Shown: positions 1 to 64,000 of the stretch, in pieces
Position numbering within the stretch: position 1 is the first letter of the stretch
Layout of the letters: each line of letters starts with the position of its first letter
NCBI GenBank assembly: GCA_045586785.1
Contig: JAZNBA010000072.1
Location: 59,197 to 123,196 of the forward strand
DNA from: Eubacteriales bacterium
GTDB taxonomy: Bacteria; Bacillota; Clostridia; Oscillospirales; CAG-272
Length of the DNA stretch: 64,000 bases
Reading direction: 5' to 3'
Notes under the pieces: generated by a model
What the model saw: only the letters and a program-made list of their open reading frames with translations
The model's database searches: none
Told to the model about the DNA's origin: nothing
Made by a program: the position numbers and the translations under genes

Positions 1-102
1 CATACGGACCGCCGCGGAGCAGTCGAGCCCGGCAGCTTCCCAGTCCTCTTTGTTGAGCGTGCAGTTCCATTGATTCTGACTCATAAGTCGTATCATACTC
101 AT
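1..102 (-). CDS. hypothetical protein, 5' fragment (continues past window start)
   Basis: Minus-strand ATG at 102 with AAGGAG 7 nt upstream. Frame is open to position 1 (MSMIRLMSQNQWNCTLNKEDWEAAGL...). No family recognised. Confidence 0.3.
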   Translation of the reverse strand, partial: MSMIRLMSQNQWNCTLNKEDWEAAGLDCSAAVRM

Positions 103-125
103 AGCTTTTCTCCTTTTTTACAGTT

Positions 126-149
126 AAGGGGCTGTAAAGACAGCCCCTT
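126..149. terminator. GC-rich hairpin between tyrS stop and next gene
   Basis: AAGGGGCTG-N6-CAGCCCCTT. A U-run is present only in the + orientation, so a role as the tyrS terminator is uncertain. Confidence 0.35.
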
Positions 150-158
150 GATTTTTAT

Positions 159-1382
159 TTATTCTGCAATGACCTTAATAAAGTTCTTTTTACCCTTGCG
201 CAGCATCTTACCCTCTGCAAGATCAGCGGGTGCAAAGGTTGTGCGAGGATCGGTGATCTTTTCGCCGTCCAGCGTTACGCCGCCCTGCTGAATAGCCTGA
301 CGCGCCTCGGACTTGGACTTAACAAAGCCTGCCTTGACCAGCATTGTGGGAACGTCGCAACGACCGTCCATATAGAAGTCGTCAGCGGTAAGTGCAAGTG
401 TGGGAACCTCGGCATCCGCGCCGCCGCCGAACAGAGCGCGTGCGCTTGCGCGTGCCTTTTCGGCTTCCTCGTCGCCGTGAACAAGCTTTGTGAGCTCGTA
501 TGCCAGAATGTCCTTTGCTTCGTTGAGCTTGGAGCCTTCCCAGCCGTCCATTGCGTTGATCTCCTCAATGGGCAGGAAGGTGAGCATTCTGATGCATTTG
601 AGAACGTCGGCGTCGTCAACGTTTCTCCAGTACTGATAGAAGTCGTAGGGAGTGGTCTTTTTGGGATCCAGCCAAACAGCACCCGACGCAGTTTTACCCA
701 TCTTTTTGCCCTCGGAGTTGAGCAGCAGGGTGATAGTCATAGCGTGAGCGTCCTTGCCCAGCTTGCGGCGGATAAGTTCGGTGCCGCCCAGCATATTGGA
801 CCACTGGTCGTTACCGCCGAACTGCATATTGCAGCCGTACTTTTGGTACAGATAGTAGAAGTCGTAGGACTGCATTATCATATAGTTGAATTCAAGGAAG
901 GACAGGCCCTTTTCCATTCTTTGCTTGTAGCACTCGGCTCTGAGCATATTGTTGACAGAGAAGCACGCACCGACTTCGCGGAGTACGTCAACGTAGTTGA
1001 GGTCAAGCAGCCAGTCAGCGTTGTTGACCATGATAGCCTTGCCCTCGCCGAAGTCAATGAAACGCTCCATCTGCTTCTTAAAGCAATCGCAGTTGTGCTG
1101 GATGGTCTCGCGAGTCATCATACTGCGCATATCGGTACGGCCCGAGGGGTCACCGATCATAGCTGTTCCGCCGCCGATAAGAACTACGGGCTTGTTACCT
1201 GCCATCTGCAGACGCTTCATAAGGCAAAGCGCCATAAAGTGACCTACGTGCAGGGAATCTGCCGTAGGGTCAAAGCCGATGTAGAAGGTAGCCTTGCCGT
1301 TATTGATCATTTCTTTTATCTCGTCTTCATTTGTAACCTGCGCGATAAGACCGCGGGCGACGAGCTCGTCATAAATATTCAT
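159..1382 (-). CDS. tyrS: tyrosine--tRNA ligase
   Basis: 407 aa. Class I HIGH motif (HVGH), KMSKS-like KMGKT, C-terminal S4-like tail. Full length. Confidence 0.95.
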   Translation of the reverse strand: MNIYDELVARGLIAQVTNEDEIKEMINNGKATFYIGFDPTADSLHVGHFMALCLMKRLQMAGNKPVVLIGGGTAMIGDPSGRTDMRSMMTRETIQHNCDCFKKQMERFIDFGEGKAIMVNNADWLLDLNYVDVLREVGACFSVNNMLRAECYKQRMEKGLSFLEFNYMIMQSYDFYYLYQKYGCNMQFGGNDQWSNMLGGTELIRRKLGKDAHAMTITLLLNSEGKKMGKTASGAVWLDPKKTTPYDFYQYWRNVDDADVLKCIRMLTFLPIEEINAMDGWEGSKLNEAKDILAYELTKLVHGDEEAEKARASARALFGGGADAEVPTLALTADDFYMDGRCDVPTMLVKAGFVKSKSEARQAIQQGGVTLDGEKITDPRTTFAPADLAEGKMLRKGKKNFIKVIAE

Positions 1383-1419
1383 AGATGTAAGTCTCCTTAA
1401 AAATATACCAATTCACATT

Positions 1420-1448
1420 ATTATAACACAATCTGCCGCTTTTTGCAA
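1420..1448 (-). promoter_or_regulatory. sigma-70-type promoter of tyrS
   Basis: Minus strand TTGCAA-17 nt-TATAAT, about 35 nt upstream of the ATG. Confidence 0.55.
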
Positions 1449-1465
1449 TACTATAGCGAAAAAAT

Positions 1466-1496
1466 ATGCCGCGCAGACTGTAAATCTGCGCGGCAT
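1466..1496 (-). terminator. rho-independent terminator of the 1513-3009 gene
   Basis: ATGCCGCGCAGA-N7-TCTGCGCGGCAT followed by a T-run on the minus strand. Confidence 0.8.
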
Positions 1497-1512
1497 AAGT
1501 ATAAATGAGATT

Positions 1513-3009
1513 TTATTTACTGAAAGTATCGTTGATATCACTAAGTACTCTGTTCATCTGCTTTTCAGCTGCTCTGTAAGCACTTGCCCAAGCATTGGGA
1601 GTGTTCTGAGAGCAACGATCACGGAATGTGGAGTAAGTGAAGTTCTTAAGCTCTGTGCAGAAGATACGTCCGATGTCGATGCTAACACCCTCGCGGATGA
1701 TGTCGTACATAGCGGAAGCCTCGTTATCGGAGGAATACTTCAACTTCATAGAGGTCTCAAACAGCATAGGAGTAACTTCTCTGTAACCCTCGGAGCCAAG
1801 GCACTCAAGTGTAGCCGCTGCAGCGTCAGAGTTGTGGGAAGCCACGGAGATTGCGTACATGGAGTAGGGGAAGCCAAGGCAGGTTATGTAATTTTCCTGA
1901 GCCTCGTCGAACTTGGGAACGGGAACTATACCGTATTCAAATGTGATATCATCCTTACGGTTGAGAGCCATGTAAGAACGGTCAAGTGTAAATATGGTGT
2001 TGCCTCTTGCGAATACGTCACCGGTAGAACCGTGGTAGCCGTCCTCGCTGTCCCACATGTAAGTACAAACGCCTTCAAGCAGGGCAATGGTCTTTTCAGA
2101 GTTGAAGCTGGGGGAAATGATCAGCTGGTCGTTGCTGTCCTTTTCGACAGTGTTAAGACCTGCGCCGGTAAAGAATGCGTCATAGTGGATGGATGCAGTG
2201 CAGAGACCGTAAGCATCGTCGGCATCACGAGTGCCGTCGCCGTTTTTGTCTGCATATACGTTGGAGCCCAGCTCGAACATCTTTTCGTATGTCCACTTGC
2301 CGCCGTCAACCAGCTCATAGGGGCTTTCAAGGCTATTGTCTACGATGAGCTGCTTGTTGAAGAATACAACGTACATCATGTGCAGCATGTTGGTGGATAT
2401 ATCGCCGGATGCGAAGTACAGCTTGTTGTTGATGGTAGCCTGGTCAACAAGGGAAGCGGGCCACCAGGGTTTATCAAAGTCGAGATACTCAAGGGCGTTC
2501 ATGTCCTGAACGTAGCCGTTTACCGCGAGAGTAGCGCCGGTCATACTGTAGCCTGAGAAAATATCGTACTCACCGCCCGAGCTGATGCTGTTGAGTGCGG
2601 TAGATACAAAATTTTTCTGATTGTTGAAGTTGCCGGGGGTACCGATAAAGTTGAGGTCAACCTTGATACGGGTCTCGGTGTTGAGGTTACGCATGTAAAT
2701 AGCGTCGTTAACAATGTCACCGGTCTGCTCGAGAACCTCGAATTCGGGCTTCTCAACGTCACTCCAGTAGAGAATGGAAACGGTTGCGTTGTTGAAGTTG
2801 AGTTCTTCGGGAATGTCGTCTTCGACGAATTCGGTGGTTACGTCTGCGGAAGCAGTGGTGTCAGCGGGGGTGTTGGTGTCGCCTGTGGGCGCAGTGGTGT
2901 CAACGGTTGCCGCGGTAGTGGTGTCAACAGAGTCGCCGGGTTGTGCGCAAGCGACGAGCGTAGCCGCCAGCATAAGCACTGCCAGAACTATAGCCAATGT
3001 TTTTTTCAT
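1513..3009 (-). CDS. extracellular solute-binding lipoprotein (ABC sugar-binding type), no adjacent permease genes
   Basis: 498 aa. Signal peptide with lipobox LVAC and a Thr/Asp-rich linker. Clear paralog of 18194-19714 (shared PWW..., DPY.L..N.W..., YGLCT blocks). Confidence 0.7.
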   Translation of the reverse strand: MKKTLAIVLAVLMLAATLVACAQPGDSVDTTTAATVDTTAPTGDTNTPADTTASADVTTEFVEDDIPEELNFNNATVSILYWSDVEKPEFEVLEQTGDIVNDAIYMRNLNTETRIKVDLNFIGTPGNFNNQKNFVSTALNSISSGGEYDIFSGYSMTGATLAVNGYVQDMNALEYLDFDKPWWPASLVDQATINNKLYFASGDISTNMLHMMYVVFFNKQLIVDNSLESPYELVDGGKWTYEKMFELGSNVYADKNGDGTRDADDAYGLCTASIHYDAFFTGAGLNTVEKDSNDQLIISPSFNSEKTIALLEGVCTYMWDSEDGYHGSTGDVFARGNTIFTLDRSYMALNRKDDITFEYGIVPVPKFDEAQENYITCLGFPYSMYAISVASHNSDAAAATLECLGSEGYREVTPMLFETSMKLKYSSDNEASAMYDIIREGVSIDIGRIFCTELKNFTYSTFRDRCSQNTPNAWASAYRAAEKQMNRVLSDINDTFSK

Positions 3010-3209
3010 GGGAAATCCTTTCTTTATAATAAATTTAACTAATTATACAACTTATACAATGGTTGGTCAATGGAAAATATTACAATTAGCCTGATATGGC
3101 AAAAAGTTAGCCAAAAACATAAATTTTAATTGACATAAAAGCCAAAATGTGATATAATATCAAATCATATGAATGTTTTTTAATAAAACACATAAAGGAG
3201 TTTACGCAT

Positions 3210-3962
3210 ATGCAGCTTCCGAAAATAGAATATGCTTTGCGCCGAACCCGCGCGGCGGGGGAGAACGTTACATTACATATGCACGACACCTGGGAGCTGG
3301 TAATGTATATCAGCGGTGAGGGCAGGTGCATTTGTAACGATCTGAGCTATGAATATTTGACAGGATCGATATGCTTGATACCGCCAAATACGCATCACAA
3401 AGAAATAAATCAAACCGAAACTGACCTGATATTTTGCTCATTTGTGCCCGGAGATGCAGATTGCCGAGATGGAATGTTTGAGGGAGATGCGGAGCTCTCG
3501 GAGGCGGCAGCTCATATGGTAACGGCAATGGCGGAGCGAAGCGCAGGGGCAGAGCAGATCGCGGCGATGTATCTATCTATAATATTGCTTCGTTTAAGAC
3601 TGCGCGACAGTGTGGACGGTGAGCGCGTGGAGGAAAAGAATCGGTCGCTTGACAGCGCGCTCCGCTACATTTTTGATTATTACAATACCGATATAAAGCC
3701 GCGGGAGCTTGCTGCCTCGGTCGGTTACAGCTATGACCGCTTCCGTCACATTTTTAAGGAGAAGTACGGCATCACGCCCAAGCAGATGATATTGTATAAG
3801 CGGCTTGACTCTGCTAAGCAGTTGCTGCGTCGTGACGGCAAAATAGAAAATATCGCGCGCTCCTGCGGCTTTGGCTCGGCAACGCAGTTCAATATTATTT
3901 TCAAAAAAACGCAGGGAATGACGCCGAGCGAATACCGCGCGAGAGAGAAAAGCTTGAAATAA
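3210..3962 (+). CDS. AraC family transcriptional regulator
   Basis: 250 aa. N-terminal cupin-like part and C-terminal AraC-type double HTH (...ARSCGFGSATQFNIIFKKTQGMTPSEYR). Confidence 0.85.
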   Translation: MQLPKIEYALRRTRAAGENVTLHMHDTWELVMYISGEGRCICNDLSYEYLTGSICLIPPNTHHKEINQTETDLIFCSFVPGDADCRDGMFEGDAELSEAAAHMVTAMAERSAGAEQIAAMYLSIILLRLRLRDSVDGERVEEKNRSLDSALRYIFDYYNTDIKPRELAASVGYSYDRFRHIFKEKYGITPKQMILYKRLDSAKQLLRRDGKIENIARSCGFGSATQFNIIFKKTQGMTPSEYRAREKSLK

Positions 3963-3965
3963 AAA

Positions 3966-3988
3966 ATGCCGCAATGCGGCGTTTTTTA
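3966..3988 (+). terminator. rho-independent terminator
   Basis: GCCGC-AAT-GCGGC followed by GTTTTTTATTTT, directly after the AraC stop. Confidence 0.6.
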
Positions 3989-4055
3989 TTTTAATGTATA
4001 ATTTCTCTCATTTACAGCCACAATTATTATAAGTTTACCTTGGGAGTGCTGTAAA

Positions 4056-4679
4056 ATGAAGCCTATTGACCGTGCGCGCAGAATATATTGCGGCGTGCCG
4101 AAAAGAATACTTGATATAATTTTTTCCGTGTCGGGACTGTTGCTTTTTTCGCTGCCAATGCTGCTGTGCGCGGCGGCGATAGCGGCGGAGGACGGATGCC
4201 CCGTGATATTCTGTCAGACGCGCATAGGCGCCGATCTCAAACCGTTTACTTGCTATAAATTCCGCACCATGCGCTGTGACGCCCCCCACGATTGCGCCAC
4301 GTCAGATCTGCGCGACGCGCATTTGTATATAACGCGCGTGGGCGCGTTTTTGCGCCGTACCAGCCTTGACGAGCTTCCGCAACTTTTTAACGTGCTGCGC
4401 GGCGACATGAGCCTGATCGGTCCGCGCCCCGTCATACCGCAGGAGCGCGAGCTTATTGCCTTGCGTGACAGCCTTGGCGTGTATTGCATACGTCCGGGGC
4501 TTACGGGACTGGCACAGGTGCGCGGTCGCGATTCGGTGAGCGTGCGCCGCAAGGCGGCGTACGACGCGCAGTACGTACAGCGAATGTCCTTTGCATACGA
4601 CGCAACGCTTATGGCGAAAACGTTTGTGAGCGTTATATGCTGTCGCGGAGTGCGTGAGGGAGAGAATCGTGGACAGTAA
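4056..4679 (+). CDS. sugar phosphotransferase (bacterial sugar transferase family, initiating enzyme type)
   Basis: 207 aa. N-terminal TM helix and hallmark [21 protein letters not shown] block. Confidence 0.85.
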
Positions 4680-6072
4680 GCGTCTGGTTCGCGCCGCCGC
4701 AGTGGCGTTTCTTTCCCAGGGCGTGACGGCGGCGGTCAACGCTCTGACTGTATTTATGCTTGCGGGCAAGCTCAGTGCCGCGGAATACGGACTATGGCAG
4801 TTTTTCGTGCTTTTGGGTTCGTATTCGGGGTTGTTTCACCTGGGACTTTGCGACGGTATTTATCTTAACAACGGCGGCATGGAGCTGAGCGAGCTTGACG
4901 CGCCAAAATTGGGAACGCTGTTCAGAAGGTCTTTTGCCATACAGTCCATCGCCGCGGCAGTTATTATTCCGATAATATTATCGCTTGGTGCTGCGGGTGA
5001 CCGCGTTTGGGCGATAGCGCTGGCGCTGGTCTATATGCCGATCTTCAACGCCGACGCGTATCTTGGACATGTATTGCAGGCGACAGGAAATACCGAGGCG
5101 TATTCCGTGTCCGTTATAATTGACCGCGTAAGCTTTTTCGCGTTTGCGGTGCTTTTCGCAGTAGGCGGCTTTTACGATTTCCGCGCGTATGCCGTGGCGG
5201 GTATTCTGGCTGAGAGCGTGTCGTTTGTGTACTGCGTGTATAAAACGCGTAGCATTGTGTTCGCGCCCCGCGCACATGGCGGCATAGCGGGCATGGCGCG
5301 GCGGGATATTTCGGTAGGCTCGCGGCTGATGATATCAAATCTGTCGGGTCAGCTGGCAGGCGGCGCGGCGCGTCTTGCGGTCATATGGCGATACGGTGAC
5401 GCGGAATTTGGACGAATATCATTTGTTATGACGCTTGCAAACGTATTTTTGCAGTTATTGTCTCAAATGAGCATGGTACTGTTTCCATCGCTGCGCCGTG
5501 AGGACGAGGCGGCACGCTTGCGATTTATGTCGGGAATGCGATCTGCTGTGGGACTGCTTTTGCCGGCTGTGTTTTTTGCGTATGTGCCGTTGCGACTTTT
5601 TGTAGCGACGTTTTTGCCGAATTTTGAGTCGGGAATGGAATACCTCGTTTTACTGTTGCCTATGTGCCTGCTGGATGGAAAAACAAATTTAGTGGCGACA
5701 ACGTATTTTAAGGTGCGCGGCAGGGCGGGAGAGTTGATGCTTCTGAATCTGTTTTCGGCGGCGCTGGGCGTTGCGCTTTGCTTTACGGTTGCCGGAGCGG
5801 ACGGCGGTGTCGGGGCAATACTTTCGGCGGCTGTAGTGGTGTCGGCGGTCAGATACGTTGCGTTTGAACTCAGGTGCCGCCGTCTTGAGCGGAGGGAGGA
5901 CAGGGAAGTGACGTTGCGGCTGTTCAGCGAGACGGCTTTGTGCGGCATATTTATTCTGGCAACCGTCTATCTGACGGATATTTACGCGGTGATCATTTAC
6001 GCGGGCGCGTATTTTGTTTATCTGTACGCACGGCGAGGAGAGCTCGTTCGGCTTATTCCGATACACAAATGA
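4654..6072 (+). CDS. polysaccharide flippase-like membrane protein (Wzx/MOP type)
   Basis: 472 aa polytopic membrane protein. 26-nt overlap with the sugar transferase gene. Confidence 0.6.
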
Positions 6073-6096
6073 CCCTCGTTATAGACGAGGGTCATT
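6069..6096. terminator. bidirectional terminator between convergent genes
   Basis: TGACCCTCGT-N5-ACGAGGGTCA between the flippase (+) and azlD (-). Confidence 0.6.
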
Positions 6097-6101
6097 TGAA
6101 T

Positions 6102-6401
6102 TTAAAATATAAATCCCGTGATAAACGCCGTCAGTGACGCGGCAAGAGAGACGACTATCAGCGGCTTGCCGAAATAAGCAAGCACCAATGCCACTGCAGT
6201 ACCCGCGATAGCGGTGGGGATACTGCCCGTTGAATAAAAGATAGCGGGCAGTGTCATTGCGCTCAGCACGGCGTAGGGAATGTATCCGAGAAAGCTACGG
6301 AAAAACCTTGAACGAATCTTTTTGCGGAACAGCGTAAAGGGCAGCATGCGTATGAGATACGTAACGCCCGCCATGACGGCAATATAAATGAAAATACTCA
6401 T
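6102..6401 (-). CDS. azlD: branched-chain amino acid transport protein AzlD
   Basis: 99-aa hydrophobic protein. 4-nt overlap with the upstream AzlC-like gene. Confidence 0.7.
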   Translation of the reverse strand: MSIFIYIAVMAGVTYLIRMLPFTLFRKKIRSRFFRSFLGYIPYAVLSAMTLPAIFYSTGSIPTAIAGTAVALVLAYFGKPLIVVSLAASLTAFITGFIF

Positions 6402-7111
6402 GCAGCGCCCTCCTTATCCGAGTCCTCAGCAGGAAGCGGGAAAAAGACCGCGCAAACGGTTGCCGCGATAACGGCGCTGATTATGACCGAAAATCCGCTT
6501 GATATAAAGGTAAAAACGTATTTGATGACGATACTGCACACAGCACCTATTATGACGGCGGCGAGTATGCCGCGGCTTTTGCGGGCAGGCGGTATTATTA
6601 TGGCGATAAACATACCGTAGACCAGTATTCCCATGGCGGCTGTCAGCGAGGCGGGGAGCACGTTGCCCGCTACAGCGCCCAGCAGTGTGCCCAGCACCCA
6701 GCCTGCTGCTGAAATTGATATCATGCCGTACATATATGACGGTGTTATGAGGTGAGGCTGTGAGTACGCTACTGCAAAATTTTCATCGGTTATGCCAAAT
6801 GACGTCACCATTCTGTGGAAAGTGTTAAATTTGCTGTCTAACTTTTGCGAGAGTGACAATCCCATGAGCGAGTATCGTATGTTGAGCACCAACTGCGTCA
6901 GTATCATTTCCACCAGTGTGCCGCCTGCCGCAATGATGCCGACACCTGCGACCTGTCCTGCTGATGTCAGATTTGTAGCGGATATGAGCACAGCTTCAAG
7001 CACCGATATGCCGAGGCTTGTGGCTAATATACCGAAGCCGAATGAAACCGAAAGGTAACCGAGAGCAGTTGGAATACCGTCGCGTATACCTTTGGTAAAT
7101 GAGTTTTTCAC
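6398..7111 (-). CDS. azlC: AzlC family branched-chain amino acid permease subunit
   Basis: 237 aa. N-terminal GIRDGIPTALGYLSVSFGFGILA and NIRYSLMG blocks typical of AzlC. Confidence 0.8.
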   Translation of the reverse strand: MKNSFTKGIRDGIPTALGYLSVSFGFGILATSLGISVLEAVLISATNLTSAGQVAGVGIIAAGGTLVEMILTQLVLNIRYSLMGLSLSQKLDSKFNTFHRMVTSFGITDENFAVAYSQPHLITPSYMYGMISISAAGWVLGTLLGAVAGNVLPASLTAAMGILVYGMFIAIIIPPARKSRGILAAVIIGAVCSIVIKYVFTFISSGFSVIISAVIAATVCAVFFPLPAEDSDKEGAA

Positions 7112-7130
7112 GGGTAATGTTCCTTATGGT

Positions 7131-8417
7131 TTAGTTGAAATAACGTATGGATATGGAAAGGTTTGCGGTATCCGCGTAGTTCTTGATGTAGGTGTCGATA
7201 TGACTTTGCTGTATTGAATTTCTCATATCCGCCTTTGGGACCTCGCCGTAGATGGAACGGTATATCATATGAGCACCCACATATCCTGCCAGCGGCTTGC
7301 TGTGGTCGTAGGTATCATCGACACAGAATATCCATCTGCTGAGATCGGTAGCAATGAGTGAATCGATCTCATTTTTCCAGTTGAGGCAAACGAGGTCGGG
7401 ATTGTTTTTCATTGCCGCGTTGATGACGGCTGTCGGTTCGTTGTGGGCGGGGAATATGACAAGCTGTGTATTTGATCTCTTGCAGATACCGCTCAGCGCT
7501 TGAAGCGGTGTGAGCTGATCACCGGAGTATAGACCGCAAATAAACACGGCATCATACGTTCCGTTAAGTATTGAGGTCATGAGCTCGGAGTCGGTAACGT
7601 ATGTGTCGACCTCGGCGTATCCTCGGGAAATAGCGTTAACTTTGCAACGGCGCTGATTGTTGGCAAACATTTCGCTAAGTATATTTCCAATGTCGGACGA
7701 ACCTATAAAGCTGTTGCCGAGAATGAGAATGGAGCCGTCTTTGACAGAGGACAGCGTATTGAACTGTGTTCTTGATGTGGTGTTGGTGAGGTCCGAACGG
7801 CCAAGCAGATGGTCGGCGGTCTGGGCGCATACCTGATCGTAGTCCGCAATCAGAGTGACAGTGCGTATCGTGTCGTTTTCGGTGAAAGAAAAGCTGTATC
7901 TGTAGCGGAACTTGAGTGTACTACCCGAGCCCGATCTTTCTATAAATTCGGTAACAGACAAGCCATTTCTTGCTTTTTCTCGTGTTGCAACCGATGTCCA
8001 AGACTCGGAGTCGGTTATCTCTCCCGATATAAGCTTGCCAAAAACGGTTGAGTCGCGTTCAAGTGTATAACCGTTCACACCCTCCGCAGGTCTTAATATC
8101 CATTCAGCGGGGAGATAGTAGCACATGGTGAAGTTGGAATTTTTATATGAAAAAAGCGTGTTGAGATATTTTTCGGATGTCTGACATACTATGTCTCGAT
8201 AAAGCTCATCCTCGGATACCGTGGTGACAGGCTCTGTCGTTTCAGGTGTCGGCTCAGTCGTCTCGGGGGACGGCGTGGTTTGAGGAGTTGCGGTGTCGGG
8301 GGTGGTTGTTGTGACATCGGCAGATGAAGTGTCACTTGGTATATTTGACCGATCGTTTTGACACCCGCATATCACTAAAACAAATATGATTGATAAAATA
8401 AGTATGGTTTTCTTCAC
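7131..8417 (-). CDS. secreted lipoprotein, unknown function (possible SGNH/DUF4886-like C-terminal part)
   Basis: 428 aa. Lipobox VICGC and a Thr/Pro-rich linker. ILILGNSFIGSSD block resembles the GNSF block of 27651-29429. Confidence 0.45.
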   Translation of the reverse strand: MKKTILILSIIFVLVICGCQNDRSNIPSDTSSADVTTTTPDTATPQTTPSPETTEPTPETTEPVTTVSEDELYRDIVCQTSEKYLNTLFSYKNSNFTMCYYLPAEWILRPAEGVNGYTLERDSTVFGKLISGEITDSESWTSVATREKARNGLSVTEFIERSGSGSTLKFRYRYSFSFTENDTIRTVTLIADYDQVCAQTADHLLGRSDLTNTTSRTQFNTLSSVKDGSILILGNSFIGSSDIGNILSEMFANNQRRCKVNAISRGYAEVDTYVTDSELMTSILNGTYDAVFICGLYSGDQLTPLQALSGICKRSNTQLVIFPAHNEPTAVINAAMKNNPDLVCLNWKNEIDSLIATDLSRWIFCVDDTYDHSKPLAGYVGAHMIYRSIYGEVPKADMRNSIQQSHIDTYIKNYADTANLSISIRYFN

Positions 8418-8429
8418 AATTGATCTCCT

Positions 8430-9404
8430 TTAGTCTATATCTTCGTATACAACCTCGGGCGGTACATTGAGCTGGGCGGGGTTTTCCGCCATTCGCTTGA
8501 AGAACTTAAAGGCGGAGGCGAAGTAGTAGCCATCGCATATGCGCTCGTCTGTCACTGCCTTGAGATCGATATATCGGCGCTTTAGCACATTGCCCTGGGC
8601 GTCAAGCTCATAGGCGGTGCGCTTGGCACCGTAGGAAAGAAATACGGGGAGGTTGCCGAAATCGTAAATGTGGTGGTAGATAGGCTTTATGCCCAGCGAG
8701 CCCATACTGGTTATTATCATGGAGCCATGGAAGGGACTGAGCTTTGTCAGCGCTTGAGGAAGCCATCCGAAATAGTCGAGGAAAAACAAAAACTTGACAG
8801 TCCAGCGCAAAAGCAGTCCGGGAATGAACAGCAGCGCTTTGTTGAGCTTGTCGAAAGCGTTTACCTCGCCCTCGACTGCGTTTTCTTCGACGGCTTTATT
8901 GAATTTTCTGTAGACGTCGTCCAGCGTGTCGGTGGGCTCGAAAACCACCTTTATAGTGGTGTCGGGGGAGTCGATAGCCATTTTGCGCTTGACTACCATA
9001 ACTACAGATATTTCGTTTCTCGCATATATTTTCTGACCGTTGACAAAGCGGTTTACGGCAGGGTATTGAGATATCGTTCTGACGTATGCGGCAAGCAGGA
9101 TGTGCAGCATACCGAAGCTGGTCATGCCTTGCTTGACCTTTTGACGGCACAGTATGTCAGCGCGGGATATATTGAGGCTGTCCGCAAAGGTATTGCAGGC
9201 GTCGGAACGGCGAGCCATTATATAGGGCATAAATTGGTTCATAGCCTGAAGTGTGCGCAACTTGCGACCGTCCTTGCGGTCACCCAGACGGCGACGGCGC
9301 TTTTTCTTTTTAACTTTCGGTGCGGAGGAGGTGGCTGTGCTTGGGGGCGTAACATCTTTGGTTATCGGCGCGATTTGCTGTACAGGCGCGGTTTTCTTGC
9401 TCAT
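8430..9404 (-). CDS. 2-oxoacid dehydrogenase E2-type acyltransferase catalytic-domain protein (stand-alone)
   Basis: Start moved to ATG 9404 (AAGGAG 6 nt upstream). C-terminal DERICDG matches the DHRxxDG catalytic motif. N-terminus has a polybasic tract KKKKRRRR and no lipoyl domain. Confidence 0.5.
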   Translation of the reverse strand: MSKKTAPVQQIAPITKDVTPPSTATSSAPKVKKKKRRRRLGDRKDGRKLRTLQAMNQFMPYIMARRSDACNTFADSLNISRADILCRQKVKQGMTSFGMLHILLAAYVRTISQYPAVNRFVNGQKIYARNEISVVMVVKRKMAIDSPDTTIKVVFEPTDTLDDVYRKFNKAVEENAVEGEVNAFDKLNKALLFIPGLLLRWTVKFLFFLDYFGWLPQALTKLSPFHGSMIITSMGSLGIKPIYHHIYDFGNLPVFLSYGAKRTAYELDAQGNVLKRRYIDLKAVTDERICDGYYFASAFKFFKRMAENPAQLNVPPEVVYEDID

Positions 9405-9494
9405 AGCAGACTCCTTTGGCGTCAAATAAATATTTCTATGCAATATTTTATCATATTAGCGGACAAAATTCAAGTGTATTTTGCAATATACTAC

Positions 9495-9520
9495 AAAAAC
9501 GGCACGGGAGTGCCGTTTTT
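9495..9520 (-). terminator. rho-independent terminator of the esterase gene
   Basis: AAAAACGGCAC-N4-GTGCCGTTTTT. Confidence 0.75.
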
Positions 9521-9524
9521 ATGT

Positions 9525-10343
9525 TTATTTGAAGTCCTTTATCCACTTGATAGCAAGGTCTATCCAGCCTTCGGTGTGGGGCATTATCAGGTTTGGCTTT
9601 TGTGACCAGGTCTCCTCGTTGGAGAGCGCCAGACCGTGAACACCTTCGGGATAAATGTGCAGCTCGAAGGGAATGTTGTTGTCCTTAAGCTTTTGCGCAA
9701 ATGTCAGTGCGTTCTGAACATCTACGGTCTTATCTGTGAAGGTGTGCCATATAAAAGCGGGCGGTGTGTCGGGGGACACGTGCTTTTCAAGCTCAAAGCG
9801 CGCCAACTGCTCGGGTGTAGGCTCTTTTGTGCCGCAAAGATTGTAGAAGGAATTTTTGTGCGAGAAAATGAGTACCGCATAGCACAGGATCATACCTGTG
9901 GGCTTGTTAATGCCAAGGGGCGCGTCGCCCAGCTCGGCAAGAACCTCCGGAATGTTCCACAGCGTTCCCGCGGACGCCGCAAGGTGACCGCCTGCGGAAA
10001 AACCGGTGATGAAAACGTAGTTGGGATCAATGTTGTATTTTTCTGCGTTCTCGCGGACGTGCTTTATGGCAAGTGATGCCTGAATGAGAGGGGCATAATT
10101 TGCCGCGCCCGGCCCTACGGTGTAGCGAAGCAGGAATACGTTAAGACCTGCTGCCAGATACATTTTTACAATAGGCTCTGCCTCACGGTCGGAAAGAAAA
10201 TGGTAGCCGCCGCCGGGGCATACGATTATGGCGCGTCTGGGAGGCATATTGAGCTCGGGCGGATCGTAGGATACGTACGTTGTAAGCGTTGCGCCCGGAT
10301 ATTTTTGGGAAAGCTGTATTGTTTCGTGAAGCATAGCTGACAC
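9525..10343 (-). CDS. alpha/beta hydrolase (esterase/lipase type)
   Basis: 272 aa. HGGG-like CPGGGY and nucleophile elbow GFSAGGH. Confidence 0.8.
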   Translation of the reverse strand: MSAMLHETIQLSQKYPGATLTTYVSYDPPELNMPPRRAIIVCPGGGYHFLSDREAEPIVKMYLAAGLNVFLLRYTVGPGAANYAPLIQASLAIKHVRENAEKYNIDPNYVFITGFSAGGHLAASAGTLWNIPEVLAELGDAPLGINKPTGMILCYAVLIFSHKNSFYNLCGTKEPTPEQLARFELEKHVSPDTPPAFIWHTFTDKTVDVQNALTFAQKLKDNNIPFELHIYPEGVHGLALSNEETWSQKPNLIMPHTEGWIDLAIKWIKDFK

Positions 10344-10502
10344 CTCATTTGTGTTTTTTCTTTATTTTAACACGCGGCGCTCAATTTGGCAAGAGAAATG
10401 TGAAAATATAGACCGAATTATTGACTTTTGACTTTAAATATGTTATCATTAAAAGGAATAATGATAAATTCCACTCTGAGTAGAGTTGCTGAAAGGATAA
10501 AT

Positions 10503-11180
10503 ATGGATAAAAAGATTAAAGGCATTTTGTTTGATTTTAACGGTACGATGATATTTGACACCGATATTCACCGTGCGGTGTGGCACAAATATATGCCGAG
10601 TCTTACGGGCAAGCCTATCAACGATTCTGAAATAGATAAATATATTATAGGTCGCGGAAATACATATATTTTTACCAGCTATATTCCCGGGATCTCAACC
10701 GAGCTCGTCGAGAAATACACTTACGAAAAGGAAGCGGCATATCGCGCTGAATGTCTTTGCCGGCCTGACAAATTCAAGCTGGTAGACGGACTTGTTGAGT
10801 TTCTTGATCTGCTAAAGCAAAAGGGAATACCCATGACCATCGCGACAGGATCCGAAATAAACAATATTACGTTTTATTTTGAACAGTTTGGTCTTGAGCG
10901 TTGGTTTGACTTTGACAAGGTCGTGTATGATGATTGCAGTTTCCCGGGCAAACCCGATCCCGAGGTGTATATACGCGCGGCGGCAAAGCTGGGCCTCACT
11001 CCTGCGGACTGTATCGTATTTGAAGATTCTTATTCGGGCGTTAAGGCGGCACGCGCAGCAGGTGCCGGACTTGTGCTGGCTGTCAGTGAAAAAAATTCCG
11101 ATGCCGACTATATAGAGGCAGGGGGAGTTGACGCGGCGGCTCACGATTTTGTAGGATACAAAACGCTCCTGATGCTGTAA
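10503..11180 (+). CDS. HAD family hydrolase (beta-phosphoglucomutase-like subfamily IA)
   Basis: Start at MDKKIKGILFDFNGT (DxD-type motif FDFNGT). C-terminal FEDSYSGVKAA motif. Confidence 0.8.
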   Translation: MDKKIKGILFDFNGTMIFDTDIHRAVWHKYMPSLTGKPINDSEIDKYIIGRGNTYIFTSYIPGISTELVEKYTYEKEAAYRAECLCRPDKFKLVDGLVEFLDLLKQKGIPMTIATGSEINNITFYFEQFGLERWFDFDKVVYDDCSFPGKPDPEVYIRAAAKLGLTPADCIVFEDSYSGVKAARAAGAGLVLAVSEKNSDADYIEAGGVDAAAHDFVGYKTLLML

Positions 11181-11195
11181 TACCCAAGAAAGGCA

Positions 11196-11924
11196 TTGCG
11201 ATTTATGTTGGAAAATGAATTGAAGCAAAACGTGGCGCGTAATATAACAGCTTTGCGCAAAAAGAACAATATGACGCAGGCAGATCTTGCTGAGCAGTTA
11301 AATTATTCGGATAAATCCATATCCAAATGGGAGCGCGGCGACGGATTGCCCGATATATTTGTTCTTACAAGAATAGCTGAGCTGTTCGGGGTTACGCTCA
11401 ACGATTTGGTATCTTCGGAACAGGCCGATGCGGAGCAGTCTGCGGAGGCGGCAAACAGCTTGGATGCGTTTTACCCGCGCCGAACGCTTATTACGGCGCT
11501 GTGCGTTGGACTTGTCTGGTTTATTGCTACGCTTGTGTTCTTTCTTTTGAATGTCTTTTTGCCGGACGCAAAAGGCCTGTGGCTTTCGTTTATATATGCG
11601 TTGCCCGTATCTTCGATAATATTGGTCGTGTTTACGCATATGTGGTGGAAGAACGTTGCAAGATGCCTGTCGGTCAGCTCGCTTGTGTGGATGCTGACGC
11701 TGTGTGTTCAGCTTACCGCTACGCTGATAAGTGACAATGTGCGCAATATGTGGCTGATATACTTTGCGGCGGCAGCATTTCAGGTTCTTGTTGTGCTGTG
11801 GTATCTTTACAGATACATACGCAAGAAAAACGGCGGTGCCGGCAAAGTGAAAGCAGATCAGATAGAAGAATTGAAATCTGATGACGCTGTGATCTCGGAT
11901 GATCAGGAGCCCGATGCTGATTGA
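11196..11924 (+). CDS. XRE family HTH regulator with C-terminal transmembrane domain
   Basis: LRKKNNMTQADLAEQLNYSDKSISKWERG HTH, followed by 4 hydrophobic helices. Confidence 0.75.
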   Translation: MRFMLENELKQNVARNITALRKKNNMTQADLAEQLNYSDKSISKWERGDGLPDIFVLTRIAELFGVTLNDLVSSEQADAEQSAEAANSLDAFYPRRTLITALCVGLVWFIATLVFFLLNVFLPDAKGLWLSFIYALPVSSIILVVFTHMWWKNVARCLSVSSLVWMLTLCVQLTATLISDNVRNMWLIYFAAAAFQVLVVLWYLYRYIRKKNGGAGKVKADQIEELKSDDAVISDDQEPDAD

Positions 11925-11954
11925 AAGTAATTGTTATTGAAAGGAAGAATATAT

Positions 11955-13403
11955 ATGAAAAAAATAGTTTTTTGGATGTCTACGGTACTGCTTGCTGCTA
12001 TGTTGCTTACTGCGTGCGGAGGTGTCGATACACCTGCCGCTGATACAACCACCGCGCAGAACGAGAACGCCGATACACCTGCAGATACAACAACAGATGC
12101 CGCCGTTACCACCGAAGACCCGAACGCTCCTCGCGTCATTTTTGACGGTCAGTCATGCGATTACATTATCTACCGTTCCGAATACTGCGGTGACCTGGTT
12201 ACGGACGCAAGCGTTGCTTTCAGAAACGCCCTTCGCGACAACGTCAGCGATACGGCAACAAGGCTGGTGTCTCTTAAGACCGACTTTGATAAGGAGGCAG
12301 GTCGCGACGGTATAATTGAAAACGACGAAAAGGAAATACTTATCGGTAAGACAAACCGCAAGGAATCACGCGATGTTCATGCCACTCTCAAGGAGCAGGA
12401 ATACGTTATCAAATGGGTTGGCAAAAAGCTGGTCATTGTTGGTTACGACGATTATGTTACCGCACAGGCGGTTGCTGTATTCATCAAAGAGTACGTAAGT
12501 ACAAAGCAGGATGTGTTCGCGCTGGCAGGCGATATTAATATGACAGGCACCGCAACCATCCAGAAGATATTGCTTACCGATGGCGCAGACCTTCGCGTTA
12601 TGACTTATAATGTTGCGGGTAGCACGAAGGGTTATGATGACCGCAAGGACAAAATGATACAGGTCATACTGGATTATCTTCCCGACGTTGTGGGCTTCCA
12701 GGAGTCAAATGCGAACACTCAAAGAGATGTGCTCAAAAGCGAGGAAATATCAGAGTATTATTCAATCAACAAAAGCACACATACCGGAAACTCTCCCGTA
12801 AACTATACGCCTATTCTTTATCTCAAATCCAAGTATAAGCAGCTTGAGGCGGGTGTTGAGTGGAACAACAGCCGTTACACAGGAACAAATACCAAGTCCA
12901 CATCCTGGACGGTGCTGGAATGCATTTCAGACGGCAAGCAGTTTATGGTAATCAACATTCACGGTTCGCTGTGGAGTGAGGATTATAAGCTTCCTTCCGG
13001 TGAAACTCACGCGACTATGAAAGAAAAGGCGGCGGTCGAATGGAAGGTAGACAATGCAAAGCAGATGCTTGCCAAGATAGAAGAGCTTAAGGCAAAATAT
13101 CCGGGCATATCTGTTTTCACCACCGGTGACTATAACTATAACAATACTCACGCCGCATATCAGGTGATGAAGTCGTCAGGTCTTGGCAGCGCACAGGATG
13201 ATGCTACTGTCAGCAAGACAACATCTCACGGCAGCTATCACAGCACCGTAGGAAATATGCCGGCGGCAAACGGCCTTGCTATCGACCATATCTTCTTCAG
13301 TCCCGAGACGGTTACCGTTCTCAAACACGGTATCGGTTACCGCGCGATAGATATTCAGTCCTCTGACCATTGCCCCGTATATGCCGATATAAAATTTAAT
13401 TAA
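11955..13403 (+). CDS. secreted lipoprotein with endonuclease/exonuclease/phosphatase (EEP) domain
   Basis: Start at MKKIVFWMS with lipobox LTACGG and a Thr-rich linker. EEP blocks LRVMTYNV, DVVGFQE, SDHCPVYADI. Confidence 0.7.
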   Translation: MKKIVFWMSTVLLAAMLLTACGGVDTPAADTTTAQNENADTPADTTTDAAVTTEDPNAPRVIFDGQSCDYIIYRSEYCGDLVTDASVAFRNALRDNVSDTATRLVSLKTDFDKEAGRDGIIENDEKEILIGKTNRKESRDVHATLKEQEYVIKWVGKKLVIVGYDDYVTAQAVAVFIKEYVSTKQDVFALAGDINMTGTATIQKILLTDGADLRVMTYNVAGSTKGYDDRKDKMIQVILDYLPDVVGFQESNANTQRDVLKSEEISEYYSINKSTHTGNSPVNYTPILYLKSKYKQLEAGVEWNNSRYTGTNTKSTSWTVLECISDGKQFMVINIHGSLWSEDYKLPSGETHATMKEKAAVEWKVDNAKQMLAKIEELKAKYPGISVFTTGDYNYNNTHAAYQVMKSSGLGSAQDDATVSKTTSHGSYHSTVGNMPAANGLAIDHIFFSPETVTVLKHGIGYRAIDIQSSDHCPVYADIKFN

Positions 13404-13428
13404 ATAATGATAAAATGCCCGTTCGCAC

Positions 13429-13457
13429 TTGACATTGAGTGCGGACGGGTGTATAAT
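13429..13457 (+). promoter_or_regulatory. consensus sigma-70 promoter of the folT-folC operon
   Basis: TTGACA-17 nt-TATAAT. Confidence 0.75.
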
Positions 13458-13467
13458 ATGTGCATCT

Positions 13468-13566
13468 TGAAGAGTAAGGGTCCGGGCGTGAAGTGTCGGG
13501 TGAACGGGGAGTTGTCAGCCGAACGAAGGGATATTTTCCGCGGTCAGGACTCTGCATCCCGCTTCA
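13468..13566 (+). promoter_or_regulatory. THF (tetrahydrofolate) riboswitch
   Basis: UGAAGAGUAAG...GGCGUGAAGUGU...GUGAACGGGGAGUUGUC...CGAACGAAGG...CCGCGGU...CUGCAUCCCGCUUCA matches the conserved THF-I core as I recall it. It sits upstream of a folate ECF S-component. Confidence 0.8.
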
Positions 13567-13591
13567 TACGGCAATAGCACGTGTCCATACG

Positions 13592-13634
13592 TCCTCCTTT
13601 TTGCCATATCAAGTGTGGGAAAAGGAGGTTTTTT
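13592..13634 (+). terminator. riboswitch expression platform (terminator / SD-sequestering hairpin)
   Basis: CCTCCTTTT pairs with AAAAGGAGG (the folT RBS) and is followed by TTTTTT. Confidence 0.65.
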
Positions 13635-13636
13635 AT

Positions 13637-14236
13637 ATGAAAGAAAAAAATTCTGACAGCCGCGGTAAGGCTTTGCGCGGCGATCTTGCGCTGTTTGGAA
13701 ACGTAAGAGTATTGGCGGCGGCGGCACTGCTTGCGGCCATGAGCCTGATACTCGGCAAGTTTTTGCAGATACCAAATCCGTTTTCAAACATTTTCCGAAT
13801 AAGCCTTGAAAACCTGCCTATCATATTGGCGGGAGTTTGCTTCGGTCCTGCCGTGGGCGGCGCAGTGGGCGTGGTGGCTGATATTGTCGGCTGCCTGCTT
13901 TACGGATATACGATAAATCCCATTGTTACGCTGGGAGCGGCGGTAGTCGGTATCGTGTCGGGAACTATGGCGCGCTACATTATCAGAAAGCCGAGGCTGC
14001 TGTCCGTGCTTGCCTCTACCATTTCGGCACATCTGCTGGGCTCGGTGCTGATCAAGTCCTTCGGGCTTGCGTCATGGTATTTGTCTGAGTATAGCATGGG
14101 ACTTACCGAGCTTATATTGTGGAGACTTGGACTTTACTGCGTTATTGGAACGGTTGAATGTATGCTGATATATTTTCTGACCACACGGCGCGCCGTCATG
14201 CGTCAGATCGAAAAAATGAGGACTCGAAGAAAATGA
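13637..14236 (+). CDS. folT: folate ECF transporter S component
   Basis: 199-aa membrane protein. Start at MKEKNS 8 nt after AAAGGAGG. THF riboswitch upstream and ATGA overlap with folC. Confidence 0.8.
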   Translation: MKEKNSDSRGKALRGDLALFGNVRVLAAAALLAAMSLILGKFLQIPNPFSNIFRISLENLPIILAGVCFGPAVGGAVGVVADIVGCLLYGYTINPIVTLGAAVVGIVSGTMARYIIRKPRLLSVLASTISAHLLGSVLIKSFGLASWYLSEYSMGLTELILWRLGLYCVIGTVECMLIYFLTTRRAVMRQIEKMRTRRK

Positions 14237-15510
14237 ATTACACAGAGGCACTTGAATATATTCATTCGGTTTGCTGGATGGGCAGCAGACCCGGGCTTGA
14301 GCGCATAAGCGAACTGTGTTCGTTGCTGGGCGACCCTCAAAAGGGCATAAAATTTATACACGTGGCGGGTACTAACGGCAAAGGCTCGTTTTGCTCCATG
14401 ACAGCGTCTATACTGCGGGAGGCAGGCTATCATACAGGACTTTATACCTCGCCCTACGTACGCCGCTTCAACGAGCGCATGAGCATCGACGGCGCCGATA
14501 TTGCGGATGACGAGCTGGCGGAGATAACATCGTACGTCAAGCCTTTTGCCGAGAGCATGCAGTCAAAGCCGACCGAGTTTGAGCTGATAACCGCTATCGC
14601 GTTTGAATATTTCAAGCGTCATAATTGCGACGTCGTAGTGCTGGAGACGGGCATGGGCGGCAGACTTGATGCTACCAATATAATTGAACAGCCGCTGATC
14701 TCGGTCATCACGGGCATCGCTCTTGACCATGTGGCGTTTTTGGGCGACACCGTTGAAAAGATCGCCGCGGAGAAGGCGGGAATTATAAAGCGCGGCGCGC
14801 CTGTCCACTGGGGCGGCAAGGATGAGGCGGCCGCACGTGTTATTGCCGAGAGGGCAAAGCAGATGGGAGCTGAATTTCATGCAGCAGATTACGGCAAGCT
14901 GAAAAATGTCAAGCCGACGGTGGAGGGAACTACCTTTGACTATGACGGATATGCCGACCTGAAGATACAGCTTCTCGGCCTTTATCAGCCCGAAAACGCC
15001 GCAAGTGTTGTCAGCGCGATACCGCTTTTGCGCGCCCGCGGACTTGATATCAGCGACGGGGCAGTGCGCCGCGGCCTTGAAAAAACGCGCTGGGCGGCAA
15101 GATTTGAACGTATGGCATCGGATCCCACGGTAATATACGATGGCTCGCACAATCCTCAGGGAATACAAGCGGCGGTGCGCAGTATACGCGGTATTTTCGG
15201 AGATAAACGCATAAATGTGCTGACAGGCGTGCTTCGCGATAAGGATTACAGATATATTACCGAAACGCTGTCGGGCGTTGCCGATAAGGTGTGGTGTGTC
15301 ACACCCGATAACGACCGTGCATTGCCCGCAACCGAATATGCGGCGCTTTTCCGCGAGTTCGGGCGGGAGGCAGTTGCGTGCGAGACGCTCTGCGAGGGCG
15401 TCGGCGCGGCATATGCCGACTCAAAGGCTCGCGGCGTGGCAATGATAGCTCTGGGATCGCTTTATATGTACGCTGAGTTTTGCGAGGCTTTTGAAAATAT
15501 TAAGAAATAA
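14233..15510 (+). CDS. folC: folylpolyglutamate synthase / dihydrofolate synthase
   Basis: Start at MNYTEALEYI. P-loop HVAGTNGKGS and Mur-ligase-type blocks. Confidence 0.9.
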   Translation: MNYTEALEYIHSVCWMGSRPGLERISELCSLLGDPQKGIKFIHVAGTNGKGSFCSMTASILREAGYHTGLYTSPYVRRFNERMSIDGADIADDELAEITSYVKPFAESMQSKPTEFELITAIAFEYFKRHNCDVVVLETGMGGRLDATNIIEQPLISVITGIALDHVAFLGDTVEKIAAEKAGIIKRGAPVHWGGKDEAAARVIAERAKQMGAEFHAADYGKLKNVKPTVEGTTFDYDGYADLKIQLLGLYQPENAASVVSAIPLLRARGLDISDGAVRRGLEKTRWAARFERMASDPTVIYDGSHNPQGIQAAVRSIRGIFGDKRINVLTGVLRDKDYRYITETLSGVADKVWCVTPDNDRALPATEYAALFREFGREAVACETLCEGVGAAYADSKARGVAMIALGSLYMYAEFCEAFENIKK

Positions 15511-15514
15511 AAAA

Positions 15515-15558
15515 CCGGTGAGTTCGTAACCATCCTCACCTAAATAAAAACTAAGGAG
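15515..15558 (+). promoter_or_regulatory. preQ1-I riboswitch
   Basis: GGUGAG-UUCGUAACCAUC-CUCACC-UAAAUAAAAACUAAGG. This is a short hairpin plus an A-rich tail whose end overlaps the SD (AAGGAG) of queT. Confidence 0.75.
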
Positions 15559-15566
15559 ACCCCTTT

Positions 15567-16061
15567 ATGAAAAGGAAAATACATCAAAGCACGATATATC
15601 TGTGTCGTTCCGCGGTAATTGCCGCACTTTACGTAGTGCTGACGCTGCTATCCGCTGCGCTGGGTATATCGTCGGGCGTAATACAGTTTCGGTTGTCTGA
15701 AGCACTGTGTGTACTGCCCGTGTTCACCTCTGCCGCTGTTCCCGGACTTACGGTAGGCTGTCTGATTGCAAATCTTGTCACGGGTGCCCCTGTGTGGGAT
15801 GTGGTGTTCGGCAGTCTTGCCACTCTGCTGGGAGCCCTCGGCGCGTATGCACTCAGACGCCGGAAATATCTTTCGTCACTGCCGACGGTATTGGCAAATG
15901 CGGCTATTATTCCACTCGTGCTCATATTCGCGTATGATGTGCCGGACGGCTGGCTGTTTCTTGTGGGAACGGTTAGTCTCGGAGAGCTTGTCTGTTGTAC
16001 GGGTATCGGAAGTGTGCTTGTTGCGGCGCTGGACAAACGCGCGGATAAAATATTCAAATAA
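15567..16061 (+). CDS. queT: queuosine precursor transporter QueT (ECF S-component-like)
   Basis: 164 aa with 5 TM helices. AALYVVLTLL and FRLSEALCVLP blocks, plus a preQ1 riboswitch upstream. Confidence 0.75.
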   Translation: MKRKIHQSTIYLCRSAVIAALYVVLTLLSAALGISSGVIQFRLSEALCVLPVFTSAAVPGLTVGCLIANLVTGAPVWDVVFGSLATLLGALGAYALRRRKYLSSLPTVLANAAIIPLVLIFAYDVPDGWLFLVGTVSLGELVCCTGIGSVLVAALDKRADKIFK

Positions 16062-16063
16062 AG

Positions 16064-16096
16064 AAAAATGCGAATGTCTTTACATTCGCATTTTTT
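16064..16096. terminator. bidirectional terminator (queT / DeoR gene)
   Basis: AAAAATGCGAATGT-N4-ACATTCGCATTTTT. Confidence 0.8.
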
Positions 16097-16928
16097 AAAT
16101 TGTGATCACGTTCACACCAATTCCGCGAAACCGTTCGCATACAGCACTGTCAAGACCGATGTCGGTCACGATGCAGTTTATCTCGGAGAAGGGAGCGTAG
16201 CAAACAACCGAGCTTTTGCCGTATTTTGATGAGTCTGCAAGCAGTATGCGGTATGCGGAGTTTTGTGCTACTGTCTGGTTTATACGAGCTGTGCCGAAAT
16301 CGGAGGCTAATATGCCCATATCCTCACTGTAGCCGTCAGCGCCCACAAAGCATTTTGTAAAGCGCAGATTTTTAATGGCTTCCTCGGTAAGGTAGCCGCA
16401 GAAGTCACGTCTGCCGTCGCGGTACTCACCGCCGATAAGATAGACCTTTATATGGTTTTTCAAAAGATTGAGATTGACCAAGGAGTGAGTGAAGACAGTT
16501 ACATTTTCGAGCATTTTTTTAAAGTCATGATATTGCTCATCGTCGGCGGAGGTAAATATGCGGTCGATCTCGTCGCACAGTGACATTACCGTAGTACCCG
16601 AGTCAAGATATATTATGTCGCCCGTTTGTATAAGCTGTGCCGCCGCCGCGCCTATGCGGCTTTTTTCTTGCTGACAGTAAAGCTGGGTGTGCTCGAATGA
16701 GTAATTCTCAGCACCCAGTACGGATTCGTTGAAGCATATTCCGCCGTAAGTGCGTATGACAAGACCCTCGTTTTCAAGCTGCGCAAAAAGCCTGCGCACG
16801 GTGGATTCCGATACGTCAAGTGTCCGCATAGCCTGCTCTATAGACAGCTTTTTAGATGTTCGTAATGCCTGAATTATTACCTGGCGCCGTGTGTCATTAT
16901 GCTTCATTTTTACAGCTTGCCCTTTCAT
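16095..16928 (-). CDS. DeoR family transcriptional regulator
   Basis: N-terminal HTH (LSIEQAMRTLDVSESTVRRLFAQLENEGLV) and a DeoR C-terminal sugar-phosphate-binding domain. An alternative start at 16907 is possible. Confidence 0.85.
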   Translation of the reverse strand: MKGQAVKMKHNDTRRQVIIQALRTSKKLSIEQAMRTLDVSESTVRRLFAQLENEGLVIRTYGGICFNESVLGAENYSFEHTQLYCQQEKSRIGAAAAQLIQTGDIIYLDSGTTVMSLCDEIDRIFTSADDEQYHDFKKMLENVTVFTHSLVNLNLLKNHIKVYLIGGEYRDGRRDFCGYLTEEAIKNLRFTKCFVGADGYSEDMGILASDFGTARINQTVAQNSAYRILLADSSKYGKSSVVCYAPFSEINCIVTDIGLDSAVCERFRGIGVNVITI

Positions 16929-17106
16929 ATTATAGAATGTGATCTTATTTTATCACAGCCGGGGGGATGAGTCAAGCAAAGTTGCAAAAAAAGTGAAAGA
17001 ATTTTTTATTTTTTGAACAGATTTGGTCAAAAAATGCGAGTATTTTTTCAAAAGTGAAATAAAAAGTCATTTTTGCGCATTTATGTGAAAAAATTATTCA
17101 AAATCA

Positions 17107-17135
17107 TTGACAATATAATTATATTAGTGTATAAT
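17107..17135 (+). promoter_or_regulatory. consensus sigma-70 promoter of the 17195 gene cluster
   Basis: TTGACA-17 nt-TATAAT. Confidence 0.7.
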
Positions 17136-17194
17136 TTAACTAAACTATTGGCAGTGTTTATGCCAAAATATTTTACTTATATCGGAGGTTCCCA

Positions 17195-18175
17195 ATGAAA
17201 AAAACTGTATCGGTGCTTATTTTGATCGGAATGATCATGCTTATGTTTGTTCCAACGGTATCGGCGGCTGAAGAAGCACGCGTCAATGTCATGAGCTCGG
17301 CGATAATTGGTATTACTCAGGGTATCGGCTCTAACAGCAAATATGTGCCCACCATTATGTGGGACGGCGTCAATATTTATAACGGCGACGTTGCAGGCTC
17401 TTATTGTGATTTCAAGCTGTCTGCCGGTAAATCTGCTATTCAAGACGGCACCGCAACAAAATACAATATTTACGGCGACGAGGGCGCTGAGGACAGTATA
17501 TATTACGCGACCTTCGAGGTTATTCTTGACGGTGTTTATATGGTGGATTCCTTTAAGTTCTACGGCGGCGTTTTCGGCGGCACTGCCAATATCGACGGCT
17601 TTGATATCTGGGTAAGTGAAACGGGCGAAGACAAGAGCTATAAAAAAGTTGTATCCGTTACAGAGCTTTTCTGCGGAAATAAGTATGAAAACCACACAGC
17701 AGAAGGTCTTGAGACAATGTTGTACTCAGCAGAGTTTGATCCCACTCCCGCGCAGTATGTAGTATTTGGCCTTTCCCAGACTCGCTGTCTGCACGCAGAG
17801 GAGCTTGCCAAGGTAGACCTGACACCTAACGCAAATCCTCATTATTTCCGTATAACCGAGCTGGAGCTTTACGGCGTTGCTACTGCAGCTGCCGACACGA
17901 CTACAGCAGCTCCCGTTGATACGACTACTGCGGCTCCCGTTGACACGACCACAGTTGCGGAGGATGTTACTACCGACGCGCCTGCTGATACAACAACAGC
18001 GGCACCTTCAGAGGATGTTCCGGCTGAAACCACCACAGCGGCGCCTACGACCCAGGCACCTGCCACCGAGAAGCCGAAGGATGAGGGCGGATGCGGAGCT
18101 GTTGCGATTTCTTTTGCGATAGTACCTGTAGTCGCACTGGCAGGCATTGCGCTTGTGACCAAGAAACGCAAATAA
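17195..18175 (+). CDS. secreted F5/8 type C (discoidin)-like domain protein with Thr-rich stalk and C-terminal membrane anchor
   Basis: Signal peptide present. The domain ends in the ...YFRITELELYG signature. A (D)TTTAAPV repeat stalk follows. C-terminus is GGCG + hydrophobic helix + KKRK. Confidence 0.55.
   Translation: MKKTVSVLILIGMIMLMFVPTVSAAEEARVNVMSSAIIGITQGIGSNSKYVPTIMWDGVNIYNGDVAGSYCDFKLSAGKSAIQDGTATKYNIYGDEGAEDSIYYATFEVILDGVYMVDSFKFYGGVFGGTANIDGFDIWVSETGEDKSYKKVVSVTELFCGNKYENHTAEGLETMLYSAEFDPTPAQYVVFGLSQTRCLHAEELAKVDLTPNANPHYFRITELELYGVATAAADTTTAAPVDTTTAAPVDTTTVAEDVTTDAPADTTTAAPSEDVPAETTTAAPTTQAPATEKPKDEGGCGAVAISFAIVPVVALAGIALVTKKRK
17894..17965 (+). repeat. 3 x 24-nt imperfect tandem repeat (coding, DTTTAAPV units)
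   Basis: GACACGACTACAGCAGCTCCCGTT / GATACGACTACTGCGGCTCCCGTT / GACACGACCACAGTTGCGGAGGAT. Confidence 0.8.
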
Positions 18176-18193
18176 ATATAGAGAGGTTTATTT

Positions 18194-19714
18194 ATGAAGA
18201 TAAGAATTATTGCAATATTGCTGGCGCTTCTTATGCTTTCGGCACTTGCTGTAGGCTGTGCCGACAATGGAGATAAGCCTGCAAATGATACCACGACGGC
18301 GGCTCCCATAGGCGGTGACGTCACAGATGCTCCCGGTGATGGCAGCGGTGATGCGGGCGATGTTACCACCGCAGAGCCTGTTCCCGAATTTGTCGAGGCA
18401 GACTACGGAAATGACGACTTTATAATTTTCCAGCGTAACTCTCAAGCGGCATCCTACCCCGGATTTTATATCGACAGCGACGAGCCTACCGATACCATGT
18501 CTGAGGCTACATATATGCGTAACCTTGCCGTGGAAGAGAAGTACAAGGTAGTTATCAGCTCCATGGAGGTTGGCGATCCGTATAAAGAGATACGTACATA
18601 TGTTTCATCAGGCGACGTCCCCTTTGATCTTGTGCTTGATCGCCGCAGCTATATGGGTGCACTTGCGCAAGAGGGCTACTTCTATGATTTCAACAATCTT
18701 GATCATGTGGATTTTACACAGCCTTGGTGGGACGCAAATTGTGCACGTGACTATGAGGTTGCGGGCAAGCTGTTCTTTATGGTAAACGACGTGAGCGTTT
18801 CCAACCTTGCGGGTGCGCGTTTCTTCTACTTCAACCGCAATCTTATTAATGAATATGACCTTGAGGATCCGTATAAACTGATTGAAAATAATCAGTGGAC
18901 ACTTGATAAATTCCTTGAGCTTGTAAGATCGGTATCGGTTGATAACGGCGACAATATCTGGGACGGAAATGATGTTTACGGACTTTGCACCGAGACCGGC
19001 GAAGGCAACGGTAATATCATGCATCTGCTTGTAGGATGCGGTATCAAGTTTATTGAAAAGGACAACAACGGCGAGCTTTTGACCAAGGCTTACAGCGAAA
19101 AGACACAGACTGTTATGACTCGCGTTGCCGAAACGCTTGTCGGTACAAATTATGTTTTGTCCTATGGCGACGCTGCCAAAGGCGCGGACACGTCCGACTA
19201 TGCAAATAACTATGATTACGGACGTTCACTGTTTGCAAACGACCACTTCCTGTTCATTCAGGGTAATATGGCGATATCCTCTCAGTTCAGAGATATGACC
19301 TCGGACTACGGCGTAGCGCCTAACCCCAAGTTCGATGCGGCACAGGAAGAATATTATCACAAGATGGATAAGTATTCGTTGATTTGGGCAGTTCCCAAGT
19401 GCGAGATGGACTATGACCGCCTGGGTGTTGTTTTTGAATATTGGGCATATGAGTCTTCAAAGACAGTTATGCCTGCATACTATGAGATCACTATAAAGAC
19501 CAAGCGTGTTCCCGACGAGATAGCTTCCGGTATGATAGATCTTGTCAAGGATTCTATACGTTACGACACCTCCGAGATATATAATGGCGAGGTTCTTACC
19601 GTTCTTTATAACGGATATACTACCGGCAATCTTTCTTCCACCTGGAAGTCCGGCGAGAGAGTAATTCAGCGAAAGCTCGACAATATTTACAAGACTATCA
19701 GTGAACTTGATTAA
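18194..19714 (+). CDS. extracellular solute-binding lipoprotein (paralog of 1513-3009)
   Basis: 506 aa. Lipobox AVGCA and an acidic/Thr linker. No permease or ATPase genes nearby. Confidence 0.7.
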   Translation: MKIRIIAILLALLMLSALAVGCADNGDKPANDTTTAAPIGGDVTDAPGDGSGDAGDVTTAEPVPEFVEADYGNDDFIIFQRNSQAASYPGFYIDSDEPTDTMSEATYMRNLAVEEKYKVVISSMEVGDPYKEIRTYVSSGDVPFDLVLDRRSYMGALAQEGYFYDFNNLDHVDFTQPWWDANCARDYEVAGKLFFMVNDVSVSNLAGARFFYFNRNLINEYDLEDPYKLIENNQWTLDKFLELVRSVSVDNGDNIWDGNDVYGLCTETGEGNGNIMHLLVGCGIKFIEKDNNGELLTKAYSEKTQTVMTRVAETLVGTNYVLSYGDAAKGADTSDYANNYDYGRSLFANDHFLFIQGNMAISSQFRDMTSDYGVAPNPKFDAAQEEYYHKMDKYSLIWAVPKCEMDYDRLGVVFEYWAYESSKTVMPAYYEITIKTKRVPDEIASGMIDLVKDSIRYDTSEIYNGEVLTVLYNGYTTGNLSSTWKSGERVIQRKLDNIYKTISELD

Positions 19715-19812
19715 TGCTTATGGGGCGCGGCGGCACAATGCGGTCTGCGCCCCGCAATATTAACTTTGAAAATAATTTATGCCGCGCTATGCGGCGGAAC
19801 GGAGATATAATT

Positions 19813-21009
19813 ATGGAAAAGCAACTCAGAATAGGTGTTTTCGGTACATGGAGAGGCAATGCATATATAAAGGCATCCAAATTCGTGGACGGTGCTATTA
19901 TTACGGCAATTTGCGATAAAAATCCCGAGAGAATAGAGTCGGCAAAAAAGAATTGCCCCGAGGACGTGGCGATATTTGATAACTTTGATGAATTTATAAA
20001 TTCGGGTCTGTTTGAAGCTGTGTTCCTCTGCAACTATTTCCACGAGCATGCGGAATATGCTATCCGTGCTATGGAAAAAGGAATACACGTTTTCAGTGAG
20101 ACTATGGCGGCGTCCACAATGGCGCAGTGCGTGGCGCTTTGCCGCGCGGTTGAAAAGACGGGCTGTGTTTATATGCTGGCAGAGAACTATCCCTTTACTC
20201 GCGGCTGTCTTGAAATGAAGCGTCTTTATGAGACGGGCAAGCTGGGCAAGGCAATGTTTGAGGAGGGTGAGTACGTTCACCCCATGAGTCCCAAGGAAAG
20301 CTGGAAATATAACGATCCCGCAATCCACGGAGATTTCCACTGGCGCAGATATCTGCCTGTAACCTATTATTGCTCACATGCGCTGGCACCCATTATGCAT
20401 ATCACAAATACAGTTCCCAAGTCCGTTGTGGCTATGGCGGCACCCGATACCGATGAGCACATCGCGGAATACAAGCATTCCCGTACCGACTGCGTAGGCG
20501 TAATGCTGCTGAGCATGAGCGACGGCGCGGTTTGCCGTATCAACGGATCTTCTTATATCGCGCCTCACGGCAACTGGTATCGTGTTGGCTGTCTTAACGG
20601 CGGTGCTGAAACCATTCGTGGTGACGAGAAGAAGATTCGCGTAGCATATAACTCCTGGTGCATTCCCGAGGGCGATCACCGCGAGTGCGTATACGAAGCG
20701 CAGTGGCAGGCTGACGCCGATAAGGCAAACGCCAACGGTCACGGTGGCGGCGACTACTGGGTAGTCAAGCACTTTGTTGACGCAATACTTGAAGGCAAGC
20801 AGCCCTTCTTTGACGTTTACCGTTCCACCGCTATCGCGGCAGTTTCCATTCTTGGCTGGCGAAGCGTGCTGAATAAGTCCAAGAGATACGATATTCCCGA
20901 TTTCCGCCGTGAGCGAGATAAGAAAAAATGGGAAAATGACGAGCTGACTCCGTTCCCCAAGGCAGGCGCCCCCAACACACTGCCGTTTAACAGCAGAGAC
21001 AAGATCTGA
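19813..21009 (+). CDS. Gfo/Idh/MocA family oxidoreductase
   Basis: Start at MEKQLRIGVFGTWRG (GGAG upstream). Rossmann N-terminus and EHAEYAIRAMEKGIHVFSE block. Confidence 0.8.
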   Translation: MEKQLRIGVFGTWRGNAYIKASKFVDGAIITAICDKNPERIESAKKNCPEDVAIFDNFDEFINSGLFEAVFLCNYFHEHAEYAIRAMEKGIHVFSETMAASTMAQCVALCRAVEKTGCVYMLAENYPFTRGCLEMKRLYETGKLGKAMFEEGEYVHPMSPKESWKYNDPAIHGDFHWRRYLPVTYYCSHALAPIMHITNTVPKSVVAMAAPDTDEHIAEYKHSRTDCVGVMLLSMSDGAVCRINGSSYIAPHGNWYRVGCLNGGAETIRGDEKKIRVAYNSWCIPEGDHRECVYEAQWQADADKANANGHGGGDYWVVKHFVDAILEGKQPFFDVYRSTAIAAVSILGWRSVLNKSKRYDIPDFRRERDKKKWENDELTPFPKAGAPNTLPFNSRDKI

Positions 21010-21026
21010 GTCACGGAGAGATAAAA

Positions 21027-22166
21027 ATGTCAAATAAAACTGTAAGATTTGCCATTATAGGATGTGGTCTGATGGGGCGGGAGTTCGCGTCAGCCGCAGC
21101 CAGATGGTGTCATATAACTGCGGACGTTGCTCGGCCTGTGATCGTGGGTGTTTGCGACGTTTCCGCCGACGCACGAGCTTGGTTTGAAAAGAATTTTGAC
21201 AGCGTTATTTACAGCACCGATAATTATCACGAGCTGCTCCAAAAAGACGATATTGATGCTGTTTATTGCGCAGTGCCTCACAATCTGCACGCAGATTTTT
21301 ACGTTGATATAATCAACGCAGGTAAACATCTGTTGGGCGAGAAGCCGTTTGGCATTGATAAGGCGGCGAATGACCGCATTATGGCGGCTATCGCGGCGCA
21401 CCCCGAGGTGACGGTGCGTTGCTCCAGCGAGTTTCCGTACTATCCTGCTTGCCAGGAGCTTATCCGTTGGATAAAAGAGGATCGCTTTGGCAAGATCATT
21501 GAGGTGCGTTCGGCATTTTGTCACTCCAGCGATATGGACGTGAACAAGCCTATCAACTGGAAACGTCGTGTCGAGATAAACGGCGAGTACGGATGTATGG
21601 GCGATCTTGGTCTGCACACCCAGCACGTACCCTTCAGAATGGGCTGGAAGCCGATAAACGTATATGCTAATCTTTCAAATATAGTCACCAAGCGTCCCGA
21701 CGGCAAGGGCGGTGTGGTTCCGTGCCTGACCTGGGATAACGCAATACTTAACTGCGAGGTACAGGATAAGGACGGAAGCGTGTTTCCCATGATATGCGAA
21801 ACCAAGCGACTTTCCCCGGGCTCTACCAATGAGTGGAAGCTGGAGGTCTACGGTATGAAGGCATCAGCGCGCTTTTCCACCAATGATCCCGGCGCGTTTT
21901 GCTTTACAGAGGCATGGGGCAGAGAGCAGGCGTGGTGCCGCATAGACGTAGGCAATAAGCCGGCTATCCCCACTATTACGGGCAGTATATTTGAGTTCGG
22001 CTTTGCGGACGCAATACTGCAGATGTGGGCGACCTTCATGCAGGAACTGAGCGGTGAGGAGGTTGCGTTCGGTTGCATCCGTCCCGAGGAAACAGCGCTG
22101 TCTCACAAGGTATTTACCGCGGCGCTCGATTCTTATCGCCAAAAGCGAGCTATTGAGATAGACTGA
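21027..22166 (+). CDS. Gfo/Idh/MocA family oxidoreductase
   Basis: VRFAIIGCGLMGREF Rossmann motif and GKHLLGEKP block. Confidence 0.85.
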   Translation: MSNKTVRFAIIGCGLMGREFASAAARWCHITADVARPVIVGVCDVSADARAWFEKNFDSVIYSTDNYHELLQKDDIDAVYCAVPHNLHADFYVDIINAGKHLLGEKPFGIDKAANDRIMAAIAAHPEVTVRCSSEFPYYPACQELIRWIKEDRFGKIIEVRSAFCHSSDMDVNKPINWKRRVEINGEYGCMGDLGLHTQHVPFRMGWKPINVYANLSNIVTKRPDGKGGVVPCLTWDNAILNCEVQDKDGSVFPMICETKRLSPGSTNEWKLEVYGMKASARFSTNDPGAFCFTEAWGREQAWCRIDVGNKPAIPTITGSIFEFGFADAILQMWATFMQELSGEEVAFGCIRPEETALSHKVFTAALDSYRQKRAIEID

Positions 22167-22186
22167 TACGAAAGGAAACTTTTTAA

Positions 22187-23725
22187 ATGTTCAAAAATAT
22201 AAAAATGTCGCTGGCGGATATTTGCGGCGCGGACTATGCCAAAGCTTTGGCAACCGCGTCTGCCGCTGTCGGCAATATGAAATATGGGGAGGCGGAGGCG
22301 CTTGCTTGTGAAAAAGTAGACTTTTTCTCTGAGCAGGATATGGCGCGTTCCGACGCGTTGCTTGACAGCGTTGGCAAACAGCTGGCGAACCCCTTTGAAA
22401 ACAGCATCGACGGCGCGCCTACCGATTCATTCCGTCACGCGGAAAACAAAAGCGCGGCACCGTTGGTGGGATTCAGCAGCTTCAGATTGGGTGAGGATGG
22501 CAAGCTTTACCTCATCGGTAAAAGCGAGCATTACCACGCATCCCTTGGTCACAGTTTCGGCGGTTACCGCCTTATAGACAAGGCAAGACGGCTTGGAATA
22601 CCCAACGCAACGCATAACAACACACGTGGTTATATAACCAGACTTTGCGAGCGCAGACTTATTCAGACCGCCAACGGCATCGATTGGGATGACGATGCGG
22701 CAACAGAGCAGGTGCTTGCCTCTAAAGAGTCACACGTGCTCAACAGAGTCATAAATCTTGAAACAGGCTCGCTGGCAGTTGAAGCAGGCGTTAAAATGAT
22801 GCTGGCGCGGTTTTATAAGCTGTCGCCCGAGCTGGATGAGCCTAAGTACGCAGGTAAAACTCCCGTATTCTTTGTAATGGCAGACCGCGCGAGTGAGAAC
22901 ACCGGTAACTATCACGGTACCACCGTGCTGACGCAGACCTTCCGAGGTCTGTGGGGCGGCCTTTACGATGCAATGGAGCGCGCGGGACTCTACAAGGTCG
23001 TGCCCGTTGACATCAACGATATTGACGGCTTTGCTCAAAAAATAAAGACGTACAACAGCGGCAACTACAAGACCGCAGGCTTCATGCACGAGATCATTAT
23101 GATGAACTACGGCGGTATTCGCCTGCACCGTGAGTTCTTGCAGGAGGCGTACCGCCTGTGCGCCGAGACCGACACGCCTACACTTGTGGACGAGATACAG
23201 ACTTGCATGTGGTATGACGGAATGTTCCTGTTCCGCAAATACGGTCTGAAGCCCGATTTTGCATCGGTTGGAAAAGGATTCCCCGGCGGTGAATATCCCG
23301 CAAGTAAGATACTGACTACCGCAGAGTACGATAACCTTAATCAGTTCGGCGCTTTGGTCACCAACGGCCAGGAGGAGCTGGCATCACTTGCATACCTTGT
23401 TACAATGCATTATTCCCGTGCCAACGGCGACGAGATACAGCGTGTGGGCGATTTGTTCGAAAACGGTATGAGAGCGCTTGCGGAGAAGTATCCCGAGCGA
23501 ATAGTCGCGGTAGAGGGAATAGGTCACCTGACAGCACTTCACTTCGGCACGGTCAAGGAAGCGGCAGATTTCACGCACGCTCTGCACGACGCGTGTGTTG
23601 ATGCCAGCGCACAGCTTTATAAGGCCAACTGCGTGCCTGCCGTGCTGTTCAAGCCTCCGCTTAACATCAGCGAGGCGGCTGTGAATAAAATGATGCAAAT
23701 ACTTGATGGTATTTTGAGTAAATAA
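22187..23725 (+). CDS. class-III (PLP-dependent) aminotransferase-like protein
   Basis: 512 aa. Blocks equivalent to SGSEA (TGSLAVEAG), DEIQTC (DEVxTG) and SVGKGFPGG (PLP Lys). Long atypical N-terminus. Confidence 0.6.
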   Translation: MFKNIKMSLADICGADYAKALATASAAVGNMKYGEAEALACEKVDFFSEQDMARSDALLDSVGKQLANPFENSIDGAPTDSFRHAENKSAAPLVGFSSFRLGEDGKLYLIGKSEHYHASLGHSFGGYRLIDKARRLGIPNATHNNTRGYITRLCERRLIQTANGIDWDDDAATEQVLASKESHVLNRVINLETGSLAVEAGVKMMLARFYKLSPELDEPKYAGKTPVFFVMADRASENTGNYHGTTVLTQTFRGLWGGLYDAMERAGLYKVVPVDINDIDGFAQKIKTYNSGNYKTAGFMHEIIMMNYGGIRLHREFLQEAYRLCAETDTPTLVDEIQTCMWYDGMFLFRKYGLKPDFASVGKGFPGGEYPASKILTTAEYDNLNQFGALVTNGQEELASLAYLVTMHYSRANGDEIQRVGDLFENGMRALAEKYPERIVAVEGIGHLTALHFGTVKEAADFTHALHDACVDASAQLYKANCVPAVLFKPPLNISEAAVNKMMQILDGILSK

Positions 23726-23727
23726 TT

Positions 23728-25182
23728 ATGATATTTATTGGACTTGATATAGGAAGCACCGCTGTGAAGGCTATGGCGCTTGATGAAAACGGTCAGGTGC
23801 TTGCCCGCGGCAAGTGCGCGTATCCAACGGCAACGGACGGTGCGCGCTCCACTCAAAAGGCGGAGGACTGGTGGCAGTCCTCGGTCAGCGCGGTGCGGCA
23901 GGTCGCCGTGGCGCTGGGAGCTCGGGCAAGTGAAGTCACAGCGATCTCCACATCTTCTCAGGGCGGAAGTATGCTGGCGCTTGATGAAAATTACGTGCCG
24001 CTGACCGACGCACTGACCTGGATGGACCGCCGCGCGCAAGGCGAAGCCGACGAAATGTCCGAGCACTTTGGAACGCGCATATACCGCAAATGCGGTTGGC
24101 GAAGCGCGGCGTCGGATTGCGCAGCAAAGCTTGTGTGGTTGAGAAAAAACGAGCCCCAAATATTTGCGCGTTCGGCGCATTTTATGACTACCGAGGAATA
24201 TATAAATTATCGTCTTTGCGGTGAAAACGTTACCGATCCCACGGGTGCGGGTATAATGCGGCTTTACAATATCAATGATGGCACGTGGGATGCCGAAATG
24301 CTTGAATATACAGGCATAAAAGAGAGCCAATTGCCTCGCGTTGTGAGTTGCGGTGAGCTTATTGGAACGCTTACACGTGAAGCAGCTGACGCAATGGGGC
24401 TTGGCTCACATGTCCGCGTATATTGCGGTGCTCACGACCAATACTGCGCATCTCTTGGTAGCGGCGCGGTGAATCCCGGCGATATTTTGCTGGCTACGGG
24501 TACGGCGTGGGTGATCTTCGGCGTGACCGACACACTGTGCTTCAATGACCGTTTCATTGCTCCCGGCATACACCCCATAGACGGTCGCTTCGGCGCTATG
24601 GCAACGCTTTCGGGCGTCGGCGCGGCAGTAGACAATCACGCGCGCGCTATTGGCGTGGAACTGCGCGAGGTGGATAAGATCGCGGCGACTCGACGTAACA
24701 ACGCCAAGCATTTGCTTTGCTGTCCGTGTCCTCCCGGCAGAACGTTTCTGGAGCACAGGAGTGGATGCTGTGAAAATACCCACGGACGCCTTGACAGTCA
24801 CGATAAATATGACGTGGCACTGGCTATGATGGAGGGGGCGGCGTTTGAGGTCAGTCTGGTGATTGGAAGCTTCCGCGCGGCGGGCATGGTAGGACAGGGA
24901 AGTCTTATTATGTCGGGCGGTGCGGCAAGAAGTGAGCTGTGGAGAAGCATTGTTGAGGCGGTTGTGGGAGCTAAGCTTTTACTGCCTTCAGAGGCAGATA
25001 CCCCCGCCCTCGGCGCGGCTATGATAGCAGCGGTATCTTGCGGCGCGTTCGACAGCTTTGCCGACTGCGCGGCGAAATTCGTAAAATATTTGCCAAGCGA
25101 CAACGCCGATATTGACAGCGCAGAGCGTGAATTTTATGCGCAAAAGCTGCAAAGCTACCGCGAGTGGTGCATTATAGAATAA
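23728..25182 (+). CDS. FGGY family carbohydrate kinase
   Basis: MIFIGLDIGSTAVKA N-terminus and C-terminal SGGAARSELW block. Confidence 0.85.
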   Translation: MIFIGLDIGSTAVKAMALDENGQVLARGKCAYPTATDGARSTQKAEDWWQSSVSAVRQVAVALGARASEVTAISTSSQGGSMLALDENYVPLTDALTWMDRRAQGEADEMSEHFGTRIYRKCGWRSAASDCAAKLVWLRKNEPQIFARSAHFMTTEEYINYRLCGENVTDPTGAGIMRLYNINDGTWDAEMLEYTGIKESQLPRVVSCGELIGTLTREAADAMGLGSHVRVYCGAHDQYCASLGSGAVNPGDILLATGTAWVIFGVTDTLCFNDRFIAPGIHPIDGRFGAMATLSGVGAAVDNHARAIGVELREVDKIAATRRNNAKHLLCCPCPPGRTFLEHRSGCCENTHGRLDSHDKYDVALAMMEGAAFEVSLVIGSFRAAGMVGQGSLIMSGGAARSELWRSIVEAVVGAKLLLPSEADTPALGAAMIAAVSCGAFDSFADCAAKFVKYLPSDNADIDSAEREFYAQKLQSYREWCIIE

Positions 25183-25204
25183 ATTGAAAAAGGTGGTTTT
25201 TGAT

Positions 25205-26221
25205 ATGTTCGGAGTAAATCTTACCGATTATGATAAAAAAGTATACGAGGAACAGTTAAAGGATTTTCTTCCCGATAAGTTCATCGATGCTCACGTTCAT
25301 TTATGGGAAGAAGGAACGCGCGTGAGCGGTCTTAAGGGCTGTGTTACCTGGACGCAGATAGTTGCGCCCTCGCAGACATATGAAGATATGGCTGAGTCCT
25401 ACAGACAGCTTTTTCCAGACAAAAAGGTGACTCAGGTCGTTATGGGTTCGCCCTCCTGCAATCTCAGCGTGGTAAACAAATACGTTCGTGAATGCTGTGA
25501 TAAGCATGGAAACACATCGCTGTACTGTACTAACTGGGATACCACTCCCGCGGAAATAGAGCGGGCGATGAAGGCAGGCTTTGTGGGTATAAAACCGTAT
25601 CAGAACAATTCTCCCGACTATATTCCCGCCGCGGAGGTCAGAATATTCGATTTTCTGACCCACGAACAGCTTGAATATATGAACAGCGTCGGCGGTATAG
25701 TTATTCTGCATATTCCGCGCAAGCTGCGTTTACGTGACCCCATAAACATTGCGCAGATGATGGAGATAGACGAAAAGTACCCCAATGCCAAGGTGGTTAT
25801 CGCCCACGTTGGTCGTGCTTACGTTGAGCAGGACCTTGGTGACGCGTTTGAAACACTTAAGCATTCAAAGAATCTTATGTTCGATTTCTCCGCAAACACC
25901 TACGATTACGCTATGCAACAGTGCATTGAGGCGGTAGGTGTAAAGAGAGTAATGTTCGGCTCGGATATGCCGTTCACCAAGATGCGTATGTACCGTATAA
26001 ACGACAACGGAATATATGTAAACGTAGTGCCGAGAGGTCTTTACGGTGATGTTTCGGGTGACAAGAATATGCGTGAGACGGACGAGACGGATATTACGCT
26101 GTTTATGTACGAGGAGCTGTTGGCGTTCAAGCGCACGGCAGAAAAGCTGAACCTCAGTCGCGCCGATATTGAGGATATCATGTATAACAACGCCTCAAAA
26201 TTCTTCGGCATTACACTCTGA
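25205..26221 (+). CDS. amidohydrolase-2 family metal-dependent hydrolase (lactonase/decarboxylase type)
   Basis: FIDAHVHLW metal motif. ATG 25205 with GGTGG 8 nt upstream is preferred over TTG 25184. Confidence 0.65.
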   Translation: MFGVNLTDYDKKVYEEQLKDFLPDKFIDAHVHLWEEGTRVSGLKGCVTWTQIVAPSQTYEDMAESYRQLFPDKKVTQVVMGSPSCNLSVVNKYVRECCDKHGNTSLYCTNWDTTPAEIERAMKAGFVGIKPYQNNSPDYIPAAEVRIFDFLTHEQLEYMNSVGGIVILHIPRKLRLRDPINIAQMMEIDEKYPNAKVVIAHVGRAYVEQDLGDAFETLKHSKNLMFDFSANTYDYAMQQCIEAVGVKRVMFGSDMPFTKMRMYRINDNGIYVNVVPRGLYGDVSGDKNMRETDETDITLFMYEELLAFKRTAEKLNLSRADIEDIMYNNASKFFGITL

Positions 26222-26238
26222 TATGGAGGACTTGAAAA

Positions 26239-27642
26239 ATGAAAAAGATAAAAATAGGATTTCTTCCGCTTTATATAAAGCTTTATGACGATACCGGAAA
26301 CGGCGCGTCCGAGCGCCCCGTTATGATGGACTTTTATCTCGGTATCGCAAAGCAGTTCGAGCAAATGGGCTTTGACGTGCTGACAAGCGAATTTTGCCGC
26401 ATTGAGCCCGAATTCCGTGAAACTGTAGGAAGATTTGAGCGCGAGGGGGCGGACTGCATCGTTACCTGGCACGCCGCGTATTCTCCCTCCCTTGAAAGCA
26501 TCAAGGTGCTGACCGAGACCAAGCTGCCTATAGTTGTACTTGATACCACCGATACATATGATTTTTCACCTTCACAGGCGCCCTCAAATATAAGCCGTTG
26601 CCACGGCATACACGGTGTTATGGATATGTGCAGTATGCTTCGCCGCTACGGCAAGAAGTACGCTATTGCGGCAGGACATTACGCTGAATCGAGCGTGGTT
26701 GAAAGAGTTGCGGGATTTGTTCGCGCGGCGTATGCGGCAACCTCTCTTGAAGGTAGCCGCACAGCAAGCATTGGCGGCAGCTTTGATGGCATGGGCGACT
26801 TTTTGGTTCCCGATGAGCAAATGAAGGAACGCTTCGGTGTTGAGATAGTTTATCCCTCAAGAGATGAGCTTGTTGCCGAGCTGGAGGCGGTCAGCGATGC
26901 GGATGCCGAGGCTGAAATGGCTATTGACAGAGAGAATTGCTATGAGATACTGCCCGTTGACAAGGCAGTACACATGAGGACCGCCAAGAACTGTCTTGCG
27001 GTTCGTCGCTGGCTGGATAAAAACAACATTGATGCGTTTACCGCCAACTTCCGCGAAGTAACATATGAAGGTTCGGGACTTGAGATCATGCCCTTTATGG
27101 AAGCGTGCAAGTCTATGGCTCGCGGCATCGGTTATGCGGGCGAGGGCGATGTGTTGACCGCATCACTGGTCGGCGCTCTTATGAAGGGATTTACCGATAA
27201 GGCGGCGTTTGTCGAGATTTTCTGCCCCGACTGGAAGGGAAATACTTTGCTTCTCAGTCATATGGGCGAATACAATCCCAAGCTGATACGCGGTAAGGCC
27301 GGAATGAAGGAAATAAACTTTATTTTCGGCGACTCCGAAAATCCCATAGTTTCATATGGATGTTATCGCGGAGGAAGTGCTGTGTTTGTAAATCTGTATC
27401 AGGCGGCAGAGGGCTTCAGACTTCTCATCTCGCCCGTTGAGATGCAGGATGTTAAGGCAGAGGAAGATAATTTTGACGGACGTGTTCGCGGTTGGATGAA
27501 GCCGCACATTTCCGTAGCTGATTTCCTTGAGGCAATAAGCCGCGCAGGTGCTACGCACCACAGCGCGCTGATATACGACGCAACTCCCGAACAGCTTGCG
27601 TTCTTTGCGGAGCTTTGCGGACTTGGCTACGAGATAGTATGA
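26239..27642 (+). CDS. L-arabinose/L-fucose isomerase family-like protein
   Basis: 467 aa. N-terminal KIGFLPLYIKLYD and general layout resemble the sugar isomerase family. Weak by-eye call. Confidence 0.45.
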   Translation: MKKIKIGFLPLYIKLYDDTGNGASERPVMMDFYLGIAKQFEQMGFDVLTSEFCRIEPEFRETVGRFEREGADCIVTWHAAYSPSLESIKVLTETKLPIVVLDTTDTYDFSPSQAPSNISRCHGIHGVMDMCSMLRRYGKKYAIAAGHYAESSVVERVAGFVRAAYAATSLEGSRTASIGGSFDGMGDFLVPDEQMKERFGVEIVYPSRDELVAELEAVSDADAEAEMAIDRENCYEILPVDKAVHMRTAKNCLAVRRWLDKNNIDAFTANFREVTYEGSGLEIMPFMEACKSMARGIGYAGEGDVLTASLVGALMKGFTDKAAFVEIFCPDWKGNTLLLSHMGEYNPKLIRGKAGMKEINFIFGDSENPIVSYGCYRGGSAVFVNLYQAAEGFRLLISPVEMQDVKAEEDNFDGRVRGWMKPHISVADFLEAISRAGATHHSALIYDATPEQLAFFAELCGLGYEIV

Positions 27643-27650
27643 GGTGAGAT

Positions 27651-29429
27651 ATGTTAAAGAAGCTTTTATTTGCTATGCTTGCTTTAACACTTGCCATAGC
27701 ACTTGTTGGCTGTGGTGGAGACGGTACTGGTGATGATACTTCTGCTTTTGATACCACCACCGAGATAGTTGCTGACACACAAGCCCCCGACACATCAGTG
27801 TCGATAAAATTGACAGGTGACGTTAAGTACACCATAATTCGTTCCGAGGATGCGGATAAAGATGTTATAAGTGTGGCGTCGGATATGTGGAAGGATCTGC
27901 GAGTGCTTCTCTATTCATCCAACGTAACGATAACCGATGACTTTGTGAAAAGACAAGAGGATGCCGATAACGATAATTATGAAATACTGCTGGGCATGAC
28001 AAACCGTCCCGAGTCTGCAGAGGCGCTGGCGGCACTTCCCACGTATCTCGATTATTCCGTAAGCGTTGTTGGAAACAAAATTGTCATTGCGGCAAACACA
28101 ACAGAGCGGCTCAAGCAGGCAGCTGAATGCTTTATGAGCCATGTTGCCTGTGTTGACGGTGTGCTGATATATACAGCAGATAATTCGACAATTGTGGATT
28201 CGTATGGAGATTACAAAATCAAAAATATGACCGTGGGTGGCAAGAATATTTCTGATTATGTGATCATAATACCTAAAGAAGACAATGAGTCCGAGCTTGA
28301 TTTTGCGGCAGAGCTTGTTGCATGGTTAGGCAAGAATTGCGGATATGCTCCGTCGGTGGTTGATGACAGCACCGCGCCTGCATCTTGTGAGATCGTGCTT
28401 GGTAAAACATCAAGAGCGGCAAGCGCGGGTATGTATGATACCACGCTGGGGCGTACCGGTTGTAAGATAAAGACACTTGACGGCGCGCTTATTATTGCCG
28501 CCGAAACGCTGGGAGGATATAAGGTCAGTATGGCAAAACTACAGGAGCTTATGGGTGACGGCAGCGCGCTTGCGTCCGGTATAGATCAGCTTTACGTGGG
28601 CGACGATTCCAGCCTTGACGGTGCAAACGTAATGTTTATCGGTAACAGCTTTACATATTACGGTCACTGCTGCGGCTCAAAAGAGAATAACCCTTGGGGC
28701 GGAAGTGATAAGGGGTATTTTTATAAGGTCGCACAGTCATTTGGCGATAATGTAAAGGTTGTAAACTTCACCTGGGGCGGTGCCAGCTTGTGGCATAAAA
28801 AGAGCGGAGTGGCAGAAAAGGCGCTTTACGTAAAAATGCTTCAGACACATCCCAATTATTATAATAATCCGCAGGGCAAGCCTATGGATAAGATATATGA
28901 ACAGGATTATGTCATACTTCAGCAGTCGGGCGATAATATAAGCGAAACATACTCAGATGCAAAGGCTATCATGGCGCTTTTCCCACCCGAAACGAAGTTC
29001 TACTTTTATATAACCACACACGACCTGAGCAGTAATCACACGCCCACCACCTCGGCTGCGGCAAAGCTGGAGAAAGAGGGAAGTGCAGGCTATATTCCGC
29101 TTGGACATATGGTATATAAGGTGTGGTCGGGCTCTGAGCGCGTGCCCAATTCTACCATCAAGTATAATAAATACTCGTTCGTTGTAAATCAGAGCTCGTC
29201 GGACGGATATCACCCCAACCATTTGACAGGCTACCTGACAGCGCTTATGACGTATTGTACCATTACGGGTAAGAGCGCTCAGGGGGCGGATTATTCGTTT
29301 GTAGTTAAGGACGGTAAGACGTATTATACAAACGGAACCACCAATTATCCTGATGTTCTTGAATCCGCAAATGATATGGCAGAATGGCAAAAGCTGATAG
29401 ATAAGTATATTGCACAATATAATAAGTAA
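27651..29429 (+). CDS. secreted lipoprotein with duplicated N-terminal module and SGNH/DUF4886-like C-terminal part
   Basis: 592 aa. Lipobox LVGCGG. Two repeats of the module also seen in 11955-13403 (..Y.II...E...ILLG.TNR..). VMFIGNSFTYYG block. Confidence 0.45.
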   Translation: MLKKLLFAMLALTLAIALVGCGGDGTGDDTSAFDTTTEIVADTQAPDTSVSIKLTGDVKYTIIRSEDADKDVISVASDMWKDLRVLLYSSNVTITDDFVKRQEDADNDNYEILLGMTNRPESAEALAALPTYLDYSVSVVGNKIVIAANTTERLKQAAECFMSHVACVDGVLIYTADNSTIVDSYGDYKIKNMTVGGKNISDYVIIIPKEDNESELDFAAELVAWLGKNCGYAPSVVDDSTAPASCEIVLGKTSRAASAGMYDTTLGRTGCKIKTLDGALIIAAETLGGYKVSMAKLQELMGDGSALASGIDQLYVGDDSSLDGANVMFIGNSFTYYGHCCGSKENNPWGGSDKGYFYKVAQSFGDNVKVVNFTWGGASLWHKKSGVAEKALYVKMLQTHPNYYNNPQGKPMDKIYEQDYVILQQSGDNISETYSDAKAIMALFPPETKFYFYITTHDLSSNHTPTTSAAAKLEKEGSAGYIPLGHMVYKVWSGSERVPNSTIKYNKYSFVVNQSSSDGYHPNHLTGYLTALMTYCTITGKSAQGADYSFVVKDGKTYYTNGTTNYPDVLESANDMAEWQKLIDKYIAQYNK

Positions 29430-29435
29430 GGTTTT

Positions 29436-29476
29436 CCCGACAAGGTAAATAAATAGCCTTGTCGGGTCTCTTTTGT
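29436..29476 (+). terminator. rho-independent terminator
   Basis: CCCGACAAGG-N11-CCTTGTCGGG followed by TCTCTTTT. Confidence 0.8.
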
Positions 29477-29534
29477 AGTATAGAAGATGCTCAAAAAATA
29501 TATGAAAATAAATAAAATTTTTGCAAAAAAAGTG

Positions 29535-29563
29535 TTGACAAATGTAAAGTGTTGTGATATAAT
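29535..29563 (+). promoter_or_regulatory. consensus promoter of the tRNA pair
   Basis: TTGACA-17 nt-TATAAT with extended -10 TG. Confidence 0.75.
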
Positions 29564-29599
29564 AATCAAGCGCTGTGAAAATCACAGTGTAAAAAACGT

Positions 29600-29676
29600 G
29601 GCGGAATAGCTCAGCTGGCTAGAGCATCCGGTTCATACCCGGCAGGTCGTTGGTTCAAATCCGACTTCCGCTACCA
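29600..29676 (+). tRNA. tRNA-Met (anticodon CAT, elongator-like)
   Basis: Cloverleaf readable: GGCGGAA acceptor, GCTC/GAGC D-stem, loop TTCATAC, T-arm GTTGG-TTCAAAT-CCGAC, encoded CCA. A lysidine tRNA-Ile2 is not excluded. Confidence 0.85.
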
Positions 29677-29751
29677 GGCCCGTTGGTCAAGCGGTTAAGA
29701 CACCGCCCTTTCACGGCGGTAACATGGGTTCGATTCCCGTACGGGTCACCA
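29677..29751 (+). tRNA. tRNA-Glu (anticodon TTC)
   Basis: GGCCCGTTGGTCAAGCGGTTAAGACACCGCCCTTTCACGGCGG...GGGTTCGATTCCCGTACGGGTCACCA. Starts directly after the CCA of tRNA-Met. Confidence 0.95.
29712..29751 (+). repeat. attL-side repeat (3' half of tRNA-Glu)
   Basis: CACGGCGGTAACATGGGTTCGATTCCCGTACGGGTCACCA. A degenerate copy lies at 55255-55283. Confidence 0.75.
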
Positions 29752-29755
29752 ATAG

Positions 29756-29808
29756 AAACAAATCCGAACTATTTCGTAACAAACGATGTGTTCGGATTTG
29801 TTTTTTAT
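29756..29808 (+). terminator. rho-independent terminator after the tRNA pair
   Basis: AAACAAATCCGAAC-N20-GTTCGGATTTGTTT followed by TTTT. Confidence 0.8.
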
Positions 29809-29845
29809 TTCAGTTATCCATATTAAAAGTTTAAGGGTGCAGGCA

Positions 29846-30097
29846 TCACGCCTGCACCCTCAGTTCTTTTTGTTGTTTTCGCTTGGCTTTCCACTCTTCA
29901 AAGTCCTTTACGTTTTCTTCTTTACTGAAATATTCAAGAATATACGGCAAGAAACTTCGAGCAAGAACCTCATATTCATAATCGGGAACCTTTGTAGGAA
30001 GATCAACGATTAAATCTTCACCTCCGGACAAGGCGAGCTTGTTACTAAGCAACCACAAACCCACATAATATAATTTTTTAAATAAGCTCAATAGCAT
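29846..30097 (-). CDS. small hypothetical protein of the mobilisation module
   Basis: 83 aa. 1-nt overlap with the upstream ParB-like gene. No motif recognised. Confidence 0.5.
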   Translation of the reverse strand: MLLSLFKKLYYVGLWLLSNKLALSGGEDLIVDLPTKVPDYEYEVLARSFLPYILEYFSKEENVKDFEEWKAKRKQQKELRVQA

Positions 30098-30996
30098 TAC
30101 CTCCCGTCTCTATCCCAACTGCTACGGCTCTGCACTTTGCTCTGTTCTTTCTTTTTCCACTCGGTTAAGATTCGCAGAATTGCGCTCTCTATATCCTTTG
30201 GTGTAGAATCGGGAAAGAATGTTCGAAGAGATTCCAAATCAAGCCTCAGCGTTTCTTTTTGATTAGGTTTTGGGCGGCTCATAACCTCGAACATCATATC
30301 CGCATCAAGCAACTGCATTGCACTCATTTCTTTTAGTTTTACCGCCTGCGAGAGCGACGGAGTTGCCTCGTAATCTTGAATCAGTTCGGCAAGAGCTTGC
30401 TGTTCTTCCTCCTTGAGATAAGATAATTTCTCGGCGGGAGTTAAAGCGATCTTGCCTTCATCCACTAAATCAAGTAGCGGCTTGATAAGCTTTGTCAGAC
30501 GGATATACCGCTTGATCGTGTCCTTGCTCGTGTTCTCTTGTTCCGCGATAATCTCGGTAGATAACTTCGGCGCAACTTGCTCCGAAGTTAAATCACTCCT
30601 TGCTCCCTGCCGTTTGAGTGCATCAAACTTCATTTTGTACGCGAAGGCTTTTTCCGACGGTAGCAACTGCTCTCTGTGAAGGTTGGAATCTACCATTGCA
30701 AGGATTGCCTCATCGTCATCCAAATTGCGAACGATTACGGGAATGTCCTCTATACCAAGACGCTTGCAGGCTTCATATCTGCGGTGTCCCGAAACGATCT
30801 CATACTTCGCTCCACCATCAATTGGATTGGGACGCACAAGGATCGGCACGATCACGCCGTACTCTTTGATGCTCTCCATAAGCTGCTGCATATCGCTGTC
30901 ATCTCGAACTTGAAACGGATGGTTGCGCATCGGTATAAACATATCTAAATTGTAATTAACGGTTGTTTCGATTCTTTTGTTAGAATTTGTTATCAT
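30097..30996 (-). CDS. ParB/Srx-like nuclease domain protein
   Basis: 299 aa. VPILVRP...YEIVSGHRRYEACKRLG ParB N-terminal box. Confidence 0.8.
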   Translation of the reverse strand: MITNSNKRIETTVNYNLDMFIPMRNHPFQVRDDSDMQQLMESIKEYGVIVPILVRPNPIDGGAKYEIVSGHRRYEACKRLGIEDIPVIVRNLDDDEAILAMVDSNLHREQLLPSEKAFAYKMKFDALKRQGARSDLTSEQVAPKLSTEIIAEQENTSKDTIKRYIRLTKLIKPLLDLVDEGKIALTPAEKLSYLKEEEQQALAELIQDYEATPSLSQAVKLKEMSAMQLLDADMMFEVMSRPKPNQKETLRLDLESLRTFFPDSTPKDIESAILRILTEWKKKEQSKVQSRSSWDRDGR

Positions 30997-32381
30997 CTTT
31001 GTTTGTCCTCATTTCTTTTAGTTTTAGATTGGATCTTCGCTCCCGTTTCTCTCGGGAACATTTCTTGTTCTTGCTCCATTTCAATGCGGAGCTTTTCTTT
31101 TAGGTTTTCGATCATCGGGAATACACCCTTAGCCAAGTTGATATCGTGGCGAAGCGCCTTGAGTTCTCTTGAGATCGCTTTACGTTTGCGGGAACATTCT
31201 TCTTTTTCGGCATCCGTGGTTGCTCTGCGGCGGCGGTTGTCGATCTTGTTACGTGCTGACAGTAACATAGCCATATCTGCTTCTTTCTCATCAATAAAGG
31301 TTTGAACCTTATCGACAGTACCGAGATCGTTACGATTGATGAGATTGACCGTTTCCATATAACGTTCTAAATAGATCTGCTCTTGACGCATTGCAGGCGA
31401 AAGCGGCTCTTGATAGTTTTCCATCTTCATTAGGTTGCCGCTTGTATCGATGCCAAAGAGTTCAAGCACAATCATAAAGATAAGTTCAATCGTGTTGTGC
31501 TGATCATAGCTCTTGCGACGTTGCCAAATCTCATAAAGCGGTGGGTGACTCGGATAGTACGGTGTTCGGTATTCTCGCCTTGACAAGATGCGCTTTTCAA
31601 TCGCTTCGGGGGTATAGCGCTCTCCGAGGTTGTCGATACGGATAGGGCGTTTCCATCCCTTTGCTATTACACAAGGATGCTTATAATCCTTTCCGCGAAG
31701 ATAGGTGTAACCACGCCTTGACAAAGCGAATTGAAAGTGCTGCGGCAAAATGCAATCAGCGATAGCATCGTCAATGTCCATCTTCAATAGCATTCTGTGC
31801 GACGGCTTACCTTTCTTCTCCGCCATATACGCGACGTATGGCGCGCGTTTCCGCTGTGGGTTCTGAATGATCGACAGACCGTGTTCTCGGCAAAGCTTGT
31901 CCGATTCGGGAGCCATCACCGTATCGTGATAGTACGGCGGGCAATGGAACTTTTCTCCGTCCTTGAAGCTCACGCTATTCAGAATAAAGTGGTTGTGCAG
32001 ATGCTCGTGATCTCGATGGCTCGTTACGAGAACTTCATATTTGTCACCCCATAATCGCTTGGCAAGCTCCACACCGAGCGCGTGGCATTGCTCGGGGGTA
32101 ACCTCACCGGGTTTGAAACTTTGGTATCCGTGGTAGGCGACGATGCCGCCGTACTTGCCGTACCGTCGCTTGGTCTCCATCATCCGCTCATAGGCAAGCT
32201 CCGGCAGGCAGTTGACACCACTAATCAGATACCGCTGTTCCGTCTTATCGGGGTTCTCCGCATAATCCATAAGACGCTTGAGATCTTCCTCATTGGGATT
32301 TGATGTCTTATCCGGATTAGCGGCATAATCAAGCGCATCCTTGATAGAGCGATGCACAGCCCATATTGACGTTACTGCCAT
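30993..32381 (-). CDS. relaxase / mobilisation nuclease (MobA/VirD2-type)
   Basis: 462 aa. Histidine triad HRDHEHLHNHFILNSV and N-terminal AVHRSIKDALDYAANPDKT. Confidence 0.85.
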   Translation of the reverse strand: MAVTSIWAVHRSIKDALDYAANPDKTSNPNEEDLKRLMDYAENPDKTEQRYLISGVNCLPELAYERMMETKRRYGKYGGIVAYHGYQSFKPGEVTPEQCHALGVELAKRLWGDKYEVLVTSHRDHEHLHNHFILNSVSFKDGEKFHCPPYYHDTVMAPESDKLCREHGLSIIQNPQRKRAPYVAYMAEKKGKPSHRMLLKMDIDDAIADCILPQHFQFALSRRGYTYLRGKDYKHPCVIAKGWKRPIRIDNLGERYTPEAIEKRILSRREYRTPYYPSHPPLYEIWQRRKSYDQHNTIELIFMIVLELFGIDTSGNLMKMENYQEPLSPAMRQEQIYLERYMETVNLINRNDLGTVDKVQTFIDEKEADMAMLLSARNKIDNRRRRATTDAEKEECSRKRKAISRELKALRHDINLAKGVFPMIENLKEKLRIEMEQEQEMFPRETGAKIQSKTKRNEDKQR

Positions 32382-32740
32382 TACGCGCCTCCCTTATAGA
32401 GATCGCGGATGAGATTTACGAGCTCGGCTCTCGTTTCGCCATCCGCTCCCGCGCAGATATTTTCGAGCCTTGCGATGGTCGGATACCAATCCATAGGTCT
32501 CTCTCGGCTCATCCTTGTGTTAACCGATTGACGAAGGTACTCGGATACCGTAATTCCTCGCTTTTCGGCCGCGCGTTCGATTTTTGCTTTATGATCCGTT
32601 GTAGTTTTGAAACGAATCACTTCTTCTTTTTTCTTGTTGTCGATAATGTTTTCCTCCATTCCTTTTGGTTTTGTTCGTTCATCCGAGGGTATTAGGGACA
32701 CCTCCCTAAAGTGTCTTTGCGCTGAGGCAAAGACGGGCAA
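32381..32740 (-). CDS. MobC-like relaxosome accessory protein (ribbon-helix-helix)
   Basis: IRFKTTTDHKAKIERAAEKRGITVSEYLRQSV. The true start may be the internal ATG at 32659. Confidence 0.65.
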   Translation of the reverse strand: MPVFASAQRHFREVSLIPSDERTKPKGMEENIIDNKKKEEVIRFKTTTDHKAKIERAAEKRGITVSEYLRQSVNTRMSRERPMDWYPTIARLENICAGADGETRAELVNLIRDLYKGGA

Positions 32741-32924
32741 GCTGGCGTAGCCACGTTTGCTATGCTTGTTACAGTATAGGACAGAGCCCTATACCGTAAG
32801 GTGGTCTATTACCCTCGTTCTTTCCCTTGAGCGTACCGCAGACTATGTTGAGCCTCCTTCCGTGAAGATTTACGGCGTGGTCTTGGGCGGTGTGCATAAG
32901 CACTATGTATGGAGGATTTTCGTT

Positions 32925-32953
32925 GTGGTATGGGTCAATTTGACCCATACCAC
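32925..32953. repeat. 29-nt perfect palindrome, candidate oriT inverted repeat
   Basis: GTGGTATGGGTCAA-T-TTGACCCATACCAC in the 247-nt non-coding gap upstream of mobC and the relaxase gene. Confidence 0.5.
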
Positions 32954-32987
32954 TCTCTATTTTGCTTCGTGCCATCTTGGCACAAGG

Positions 32988-33878
32988 TTATGATTCTTGT
33001 TCCGATTGAGGCTTGTCCGTATTAAGCGCGTCCAAAAGATCTTTTTCCACCTCATTCAAGTAATCACGGACTGCTTCAATTACAGATAATGTGCGAGGAA
33101 TGTACGCAGGATCAAGCCGTAGCTTGGGAAATCTTGAAAGGAAATTGTTCATACTGCTAATAAACATATTGGCATTTCCAACCATACTCACATTGGCAAC
33201 ACTTTCTTCAATGGGATGCGTTTCTTTCTCGTCTTCCTTTTTCTTTATCCCGCGTAGCTCGTCAATCATATCGGGAAGATCTTCTTTGTCCGCTTTCAGC
33301 AAAGCGATTACATCCTTATTTGTGGTATTGATAAAGCCACTTAAAATGTCTTTTTTTATACCGGGACAAACGCTATCCACAAAATCAAGAGCCTGCGCAT
33401 ATTGCTCGGCGCGTCTTACGTGTTTCTCACTCTTGCCGATTTCCTTGGCTATGCGCTCACTCGTTTTGAGCCTATCCTCCGGGTGGTCATTTTGTCCACC
33501 TGGGGCAAACCTGCCATTTTCATCGCGTTGCTTTTCAATTTGCTTCTCGACGGAATAGCGTTTGCCAAGCAAATATGCCTTCTGCTCGTCGCTCAAATTA
33601 CGCCTGCCAAGCTGATTCTTGCAGATCCAAGCAATAGCTTCGTAACGATTTTCAAAGTCAAGCTGCGTTGTCGTGAACGGAATATCTCCGTACTCACGGG
33701 CGATGCGGTAGCGGTTGTGTCCGTCCACAATGATGTCACCCCACACTGCAATAGGCATCATAATCCTGCCATCTTCCAAAATGTTTTCCTTAAGCTGCTG
33801 ATACTCGTCCTTGGTCAGCGGTGGAATAACCTTTTCAAATTCGGGTTCGATCTTCAATTGTTCAAGCATTTCGTTCAT
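32988..33878 (-). CDS. ParB N-terminal domain protein
   Basis: Start at MNEMLEQLKIEPEF (AAGGAG 9 nt upstream). MMPIAVWGDIIVDGHNRYRIA box. Confidence 0.7.
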   Translation of the reverse strand: MNEMLEQLKIEPEFEKVIPPLTKDEYQQLKENILEDGRIMMPIAVWGDIIVDGHNRYRIAREYGDIPFTTTQLDFENRYEAIAWICKNQLGRRNLSDEQKAYLLGKRYSVEKQIEKQRDENGRFAPGGQNDHPEDRLKTSERIAKEIGKSEKHVRRAEQYAQALDFVDSVCPGIKKDILSGFINTTNKDVIALLKADKEDLPDMIDELRGIKKKEDEKETHPIEESVANVSMVGNANMFISSMNNFLSRFPKLRLDPAYIPRTLSVIEAVRDYLNEVEKDLLDALNTDKPQSEQES

Positions 33879-34055
33879 TCTGTTTTTCTCCTTCAAAATT
33901 TGTTTTTTCAACTTCGGTGCAAATTGCACCGAAGTCCTCTCACTAATATACCGTATCGAAAATGCGAAATTTGTCCTGAATCTCAAAAAATTTTTTCAGC
34001 CCTCACTTCAGCGCAACTTGCTCCGAAGTTTTTTGGAGGAAAAAGAAAAAAGCCA

Positions 34056-34094
34056 TTTCGCACATTTGCCGACAATTGGCAAAAATGGTAAAAT
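34056..34094 (+). promoter_or_regulatory. promoter of tnpV-like gene with conserved upstream motif
   Basis: TTTCGCACATTTGC motif overlapping -35 TTGCCG, then 17 nt, then TAAAAT. The same architecture occurs at 53401-53439. Confidence 0.55.
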
Positions 34095-34132
34095 GACTTT
34101 GTAAAAAATATTTGATTGGAGGAGATTTGATT

Positions 34133-34483
34133 ATGGAACTCACCCACACCGAAAGAAACGGCATTATGTATCCCGACTTGGCACTCCCCGAGCAGACCAA
34201 TTACCCCATCGGCAAGTACGGCAGAATGCGCCTCAACTATCTCAAAAAGCATCGCCGCGGCACCTACACCACGCTTCTCACCTCGTGCACGCTCAATCAG
34301 CATCTCTATGAAACCGAGCAGGAGGTACAGCGGCAGATCGACCTCACCCTATCACGGTTGGTAAAAGAGCTCGGCATCACCGAAGAACTTAAAGTTTCTA
34401 ACCTTCTTCAGTGGGTACAAGAAATGAACAACGCGAAACAAAGCGCGGAGGAAATCGTGCTGAATGAAATAATCTGCAAATAA
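34133..34483 (+). CDS. TnpV-like transposon-encoded protein
   Basis: MELTHTERNGIMYPDLALPEQTNYPIGKYGRMRLNYLKKHRRGTYTTLL is typical of the TnpV family as I recall it from Tn4451-type elements. Confidence 0.7.
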   Translation: MELTHTERNGIMYPDLALPEQTNYPIGKYGRMRLNYLKKHRRGTYTTLLTSCTLNQHLYETEQEVQRQIDLTLSRLVKELGITEELKVSNLLQWVQEMNNAKQSAEEIVLNEIICK

Positions 34484-34496
34484 CTATCTAATCAAT

Positions 34497-34528
34497 CGCC
34501 GCTAAAAGTTTTTAGACTTTTGGCGGCG
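34497..34528 (+). terminator. terminator-like hairpin after tnpV
   Basis: CGCCGCTAAAAGT-N6-ACTTTTGGCGGCG (13 bp). Weak T-run. Confidence 0.5.
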
Positions 34529-34634
34529 GTTGGCTTATTATATCCGTAACTCTCCCGAAAACTTTCTGAGATATAATATTTAGCGGAACGCGCATTGCGC
34601 TGACCGCTATTTTCATTTTGGGAGGAAATGTAAA

Positions 34635-35549
34635 ATGCTTTATAAGGAATGGCTATCAAATTGGCTTGAAAATTACGTTAAAACCTCGGTAAAGGAGCGA
34701 ACGTATGTAAAATATGCAGATATCGTAAGAATCAGATTGTTCCCCGCACTTGGCGATTATGAATTGAATGATCTAACCCCCTTCAACGTTCAACGGTACA
34801 TAACAGAACTGTTGCATCACGGTAACTTGAAAAACGGCGAAGGATTGTCTGCAAACACGGTGAATTTGATTATTGCCGTCATACAAAGCTCAATGGAAAC
34901 GGCGCATTCCATCGGACTTACGGATGAATACAAGATGAATAAAATAAAACGCCCGAGGGTGCAGGAAAAACAAATCTCTTGTTTTTCTCCCTCGGAGCAA
35001 AAAATGATAGAGCAAGCGGTACTCGCTGACAAGCGCAGCAAGATGATCGGCATTTTGATATGCCTGTACACCGGCTTGCGCGTGGGAGAACTGCTTGCTC
35101 TTGAATGGACGGACATTGATTTTAGTAAAAACGAGCTTTCGGTAAACAAAACTTGTCACGACAAAGGGAAATCAAGAGTTACGACCACTCCAAAAACAAT
35201 ATCCTCGGTTCGGATCATCCCTATTCCAAAACAACTCGTTCCACATTTAAAGCCACTTAAAAAGCGAAGTAAAAGCCAATACGTTATATCCGAAAACGGC
35301 ACGTATATTTCGGTTCGATCATATCAGCGGAGCTTTGAACTGCTGTTAAAACGGCTTGGAATCGCTCATCAAGGCTTTCATTCTCTGCGACACACCTTTG
35401 CAACAAGGGCATTGGAGTGCGGAATGGATGTCAAAACGCTCTCGGAGATCCTCGGACATAAAAACGCGACGGTCACACTCAATCGCTATGCCCATTCACT
35501 GATGGATCACAAACGAGAGATGATGAACCGCCTTGGAAAACTGATGTAA
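34635..35549 (+). CDS. tyrosine-type site-specific recombinase/integrase
   Basis: 304 aa. SAM-like N-domain. Catalytic region ...GLRVGELLAL...HSLRHTFATRAL...LGHKNATVTLNRYAHS (R, HxxR, Y). Confidence 0.9.
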   Translation: MLYKEWLSNWLENYVKTSVKERTYVKYADIVRIRLFPALGDYELNDLTPFNVQRYITELLHHGNLKNGEGLSANTVNLIIAVIQSSMETAHSIGLTDEYKMNKIKRPRVQEKQISCFSPSEQKMIEQAVLADKRSKMIGILICLYTGLRVGELLALEWTDIDFSKNELSVNKTCHDKGKSRVTTTPKTISSVRIIPIPKQLVPHLKPLKKRSKSQYVISENGTYISVRSYQRSFELLLKRLGIAHQGFHSLRHTFATRALECGMDVKTLSEILGHKNATVTLNRYAHSLMDHKREMMNRLGKLM

Positions 35550-35556
35550 AAAAATA

Positions 35557-35584
35557 CACCTAACAATCTATTAGGTGAACAAAA
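35557..35584 (+). repeat. inverted repeat, left copy (IR-L)
   Basis: CACCTAACAATCTATTAGGTGAACAAAA. Its reverse complement matches 35689-35716 at 27/28 positions. Confidence 0.9.
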
Positions 35585-35604
35585 CAATATACTAACCCAT
35601 TATT

Positions 35605-35633
35605 ATTCTACCACAATACTCGCTTTTTTTCAA
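35605..35633 (-). promoter_or_regulatory. promoter inside the IR-flanked segment, currently facing the integrase 3' end
   Basis: Minus strand TTGAAA-17 nt-TAGAAT with TG extended -10. Confidence 0.5.
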
Positions 35634-35688
35634 TACATAGGAAGAAAAATTTACATATTTCTCCTCTATAGATGAACATCTCACGGAT

Positions 35689-35716
35689 TTTTGTTCACCT
35701 AATAGATTGTTACGTG
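35689..35716 (-). repeat. inverted repeat, right copy (IR-R)
   Basis: TTTTGTTCACCTAATAGATTGTTACGTG. Also part of a local 14-bp hairpin, 35684-35727. Confidence 0.9.
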
Positions 35717-35788
35717 AACAAAATCCGACTTGAAAATTCATCTATACCATTGACCAAATCAATGAAATAATAACAAGGAGAAACGAAA

Positions 35789-37759
35789 ATGTGTAAGTAT
35801 GAAGTGCCCAGTTCAGAATTAATGCGGAATATCAATTCGATGATTAAACCCTACGGAGTGAAGTATTTTGTCTCTGAAGAAAAATTCAATAATAACGAAA
35901 GCTGCTTTCCAACATTTGCTCGGAAGCCTGCTTCTGATGAGGACATTGCTAAATATGTGACCCATTACGGTTTGAGTCGCTATACAAAAGCCAACCAAAA
36001 AGCATTATTGGAATATTTTTGGGACGATTATCGTACTTTTTTCGGACGAGAACACGACAGAATAATTTGCACCAACTCTTTCCGTCGCTTGCAATATAAA
36101 ACGCAAGTTATGGTTAACTCTGCATCCGACGAGCAAAGAACAAGACTGTTGCATTCCTCGGAGGTTCAGAGAATCGCTAAAAAGATAGCCATTGGTGTTG
36201 GAGCCAATGCGGAATTGTCAGAAAATATAGCAATTGCTCACGATATTGGTCATGCTCCTTTTGGTCATAGTGGCGAGGAAGCAATTAGTGACTACATACT
36301 CGATATGTTCGAAAAAATCCCATCGCATTCAATTAAGAGTGGAACCACTTGTTTCTTACATGCAATGCAAAGCACCAAAGTGTTAGATTATATTGCTACC
36401 CATCCTACACTTCAGGAGAATGGTATAAATGGCTTGGGACTTTCAGATTATGTTTTAGAAGGAGTTTTGAAGCATGATTCTGATGTGTTTGCGGAGGAAA
36501 TCATAGCTGCACCCTTAAAAAAGCAGTACGATCCGGAAAGGCTGTGCGGTATTGTAGGCATCGGATCATACGAGGAAGTTAAGCGTAAGTTGCAGACATA
36601 CAATATAAAAAATAATGTCTTCATAGATACATATCCCCAAACATTTATCGGTAGCATTGAATCTCAAATTGTTGCTTGGGCTGATAAGATTGCATACCTT
36701 GGACACGATTGGGAAGAATTTTTGGATAATAAACTTCTTGAAAAATTAATGTCGAGAATCAATGATATGATTCACAAGATGTTTGAAGTTTCTTCGAAAA
36801 TTGCAGACACAAACGAAAAATTCTACATTGATACTATTTGTTTCAGACTTAAAGAGATTGAAGCCATATATTCAACTCTTGATGATACTGAAAAGGCAAA
36901 TAAAACTTTTGGTTGGAAAAAGGTTTATCAAGAATTATTGCGCATCATCGAGATTATTGAAAAAATTGAATCCGAGAACAAATTCGACCATTTCTCATCA
37001 AAAGAATATAGAGCTTTGAAAGACTATTTTGTTATGGTAATTAGTTGGACAAAGTTGCTGGACAAATATCCCTCCCCCCAAGCACTTAAATATGATCCCA
37101 TTTATATTTTCTATTTGTATTTGTCTGAGGTCAGAACAACAAATATAACAAAAAATGTTACAGAGAAAATTATCTCTGGATCCAACAGTATCCTTTCATC
37201 ACACAATTTCAACACAAGAGAAGAGTATTTATTGCACTGTAATCAAAAATGGGTTGAAGTTTTTAATAAAATCTTGTCTAACACAAGTCTTGATGAAAAA
37301 TCCAAGAAAAAGCAATTGAAAGACAGTATTCGCACTTGTTTTTTAGTTCAATTTGGTTCAGAGCAAACAAAAAACAACATCGTTAACATTGATTATAATC
37401 CTGATGTAATAAAGAAATCCAATACAGGATATTATTCTTTCGATGATACATACTGTTGCTTATTAAACATCATAGGTTGCATTTTTAGTCAATATATTAA
37501 AAGTACCCGTGTTAATTTTATGACTCAGAAGGCGAAAAGAATTGTTGCGGGATTGATGGAATATTACGTTAACCATCCCGAAATGCTCCCGTATTCTCAA
37601 CGAAGAAAGAATAACTTAAGCGATACCGATGAAGAACTTATTTATTTTATTGCAGATTATGTTGGTGGTATGACCGATCGTATGGCTAAGAAAAAATATG
37701 ATGAAATTATGTCATCGGATACCAAGTGGAGTAATGAATACAGTAGCGGCTTGAATTAA
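35789..37759 (+). CDS. dGTPase-like HD-domain (dNTP triphosphohydrolase family) protein with long C-terminal extension
   Basis: 656 aa. REHDRIICTNSFRRLQYKTQV, RTRLLHSSEVQRIAKKIA and AHDIGHAPFGHSGEE blocks. About 28 % GC on a sampled line. Confidence 0.8.
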   Translation: MCKYEVPSSELMRNINSMIKPYGVKYFVSEEKFNNNESCFPTFARKPASDEDIAKYVTHYGLSRYTKANQKALLEYFWDDYRTFFGREHDRIICTNSFRRLQYKTQVMVNSASDEQRTRLLHSSEVQRIAKKIAIGVGANAELSENIAIAHDIGHAPFGHSGEEAISDYILDMFEKIPSHSIKSGTTCFLHAMQSTKVLDYIATHPTLQENGINGLGLSDYVLEGVLKHDSDVFAEEIIAAPLKKQYDPERLCGIVGIGSYEEVKRKLQTYNIKNNVFIDTYPQTFIGSIESQIVAWADKIAYLGHDWEEFLDNKLLEKLMSRINDMIHKMFEVSSKIADTNEKFYIDTICFRLKEIEAIYSTLDDTEKANKTFGWKKVYQELLRIIEIIEKIESENKFDHFSSKEYRALKDYFVMVISWTKLLDKYPSPQALKYDPIYIFYLYLSEVRTTNITKNVTEKIISGSNSILSSHNFNTREEYLLHCNQKWVEVFNKILSNTSLDEKSKKKQLKDSIRTCFLVQFGSEQTKNNIVNIDYNPDVIKKSNTGYYSFDDTYCCLLNIIGCIFSQYIKSTRVNFMTQKAKRIVAGLMEYYVNHPEMLPYSQRRKNNLSDTDEELIYFIADYVGGMTDRMAKKKYDEIMSSDTKWSNEYSSGLN

Positions 37760-37780
37760 TCGCTATTTCAAGAATATTAT

Positions 37781-39388
37781 ATGAGAAATAAACCTTTCCC
37801 ACACTACAAGCACCCCATTTACGAAACCTTTGAACAGCTTCTCACTATTGTCAAATCAAAACACGGCGACAAGGTACTGTTCCGCACCCGACGTCACAAG
37901 AGCGAGGTAACTGTTACATACAATCAGTTTTACGATGATGTGCAAAAGCTCGCATCGCATTTCAGCAAGACCTACGGCGCGCACAACAAGATTGCCGTGA
38001 TCGGTGAAAACAGCTACGAATGGATTTTGACCTATTTCGCTGTCGTTTGCAGCAACAACATCATCGTTCCCATCGATAAGGAACTCTCCGCTCCCGACAT
38101 TGCCGAGCTACTGAAGGAGTGCGAGTATCGCACCTTGATCTATTCCAAAGACTACGATGACATTGCCGACGATATTGGTGGCATCATCCCCGATTTTGAA
38201 GCAATCGCCATGCCCAAACTGCGTAGGTTTATCGAAGCAGTTGAGGCAGCAGAGTGGATCGAAACCGACAAAAATGCGCTTGCATCGATCATTTACACTT
38301 CCGGCACGACAGGAAAGAGCAAGGGTGTTATGCTCTCGCAGAAGAATATTTGCGAGGACACCCGTGCGGCGTGCGGTTTCATCGAGCTGTACGGCAGAAG
38401 CCTTGCACTCTTGCCGTTCCATCACACGTTTGCGTTTACGGTCAGCGGTCTTGCCAATATCTATTACGGCGTTGATACCCTCATCGTTCCTTCTCTCAAA
38501 AACGTGATGGAGCTGATCAACGATTTCAAGCCGACCTACCTTGCCGTTGTTCCCATGATCGTCGAAAAGGTGGACAAGGGTATCCTTCAAAAGATTGAAA
38601 AGAGCGGCAAGAAGAAACTGCTCGGCGTGCTTGATAAGGTCTGCAAGCCTTTCGATGCGCTCGGTATCGGTCTGCGAAACAAGTGCTTTTCCGCCATCAG
38701 GGGCGGTCTCGGCGGCGAGCTTGACTTCATCATTTCGGGCGGCGCGCCCATCGATCAGCAGATCATTGACCGCTTTGATTCCTATGGCATCAGAATTATG
38801 AATGGCTATGGCATTTCCGAATGCTCACCCGTTGTCAGCGTCAACCGCCGTTATCACTACCGCGCGGGTAGTATCGGTCAGGCTCTCCCCGAGGTCAAGG
38901 TCATGATCGATAATCCCGACGAGAATGACGAGGGAGAGATCTGTGTGCAGGGCGATATCGTCATGCTCGGCTACTACAATATGCCCGAAGAGACCGAAAA
39001 GGCAATCGTTGACGGCTGGTTCCACACGGGCGACCTCGGCAAGCTCGACAAGGACGGCTTCATCTACATCACGGGGCGCATTAAGAATCTGATCATCTTG
39101 TCTAACGGTAAAAACGTTTCGCCCGAAGAGCTTGAAACGCTGATCGGTCGCATCCCCGGCGTTGTCGAATGCCTCGTCTCCGAGGAAGATAATAAGCTCG
39201 TTGCCGAGATCTATCCCAATGAAGAATTCCGCGCAACGCAGAATGACATTCAAGCATATTTCGACGAGCAGATCGGCCAGCTCAACGATACACTCCCGCC
39301 CTATAAGGCGATTGCAAAGGTCGCTATCCGTGACACCGAATTTGTAAAAACTACCACCAAGAAAATTAAGAGAACATACAAAAAGTGA
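37781..39388 (+). CDS. acyl-AMP/CoA ligase (fatty-acid activating adenylate-forming enzyme)
   Basis: 535 aa. IIYTSGTTGKSKGV, GYGISE, HTGDLG, ITGRIKNLIILSNGKNVSPEELE. Confidence 0.85.
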   Translation: MRNKPFPHYKHPIYETFEQLLTIVKSKHGDKVLFRTRRHKSEVTVTYNQFYDDVQKLASHFSKTYGAHNKIAVIGENSYEWILTYFAVVCSNNIIVPIDKELSAPDIAELLKECEYRTLIYSKDYDDIADDIGGIIPDFEAIAMPKLRRFIEAVEAAEWIETDKNALASIIYTSGTTGKSKGVMLSQKNICEDTRAACGFIELYGRSLALLPFHHTFAFTVSGLANIYYGVDTLIVPSLKNVMELINDFKPTYLAVVPMIVEKVDKGILQKIEKSGKKKLLGVLDKVCKPFDALGIGLRNKCFSAIRGGLGGELDFIISGGAPIDQQIIDRFDSYGIRIMNGYGISECSPVVSVNRRYHYRAGSIGQALPEVKVMIDNPDENDEGEICVQGDIVMLGYYNMPEETEKAIVDGWFHTGDLGKLDKDGFIYITGRIKNLIILSNGKNVSPEELETLIGRIPGVVECLVSEEDNKLVAEIYPNEEFRATQNDIQAYFDEQIGQLNDTLPPYKAIAKVAIRDTEFVKTTTKKIKRTYKK

Positions 39389-39398
39389 GGACAAAACC

Positions 39399-39626
39399 AT
39401 GTTAGATAAAGTAATTTCCATCATCAGCGAATATCAGGACATCCCTGCAGACACCATTCACGCCGATAGCCACCTCGTCAATGACCTCGGCTTCACCTCC
39501 TACGACGTGGTCAGCCTCGTCGGAAAATTTGAGGACGAGTTTGACATCGAAGTCCCCGACAGAAAGATCAAGCTCATGAAAACCGTGGACGATATCGTAA
39601 AATTCATCGAGGCAGCAATAGAATAA
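39399..39626 (+). CDS. acyl carrier protein
   Basis: 75 aa. LVNDLGFTSYDVVSL phosphopantetheine-site block. Confidence 0.85.
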   Translation: MLDKVISIISEYQDIPADTIHADSHLVNDLGFTSYDVVSLVGKFEDEFDIEVPDRKIKLMKTVDDIVKFIEAAIE

Positions 39627-39698
39627 TTATTGGTTCTATAAACACTAACCATACAAACACACATAACATTCATATAAAAAGAAATAGGAGAATGAACA

Positions 39699-40244
39699 AT
39701 GAGTCAGTACATCAAAATCCCCAGAGGACGTATCCCTAATCGCATTAATGATGAAATATTTAGAAAAATTGTATGTATGATTGGAAAAACTGAAAAAAGC
39801 AATTTTGTTACAGCAAAATTGTCAGACTATGCTCGTGGCAAAATTTATTTACGAAACAAGTATGGAATATGTGGATGCACATTGAAGAAAATGCATACAA
39901 TAAAAGTAACTACACACGGATTTGAAAATTTTGGCGATAACTATTCGAATTATGTGTCCCTTCATGAGGGAAAAGCAAAAATAATTTTTATGGTCATCAA
40001 AGACTATATAAAGAAAGACCCTAATAGAATAGCAGAATTACGTCATATATGTGAGGAGTTTTATACTACAAATCCTAATATTACTCCTACATACGCAAAT
40101 TCGTTGTTAAATGAAACGTTCAATTGGATTTTCGATTGTGGGTTGGAAACAGCACCTTTTTGTCAATTTAACAAACGGGACAATGCATGGGATATAGCGA
40201 ATGATATAAAATGTTCCATAGAAGAAATTGACGAAAACTTCTGA
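39699..40244 (+). CDS. hypothetical protein
   Basis: 181 aa with RBS AGGAG. About 30-32 % GC. No motif recognised. Confidence 0.5.
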   Translation: MSQYIKIPRGRIPNRINDEIFRKIVCMIGKTEKSNFVTAKLSDYARGKIYLRNKYGICGCTLKKMHTIKVTTHGFENFGDNYSNYVSLHEGKAKIIFMVIKDYIKKDPNRIAELRHICEEFYTTNPNITPTYANSLLNETFNWIFDCGLETAPFCQFNKRDNAWDIANDIKCSIEEIDENF

Positions 40245-40258
40245 AGGGAGGATATTAT

Positions 40259-40969
40259 ATGCGTCATACTGTGAATGAGTGGCAAGATTTAAGCCTGAAA
40301 AAAGATGTTGAAAATGTGGCAAGAGAAATCAAGAGAAAAGGCAAAAGAGAGAGTATTTTAACACTCGATTTGTTACTTGCCATATTAGCTATTATGTTTG
40401 ATCATTTATTCTCGGAAAATGAGTGCGAAAGGATAATAGTTTTAAGTGTAATTGCTGGATTGGCGGTAATAATTACTGCTATATATTTTTTACTAAAATT
40501 TTTGGATTGGCGTAAAGCGAGAAGAAAAATAAAAAGCGGGATCATAAAAATAAAGCCTTATGTTGATTTGTTTGATAATAATATTTGTTATTATGCCATG
40601 ACAGCAAATACGTTTAGAGAAAATTTCCAAAACGAATCTCATGATTCGTCAATAAAGAACTTCTACTTTATTGAATCGAATTACTATGTGAATAAGTGCA
40701 TAACTGAACTAAATAATATGAAAAATCTCATAGGAGAAATCTTCACAAATGATGAAAATGAAGCTGTTTCAAAAGCGAAAATTCACACTTCAAGATTAGA
40801 GAATATTATTTTGCTTTTATGTGACGCAAGAGTTAATCCAACCTCTGTATCTTCCTCAATAGAAGATACTATACGAATCTCAAAAATATATGATGCACGG
40901 ATGATAAAATTTGTTGAAACTTATAATAAGCAATTTGAAAAAACTATAGAATGGACTTCTTTTCAATAA
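40259..40969 (+). CDS. hypothetical membrane protein
   Basis: 236 aa with RBS GGGAGG. Two predicted TM helices (aa ~33-85), then a soluble domain. About 30 % GC. Confidence 0.5.
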   Translation: MRHTVNEWQDLSLKKDVENVAREIKRKGKRESILTLDLLLAILAIMFDHLFSENECERIIVLSVIAGLAVIITAIYFLLKFLDWRKARRKIKSGIIKIKPYVDLFDNNICYYAMTANTFRENFQNESHDSSIKNFYFIESNYYVNKCITELNNMKNLIGEIFTNDENEAVSKAKIHTSRLENIILLLCDARVNPTSVSSSIEDTIRISKIYDARMIKFVETYNKQFEKTIEWTSFQ

Positions 40970-41041
40970 ACGCTTTCACGTTGAATGTAGTGAAATCAAT
41001 TGAATTTCTACGAGGATTAATCAAAAAATAGATAGGTAAAT

Positions 41042-44000
41042 ATGAAAACATACGCTTTATCCAATGCACAATTAAATATATTAGATACAGAGCTATTTTA
41101 TCGAGGCTCTGCTATCAATATCGTAGGAGGAGTCTGCCTACTTAACGAGCCAATTGAGGAAGAACAGTTGTCATCGGCATTGAACAAACTAATTGCCAAC
41201 AACGATTGGCTCCGCACCAGAATTAGAGGTAACAGATCTTCACTGTATCGTTATGTTTCTGAATATACTGATGCATCTTTTGCAACTTTGGATTTTACCA
41301 ATGTTTCGGAAGCTGAAATGTGGTCTGCATTGGAGGAAGCAAACAAGGCTCCTTTTGATATTTGGGATTCACAACTCTACGATGTAAAATTGGTACGTAC
41401 TCCGAACAATAAAATCGGATATTGGTTCAGAGCGCACCATATTGTTTGTGATGCCGCCAATATGTATCGTATCGTTGCCGAGGTATCGAGCCTTATTTTT
41501 GGCAATGACAATCCGTTGCCGAGTAATGCACGGGTTCGGGATATTACTGCCCGTATGAAAGAAAAGGCGCTTACATATTGGCGTGATAATGAGATCACAG
41601 GACTTGAAAGCCATCGTCCTACGGGAACTGTAGTAGCAGACCGAATGACATTCAAACTGTCGGGCGATATCATGAAAAAGCTGAGTGCGTTTGCTGAATC
41701 CAAACAGATCGCGTGTTCAACCATCGTTGAGGGCGCGTATTATTTGGCTTTGTCTGCTTTGTTTGATAAAGACAGATTTTCAGTCGGTCTTATGTATCTG
41801 GATGACAACAGTGCTTGCGTGGACGGACTTGCCGGACCCCGCGCTTCTGTTGTGCCGACAATTTCAAAACTTGATCCCTCTCTTACCTTTGCGGAATACT
41901 GTGAGGAAATTCTGGATCAGCACATGACGGCATATCGCTATTCATGTTTGCCTTACAGAGATATCCTTTCGGCAGTCAAGCATGATAGCGAAAACAAAAA
42001 TTCCTCGTTTTATGATTTCGTATATTCCTGCCACGCACTCGACACCTCTATTTTGGGGGATTGTGAGATCAAATGGCTTTTCAACGGTTGCTCGGAAGTT
42101 CCGCTGAAATTGAGTGTTATGCCCGAAAAGGATACGCTCAATCTAATGATCGATTGTCGTAAAGGTGTTTACATTGGCGGCTTTACAGAAAAGCTCTATC
42201 AATGTATTCTTTCTGCGCTTAACCACATCTTCGACGCTCCCGATGCACATCTTGGTACATTGGTTAATGCCATCCATGCCGATATCCATCAAACCGGGCA
42301 TATAAGCAAAGAACGTGTTTGTATCGCGGCATCTTTTACTGCTGATCCGATTGACGAATACCTGTATTATTGGGCGCACAGAGATAACGTTATTTTGAAT
42401 TTGTCCTTTGCACCGTATAATCAGATTCAGCAAATGCTTCTCGATCCGAACAGCATATTCCGAAACAATAAAAATGGCACTAACATCATTCTAATGCGTT
42501 TTGAGGATGCGATTCGTCATACGGATGATTCTGCTGAAGCGCGTATTGCGGTCATGCAGCATATGCAAAAGGAATTTACAACCGCCCTGTGTAGCTATCC
42601 TACAGATGCTCCTCGATGCCTTGTAGTGTGTTTGCCTTTTGACGGCAATATTGCGGGTGTGTCTGCCGAGATCGTAGCAAATATGAATGAGCAGATCAAA
42701 GCGGTTTGCTCCAAGATTCCCAATATTCATTATGTCGATACCGACGATCTCTGTGAGAGATACGTTGTTCACGATACCCTTGATACCGTTGCCGATGACG
42801 AAGGTCATATCCCTTATACCACCACATTCTTCGCCGCATTGGGCACTCACGTTTGGCGACAGCTTTGCGCAGCAAAACGAGTGAAAAAACATAAGGTTTT
42901 GGTCGTGGATTGCGATAATACCTTATGGCAAGGTGTTTGCGGTGAAATTGGTGCGACCAATGTAACCGTTGATGGCGGTTACGCATGGTTTCAAAAATTT
43001 CTACTTGCGAAGCGCGAAGAAGGATACCTTCTGGCGATTGCAAGTAAGAACAATCCCGAGGACGTTAAGCGTGTATTTGCCGAAAACAAGCAAATGCTCT
43101 TAAAAGAAAGCGATATTTCCGCTTGGCGCGTATCTTGGAATCCGAAAGCTGAAGAGATCAGATCTATTGCCGAAGAGTTAAATCTTGGGCTTAACAGCTT
43201 TGTCTTTTTCGATGACAATCCCGTTGAATGCGATGCGATGATCGAAGAAAATCCCGAGGTTTTGACAGTACGTATGCCCTTGGATTCTACACAGATTGCT
43301 CCGCTTGTCGGCAACATTTGGGCACTTGACAGCGTATATACCACGGACGAAGATCGCAACCGTGCCGATATGTACCGAGCAGAAAAAGAGCGCGAGCAAG
43401 CGAGAACCGAGGAAAAATCTCTGCACGCATATCTTAAAAAGCTGAACATCCAAATGTATATGTATCCCACCACGCCCGATGAAATTGATCGCGTGGCACA
43501 GCTTACACAGCGCACCAATCAGTTTAACATGAACGGTGTGAGATACCTCAAGGAGGATGTTACCGAATGGCTGCAGAGCGATCACTACGGATGCTATAGT
43601 GTATATGTGAAGGACGCATACGGAGATTACGGTCTTGTCGGCGCGCTCGTCCTTTCTTATACTGACGGCAAGTGTAATTTACAGACCTTTGTCCTTAGTT
43701 GCCGCGTACTCGGACGAGAGATCGAAATTGCTATTTTGAATGAAATTGCCAATATTGCAAGATCACGCGGTGCTTTTGCATTCAGCGCCTCAGTCAAGCG
43801 CACACAGAAAAATGAACCCTTTATGCGCTTCTGGCAGGCGTATGTTGAGGACAATGAAAATATTGTATGTGCGAATTTCAATACGCCTTCGCATATTACG
43901 GTTATCCAAGAAAAATATATTAAGCCTACCTCTCAAAAGGCAAATACAACAGCAGCTGTTAAATCTGTTGCTCATACAGGAACTTGCGCGCTGACGACCG

Positions 44001-47000
44001 TGCCGTCGGATATTCAAACGAATGATGCGGAATTAAAAGAATTCATTCCGTTGTGTGCATCCGAAGCAATTGCTCAAGCACTCGGCAAATTCATTCCCGG
44101 ACAAGCTCAGGGCGAGATCGTGGATAAAGTAAAATCGGTGTGGGAGAGTGTGCTCGGACTTACGATTGACCGTGATGATGCAAGCTACTTTGAACTTGGC
44201 GGTGATAGTCTTAAAGCTGTTCATCTCATTTCTATACTGGATAAAGAATTTGGTGCTCGCATTTCAGTGTCGGACATTTATCGCTATGCCACTATTTCGG
44301 ATATGGCAAAGTATATTGCCACTCTGATACCCGAAGAAGCAGCTGAATTTGAACACATCAGCACGACCGAGCCGTATCCACTCTCGTCAGCACAGCAAAG
44401 AATGTTTGTACTTCAATCCATGAATCGTGACTCTGTTCAGTATAACGAATCGCAAGCAATGGAGATGATCGGTCAGGTCAACATTGAGCGGATACAAAAT
44501 GCTGTGTACGAAATCATCAATCGTCACGATATTCTCCGTACTGCTTTTACGCTTGAACAAGGAGTTCCTGTTCAAACGGTGTTGCCTTGTGTCGATATCA
44601 AGGTTGAGACGATTTCTTGCACCGAAGATTCATGGCAAAAAGAGGCTATCGCATTTAGAAAACCTTTTGATTTGTCGAATCCTCCGTTGATGCGCTTCGC
44701 CGTGCTTCATACCACCGATACCAACCGCAACTTTATGCTGTTCGATGCTCACCATATGGTCATTGACGGCACATCCTTTGCGGTATTTGCAGAGGAATTT
44801 GTCCGTTTGTATAACGGCGAAGTGCTTCCCGAAAACAAGTATCAATACATAGATTACGTTAATTGGGAGAATAAACGTAAGGATACGCCCGAATACGAAA
44901 GCGATATGGCATATTGGGTATCGCAGTTTGATCCTATGCCTGCACCGCTTGCGTGGATCGACGATAGCAAACGCGCCAATAGCATCGGTAGAGGAAATAC
45001 CTTGTTCTATGCTACAGATAGTGAACTCAAACAATCGTTGGAGAACTATGCAAGTAAGAATCAGGTAACCCTATTTTCCGTACTGCTCTCTGCGTATGCA
45101 ATGACGATTTCTTCGCTTGCCAATGCAGACGAGTTTGTTGTAGGTGTCCCTGCTTCTAACAGATTACATCATCACACACTCTCGATGATGGGCAATTTCG
45201 TCAACAGTATGCCGATCCGCATTGCCACCACCGCAGAAAGCAAAATCAGTGCTCTGGTGAAATCGGTATTTGACACAACGACCGAAGCACTCAACCACCA
45301 AAGCTGTCCTTATGAGAATATCGTAAAAGCATTGCAATGCGACCGTCAGAACAATCGCAACCCGCTATTCGACGTGATGTTCTCGCTTCAAAACTTTGTT
45401 TCGCCCATCATTGAAACCAAGGATATGAAGCTTGTACAAATGCCTATGCAAGTCGGAACAGCAAAAAATGATATCCGTTTGTTTGCTGCATTGCACGATG
45501 ACCATATATCTTTTGAAATGGAATACGACATAGACCTCTTTGATACTTACTTTATGGAGTCGTTCCGTGAAAAATATTTGTCTGTATTGGAGTTGATGGT
45601 TACAGACGAGGCAATGACAGCCGGCGATATTGCGACTGAATTGCAACACAAACAGAAAGAAGCAGACCGTTTGTTCCTTGAAAAGTATAACGATACGGCA
45701 AGACCCGGTTACTACGATCACCTCGTTCACGACATGATCCGTGAACAGGTAGAGAAAATTCCGGATGCAATTGCACTTATTTGTGGCGGTGAGAAGCTGA
45801 CCTACCGTGAACTTGATGATCGTTCCTCGGCTTTGGCAAACATTCTGCGTCAAAAAGGTGTTCGTGCAAGAGATAAAGTCGGCATTGTATTGCCTCGTTC
45901 TCCCGAGCTGATCGTCGGACTGTTGGCGATCATGAAAGCGGGAGCAGTCTATGTGCCTGCCGATCCGATATATCCTACCGAGCGTATCGATTATATGTTC
46001 GGTAATAGCGAGATCGTTTGTATGATTTCGCAGAACGATATGGAACTGCCGAGCGAATACATTCGTTACGATATTCATGAATTGGAGAAAGAAGAAACTG
46101 TCGAACAGACCATTGAGGACGAGACGCTTACTCCCGATGATCTCATTTATATTCTTTACACCTCCGGATCAACAGGCAAGCCTAAAGGAGTTATGATCAA
46201 GCATGGCGCGGTAAGCAACTTTATTAATTCGCTCCGTGAGTTGATTCCATACGAAGAACAAAGCGCAATTTTGGCGACAACTACGGTTTGCTTTGATATG
46301 TCAATTATTGAATTGTGGAGAACGCTATCGTTTGGAGGAACGATGATTTTTGCAACCGATAACGAACGACATGATATCGACGCTCATCGGGAAATGATAA
46401 AAAAACATGGCATTTCTGAACTGAATATTACTCCCTCGCAAATGTCTGTGTTTTTACTTGATACAAATCCAAGCATTTGGAAGAGTATTCAAACTATTAT
46501 GATTGGTGCAGAACCTGTTCCACCATCGTTAGTTGAAAAAATAAAACATATCATACCGCAAGCTCGAATTTTTGATTTGTATGGCCCTACGGAAACAACT
46601 GTATATTCTTCAATTATGGAGCTGACAAACGAAACAGAGGTCACTATCGGGCATCCAATTGCAAACACAAAACTTTTCGTTGTTGACTCCGAAAAGAAAA
46701 TTCTCCCTATCGGTATGACGGGCGAATTGTGTATCGGTGGTTTAGGCTTGTCTGCGGGATATATGAATCGTCCCGATCTGACCGAGAGACAATTTGTGAC
46801 CCTTGCCGAAAATAATGAATTTGTTTATCGGACGGGAGATCTTGCAACACTTCGCGCCGATGGGAAGATGCTGTGCCATGGTCGAATCGATAACCAAATC
46901 AAAATCCGCGGTTATCGTGTGGAGTTAGAGGAAATCGAGCAAAGTATTATGAAGAGCGGCTTGTGCAGAGAATGTACTGTATTCTTGTTGGATAATGATC

Positions 47001-48559
47001 ATCTTGGAGCAATTTATACTGCTGTTGGAGATTACGAATCGATTGATATTATCGACTATATATCAGGTGTGCTACCACGTTATATGGTTCCGTCAAAGTT
47101 TGTCAAGGTGGACAGTATTCCGCTCAATGTCAACGGTAAAGCAGATAGAAAGAAAGCACGTGAAATTGCTAATCAAATCGAAGACGATGCTGTAGAGGTT
47201 GCGACTTCGGGATATACCGAAGATGTGCTTCTTGCTATTTTCAGAAGAATCACACGCAATAATCGTATCGGAGTTAATGATTCTTTCTTCGAGGCAGGTG
47301 GATCTTCGCTTGGAATCTTCCAAGTTCTGTCCGAGATCGAATCTGTATTTGGCATTAAACTGCAGTATGCCGATGTGTATAAAAACATGACAGTAGCAGG
47401 AATTGCTTCGATGATTGAGGTAGCAACCAGTGCTACATTGCCCAATGTATCCTCTGTCGGAAATGTTACCAAACAAGATATAGAAGAAGTTCTTGATGTA
47501 TCTAAACTACATATCAATAACTCCAGGAATTCCCTCGCAAAAGGTGTTTTGCTTACGGGTGCAAATGGTTTCCTTGGGAATCACTTGCTATATGAGTTGT
47601 TAGTAGAAACAGATTTTGATATATATTGCTTGGTTCGAAAAAAGCGTCGCTTAATAGATGCGATTCAATATTATTGGGGAAACGGCTTTTATCACAGATA
47701 TCAAGCAAGAATTCATTGTATTGAGGGCAATATAGGCATTCCTGGTTTAGGTGTTTCAGCAGAAATGAAAAAGAATATAAGCGTGATTTACCATGCTGCC
47801 GCAAGCACAAAACACTACGGGGAATTTGCCGATAGTTTCCTATCCAACACATTGGGTACACGATATGTTGTTGATTTGTGTGCAGAAATAGGTGCTGAAT
47901 TACATCATATTTCTACTACGGCTGTGTCGGGATTGAATGTTGTAACTGTAGACTACAATGAACAATCAAAACCTCATTTTACAGAAAATGATCTTGAGAT
48001 CGGTCAACACTACGAGGATAATATTTATATTCACAGCAAATTGTTAGCAGAAAAGATCGTATTGTCTGCTATCGAAAAAGGGATGGATGCTTATATTTAT
48101 CGTGTTGGAAACTTGACCGAACGATTCAGCGACGGAGTTTATCAGATGAACAATGAAAATAATGCATTTATGATTAGAGAAAGAGCTATCCGTAAGCTCG
48201 ATGCAATCTCTCCTGCATTCCACTCGTTCATCTTTGAAAAAACACCTATTGACCTTTGCGCAAAAGCAATCTTGGCACTCACAAAACGTAAACATCAAGA
48301 TCATGTATTCCATGTATTCAGTCCGAATGCTTTGAACGGATACGACTACTACAGAGGCATTTTCCCCGACCTTAAAGAAGTAACTGATGAGGAATGGTTT
48401 GCTTTGCTCGATAAGGAGGCAGAAAAGGATACTTCGTGCGCGGTTATGAGGGCATACGTTAAAAATCTGTTAGCCGTTTCAGTTCCAATAGAAACAAAAT
48501 GTGATGTTACATTGAAAGCACTTGAAAAATGTGGCTTCCAATGGCAAGAAAAGGAGTAA
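41042..48559 (+). CDS. hybrid NRPS-like megasynthetase, domain order C - FkbH-like (HAD-IIIC + GNAT-like) - T - C - A - T - R
   Basis: 2505 aa. C1 HHIVCDA (nt ~41435). HAD motif LVVDCDNTLW (~42905). T1 LGGDSL (~44198). C2 HHMVIDG (~44750). A-domain YTSGSTGKPKG / YGPTETT / YRTGDLA / GRIDNQIKIRGYRVE / NGKADRK. T2 AGGSSLG (~47296). R domain LLTGANGFLGNHL and YIHSK (~47550-48050). Confidence 0.9.
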   Translation: MKTYALSNAQLNILDTELFYRGSAINIVGGVCLLNEPIEEEQLSSALNKLIANNDWLRTRIRGNRSSLYRYVSEYTDASFATLDFTNVSEAEMWSALEEANKAPFDIWDSQLYDVKLVRTPNNKIGYWFRAHHIVCDAANMYRIVAEVSSLIFGNDNPLPSNARVRDITARMKEKALTYWRDNEITGLESHRPTGTVVADRMTFKLSGDIMKKLSAFAESKQIACSTIVEGAYYLALSALFDKDRFSVGLMYLDDNSACVDGLAGPRASVVPTISKLDPSLTFAEYCEEILDQHMTAYRYSCLPYRDILSAVKHDSENKNSSFYDFVYSCHALDTSILGDCEIKWLFNGCSEVPLKLSVMPEKDTLNLMIDCRKGVYIGGFTEKLYQCILSALNHIFDAPDAHLGTLVNAIHADIHQTGHISKERVCIAASFTADPIDEYLYYWAHRDNVILNLSFAPYNQIQQMLLDPNSIFRNNKNGTNIILMRFEDAIRHTDDSAEARIAVMQHMQKEFTTALCSYPTDAPRCLVVCLPFDGNIAGVSAEIVANMNEQIKAVCSKIPNIHYVDTDDLCERYVVHDTLDTVADDEGHIPYTTTFFAALGTHVWRQLCAAKRVKKHKVLVVDCDNTLWQGVCGEIGATNVTVDGGYAWFQKFLLAKREEGYLLAIASKNNPEDVKRVFAENKQMLLKESDISAWRVSWNPKAEEIRSIAEELNLGLNSFVFFDDNPVECDAMIEENPEVLTVRMPLDSTQIAPLVGNIWALDSVYTTDEDRNRADMYRAEKEREQARTEEKSLHAYLKKLNIQMYMYPTTPDEIDRVAQLTQRTNQFNMNGVRYLKEDVTEWLQSDHYGCYSVYVKDAYGDYGLVGALVLSYTDGKCNLQTFVLSCRVLGREIEIAILNEIANIARSRGAFAFSASVKRTQKNEPFMRFWQAYVEDNENIVCANFNTPSHITVIQEKYIKPTSQKANTTAAVKSVAHTGTCALTTVPSDIQTNDAELKEFIPLCASEAIAQALGKFIPGQAQGEIVDKVKSVWESVLGLTIDRDDASYFELGGDSLKAVHLISILDKEFGARISVSDIYRYATISDMAKYIATLIPEEAAEFEHISTTEPYPLSSAQQRMFVLQSMNRDSVQYNESQAMEMIGQVNIERIQNAVYEIINRHDILRTAFTLEQGVPVQTVLPCVDIKVETISCTEDSWQKEAIAFRKPFDLSNPPLMRFAVLHTTDTNRNFMLFDAHHMVIDGTSFAVFAEEFVRLYNGEVLPENKYQYIDYVNWENKRKDTPEYESDMAYWVSQFDPMPAPLAWIDDSKRANSIGRGNTLFYATDSELKQSLENYASKNQVTLFSVLLSAYAMTISSLANADEFVVGVPASNRLHHHTLSMMGNFVNSMPIRIATTAESKISALVKSVFDTTTEALNHQSCPYENIVKALQCDRQNNRNPLFDVMFSLQNFVSPIIETKDMKLVQMPMQVGTAKNDIRLFAALHDDHISFEMEYDIDLFDTYFMESFREKYLSVLELMVTDEAMTAGDIATELQHKQKEADRLFLEKYNDTARPGYYDHLVHDMIREQVEKIPDAIALICGGEKLTYRELDDRSSALANILRQKGVRARDKVGIVLPRSPELIVGLLAIMKAGAVYVPADPIYPTERIDYMFGNSEIVCMISQNDMELPSEYIRYDIHELEKEETVEQTIEDETLTPDDLIYILYTSGSTGKPKGVMIKHGAVSNFINSLRELIPYEEQSAILATTTVCFDMSIIELWRTLSFGGTMIFATDNERHDIDAHREMIKKHGISELNITPSQMSVFLLDTNPSIWKSIQTIMIGAEPVPPSLVEKIKHIIPQARIFDLYGPTETTVYSSIMELTNETEVTIGHPIANTKLFVVDSEKKILPIGMTGELCIGGLGLSAGYMNRPDLTERQFVTLAENNEFVYRTGDLATLRADGKMLCHGRIDNQIKIRGYRVELEEIEQSIMKSGLCRECTVFLLDNDHLGAIYTAVGDYESIDIIDYISGVLPRYMVPSKFVKVDSIPLNVNGKADRKKAREIANQIEDDAVEVATSGYTEDVLLAIFRRITRNNRIGVNDSFFEAGGSSLGIFQVLSEIESVFGIKLQYADVYKNMTVAGIASMIEVATSATLPNVSSVGNVTKQDIEEVLDVSKLHINNSRNSLAKGVLLTGANGFLGNHLLYELLVETDFDIYCLVRKKRRLIDAIQYYWGNGFYHRYQARIHCIEGNIGIPGLGVSAEMKKNISVIYHAAASTKHYGEFADSFLSNTLGTRYVVDLCAEIGAELHHISTTAVSGLNVVTVDYNEQSKPHFTENDLEIGQHYEDNIYIHSKLLAEKIVLSAIEKGMDAYIYRVGNLTERFSDGVYQMNNENNAFMIRERAIRKLDAISPAFHSFIFEKTPIDLCAKAILALTKRKHQDHVFHVFSPNALNGYDYYRGIFPDLKEVTDEEWFALLDKEAEKDTSCAVMRAYVKNLLAVSVPIETKCDVTLKALEKCGFQWQEKE

Positions 48560-48563
48560 TGCT

Positions 48564-49331
48564 ATGAAAACAGCAATTATTACTGGCGCATCTTCCGGCG
48601 TTGGCACGGAATTTTTGAAAGTGCTTGTTCATGATAACAGCATCGAAGAATTTTGGATCATCGCAAGAAACGAAAAACGCCTTGAAGAATTAAAAGCACA
48701 ATATTCCAATAAAAGTATCGTTTGCATACCTCTTGATTTGACAAACGAAGAATCAATGCAGGTATATGAAAATCACCTCCGTGCAAAAAAGCCGGAGGTG
48801 GTGACCCTTGTTAATAATGCGGGATTTGGTATTTTAGGAGAGGTATATGGTTCGGATTATGTAGAGCAAGCGAAAATGGTAGATTTGAATTGTCGCGCTC
48901 TCACAACCATTACAACAATAACCTTGCCGTACATGACTGAAAATTCGGGAATCATCAATATGGCTTCTATTGCTGCATACTGCCCAAATCCGAATTTTAC
49001 GGTTTATTGTTCTGCCAAAGCATACGTATTGAGCTATTCTCGTTCATTGCGTTATGAACTGAGAATGAAAAAACGCAAGATCAATTCTCTTGCCGTTTGT
49101 CCCGGACCTATGAACACAAACTTTTGCGCTACTGCAGGAATCACAACACAGTTTGATGCCTTGCCGTTCACTGATCCTGCCAAAGTTGCTAAAACCGCTG
49201 TCAAGAAACTTCGTGAAGGAAAAGCCGTCTATACGCCCGGTGTATTCTTTAAATTTTATCGTTGTATTGCTAAATTACTTCCACACTCGCTTGTGATGGG
49301 ATTTAGCCAAACGATTAAAGATGGAAAATAA
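48564..49331 (+). CDS. short-chain dehydrogenase/reductase (SDR)
   Basis: Start at MKTAIITGASSGVGTEF (AAGGAG upstream). NNAG and YCSAKAY motifs. Confidence 0.85.
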   Translation: MKTAIITGASSGVGTEFLKVLVHDNSIEEFWIIARNEKRLEELKAQYSNKSIVCIPLDLTNEESMQVYENHLRAKKPEVVTLVNNAGFGILGEVYGSDYVEQAKMVDLNCRALTTITTITLPYMTENSGIINMASIAAYCPNPNFTVYCSAKAYVLSYSRSLRYELRMKKRKINSLAVCPGPMNTNFCATAGITTQFDALPFTDPAKVAKTAVKKLREGKAVYTPGVFFKFYRCIAKLLPHSLVMGFSQTIKDGK

Positions 49332-50481
49332 TGAATATATAGATACGAACAGAGCATGGGCTGAAATCGACATAACTAAAGCAAAGGAAAATTATTTTTC
49401 CATAAAGAAATGTCTTAAGCCCCAAACCCAAATATGCTGTGTAGTGAAAGCCAACGCCTACGGTCACGGCTCTGTTCGTATGGCTCAGTTATATGAGTCA
49501 CTTGGTGCAAATTACTTGGCTGTTGCTACGATTGAAGAAGCTCTGCAACTTCGTCAAGCCCCAATAAAGCTACCGATACTAATATTGGGATATACCGCAC
49601 CGCAATATGCAGATGTTCTATCCGATAACGATATTACACAGTGCGTATATTCATTAGACTACGGTCGAGCTTTGTCAAGTTGCGCTACAGAAAAAGGCAA
49701 ACCCGTAAAAGTACATATTAAAATTGATACGGGAATGGGTCGCATTGGATTTCGATACGTTGGCGGCGATGAGCAAGAATTAACAGATGCGCAAACTGTA
49801 TGCCGAATGCAAGGGTTGACTGTAGAAGGTATTTTTACTCACTTTTCGTCTGCTGATGATGAAATAGGTTCTGATGAAACAACAGAGCGACAGTATCAAT
49901 ACTTCTTAGAAGCAATTTCATATTTGGAAAAGCGAGGCATTCAATTTTCTATTCGCCACTGTTCCAATAGTGCTGCAATCCTTAAATATCCCCATACGCA
50001 GCTCGATATGGTACGTGCTGGTATTTCCTTGTATGGATTGGATGCTGATAATTTATTTTCATGTCAAACAAATCTGCATCAGATACTCCAACTAAAAACA
50101 ATAGTTAGCCATATAAAGCTAATCCATAAAGGAGATACTATTGGATACGGTCGGTAATATGTTGCAGAAAAGGACACAATTATCGCAACTCTTCCAATTG
50201 GATATGCGGATGGTCTGTGGAGAGCCAATTCGCGTCACGGAATGCTTGTGAATATTAACGGTGAGTACGCACCCATTATTGGACGAATTTGTATGGATCA
50301 ATGTATGATTGATGTCACAGCGTTGAAAGAAGTAAATGTCGGCGATATTGTTACGGTATATGGTGATAGTGAAATCAACTCAATAGATAAAATTGCAGCA
50401 ATAAACAAAACTATCAGCTATGAGATTGTTTGTAGTGTTAGCGAAAGAGTACCAAAATTTTATGTTAATAACGATTTGTGA
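49321..50481 (+). pseudogene. alr: alanine racemase interrupted by one in-frame TAA (50155-50157)
   Basis: VVKANAYGHG PLP-Lys motif. ...[33 protein letters not shown]... continues in the same frame (50242 minus 49321 is a multiple of 3). Confidence 0.8.
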
Positions 50482-51085
50482 TTTATCCTCGTATTCAGAT
50501 GAGCAATATCAAAATGACCTAACCACAATTCCAGTATGGCGAAGAGAAAAGGCATTGCAATACAAAAAGCTCGATGACCGCAAGCGTTCGGTCTTGGCTT
50601 TCGTGCTATTGCAGCGCGCTCTGCGTGATGAATATGGTATTACCGAGATTCCCGAATTTGTATATAACGAGTTCGGGAAACCCTCGTTGCTGAATCTGCC
50701 CATCCATTTCAGCTTGAGCCATTGTAAAGATGCCGTTGCTTGTGCCGTATCTGATCACAATATCGGTATCGACGTGGAAAGCATCGTGCCGTATAATCCC
50801 GATGTCGCTCGGAGAGTTTGCACGGCAGCAGAGCTTGAAATGCTTGAACAGAGTGATGACAAGGACGTGGAGTTCATCAAGCTTTGGACGGTTAAAGAAG
50901 CAATCTCAAAGTATGAGGGAATGGGATTGTCGTTGCCGTTTGCAGAGATTGATACGATGAATTACTTACTCTGCTCAAACGTAAGTGTTAATAGCAGATA
51001 TGTACTAAGTATTTGCTATGGAAAACGAACCGACACCCTTGCCCTTCCGCGCATCAAAATGCTATCCGCAACTGATTTAATATGA
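50462..51085 (+). CDS. Sfp-type 4'-phosphopantetheinyl transferase
   Basis: FSLSHCKDAVACAV..IGIDVE and KLWTVKEAISKYEG motifs. The start is uncertain (50420 or 50462) and overlaps the alr 3' end. Confidence 0.8.
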   Translation: MLITICDLSSYSDEQYQNDLTTIPVWRREKALQYKKLDDRKRSVLAFVLLQRALRDEYGITEIPEFVYNEFGKPSLLNLPIHFSLSHCKDAVACAVSDHNIGIDVESIVPYNPDVARRVCTAAELEMLEQSDDKDVEFIKLWTVKEAISKYEGMGLSLPFAEIDTMNYLLCSNVSVNSRYVLSICYGKRTDTLALPRIKMLSATDLI

Positions 51086-51090
51086 ATTTG

Positions 51091-51122
51091 AAAAGTTCGT
51101 GTAACAACGAACTTTTCTTTTT
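51091..51122 (+). terminator. rho-independent terminator of the cargo operon
   Basis: AAAAGTTCG-N8-CGAACTTTT followed by CTTTTT. Confidence 0.75.
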
Positions 51123-51156
51123 CGCAAATTAGTGAAACAAATATTTTCATTATATA

Positions 51157-51185
51157 TTGACAAATGCTTTCTTTTATGATATAAT
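51157..51185 (+). promoter_or_regulatory. consensus promoter of the LexA-like gene
   Basis: TTGACA-17 nt-TATAAT with extended -10 TG. Flanked by GAAAC-N5-(G/T)TTTC palindromes at 51134-51148 and 51199-51213. Confidence 0.7.
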
Positions 51186-51224
51186 TCCAATACATACTGA
51201 AACATTATGTTTCTTGGAGGGTTT

Positions 51225-51839
51225 ATGAGAAGAAAAGACGAATCAAAAAAGAGTGTGATACTTGATTTCATCGACGAGTATTACAACGAATATAACGAGA
51301 TCCCTGCCGTAAGAACAATCGCAGAGGGCACGGGAATTGCTTTAGCAACCGTGCATCGTTATCTGCTGTCGCTCAAAGAAAGCGGCGAACTTGAATACAA
51401 CGGTCGCAAGTCGATCTCCACCAAGCGCATTGATTTGGAATCGCGTCACGCTTCTGCTCCCGTTCTCGGTTACGTCCGCTGCGGCGAAGGCGAAGAAGAA
51501 ACAGAGGAAGTCATCGAGTATATCCGTCTCCCCGAAAGCTTAGTTGGCACGGGAGAATTCTTTGTACTGATAGCAAAGGGTGATTCTATGGTGGATGCAG
51601 GCGTTAATGAGGGTGACTATGTCGTTATCCGAAAGCAGAATACCGCTAATGAAGGAGATTATGTTGTTGCACTATATGAGGGACTTAACAATCTGAAAGA
51701 GCTTGCACGTGGTGATAACGGCAGATACATTCTCCGATCTTGTAATGAGGATAAGGCGACCTATCCCGATATCTACCCAAACGATTTGAGAATACAAGGG
51801 GTAGCCGTTTGTGTAATGCATAAATTATTAAGGAGGTAA
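51225..51839 (+). CDS. LexA-like S24 peptidase repressor
   Basis: Winged-HTH N-terminus (RTIAEGTGIALATVHRYLLSLKESGELE). The GDSM serine and a Lys 37 residues later match the E. coli LexA S119/K156 spacing. Confidence 0.85.
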   Translation: MRRKDESKKSVILDFIDEYYNEYNEIPAVRTIAEGTGIALATVHRYLLSLKESGELEYNGRKSISTKRIDLESRHASAPVLGYVRCGEGEEETEEVIEYIRLPESLVGTGEFFVLIAKGDSMVDAGVNEGDYVVIRKQNTANEGDYVVALYEGLNNLKELARGDNGRYILRSCNEDKATYPDIYPNDLRIQGVAVCVMHKLLRR

Positions 51840-51845
51840 AAACTA

Positions 51846-52718
51846 TTGGCTGAAGAAAGAACTATTCAACAAAATGCGGATGAATTGGTCACCGCACTTG
51901 TAAATACAATCGGTAACGGATCTGTGCAGGAAGTAGTTGATAAGAATCGCGACGATGCGCTCGATATATCAAACATTGCGGTCAACCTTCCTCTCAAAGA
52001 AATGCCACCCGAAGTGGTAAAATATCTCAAAGACCTCGTACAAACCGTTAAAGGAACAAGTATGGATACACGCCACGATTTGAGCTTGGCATTCCCTCCC
52101 TCTCATTTTTCGGGCGAAGATAATCCGCTGATGCTTTTCTACAAAGCGTTTTACGACACCGTTACTTATTATACTACACTTATTCAAAGTGTTCCCGAGG
52201 TTCGCGACGCGCTGATAAGGGCAATGGCAGATAAGGGGTATAACGAGGATAATATCGATGAGTTTCTAAAGCGGGAGTGGGACATCAACGCCTATTTGAT
52301 GAACTTGCCTCAGATTGCGGAGATTTTCAAAGAGTTACCAGACTATTCCGATTACAACCACGGAAAGCCTAATAATTATTCTCTACAAAATGCGAAACGT
52401 AAAATTGAACATATGAGTGGCGGTCAACTTGTTGAGAAAGTATCAATTGAGCGTGGCGGTCCTAAGGATGCAAGCGGACAGTATACGCCCTATCCTTTGG
52501 ACGACGAAACCGACGTTACTACGGAAGTCATCGACAAAATATATCTTGAACAATGTCTTGCTCTGCTTTCACCCGAAGACCGTGAGCTCTTGGTACGTCA
52601 CGCCAACGGCGAAACTTATACCGCGCTTGCCAAAGACTACGGATATGCCAATGCAAGCGGTGTCAGAAAACGTATTGAGAGAATTAAAAAACAGATAACT
52701 AATGCATTTGCTGAATAG
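51846..52718 (+). CDS. sigma-70 region-4 / LuxR-type HTH domain protein with unknown N-terminal domain
   Basis: TTG start 9 nt after AAGGAGG. C-terminal LSPEDRELLVRHANGETYTALAKDYGYANASGVRKRIERIKKQI. No region 2 recognised. Confidence 0.55.
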   Translation: MAEERTIQQNADELVTALVNTIGNGSVQEVVDKNRDDALDISNIAVNLPLKEMPPEVVKYLKDLVQTVKGTSMDTRHDLSLAFPPSHFSGEDNPLMLFYKAFYDTVTYYTTLIQSVPEVRDALIRAMADKGYNEDNIDEFLKREWDINAYLMNLPQIAEIFKELPDYSDYNHGKPNNYSLQNAKRKIEHMSGGQLVEKVSIERGGPKDASGQYTPYPLDDETDVTTEVIDKIYLEQCLALLSPEDRELLVRHANGETYTALAKDYGYANASGVRKRIERIKKQITNAFAE

Positions 52719-52727
52719 GAGATAGAC

Positions 52728-53399
52728 ATGACAATTAATAGTATTAGTAGTGATGTAAAATTCCCGGATATGGAATTTTATAATATGAGCACCCCCGGTG
52801 AGATGGCATTATACCTTGCTCACTGTGATTTTTATCCATTCCAAAGCGTTTTGAGAAACAATCAACTTGCGTTAGATGCACTATCTCAAGGATATCGAGA
52901 AATGCTACAAAAGGCACAAGCCAGCGATGATTTTTACACAGAATCTTTTGCTATGACAAGTGGTACATTACACAATTCTCGTGTCAGTTTGCTAACTTAT
53001 TATTCGTTAGTTTTGACTATGGTGTCCATCTTGGAAGAATCAGTAAATACATTGTGTAGAGTATACTACAATATGCTAACGCTGAAAAAACAGCTTAGTG
53101 ATATAAAGGGGCGAGGATTAGAGCGTGCAGCAGAATACTTAAAAAAAGAAGTAGGCATTGAAGGTTTTACCTCAGACCCCCAATGGGAATATATTACAAC
53201 TATTCGTGATGCAAGAAATATGATTGTTCATAACGGCGGACGAGTAATCAAAGATTTTGATAAATTTGATAAATTCAAAATTGGATATAGAGAAGAAGAC
53301 CACCAATTATATTTTGAATACAGCGATATTGAAAAAATGTATAATGCCATTCTTGAATATATTGATAGAGCTTTTAGACTTGTTCCTACAAAAAAATAA
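52728..53399 (+). CDS. hypothetical protein, possible HEPN-type domain
   Basis: 223 aa with RBS AGGAG. Helical. ITTIRDARNMIVHNGG contains an R-x4-H motif in HEPN-like context. Confidence 0.4.
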   Translation: MTINSISSDVKFPDMEFYNMSTPGEMALYLAHCDFYPFQSVLRNNQLALDALSQGYREMLQKAQASDDFYTESFAMTSGTLHNSRVSLLTYYSLVLTMVSILEESVNTLCRVYYNMLTLKKQLSDIKGRGLERAAEYLKKEVGIEGFTSDPQWEYITTIRDARNMIVHNGGRVIKDFDKFDKFKIGYREEDHQLYFEYSDIEKMYNAILEYIDRAFRLVPTKK

Positions 53400-53400
53400 T

Positions 53401-53439
53401 TTTCGCACATTTGCGAGATTTTCATCACTGTGTTAAAAT
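53401..53439 (+). promoter_or_regulatory. promoter of the serine recombinase gene with conserved upstream motif
   Basis: TTTCGCACATTTGC overlapping -35 TTGCGA, then 17 nt, then TAAAAT (TG extended). Confidence 0.55.
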
Positions 53440-53460
53440 GAGAGCGAAAGGGGTGATTCT

Positions 53461-55350
53461 ATGACAGGCGTTATTTATGCACGATATTCCTCGGACAACC
53501 AACGCGAAGAATCGATAGAAGGTCAGCTTCGTGAATGCACGGCGTTTGCACAAAAGAACGATATAACGATCATTGAGCATTATATAGACAGAGCATATTC
53601 TGCCAAGACAGACAACCGTCCCGAGTTTCAAAGAATGATACGCGAGAGCGCGCGGAAAGCATATGATGTGGTAATCGTATGGAAACTTGACAGATTTTCG
53701 AGAAACCGTTTCGACTCTGCAAAATACAAAGCTGCATTGAAAAAGAACAAGATTCGCGTTATTTCCGCCACAGAAGCGATCTCCGATGGAGCAGAAGGTA
53801 TTATTCTTGAATCCGTGTTGGAAGGCATGGCAGAATACTATTCAGCAGATCTTTCGGAAAAGGTTACAAGAGGTCATACTGAAAACGCCCTCAAATGTCA
53901 GTTCAACGGCAGTGTTGTTCCTTACGGATACGTTATCGACAAGGAGAAGCATTATCAACTTGATCCCGAGAAAGCACCTATCGTTCTTGAAATCTTCAAA
54001 CGATACACAAGCGGCGAAACGATTACCGCTATTACAAAAGATCTTAATGCAAGGGGACTAAGAACAGCTAAAGGAAATGAATTCAACAAGAACAGCCTTC
54101 ACCATATGTTGAAAAATCGTAATTATATCGGTGAATATCGCTACAAGGATTTCGTTACACCCGGTGGAGTGCCTGCTATAGTTCCCGAGGATATCTTCAA
54201 TCGCGCGGTTTCCCTTATGGAAAGCAACAAACACGCGCCTGCGCGTAAGAAAGCCAAAGAGGATTACCTGCTAACAACCAAGCTTTTCTGCGGGAATTGC
54301 CTTGCTATGATGATTGGCGAAAGTGGTCAGAAAAGCAACGGGAATATTTATCGTTATTACAAATGCGCGGGTGCCAAGAAGCACGTTTGCGATAAGAAAA
54401 CCGTTCGCAAAGAATGGATAGAGGATATCGCGTTACAGTTAACGATGAAGATATTGATGAGCGATGAGGACCTTCAAAAGATCGCTGATAGAATTATGGA
54501 GCTTCAAAAGACAGAAAACATGATGATACCTGTGTTGGAACGTCAATTAGAGGCTGTCCGCGCTTCTATCGATAATATTCTTAAAGCCATTGAGATGGGT
54601 GTTTGCACTCGTTCAACCAAAACGCGCCTCGAAGAACTTGAGACGGAGGAAGAACGGATTAAGGGCGATATTTGCCGTGAGCAGTTGGATTCCCGACTTG
54701 TCACCGAAGATCAGATTTGGTATATCTTTGATAAATTCCGCCAAATGGATTTATCAATGCCCAAGCAACGCCAACGTCTGCTTGACAGTTTTCTGCAATC
54801 AATCGTTCTTTTTGATGATAAACTTATTATCTCGTTTAATTATCGTAGTCAACCCGTTACCATTATGCTCGATCAGTTGGTCGATTTTATTAACGGAAGC
54901 GGTTCGGATTTGGTAAGCGCTGCTTCACCAAAACAAAACAGGAGCACTTTGTGCTCCTGTTTTGTTTTGGTGACCCATGTTCGTCAAGACAAGCCCGCAA
55001 AATGCGCAGCATTTTGCAAATTGGCGCTTTGCGCCAATTTTTTCGATAGCCGCAATAGCGGCGTCCCGTACGGGCAGGAGCACAAAGTGCTCCTGTTTTG
55101 TTTTGATAACCCAGTCACCGAAGAAGAACCACACGTTGCCCGCCGAAGCGGTCAACTTACCGAGTTTTGCTTCGCAAAACATCGCCTCAATTTGCGAAGC
55201 AATTTCACAGCGTGTGCGCAGGGAAGAAGAACGCGTGCAGAGAATAATGGCGCACACGGCGGTTCAGATTCCCGTACGTGTCAGATCTGTGTCACTGTCA
55301 CAATCCAAAGATACCGCCGAAAGAGACCAAACGGTCACTCTCGGCGGTAA
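53461..55350 (+). CDS. large serine recombinase (3' end uncertain)
   Basis: VIYARYSSDNQREESIEGQ catalytic Ser region, DRFSRN, recombinase domain, Cys-rich zinc ribbon (CGNC...CAGAKKHVC), coiled coil. Recognisable similarity ends near nt 54915. The remaining ~140 codons run through palindromes and the att remnant. Confidence 0.8.
   Translation: MTGVIYARYSSDNQREESIEGQLRECTAFAQKNDITIIEHYIDRAYSAKTDNRPEFQRMIRESARKAYDVVIVWKLDRFSRNRFDSAKYKAALKKNKIRVISATEAISDGAEGIILESVLEGMAEYYSADLSEKVTRGHTENALKCQFNGSVVPYGYVIDKEKHYQLDPEKAPIVLEIFKRYTSGETITAITKDLNARGLRTAKGNEFNKNSLHHMLKNRNYIGEYRYKDFVTPGGVPAIVPEDIFNRAVSLMESNKHAPARKKAKEDYLLTTKLFCGNCLAMMIGESGQKSNGNIYRYYKCAGAKKHVCDKKTVRKEWIEDIALQLTMKILMSDEDLQKIADRIMELQKTENMMIPVLERQLEAVRASIDNILKAIEMGVCTRSTKTRLEELETEEERIKGDICREQLDSRLVTEDQIWYIFDKFRQMDLSMPKQRQRLLDSFLQSIVLFDDKLIISFNYRSQPVTIMLDQLVDFINGSGSDLVSAASPKQNRSTLCSCFVLVTHVRQDKPAKCAAFCKLALCANFFDSRNSGVPYGQEHKVLLFCFDNPVTEEEPHVARRSGQLTEFCFAKHRLNLRSNFTACAQGRRTRAENNGAHGGSDSRTCQICVTVTIQRYRRKRPNGHSRR
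54926..54972. repeat. perfect 22-bp-stem hairpin (47 nt)
   Basis: CACCAAAACAAAACAGGAGCAC-TTT-GTGCTCCTGTTTTGTTTTGGTG. Confidence 0.95.
54939..54977 (+). repeat. 39-nt direct repeat, copy 1
   Basis: CAGGAGCAC-TTT-GTGCTCCTGTTTTGTTTTGGTGACCCA. Confidence 0.85.
55075..55113 (+). repeat. 39-nt direct repeat, copy 2
   Basis: CAGGAGCAC-AAA-GTGCTCCTGTTTTGTTTTGATAACCCA. The loop is inverted and there are 2 mismatches. Confidence 0.85.
55255..55283 (+). repeat. attR-side remnant of the tRNA-Glu 3' half
   Basis: CACGGCGGTTCAGATTCCCGTACGTGTCA. The ungapped core GATTCCCGTACG(G/T)GTCA matches tRNA-Glu at 16/17. With a 9-nt gap, 27 of 29 nt align. Confidence 0.75.
55313..55348 (-). terminator. terminator of the ECF sigma operon
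   Basis: ACCGCCGA...TCGGCGGT stem with a T-run on the minus strand. Confidence 0.55.
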
Positions 55351-55356
55351 AACTGT

Positions 55357-56202
55357 TTATTCATAATCGCCCGGGTTTTCAGCGAATTTTTCCGCATCCT
55401 GTGCGTAATAATAGTCGTTTGCTGCCTCATTTGATGCATTGACTCTCTCTACCAATCCTTCTTCGTAGATGTCGGAATAAAGAAAATCCATTACTTCAAC
55501 TCGCCCGTATTTATAAAGACTTCCCTCGGTTTGGGGATATTCGAGAACGCAATCAATGGCGTAGAATCCAACTCCCGCACTGTCAAAGCATTTGCGTACT
55601 TCAAGAAGCATCTTTGCTAAACGATCTGCCGATACGGTATTATCGGCTATATACACGGTTAATTTTCCTGATTTTGATCCAAGCTCGTTTACATTGTAAT
55701 AGGCATCAAGTGTCAGCTCATCAGTTATGAGGGCATATTCCGGATAGTCTAATGCATCCTTGAACTCCATGGGAACAAATATAAGCTCACCGTATCCGAT
55801 ATGCGCGTTATATGGAAAAGCATTACTGTCAAATATGGTATCAACCGCTTTGCGATAATCTGCGCCGAGTCTGTCTGCGGTATTCCAGCCGTTTGTTACG
55901 CTGTTGTCATAATCATCATCCTGCAGCTTGCCAAATCCATTGATCAAAAGTGTAAAATGGGTGTCAATGCTGCTCGGAGATGATATATAAGCGTGATAAT
56001 AACAGTCTTTAAAGCTGTAGGTTACTCGTTCAAGCTCATAGTCTTTGTCGCCATACGTTTCTTTGATATATTTTTCGGCGGTATTTTGTGCCAATGCTTT
56101 GGATATAGGATTGCCGATAAGCGAGTTGGCAAACATACATACGCCTACGATCAGAGCAGCTGCTAAAATAAAGGCAGCTATTTTTAATATTTTTTTCTTC
56201 AT
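55357..56202 (-). CDS. membrane-anchored hypothetical protein (third gene of the ECF sigma operon)
   Basis: Start at MKKKILKIAAFILAAALIV. ATGA overlap with the anti-sigma stop. Confidence 0.6.
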   Translation of the reverse strand: MKKKILKIAAFILAAALIVGVCMFANSLIGNPISKALAQNTAEKYIKETYGDKDYELERVTYSFKDCYYHAYISSPSSIDTHFTLLINGFGKLQDDDYDNSVTNGWNTADRLGADYRKAVDTIFDSNAFPYNAHIGYGELIFVPMEFKDALDYPEYALITDELTLDAYYNVNELGSKSGKLTVYIADNTVSADRLAKMLLEVRKCFDSAGVGFYAIDCVLEYPQTEGSLYKYGRVEVMDFLYSDIYEEGLVERVNASNEAANDYYYAQDAEKFAENPGDYE

Positions 56203-56753
56203 TTGTTGTTCTCCTTTCTGAATGCAAAATGCAAAAGAAATGCGATTGCAATGCCTACAAGTACAAATATGCTGTAGATCAATGTCCACATAAGGGCAGA
56301 GTAAAAATCAAGCTCAACTAACTTGAACAGGCAAATAAACATATCAATAATCAAAAGAAGTATGGGCATCTTGTATATTGCTTTCCATCGGAATACGTAA
56401 TATCCGAATATGCCGACAACAGGCATAATCAAGCTGTTATACATCAGATTTTCTCCGCCCGTCCATCCAAATCCAAGAAAGATCAAAAATATTAGAGCTG
56501 AATAGGCGATCGAATAAAATTGTCTGTTCATTCGCTTCATCATTTTCTTGAAAGGCTTTGCGCTATCAGCGCTCGGCGCAGGGGTGTTTTCAATTGCCGT
56601 AAGACCTGCGCCATCTTTCAAATTTGTAAGTTCGACTTGACATTCGGAACAGTTTTCCAAATGCTTGCTTATATAATGTGCCGTTTGCTCGCTCACCATA
56701 TTCTCAACGTAAAGCGGAAGCAGGTCTCTGACAATGCTGCAATCATTTTTCAC
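56199..56753 (-). CDS. anti-sigma factor (zf-HC2 type) with transmembrane C-terminus
   Basis: GTG start at 56753. ...HLENCSECQ H-x3-C-x2-C zinc motif and 4 TM helices. 11-nt overlap with the sigma gene. Confidence 0.7.
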   Translation of the reverse strand: MKNDCSIVRDLLPLYVENMVSEQTAHYISKHLENCSECQVELTNLKDGAGLTAIENTPAPSADSAKPFKKMMKRMNRQFYSIAYSALIFLIFLGFGWTGGENLMYNSLIMPVVGIFGYYVFRWKAIYKMPILLLIIDMFICLFKLVELDFYSALMWTLIYSIFVLVGIAIAFLLHFAFRKENNK

Positions 56754-57246
56754 GGTTTTCTTCCTCCAATCTTTGTTTAATAATTTTTCGCGCTCGATGA
56801 TAGGTGACACAAGCCCAATTTTCGGTCTTGCCGAAGATATCGGCGATCTGCTTGAATGAGAGCTCTGCATATACTCGCCACATAAAAACTTCCTTGTACG
56901 GCTCGCTCACATCGTGCAGTATTTTTTGTATGCGCTCTATCTCATCTCGCTTAGCATATTCGTCAGCCACGCCCGGGGACCGATCGGGTATCTCCAGCAT
57001 TTCGGCTTTGTCAATGTGTTCCGTTCTGTTGCTTTTTTTTATGTATGAATAATAGCAGTTTTTGGCTATTTGACACAGCCAGACGCGCACGTCGCAATCA
57101 CCGCGAAAGCTATCGATGGACTTCATAGCTTTGAAAAAGGTATCGCTTGTTATTTCTTCGGCAATATGCTCGTTGCCCGAAAGCCGCAGAATATACAAAT
57201 AAACATCGTTGAAATATGTGGTGTACAGTTGCTCAAAATCCGTCAC
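56743..57246 (-). CDS. ECF-type RNA polymerase sigma factor
   Basis: 167 aa. GTG start after GGAGGTG. Region 2 (DVYLYILRLSGNEHIAEEITSDTFFKA) and region 4 (EVFMWRVYAELSFKQIADIFGKTENWACVTYHRARKII). Confidence 0.85.
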   Translation of the reverse strand: MTDFEQLYTTYFNDVYLYILRLSGNEHIAEEITSDTFFKAMKSIDSFRGDCDVRVWLCQIAKNCYYSYIKKSNRTEHIDKAEMLEIPDRSPGVADEYAKRDEIERIQKILHDVSEPYKEVFMWRVYAELSFKQIADIFGKTENWACVTYHRARKIIKQRLEEENREK

Positions 57247-57344
57247 TCTATCACCTCCTTCACCTATAAGACTCCGAAGAAAAGAAAATCTTACAAACTT
57301 TTTTATAATTATATCATATTTTTTTTAAAATTGCGTGAAAACAC

Positions 57345-57376
57345 GAAAAAAGGTGCCGCATAACGCAACACCTTTG
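57345..57376 (-). terminator. terminator of the radical SAM operon
   Basis: AAGGTG..GCG..CACCTT hairpin followed by a T-run on the minus strand. Confidence 0.6.
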
Positions 57377-57392
57377 GCTGATTGAGGTTGTA

Positions 57393-58457
57393 TTACAGTA
57401 ATCCGCACTCAAAAAAAGCATTTTTAGTATCCGGTGCCTTGTAAGCTTGTTCGCTCCAGGGAAACCTTATTTCGTACAGCTTTGTTTCAAAGCTGATGCT
57501 GGGCAGCTTGTCAAGCATTGGCGCGGCAAAGTGATCCCGCGGCAGACCTATAACAAACATACCGTATCTTTTGGCGATCTCGCGCTTGATCTCGTTGAGA
57601 AAAACGCGGTAATAATATTCGCTGTCGTCTTGGCATATGAAAAACGCAAGCATCGGGAACTCAAGCGGTTTATTTTGCTTTGGAAGCTTGATATAGCCAA
57701 GCGCGGACAGCAAGGGATTGAAAACACGCGCGAGCTTCATGATGCTTCCGTACCTTTTTACAATATACTGCTTATAATCTGTTTGGTTCCAGAGAGCGGC
57801 GGCGGCGACGATGCTTGCGCCGTCTTTGAGCAGATAAAAGTCTTGTGTCTTGAGGCCATGAAACTGCTCGATAGAACGGACAACAGGGAACATATCTCTT
57901 TTTTTGCCCTCGGCATTCAAAAAATCGATAAGTTCTACGGTGTCGTCTTGCGTTGCCCGGCGGAACGTAAGGCTGTTCTTGGGTGTTTTTATTTTGACAG
58001 CAGGATTTATGATATATGTTTTGTATCCGGATATAGGGGTCATGGAGATCACTCGGCGGCTGCTTTCAAACATTTTCTGTGCGTCAACATTGTCGGACAC
58101 AACAGAGCAGTAATAAAAGTCAACTCCGTCCTGCTGCAGGTCGCGTATAAAGCCGGCGCCAAATCCAACGCCGCCCTCATATGCCGCATCCTTTTTAAGA
58201 CCGCATACGTATGCCGCGCGGCACGCTTCGCCGCCGATATATACCTCTCGCACAATCTTAGCGCAGGTGCCTACAGTCCTGCCTTGCTTTTTTGAAACAA
58301 AGACCGTAGTCTGTCCGTCCTCTTTCATATAAGATTCATACGCATCGGGGCGGCGTGTGTATATCAGCTCTATTTGCCCTTTGGCGGCAGAGCTTTCGAG
58401 TATGCGCAGTATTTCTGCACCGTCCTCTTGTGTGGCGTGATATTTTGACGTGATCAT
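57393..58457 (-). CDS. two-lobed GNAT-fold-like acyltransferase candidate (function unknown)
   Basis: 354 aa. Size and alternating beta/alpha pattern suggest a tandem GNAT. ATGA overlap with the upstream radical SAM gene. Weak call. Confidence 0.35.
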   Translation of the reverse strand: MITSKYHATQEDGAEILRILESSAAKGQIELIYTRRPDAYESYMKEDGQTTVFVSKKQGRTVGTCAKIVREVYIGGEACRAAYVCGLKKDAAYEGGVGFGAGFIRDLQQDGVDFYYCSVVSDNVDAQKMFESSRRVISMTPISGYKTYIINPAVKIKTPKNSLTFRRATQDDTVELIDFLNAEGKKRDMFPVVRSIEQFHGLKTQDFYLLKDGASIVAAAALWNQTDYKQYIVKRYGSIMKLARVFNPLLSALGYIKLPKQNKPLEFPMLAFFICQDDSEYYYRVFLNEIKREIAKRYGMFVIGLPRDHFAAPMLDKLPSISFETKLYEIRFPWSEQAYKAPDTKNAFFECGLL

Positions 58458-59794
58458 TTTTTGTTTTCTTCGAGGTTTTCGCCTATGGGTATGCCGGCAC
58501 GTTTGTCAACTTCAAAGTGAAAAAGGATGTTTATGAACCAATATGCCAGATTTATCATAAAACGGCGGGAGCGCTTAAACATAGTTCTTCCGCGCTTGAA
58601 GATAGAACCGAAACGGAAAAATTCTTTTTTGTATTGCTTACAGAAGATACGCAGCGATTCAGGGGTCAACTGTTTGGGCGTGAAGGTGATGGTACCGAAG
58701 GTGTAGCCGCTCTCAAGCCACCAGTTTTCCGAAATAAGGCGTTCGTCTGCCTTGAAGGCGTCATATGTCTTGGTGTTAGGGAAGATCAGAAGGTGGTTGA
58801 ACGCTACGACAAAGAATTGATGCTTTTGGCAAAATTCAAGTGTTGCCTTGAAGGTGTCCTCGTTGTCAGAGTCAAAACCGAAAACAAAACTTGCGTAAAT
58901 GCCGATACCTGCGTCATGTATCTTGCTGATAAGTGCGTCTCGCTCGCCGAGGCGTTCCGTCCAGCCCTTGTTCATCTGTTTCAGGTTGTCACTCTCAATA
59001 GATTCAAAGCCGATGAGCACCATTTCACAGCCGCTTTCTTTCATAAGACGCAGCATTTCTTCATCTCTGGCGATGTCAAGCGTGATCTGGGTCGTCCATA
59101 TGATGTTGATCTTTTTCAGCTCCCGGAAAAGCTCACGCGCAAATGCCTTGTCCGAGAATATGCTGTCGTCCACAAAGAAAAATATCTTGTGGTTACAAGC
59201 CTTGATCTCGGCGATAATGTCCGAAACCTCGCGGTGTATGTAGTGCTGATGATAATAGCCCGCAATGGAGCAAAACTCGCAGTTGTGATAACAGCCGCGC
59301 CCCGTTTCCACAAGAGATACGGGAAGATACTTTTTTATTTTATCGGCGTAAATGCTTCTGTCCGGCATTTTGTAAGCAATGCAAGCACCGCCGTCATAAC
59401 GCTTTTTTAAAGTGTCTGACTCAAGGTCGGCAAGCACTGAGGCGATGAGGCGATCGGCATTGCCCACCATAATGGAGTCGGCATGTTCCATTGCTTCTTC
59501 GGGACAGAGCGTGACGTGATAGCCGCCCATAATGACTTTTTTACCGCGCTTCTGAAATTCCGACGCGATAAAATAAGCTCGCTTGGCGGTGTATGTTTCC
59601 ACTGTTATAAAAACAATATCTGTTTCAGTGTCATAATTGATGCGTTCGATTCTGTCGTCATAAAACTCTCGCTCAAACTTATCGGGGATCATGGAGTTGA
59701 GTACAGCGATGGTGAGCGGCTCCATAAGCCAGCTTCGCAGGTATTTTTGTCCCGCCTTTTTGCCGATCGCGGGAAGTATAAAGGTTATTTTCAT
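58454..59794 (-). CDS. B12-binding domain radical SAM protein (paralog 1)
   Basis: 446 aa. N-terminal Rossmann-like B12 domain (VIMGGYHVTLCPEE), GCYHNCEFC cluster motif, C-terminal helical (DUF4070-like) tail. Confidence 0.8.
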   Translation of the reverse strand: MKITFILPAIGKKAGQKYLRSWLMEPLTIAVLNSMIPDKFEREFYDDRIERINYDTETDIVFITVETYTAKRAYFIASEFQKRGKKVIMGGYHVTLCPEEAMEHADSIMVGNADRLIASVLADLESDTLKKRYDGGACIAYKMPDRSIYADKIKKYLPVSLVETGRGCYHNCEFCSIAGYYHQHYIHREVSDIIAEIKACNHKIFFFVDDSIFSDKAFARELFRELKKINIIWTTQITLDIARDEEMLRLMKESGCEMVLIGFESIESDNLKQMNKGWTERLGERDALISKIHDAGIGIYASFVFGFDSDNEDTFKATLEFCQKHQFFVVAFNHLLIFPNTKTYDAFKADERLISENWWLESGYTFGTITFTPKQLTPESLRIFCKQYKKEFFRFGSIFKRGRTMFKRSRRFMINLAYWFINILFHFEVDKRAGIPIGENLEENKK

Positions 59795-61149
59795 TCAATT
59801 TCTCCTTCGTCCTTTTCCCGACAGCCGAAGGTCATTCCTTGTTTTTCGAACACCTCTCTGCGGAATACGGGATTGTAGATTATATATGTGAAAAAACGAA
59901 TCGGATTGCGTAAATTGGTTCGTGGCTCAAACAGTCGATATATTACCGACGAGATGCTGTTAAAATGTTTTCTGCAGTAATATGCCGCTTCGGTAAGCTG
60001 GGGGGCGGTCATGTTGGACGGCACGAATGCGGCGTAATTGAAGCGGTATTCGGGATGCAACCACCATTTTCCGTCGTAAAGCAAACGTCCCTCTGCCGCC
60101 AGTTGATCATAGAGCGCCGTTCCGGGGTAGGGCATCAGAATGTTGTATGCCGAGAAACAGAATTTGTTTTTCAGCGCAAACTTATAGGTTGCTTTGATGC
60201 TTTCGGGTGTATCGGTGTCATGTCCTACGGTGAATGCAGCCCATGTTTGCAGTCCGTATTTTCTCAGCTTTTTTATGGCGTCCTTATACTGATCCTGCAC
60301 AAATTTTTTGTTTACGCCCTTGCCCATGGTATTTATGCTGTCCGCTCTGATAGATTCAAATCCTATGACATGTCCCAAGCATCCGCTTTTGACCATAAGT
60401 TTCATTAGTTCATCGTCTTCCAGCATATCGATACTGCCTTGACTTACCCATTTTATTTTTAGCGGTATCAGTCTTTTAAACAGCTCTTTGGCCTTTTGCT
60501 TGTTTCCGACAATATTGTCATCAACAAAAAATATCAGCTTTCTTTTCTGGCTGCGTATTTCGCTGATCACCTCGTCTATATCACGGCAAAAATGCTTTTG
60601 CTTGAAATAAACACTTGAGGCGCAGTATTTGCAGCTGTAACGGCAGCCGCGGCTGAACTGCATGAGTGTTATCGGCATATATTTTTTGCCTTCAAATATA
60701 TCTCGGCGTGTTATTACGCCTTTTTGCGGAATCAAGACAGGATCGCAATGATATTCCGATTTCAGCTTGCCTTGGCGGACATCCTCGATCATCTCGCCCC
60801 ATTTATCCTCGGCATCACCTATCATGATGCTGTCGCAGTGTTGCTTTACTTCCTCGGGAATAAGCGTAACATGCATTCCGCCCATTATGACCTGTCTGCC
60901 GCGCTTTCTGTATTCTTCGCTTATTTCATACGCGCGTCGAGCTGTAAAAGTCTCTACCGTGATGGCAACAAGATCGGTCGGTTCGTCGTAGGGGATAGAC
61001 TCCAATCTGTCATCATACATTACGACGTCTACATCGGACGGCGTGAGTGCGGCAAGTATTCCAAGCTGTAACGGCTCCATGCTGGCATTGTCAACATAAA
61101 GACTGTGCTCACGTCTTCCTATATTTGGCTTTATCAGTGTTATCTTCAT
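59791..61149 (-). CDS. B12-binding domain radical SAM protein (paralog 2)
   Basis: Start at MKITLIKPNIG (ATGA overlap with paralog 3 stop). VIMGGMHVTLIPEE and GCRYSCKYC. Confidence 0.8.
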   Translation of the reverse strand: MKITLIKPNIGRREHSLYVDNASMEPLQLGILAALTPSDVDVVMYDDRLESIPYDEPTDLVAITVETFTARRAYEISEEYRKRGRQVIMGGMHVTLIPEEVKQHCDSIMIGDAEDKWGEMIEDVRQGKLKSEYHCDPVLIPQKGVITRRDIFEGKKYMPITLMQFSRGCRYSCKYCASSVYFKQKHFCRDIDEVISEIRSQKRKLIFFVDDNIVGNKQKAKELFKRLIPLKIKWVSQGSIDMLEDDELMKLMVKSGCLGHVIGFESIRADSINTMGKGVNKKFVQDQYKDAIKKLRKYGLQTWAAFTVGHDTDTPESIKATYKFALKNKFCFSAYNILMPYPGTALYDQLAAEGRLLYDGKWWLHPEYRFNYAAFVPSNMTAPQLTEAAYYCRKHFNSISSVIYRLFEPRTNLRNPIRFFTYIIYNPVFRREVFEKQGMTFGCREKDEGEIE

Positions 61150-62486
61150 GATGTGGCTCCCGTGCATTTTTGATCGTTGTGATCTTCACCGCCAAGCACC
61201 TTGTCCTGCTTGCGATGAATCTCTTTTCTTGAAATAAGATTAAGTGCTAAAAACATAATGGCGTTAAATGGGGACAGATGAATTCGGTTGCCAAAAAGAC
61301 GCTTGAAAATATTTTTATACGAATTAAAGCTGAAGCGCGCGTTTTTGCATCCTCCATAAAGATCGCGGGGTGTCATATTTTCGGGATAAAACACCGTGTC
61401 TCCGTATCTGTAGCCCGGCTCCAGCCACCATTTTTCATAGATGAGCTTGTTTTGCGCTTTAAGCCTTTCGTATAGCGCAGTGTCGGGAAAGGGAATAAGA
61501 GGATTGAAGTTTGCCACCGCAAAATTATGCTTCAATGCGAATTCCAGCGTTTCGTCTATTGAGCGGCGCGTGTCGTGATCATAGCCAAGCACAAAGGTGG
61601 CGTAGATCATAAGACCGTGACGGTATATATTTTGTATCGCTTTTTCATATGTCTCAATGCGCAAATTGGCGCGTTTGTTCATAAGCTTGAGATTATCGGG
61701 ATCTAAGGATTCAAAGCCTATCAGAACAAGAACACAGCCGCTTTTTTTCATAGCTGTCAGAAGGGTATCGTTCATCGCTACGTCCATGCTTATCTGACAC
61801 GCCCACTTCTTTTTGAGCGGTCTTATGGCATCAAACAAAGCAAGCGCCGAGGCTTCATTCAAAAAAATGTTGTCGTCAATGAAAAACAGTATTTTTTCTT
61901 TTATTCCGCGTATTTCTTCAACGACGGTCTGTATGTCCTTTTGACGCACACCGCATTTGTAAAATTGACTTATCGAGCAAAAATCACAGTGAAATTTGCA
62001 TCCTCTTGAAAACTGAACAAGTCCGATGGCGTTATATTTTTTGCCGCGGAAGGCGGGGCTGTTAAAATCAAGACGCAGAAGAGACTGCTTGTGCGACGAC
62101 ATGTATTTTCGTTTTGGAGCAGATTGCTTCAAGTCCGCGAGATACTCGGGCCACGTATCCTCGGCGTCGCCGATCAGCACGGTATCGCAGTGCTCCAACG
62201 CTTCCTCAGGCAATGCCGTTGGGTGAAATCCGCCCATTACAATTTGGTTGTTGGGAGTCTTATACTTCTTCGCCAGGTCATATGCGTGCTTGGCGGCAAA
62301 TGTTTCGACTGACAGCGCGATCACGTCCGAGTCAATGATATCGGGCAGTGTCTCAATGCGCTCGTCAAAGTATTCTACGGTTACATCCGAGGGGGTGACA
62401 GCATGAAATACCGCAAAGATCAGCGGTTTCATTGCGTCACTTCCTTTGCCCTCGAGCATACTGACTTTAATTAACGTAACTTTCAT
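61146..62486 (-). CDS. B12-binding domain radical SAM protein (paralog 3)
   Basis: 446 aa. IVMGGFHPTALPEE and GCKFHCDFC. Confidence 0.8.
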   Translation of the reverse strand: MKVTLIKVSMLEGKGSDAMKPLIFAVFHAVTPSDVTVEYFDERIETLPDIIDSDVIALSVETFAAKHAYDLAKKYKTPNNQIVMGGFHPTALPEEALEHCDTVLIGDAEDTWPEYLADLKQSAPKRKYMSSHKQSLLRLDFNSPAFRGKKYNAIGLVQFSRGCKFHCDFCSISQFYKCGVRQKDIQTVVEEIRGIKEKILFFIDDNIFLNEASALALFDAIRPLKKKWACQISMDVAMNDTLLTAMKKSGCVLVLIGFESLDPDNLKLMNKRANLRIETYEKAIQNIYRHGLMIYATFVLGYDHDTRRSIDETLEFALKHNFAVANFNPLIPFPDTALYERLKAQNKLIYEKWWLEPGYRYGDTVFYPENMTPRDLYGGCKNARFSFNSYKNIFKRLFGNRIHLSPFNAIMFLALNLISRKEIHRKQDKVLGGEDHNDQKCTGATS

Positions 62487-62487
62487 T

Positions 62488-63777
62488 TTATTCTACCCCA
62501 AGGTATTTAAAGCCCAGGTTTGCGCCCAGACATATGAATTTCTCGCGGAGACTTTGGTTGGGTGTGTTTTTGACGCGCTTGAATATGTTTTTAAAGGAAT
62601 ACGTTTGCTTCCAGACGGTCCTGTATATCTGATCAAGGCGCTGAGGCGGCATGTTTTGCGGCATAAACACTGTTTCGTGTTGGTTATATTTTGACCAATC
62701 CCGTGTTATGATGCGCCCCTCGTCCTCCAGACGTCGGAATAGCGGTGAGTTGGGCACAGGCGTAAGAATGGCAAATCTTGCAAGATTCAAGTTAAGATAA
62801 TTGATCTGTTCGGGCAAAGATAACAGCTCCTGCTCGGTATCACCGTCCATCCCGAGAATAAAGCAGCCGTTTACGCTTATGCCGTAGCTTTGCATTATGG
62901 CAATGGCTTGCTTGTAGTTGCTTGGATCGTTGAAGCCTTTGTTTGATGTATCAAGTGTATTTCGATTCATTGATTCAAGACCGACCAGCAGTCCCGCACA
63001 ACCGCTTTGCTGTGCGGCGCGCATCAATTCTTGGTCAAATGCCGAGGCTATCGTGGCAGACCCTACCCACCGTATATTCAGCTTGGCAAGCTGCTTCATA
63101 AGAGCTATGGAATATTCGCGGTCACCGAAAAAGTTAGGGTCAAAAAAGACCAGCATACGAGTATTCAGAGCTTTGATCTCATTTATAACGTTTTCAACAG
63201 GACGGGCACTGCAAGTTCTCCACATTTTGCTTATAGCGCAAAATTCGCAATTATTCGGACAGCCTCGATTTGCGATAACGGCAGGATATTTCAGATATTT
63301 TTTGCGAGGTATGGCGCGTCTGTCGGGCGGTACTATATCAGCGCCGTTTACGTGCTGTCGGTCGTAAAGCGGCTTTGGACAGCCGGCGGCGAAATCCTTC
63401 AAAAACTGCGGCCATGAGTACTCTGCCGCGCCCACTATCACGGTGTCAGCATGCTGCGCTGCTTCCTCGGGCATATGAGTGGGATGGTATCCGCCCATGA
63501 CAATATACGAACCCTGCTGCCTGAAATGTTGTGCTATTTTGTATGCTCTCGGCGCGTTTGATGTCAACACGCTGAGCGCGACGATGTCGTATTTCTGATG
63601 TTTCAGCGGATAATTACCCTGTATTTCGTCGTATGTATCAACACTTGCGTCGATTTCTTGCGGAATCAACGCAAGCAGTGTAGCCAACGTCAGCGGAGCA
63701 TATGTTATAAGACCCGATAGCCGCGCGCGATAGCTTTTGTCATCGGCGTGCCACGGCTGTAATAATAAAATCTTCAT
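62488..63777 (-). CDS. B12-binding domain radical SAM protein (paralog 4)
   Basis: Start at MKILLLQPWHADD (GGAG upstream). IVMGGYHPTHMPEE and GCPNNCEFC. Confidence 0.8.
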   Translation of the reverse strand: MKILLLQPWHADDKSYRARLSGLITYAPLTLATLLALIPQEIDASVDTYDEIQGNYPLKHQKYDIVALSVLTSNAPRAYKIAQHFRQQGSYIVMGGYHPTHMPEEAAQHADTVIVGAAEYSWPQFLKDFAAGCPKPLYDRQHVNGADIVPPDRRAIPRKKYLKYPAVIANRGCPNNCEFCAISKMWRTCSARPVENVINEIKALNTRMLVFFDPNFFGDREYSIALMKQLAKLNIRWVGSATIASAFDQELMRAAQQSGCAGLLVGLESMNRNTLDTSNKGFNDPSNYKQAIAIMQSYGISVNGCFILGMDGDTEQELLSLPEQINYLNLNLARFAILTPVPNSPLFRRLEDEGRIITRDWSKYNQHETVFMPQNMPPQRLDQIYRTVWKQTYSFKNIFKRVKNTPNQSLREKFICLGANLGFKYLGVE

Positions 63778-63796
63778 AATAGCGACTCCGGATGTG

Positions 63797-64000
63797 TTAT
63801 ACTGTAGGGATATCCGAATTGTCCGACATAACGTCGGCGCCGAATATCTCAAATTCCTTTGCGTATTTCCTGTAACCAATATTAACTAACATATAGATGC
63901 TTTTGACGGTCTTTGGCTTGGTAAGGTCAAGACGCTTCCAAATGTTTTTCCACGAATAGGTTTGCTTCCATGCCCACGCAATTCCTGCTTCAAGCTGTTC
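63797..64000 (-). CDS. B12-binding radical SAM protein (paralog 5), 3' fragment entering from beyond the window
   Basis: My translation of the minus strand gives ...WAWKQTYSWKNIWKRLDLTKPKTVKSIYMLVNIGYRKYAKEF...PTV-stop. This aligns with the C-terminus of paralog 4 (VWKQTYSFKNIFKRVKNTP...). Confidence 0.65.
   Translation of the reverse strand, partial: EQLEAGIAWAWKQTYSWKNIWKRLDLTKPKTVKSIYMLVNIGYRKYAKEFEIFGADVMSDNSDIPTV

Follow-up and report, generated by a model that had tools for sequence, protein, structure and literature searches.

Gene content and organization of the operon

The window is a stretch of 64,000 nucleotides from a gut Clostridia bacterium that is uncultured. Its edge at position 64000 cuts through a compact minus-strand operon, which continues beyond it. 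The interval 57393-64000 contains four complete genes for class B (B12-binding) radical SAM enzymes (rSAMs) and part of a fifth. The last gene encodes a 354-residue protein, GNATL. In the direction of transcription the features are:

63797..64000, minus strand: 3' end of rSAM A, 67 codons and a stop codon, with the tail WKQTYSWKNIWKR
62488..63777, minus strand: rSAM B, 429 residues from MKILLLQ (Pfam and orthogroup clustering)
61146..62486, minus strand: rSAM C, 446 residues (Pfam and orthogroups)
59791..61149, minus strand: rSAM D, 452 residues from MKITLIK (Pfam and orthogroups)
59700..59900, no strand: recombination breakpoint at the D/E gene junction (drop in DNA identity to locus L012)
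58454..59794, minus strand: rSAM E, 446 residues (Pfam and orthogroups)
57393..58457, minus strand: GNATL, a 354-residue tandem-GNAT protein (predicted fold; no Pfam or NCBIfam match)
57339..57375, minus strand: intrinsic terminator with a 12-bp stem, a 3-nt loop and a T-run, 18 nt past the GNATL stop codon

Three of the gene junctions are 4-nt ATGA overlaps, and at the other two 1 nt and 19 nt separate the genes, exactly matching the tight operon with ATGA overlaps or 1-19 nt gaps described in the first-pass annotation of this DNA. The terminator that it placed after the 354-residue gene is also found, its 12-bp stem and T-run at 57375-57349, and closes the operon.

By homology, the full operon is a self-contained unit of seven genes in the order permease-rSAM A-B-C-D-E-tandem GNAT, of which the window covers the 3'-most five and a half. 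The gene order is found again in 46 genomes at species level and on 42 metagenome contigs, so the arrangement is beyond chance; the order permease-rSAM(n)-GNATL is present in 40-odd genomes. A published description of the operon was not found in the literature.

The 5' end of the operon

That the operon extends upstream past 64000 had been proposed before, and ninety-odd related loci now supply the rest of rSAM A and a permease. Judging from these sequences, the DNA beyond 64000 almost certainly carries the remainder of rSAM A and then, further 5', a gene for a 382-residue HAAAP-type amino-acid permease and a sigma-70 promoter. Locus L012 has the same A-B-C-D-E set as the window, with A to D 98-99% identical (98% amino-acid identity for rSAM B). 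The 67-codon fragment translates to exactly the C-terminal sequence of the 445-residue rSAM A of L012, and its DNA is 96-98% identical. The DNA identity to L012 is 96-99% over A to D, drops to about 84% over the next 200 nt, and is about 75% in E and about 70% in GNATL.

TTGACA/TATAAT-like boxes lie 30-45 nt 5' of the permease start, leaving a short leader. The permease gene, preceded by a sigma-70 promoter, is the first gene of the operon. An Rfam scan of seven related loci found no element and no riboswitch. The permease matches Pfam Trp_Tyr_perm with 45 bits, above the cut-off of 22, and its best NCBIfam model is an aromatic amino acid transporter. Its substrate and transport direction are predicted only, because its scores of 26-64 bits are far below the trusted cut-off of 350 for characterised transporters.

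The radical SAM paralogs

All four complete rSAM genes match the Pfam Radical_SAM model (54-67 bits; cut-off 29.5). The scores for the B12-binding domain are above the cut-off of 32.1 in B (37.2) and C (36.1), and slightly under it in D (29.9) and E (26.7). DUF4070 is matched in rSAM B. Pfam and a MAFFT alignment agree with the earlier description of four complete and one partial paralogous class B enzymes, whose pairwise identity is 30-38%. The CxxxCxxC motif and the shared motif block, previously reported as intact, are so: the window paralogs show no variation in the three cluster cysteines or in the GG.H.T..P.E block, none of the cysteines is missing, and CxxxCxxC is kept in 125 of 125 rSAMs from 43 related loci.

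In an NCBIfam search every rSAM paralog stayed below the curated equivalog cut-offs (best score 103 bits, cut-offs 251-775), so that membership of a family with a known function, which would have spoken against the first-pass interpretation, did not emerge. The sub-threshold matches include HpnJ, HpnR, a ladderane-type lipid rSAM, BchE and BzaD, and, weakly, the RiPP models ApyD and rSAM_ocin_1. rSAM D scores best with the PhpK family, far under the cut-off. The nearest solved structure is QCMT (9CCB), with E values of only 1e-6 to 1e-10.

Orthogroups and modularity of the cassette

The rSAMs sort into six orthogroups, A, B, B', C, D and E, with identities of 60-83% within and 29-41% between groups, and two deep clades, {A, B, B'} and {C, D, E}. 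The orthogroups are distinct and anciently diverged. Members of A, C, D and E can be recognised in candidate division KSB3 and other phyla, and rSAM D is highly conserved, at 63% identity between KSB3 and gut Clostridia. Related bacteria have 0, 2, 3, 4 or 5 rSAMs per cassette. The architecture A-E is found at 9 loci, A-B'-E at 13, A-C-D-E at 4, A-B'-C-E at 2, and A-B-C-D-E at 5 plus the window; loci L032 and L035 have the permease and GNATL without any rSAM. Orthogroup B is confined to five-rSAM cassettes. On the GNATL tree the architectures are polyphyletic, and fragments of B and B' are seen in decay. The core consists of A and E; B, B', C and D are optional modules that lineages exchange.

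The cassette is found in unrelated genomic contexts, and in the flanks of 43 loci no gene family or ORF of at least 25 residues is common to more than 6. The gene for rSAM E is always directly 5' of the tandem GNAT gene and translationally coupled to it; the two are an obligate pair of neighbours, in some cases joined in one protein.

The tandem-GNAT protein

GNATL has no match in Pfam or NCBIfam searches; only some of its homologs carry a PF13527 match. The AF2 model (pLDDT 86, pTM 0.87) has a tandem-GNAT fold, as was expected of a protein that had been described as a two-lobed acyltransferase. Its Foldseek neighbours are Eis-like proteins (3N7Z, 2I00), MAB_4324 (7Q3A), GlcN N-acetyltransferase (5KF2) and N-myristoyltransferase (NMT), matched with a probability of 1.0 and TM scores of 0.5-0.62 at a sequence identity of 9-15%. 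GNATL shares with all of these the two-lobed GNAT fold. Unlike known tandem GNATs, it has motifs of its own (LESSAAKG, CGLKKD, LWNQTxYKQY and ECGLL) and a genomic tie to B12 rSAMs. The C-terminal E-C-G-L-L is invariant, and E-x-G-x-L is kept down to 26-30% identity. NMT likewise has an invariant extreme C-terminus, which suggests that a C-terminal carboxylate may be catalytic in GNATL.

The family comprises 2166 clusters. GNATL founds a large, undescribed family that is missing from Pfam, and appears to be a double-GNAT acyltransferase of a new kind. It is predicted to be the N-acyltransferase of the pathway. Fusions of GNATL exist with ATP-grasp domains and with B12 rSAMs; the rSAM part of one natural rSAM-GNAT fusion protein, P0260, scores about equally to E and D.

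Environmental relatives and accessory genes of other lineages

In environmental (non-gut) bacteria the permease slot is filled by a GH3 amide synthetase and a single-GNAT protein, X235, which has a GNAT fold. The exchange in the matching slot is seen when L079 is compared with L080 and L046. The window's own cassette has no GH3 gene. The cluster GH3 proteins match the OlsH model weakly (54-65 bits against a cut-off of 620). OlsH, the only characterised bacterial GH3 enzyme, uses a fatty acid and ATP to form N-acyl ornithine, and the study that describes it proposes different N-acyl amino acids as products of the remaining bacterial GH3 enzymes (PMC12493201). Genes for FA_desaturase, PAP2, a ceramidase-like protein and RND/MMPL proteins flank two environmental clusters, which are probably related to each other. 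The Bacilli locus L048 has extra ATP-grasp and AMP-binding genes. In two Butyrivibrio loci, an ABC-F gene is translationally coupled to GNATL; its product passes a ribosomal-protection-like model (388 bits against a cut-off of 380), and the gene is found in Butyrivibrio loci only.

Comparison with known systems

Multi-paralog tailoring sets of class B rSAMs are represented by BotRMT1-3 (bottromycin) and, reportedly, by ThnK, ThnL and ThnP (carbapenem). Like these sets, the operon encodes cobalamin-dependent rSAM paralogs together; in the known sets each paralog modifies its own position on one scaffold. Radical SAM and GNAT enzymes are paired on free amino acids in AblA/AblB (N-epsilon-acetyl-beta-lysine) and Pat/PhpK (phosphinothricin). 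The logic is the same as that proposed here: one small molecule derived from an amino acid undergoes both a radical SAM reaction and N-acylation by a GNAT. However, AblA is not B12-dependent, both systems lack multiple paralogs, a dedicated permease and a tandem GNAT, and NCBIfam shows no sequence-level membership of the operon proteins in either.

As in the carbapenem and bottromycin sets, the rSAM core of the operon's enzymes comes after a Cbl domain at the N-terminus, an arrangement termed 'class I' (PMC12931638). Unlike those sets, the operon has no NRPS, beta-lactam or precursor-peptide genes, its partners are only the permease and the new tandem GNAT, and its natural versions have anywhere from 0 to 5 paralogs. 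The GH3-family enzyme of the environmental relatives is a likeness to the OlsH/OlsI ornithine-lipid pathway of planctomycetes (PMC12493201) and fits an amino-acid plus acyl product, but OlsI (an alpha/beta hydrolase) and OlsG are missing. The word 'radical' is absent from the text of an aminolipid review (PMC12971839).

Proposed pathway and alternatives

Our leading interpretation, tentative and at just short of even confidence, is that the operon makes an N-acylated, amino-acid-derived amine decorated by two to five site-specific radical steps. Analogy with one characterised GH3 enzyme, at weak scores, and lipid-gene neighbours at two loci make a lipid-like product possible.

A soluble peptide-like or ribosome-targeting product fits the ATP-grasp and AMP-binding partners and the Butyrivibrio ABC-F as well as a lipid does. 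We consider it unlikely, but a serious candidate, that the same architecture makes a water-soluble product of the amino-acid or dipeptide type, such as an antimetabolite, antibiotic or compatible solute. The N-acylation would then be an acetylation, perhaps for self-protection or to form the rSAM substrate; in phosphinothricin biosynthesis N-acetylation precedes P-methylation by PhpK. The amino-acid-type permease at the head of the operon, the ATP-grasp-GNATL fusions, the PhpK match of rSAM D and the small-amine acetyltransferases among the structural neighbours of GNATL all agree with such a product. Nevertheless, the accessory ligases are lineage-specific, as is the ABC-F, the gut cassettes have no export gene, and the OlsH precedent and lipid-gene neighbours favour a fatty-acyl conjugate.

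C-methylation by several rSAMs is classic RiPP chemistry, as in bottromycin and polytheonamide, and the microviridin acetyltransferase and NMT act on peptide N-termini. The rSAMs could C-methylate a peptide whose gene lies elsewhere or is a small ORF that escaped recognition, with the tandem GNAT acylating the N-terminus of the peptide. The weak ApyD and rSAM_ocin_1 matches, the NMT-like fold and the ATP-grasp partners, reminiscent of graspetides, are in line with this reading, which we nonetheless regard as improbable. No precursor peptide had been seen in the window, and none is conserved among the 43 related loci, where a conserved ORF of at least 25 residues is absent within 3 kb of the operon. 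Intergenic gaps of 0-19 nt leave no room for a small gene inside it. The operon has no protease, RRE-type protein or peptide exporter, and the genomic contexts are unrelated. The amino-acid-type permease as conserved first gene, together with the lack of a conserved precursor peptide, speaks against a RiPP and in favour of a small substrate derived from an amino acid.

It is quite improbable that the rSAMs act on a bulk component, either membrane fatty-acyl chains or a cofactor such as a corrinoid lower ligand or quinone, with the permease and GNAT being merely linked. The lipid and cofactor enzymes among the best sub-threshold matches and the unusual lipids for which Butyrivibrio and its relatives are known would suit this, but every family score is far under its cut-off, rSAM E and GNATL are inseparable and at times one polypeptide, and the whole unit moves together behind a promoter 5' of the permease. 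Least probable, and very much so, is a catabolic or salvage operon that imports a gut-derived compound for rearrangement or degradation by radical chemistry: transporter-first operons are typical of catabolism, and the importer stands where the biosynthetic GH3 and X235 sit elsewhere, but no class B rSAM is known to be catabolic in this sense, there is no downstream dehydrogenase, lyase or energy-conserving enzyme, and the ATP-dependent synthetases of the environmental relatives indicate anabolism.

We infer the chemistry of the favoured pathway to an N-acylated amine as follows. The permease would supply an amino-acid-like substrate, and GNATL would N-acylate its primary amine from acyl-CoA or acyl-ACP, the base probably being the invariant C-terminal carboxylate, in the manner of N-myristoyltransferase. 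Each rSAM orthogroup would carry out radical chemistry at a single specific site, an unactivated carbon, and the reaction would most likely be a cobalamin-mediated C-methylation. Other class B reactions are ring contraction, cyclisation and C-S bond formation, so the clades {A, B, B'} and {C, D, E} may differ in chemistry. Gain and loss of orthogroups as modules around a fixed core is the pattern expected of site-specific tailoring enzymes; it strengthens the earlier proposal of multi-site chemistry on one substrate. The product would most likely be of the N-acyl amino acid, aminolipid or lipoamino-acid type. Since GH3 and the single-domain GNAT occupy the permease slot, environmental bacteria would probably synthesise what gut bacteria import. 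With one radical step per orthogroup, the five-rSAM cassette of the window would give the most heavily decorated member of the product series.

Organization and extent of the operon

Within the window, the operon occupies the minus strand from 57393 to 64000. Its genes in the window (ORF listing), from last to first, are:

57393-58457, minus, GNATL, a 354-aa tandem-GNAT protein predicted to be an N-acyltransferase
58454-59794, minus, radical SAM (rSAM) enzyme of orthogroup E
59791-61149, minus, rSAM D
61146-62486, minus, rSAM C
62488-63777, minus, rSAM B, in which Pfam finds DUF4070
last 204 nt of the window, minus, C-terminal 67 residues of a fifth rSAM paralog, with the tail ...WKQTYSWKNIWKRL...PTV (stop)

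The first-pass annotation had described four whole and one partial rSAM paralogs, and the ORFs, the Pfam domains and a MAFFT alignment (30-38% pairwise identity; 429-452 aa for E, D, C and B) agree with this. The B12-type block and the CxxxCxxC motif, said to be shared, are both invariant in the alignment. The junctions had been read as ATGA overlaps or gaps of 1-19 nt; of the five, three proved to be overlaps of 4 nt, one a gap of 1 nt and one a gap of 19 nt. The terminator proposed to close the operon is a 12-bp hairpin with a T-run, located 3' of GNATL. The loci of relatives, above all L012 from a MAG of another assembly, bear out the suggestion that the operon runs on upstream of the window. 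The initial observation is confirmed in full, including the resemblance of the last gene product to a two-lobed acyltransferase.

Because the exact sequences of three window proteins are absent from the public index, homologs were used as the source. The GNATL homologs number 247; every name given to them is 'hypothetical protein', and the named sources are Clostridia, Oscillospiraceae or Ruminococcaceae MAGs. Operon context was taken from the gene tables of three homolog contigs and from an ORF/BLAST map of 46 species-representative loci. The recurring unit is a 382-aa Trp_Tyr_perm (HAAAP) permease, followed by two to five B12 rSAMs and then by GNATL. In L012 the rSAMs number exactly five, DNA identity to the window is 96-99% between 64000 and about 59800, and the C-terminal tail of the first rSAM is the same as that at the window edge. 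On these grounds the order of the complete operon is almost certainly permease-A-B-C-D-E-GNATL.

The permease gene, which lies outside the window and is seen in relatives, encodes what appears, judged by profile scores, to be a distant member of the HAAAP family. The L012 protein matches PF03222 (Trp_Tyr_perm) at 45.3 bits, over the cut-off of 22, but the relatives' permeases score 26-64 bits against TIGR00837, far under the subfamily cut-off of 350. In most loci sigma-70-like boxes (TTGACA/TATAAT-like) are found 30-45 nt 5' of the permease start, and the leaders are short. No riboswitch, T-box or other regulatory RNA was detected by Rfam 5' of the operon in seven loci.

The radical SAM enzymes

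Few large enzyme families are as poorly understood as the class B radical SAM enzymes, most of which lack a known substrate. All four complete window enzymes match Radical_SAM (PF04055) at 54.7-67.3 bits (cut-off 29.5). The cofactor motifs are intact: the [4Fe-4S] ligands C172, C176 and C179 of the CxxxCxxC motif are invariant across the window rSAMs, and each of 125 homologs retains the motif. The B12-binding domain (PF02310; cut-off 32.1) exceeds its gathering score in B (37.2) and C (36.1), which thus have the N-terminal cobalamin-binding Rossmann domain, and falls slightly under it in D (29.9) and E (26.7). The corresponding region of D and E aligns in register and keeps the GG.H.T..P.E block, and the domain is probable in these two enzymes as well.

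On their scores, the rSAMs are assigned to none of the characterized class B subfamilies. Against NCBIfam cut-offs of 251-775 the best values are 80-103 bits, with similar values from several unrelated families. This applies to HpnJ, BchE, PhpK, HpnR, QCMT/MJ_0865, TsrM and BzaD, as well as to the ladderane-type lipid rSAM, ApyD, KedN5 and AprD4. The nearest solved structure is that of QCMT, the MCR glutamine C-methyltransferase (PDB 9CCB; E = 1e-6 to 1e-10). A role in anti-phage defence was rejected, as PADLOC gave the rSAMs weak generic matches (20-34 bits, candidate model PDC-M51A) and GNATL and the permease none.

The GNATL family

GNATL has no match in Pfam or NCBIfam, and its profile finds nothing significant among PDB sequences. 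Some homologs carry a precomputed match to PF13527, which the window protein lacks. The AF2 model (pLDDT 86.4, pTM 0.87) consists of two GNAT-fold lobes in tandem. Foldseek aligns it to tandem GNATs with a probability of 1.0 over 320-400 columns (TM 0.5-0.62), and the fold resembles those of Eis-like acetyltransferases, MAB_4324, glucosamine N-acetyltransferase and N-myristoyltransferases (NMTs). A G-x-G-x-G stretch (GGVGFGAG), placed by eye and a possible acyl-CoA pyrophosphate loop, follows β4 of the N-terminal lobe. At 50% identity (E <= 1e-3) this large family comprises 2166 clusters.

The last residues of GNATL, E-C/L-G/A-x-L-COOH, are kept even at 26-30% identity. In NMT the C-terminal carboxylate is the base for myristoyl-CoA-dependent acylation of an N-terminal glycine, and the conserved GNATL terminus is reminiscent of it. 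GNATL is not an NMT: it has no NMT Pfam domain, identities in structural alignments are 8-11%, and the fold and the conserved C-terminus are the only likenesses. By analogy, it may nevertheless work in the manner of NMT.

Natural fusions of GNATL are of two kinds. P0260 (817 aa) is a B12 rSAM fused to GNATL, the rSAM part of which scores 386 bits with E and 382 bits with D. Four proteins of about 720 aa (P0165, P0206, P0220 and P0224) are ATP-grasp-GNATL fusions. At the level of sequence, both are Rosetta-stone evidence of functional coupling.

Modularity and mobility of the cassette

Average-linkage clustering of 125 rSAMs at 45% identity gave six orthogroups (A, B, B', C, D and E), with identities of 60-83% within and 29-41% between them. 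The locus ORFs came from a simple longest-ORF script, and some gene starts are approximate. A is always the first rSAM, right after the permease. E is always the last and is translationally coupled to GNATL; the pairing of E with GNATL is obligate. B, B', C and D are optional.

Cassette types among the mapped loci
A-E: 9 loci
A-B'-E: 13 loci
A-C-D-E: 4 loci
A-B'-C-E: 2 loci
A-B-C-D-E: 5 loci and the window

In two further loci, L032 (364-2591) and L035 (1377-3650), the permease is directly followed by GNATL and there are no rSAM genes, which suggests that the permease and GNATL are a functional unit by themselves. The orthogroups are gained and lost as modules. The cassette types are scattered on the GNATL tree; the GNATL proteins of the five-rSAM L012 and the three-rSAM L019 are 83% identical. 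Remnants of B and B' in decay are seen among the cassettes.

The window cassette is itself a mosaic. Compared with L012, A-D are about 98% identical, E about 75% and GNATL about 70%, and the flanks are unrelated. The sharp breakpoint at the D/E junction, near 59800, implies that a recent recombination exchanged either the E-GNATL module or the A-D module. In the 3-kb flanks none of the genes or ORFs (25 aa or longer) recurs in more than 6 of 43 loci, which argues that the cassette is self-contained and mobile. Near-identical tRNA genes lie about 0.1-3.2 kb downstream of GNATL, on the opposite strand, in L005, L008, L019, L024 and L033 (within about 0.5 kb in L008, L019 and L024). Their proximity in these five loci hints that the cassette often resides at tRNA-associated integration sites. 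The tRNA pair of the window, at 29600-29748 on the plus strand, is 28 kb away from the cassette.

Other genes in the window

A nonribosomal peptide synthetase (NRPS)-type cluster (35789-51085, plus) is convergent with the rSAM operon, at a distance of 6-9 kb. Its genes and those adjacent to the operon include:

37781-39388, plus, stand-alone AMP-binding enzyme
41042-48559, plus, 2505-aa NRPS with Condensation, AMP-binding, PP-binding and a terminal NAD_binding_4 reductase
48522-49331, plus, SDR
50420-51085, plus, PPTase-like ORF
55357-56289, minus, YfjL_N-domain protein
56199-56870, minus, putative anti-sigma factor with a zinc-finger motif (by eye)
56743-57246, minus, ECF-type sigma factor (by eye), directly downstream of the operon terminator

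The NRPS cluster also holds an HD-domain protein. An alanine-racemase-like gene, recognized from translations only, appears to be split into two ORFs (49321-50157 and 50242-50481, plus), which may reflect a frameshift, a pseudogene or an error in sequencing. Between the cluster and the sigma/anti-sigma genes is a mobile-element-like block (51207-55366), encoding a LexA/S24-like repressor, unknown proteins of 290 aa and 223 aa, and a large serine recombinase with Resolvase, Recombinase and Zn_ribbon_recom domains. The ORF of the recombinase extends roughly 100 residues or more beyond the usual end of such proteins, into a region (about 54925-55366) with long ORFs on both strands. A link between the NRPS and the rSAM operon was rejected: none of the related loci shares the NRPS, and the recombinase-bearing block and the sigma/anti-sigma pair intervene. 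Elsewhere in the window, a tetrahydrofolate (THF) riboswitch (13468-13566, plus; 84.5 bits) is located upstream of the ORF at 13493-14236 / 14158-15510.

Environmental relatives and the GH3-X235 pair

Environmental relatives of the cassette were found through the protein P0150 and its homologs, a metagenome scan and the homologs of X235, a 235-aa single-GNAT protein. Their recurrent core is rSAM E - GNATL - X235 - GH3, the last being a member of the acyl-acid amido synthetase family, with A, B', C and D in variable numbers. The cassette has been found in Clostridia, Bacilli, Spirochaetia, candidate division KSB3 and one Deltaproteobacteria MAG. Orthogroups A, E, C and D are identifiable in KSB3 and further lineages, which points to an ancient divergence of the rSAM paralogs.

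X235 has a single GNAT fold (AF2 pLDDT 94) and belongs to an unannotated, very large family with about 4800 database matches (L053, L052 and L046 are among its loci). It is not a half-copy of GNATL, the hhalign probability being 0.2% although both are GNAT folds. In most of the loci examined here X235 is encoded beside a GH3-family synthetase. The GH3-X235 pair seems to occur much more widely than the rSAM cassette and may represent an undescribed two-enzyme amide-forming module. The slot upstream of rSAM A is taken either by GH3 and X235 or by the permease (L079 versus L080; L046 versus L047 and L048); the two alternate and are thus alternative modules.

The only characterized bacterial GH3 enzyme is OlsH, which uses a free fatty acid and ATP to form N-acyl ornithine; the authors of the OlsH study proposed that different N-acyl amino acids are the products of other bacterial GH3 enzymes (PMC12493201). 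The GH3 proteins of the clusters match the NCBIfam OlsH model at 54-65 bits, far under the cut-off of 620. Together with the lack of GH3 in the window cassette, these scores set the cassette apart from the known aminolipid pathways (OlsBA, OlsF, OlsH/OlsI); OlsB, OlsA and OlsI had zero matches in any Pfam or NCBIfam scan.

The surroundings of the environmental clusters vary. Two have FA_desaturase, PAP2, ceramidase-like and RND/MMPL genes as neighbors. A small ABC ATPase follows GH3 in three loci and is the sole recurrent gene besides GH3 and X235. A Bacilli MAG adds lineage-specific ATP-grasp, AMP-binding and zinc-ribbon genes. In the Butyrivibrio MAGs L044 (11035-12609) and L045 (9296-10870), an ABC-F gene, found in no other locus, overlaps the GNATL stop codon. 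Its product just passes the NCBIfam cut-off for ribosomal protection-like ABC-F proteins (388 versus 380 bits) and may confer self-resistance, in which case the ribosome would be the likely target of the product in this lineage.

Proposed pathway and product

The substrate would be an amine derived from an amino acid, imported in the gut bacteria and assembled with GH3 and X235 elsewhere. GNATL would N-acylate this amine, and each rSAM orthogroup would catalyze a single radical reaction at a specific site, the simplest candidate being a cobalamin-dependent C-methylation. With one step per orthogroup, cassettes of two, three, four and five rSAMs would yield a graded series of products, of which the window cassette would make the fullest version.

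The leading guess for the product is a lipid-like N-acyl amino acid, and a soluble peptide-like metabolite is a serious rival. A RiPP pathway, in which the rSAMs would modify a ribosomal precursor, is less likely: no precursor was found, ORFs of 25 aa or more are not conserved in the 3 kb on either side at 43 loci, and there is no room for a precursor gene inside the operon. A short and divergent precursor may nevertheless be encoded at another site. Modification of bulk lipids or of a cofactor, and catabolism, are also less likely.

A broader reading starting from the N-acyl amino acid can be offered tentatively, and it is rather doubtful. The cassette would define a phylogenetically broad, undescribed class of rSAM-decorated N-acyl amino acid metabolites, acting as lipids or signals, with combinatorial decorations. 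The number and position of the C-alkyl decorations would be set by which of the six rSAM orthogroups are present. In this class, the Clostridia of the herbivore gut would have swapped de novo synthesis of the precursor, by GH3 and the single GNAT, for import.

Novelty and significance

The rSAM and GNAT enzymes are members of known superfamilies. Four things appear to be undescribed: the unit formed by the cassette, the combinatorial sets of paralogs, the GNATL and X235 families, and the link of these families to GH3. Searches of full-text literature gave no description of the cassette, and the word 'radical' is absent from a recent aminolipid review (PMC12971839). The cassette is real and conserved, and it appears to be an uncharacterized class B rSAM tailoring system.

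It is compact and portable, combining up to five class B rSAMs of distinct orthogroups with one transporter and one acyltransferase. Sister cassettes with zero, two, three and four rSAMs should allow an unusually clean assignment of a reaction to each enzyme by comparison of products, and the natural series of zero, two, three, four and five enzymes would lend itself to the study of site selectivity in class B rSAMs. GNATL founds a large cross-phylum family, absent from Pfam and NCBIfam, whose members are tied to B12 rSAMs, GH3 synthetases and ATP-grasp ligases. Should the product prove to be an aminolipid, it would provide the first case of a radical SAM modification in that class of lipids.

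The carriers of the cassette are all uncultured gut and rumen bacteria. Their product would draw on an imported precursor and be costly in SAM and B12. It could be a membrane lipid, with relevance to methyl-branched lipid biomarkers. Alternatively, it could be a bioactive N-acyl amide that acts on neighboring microbes or on the host.
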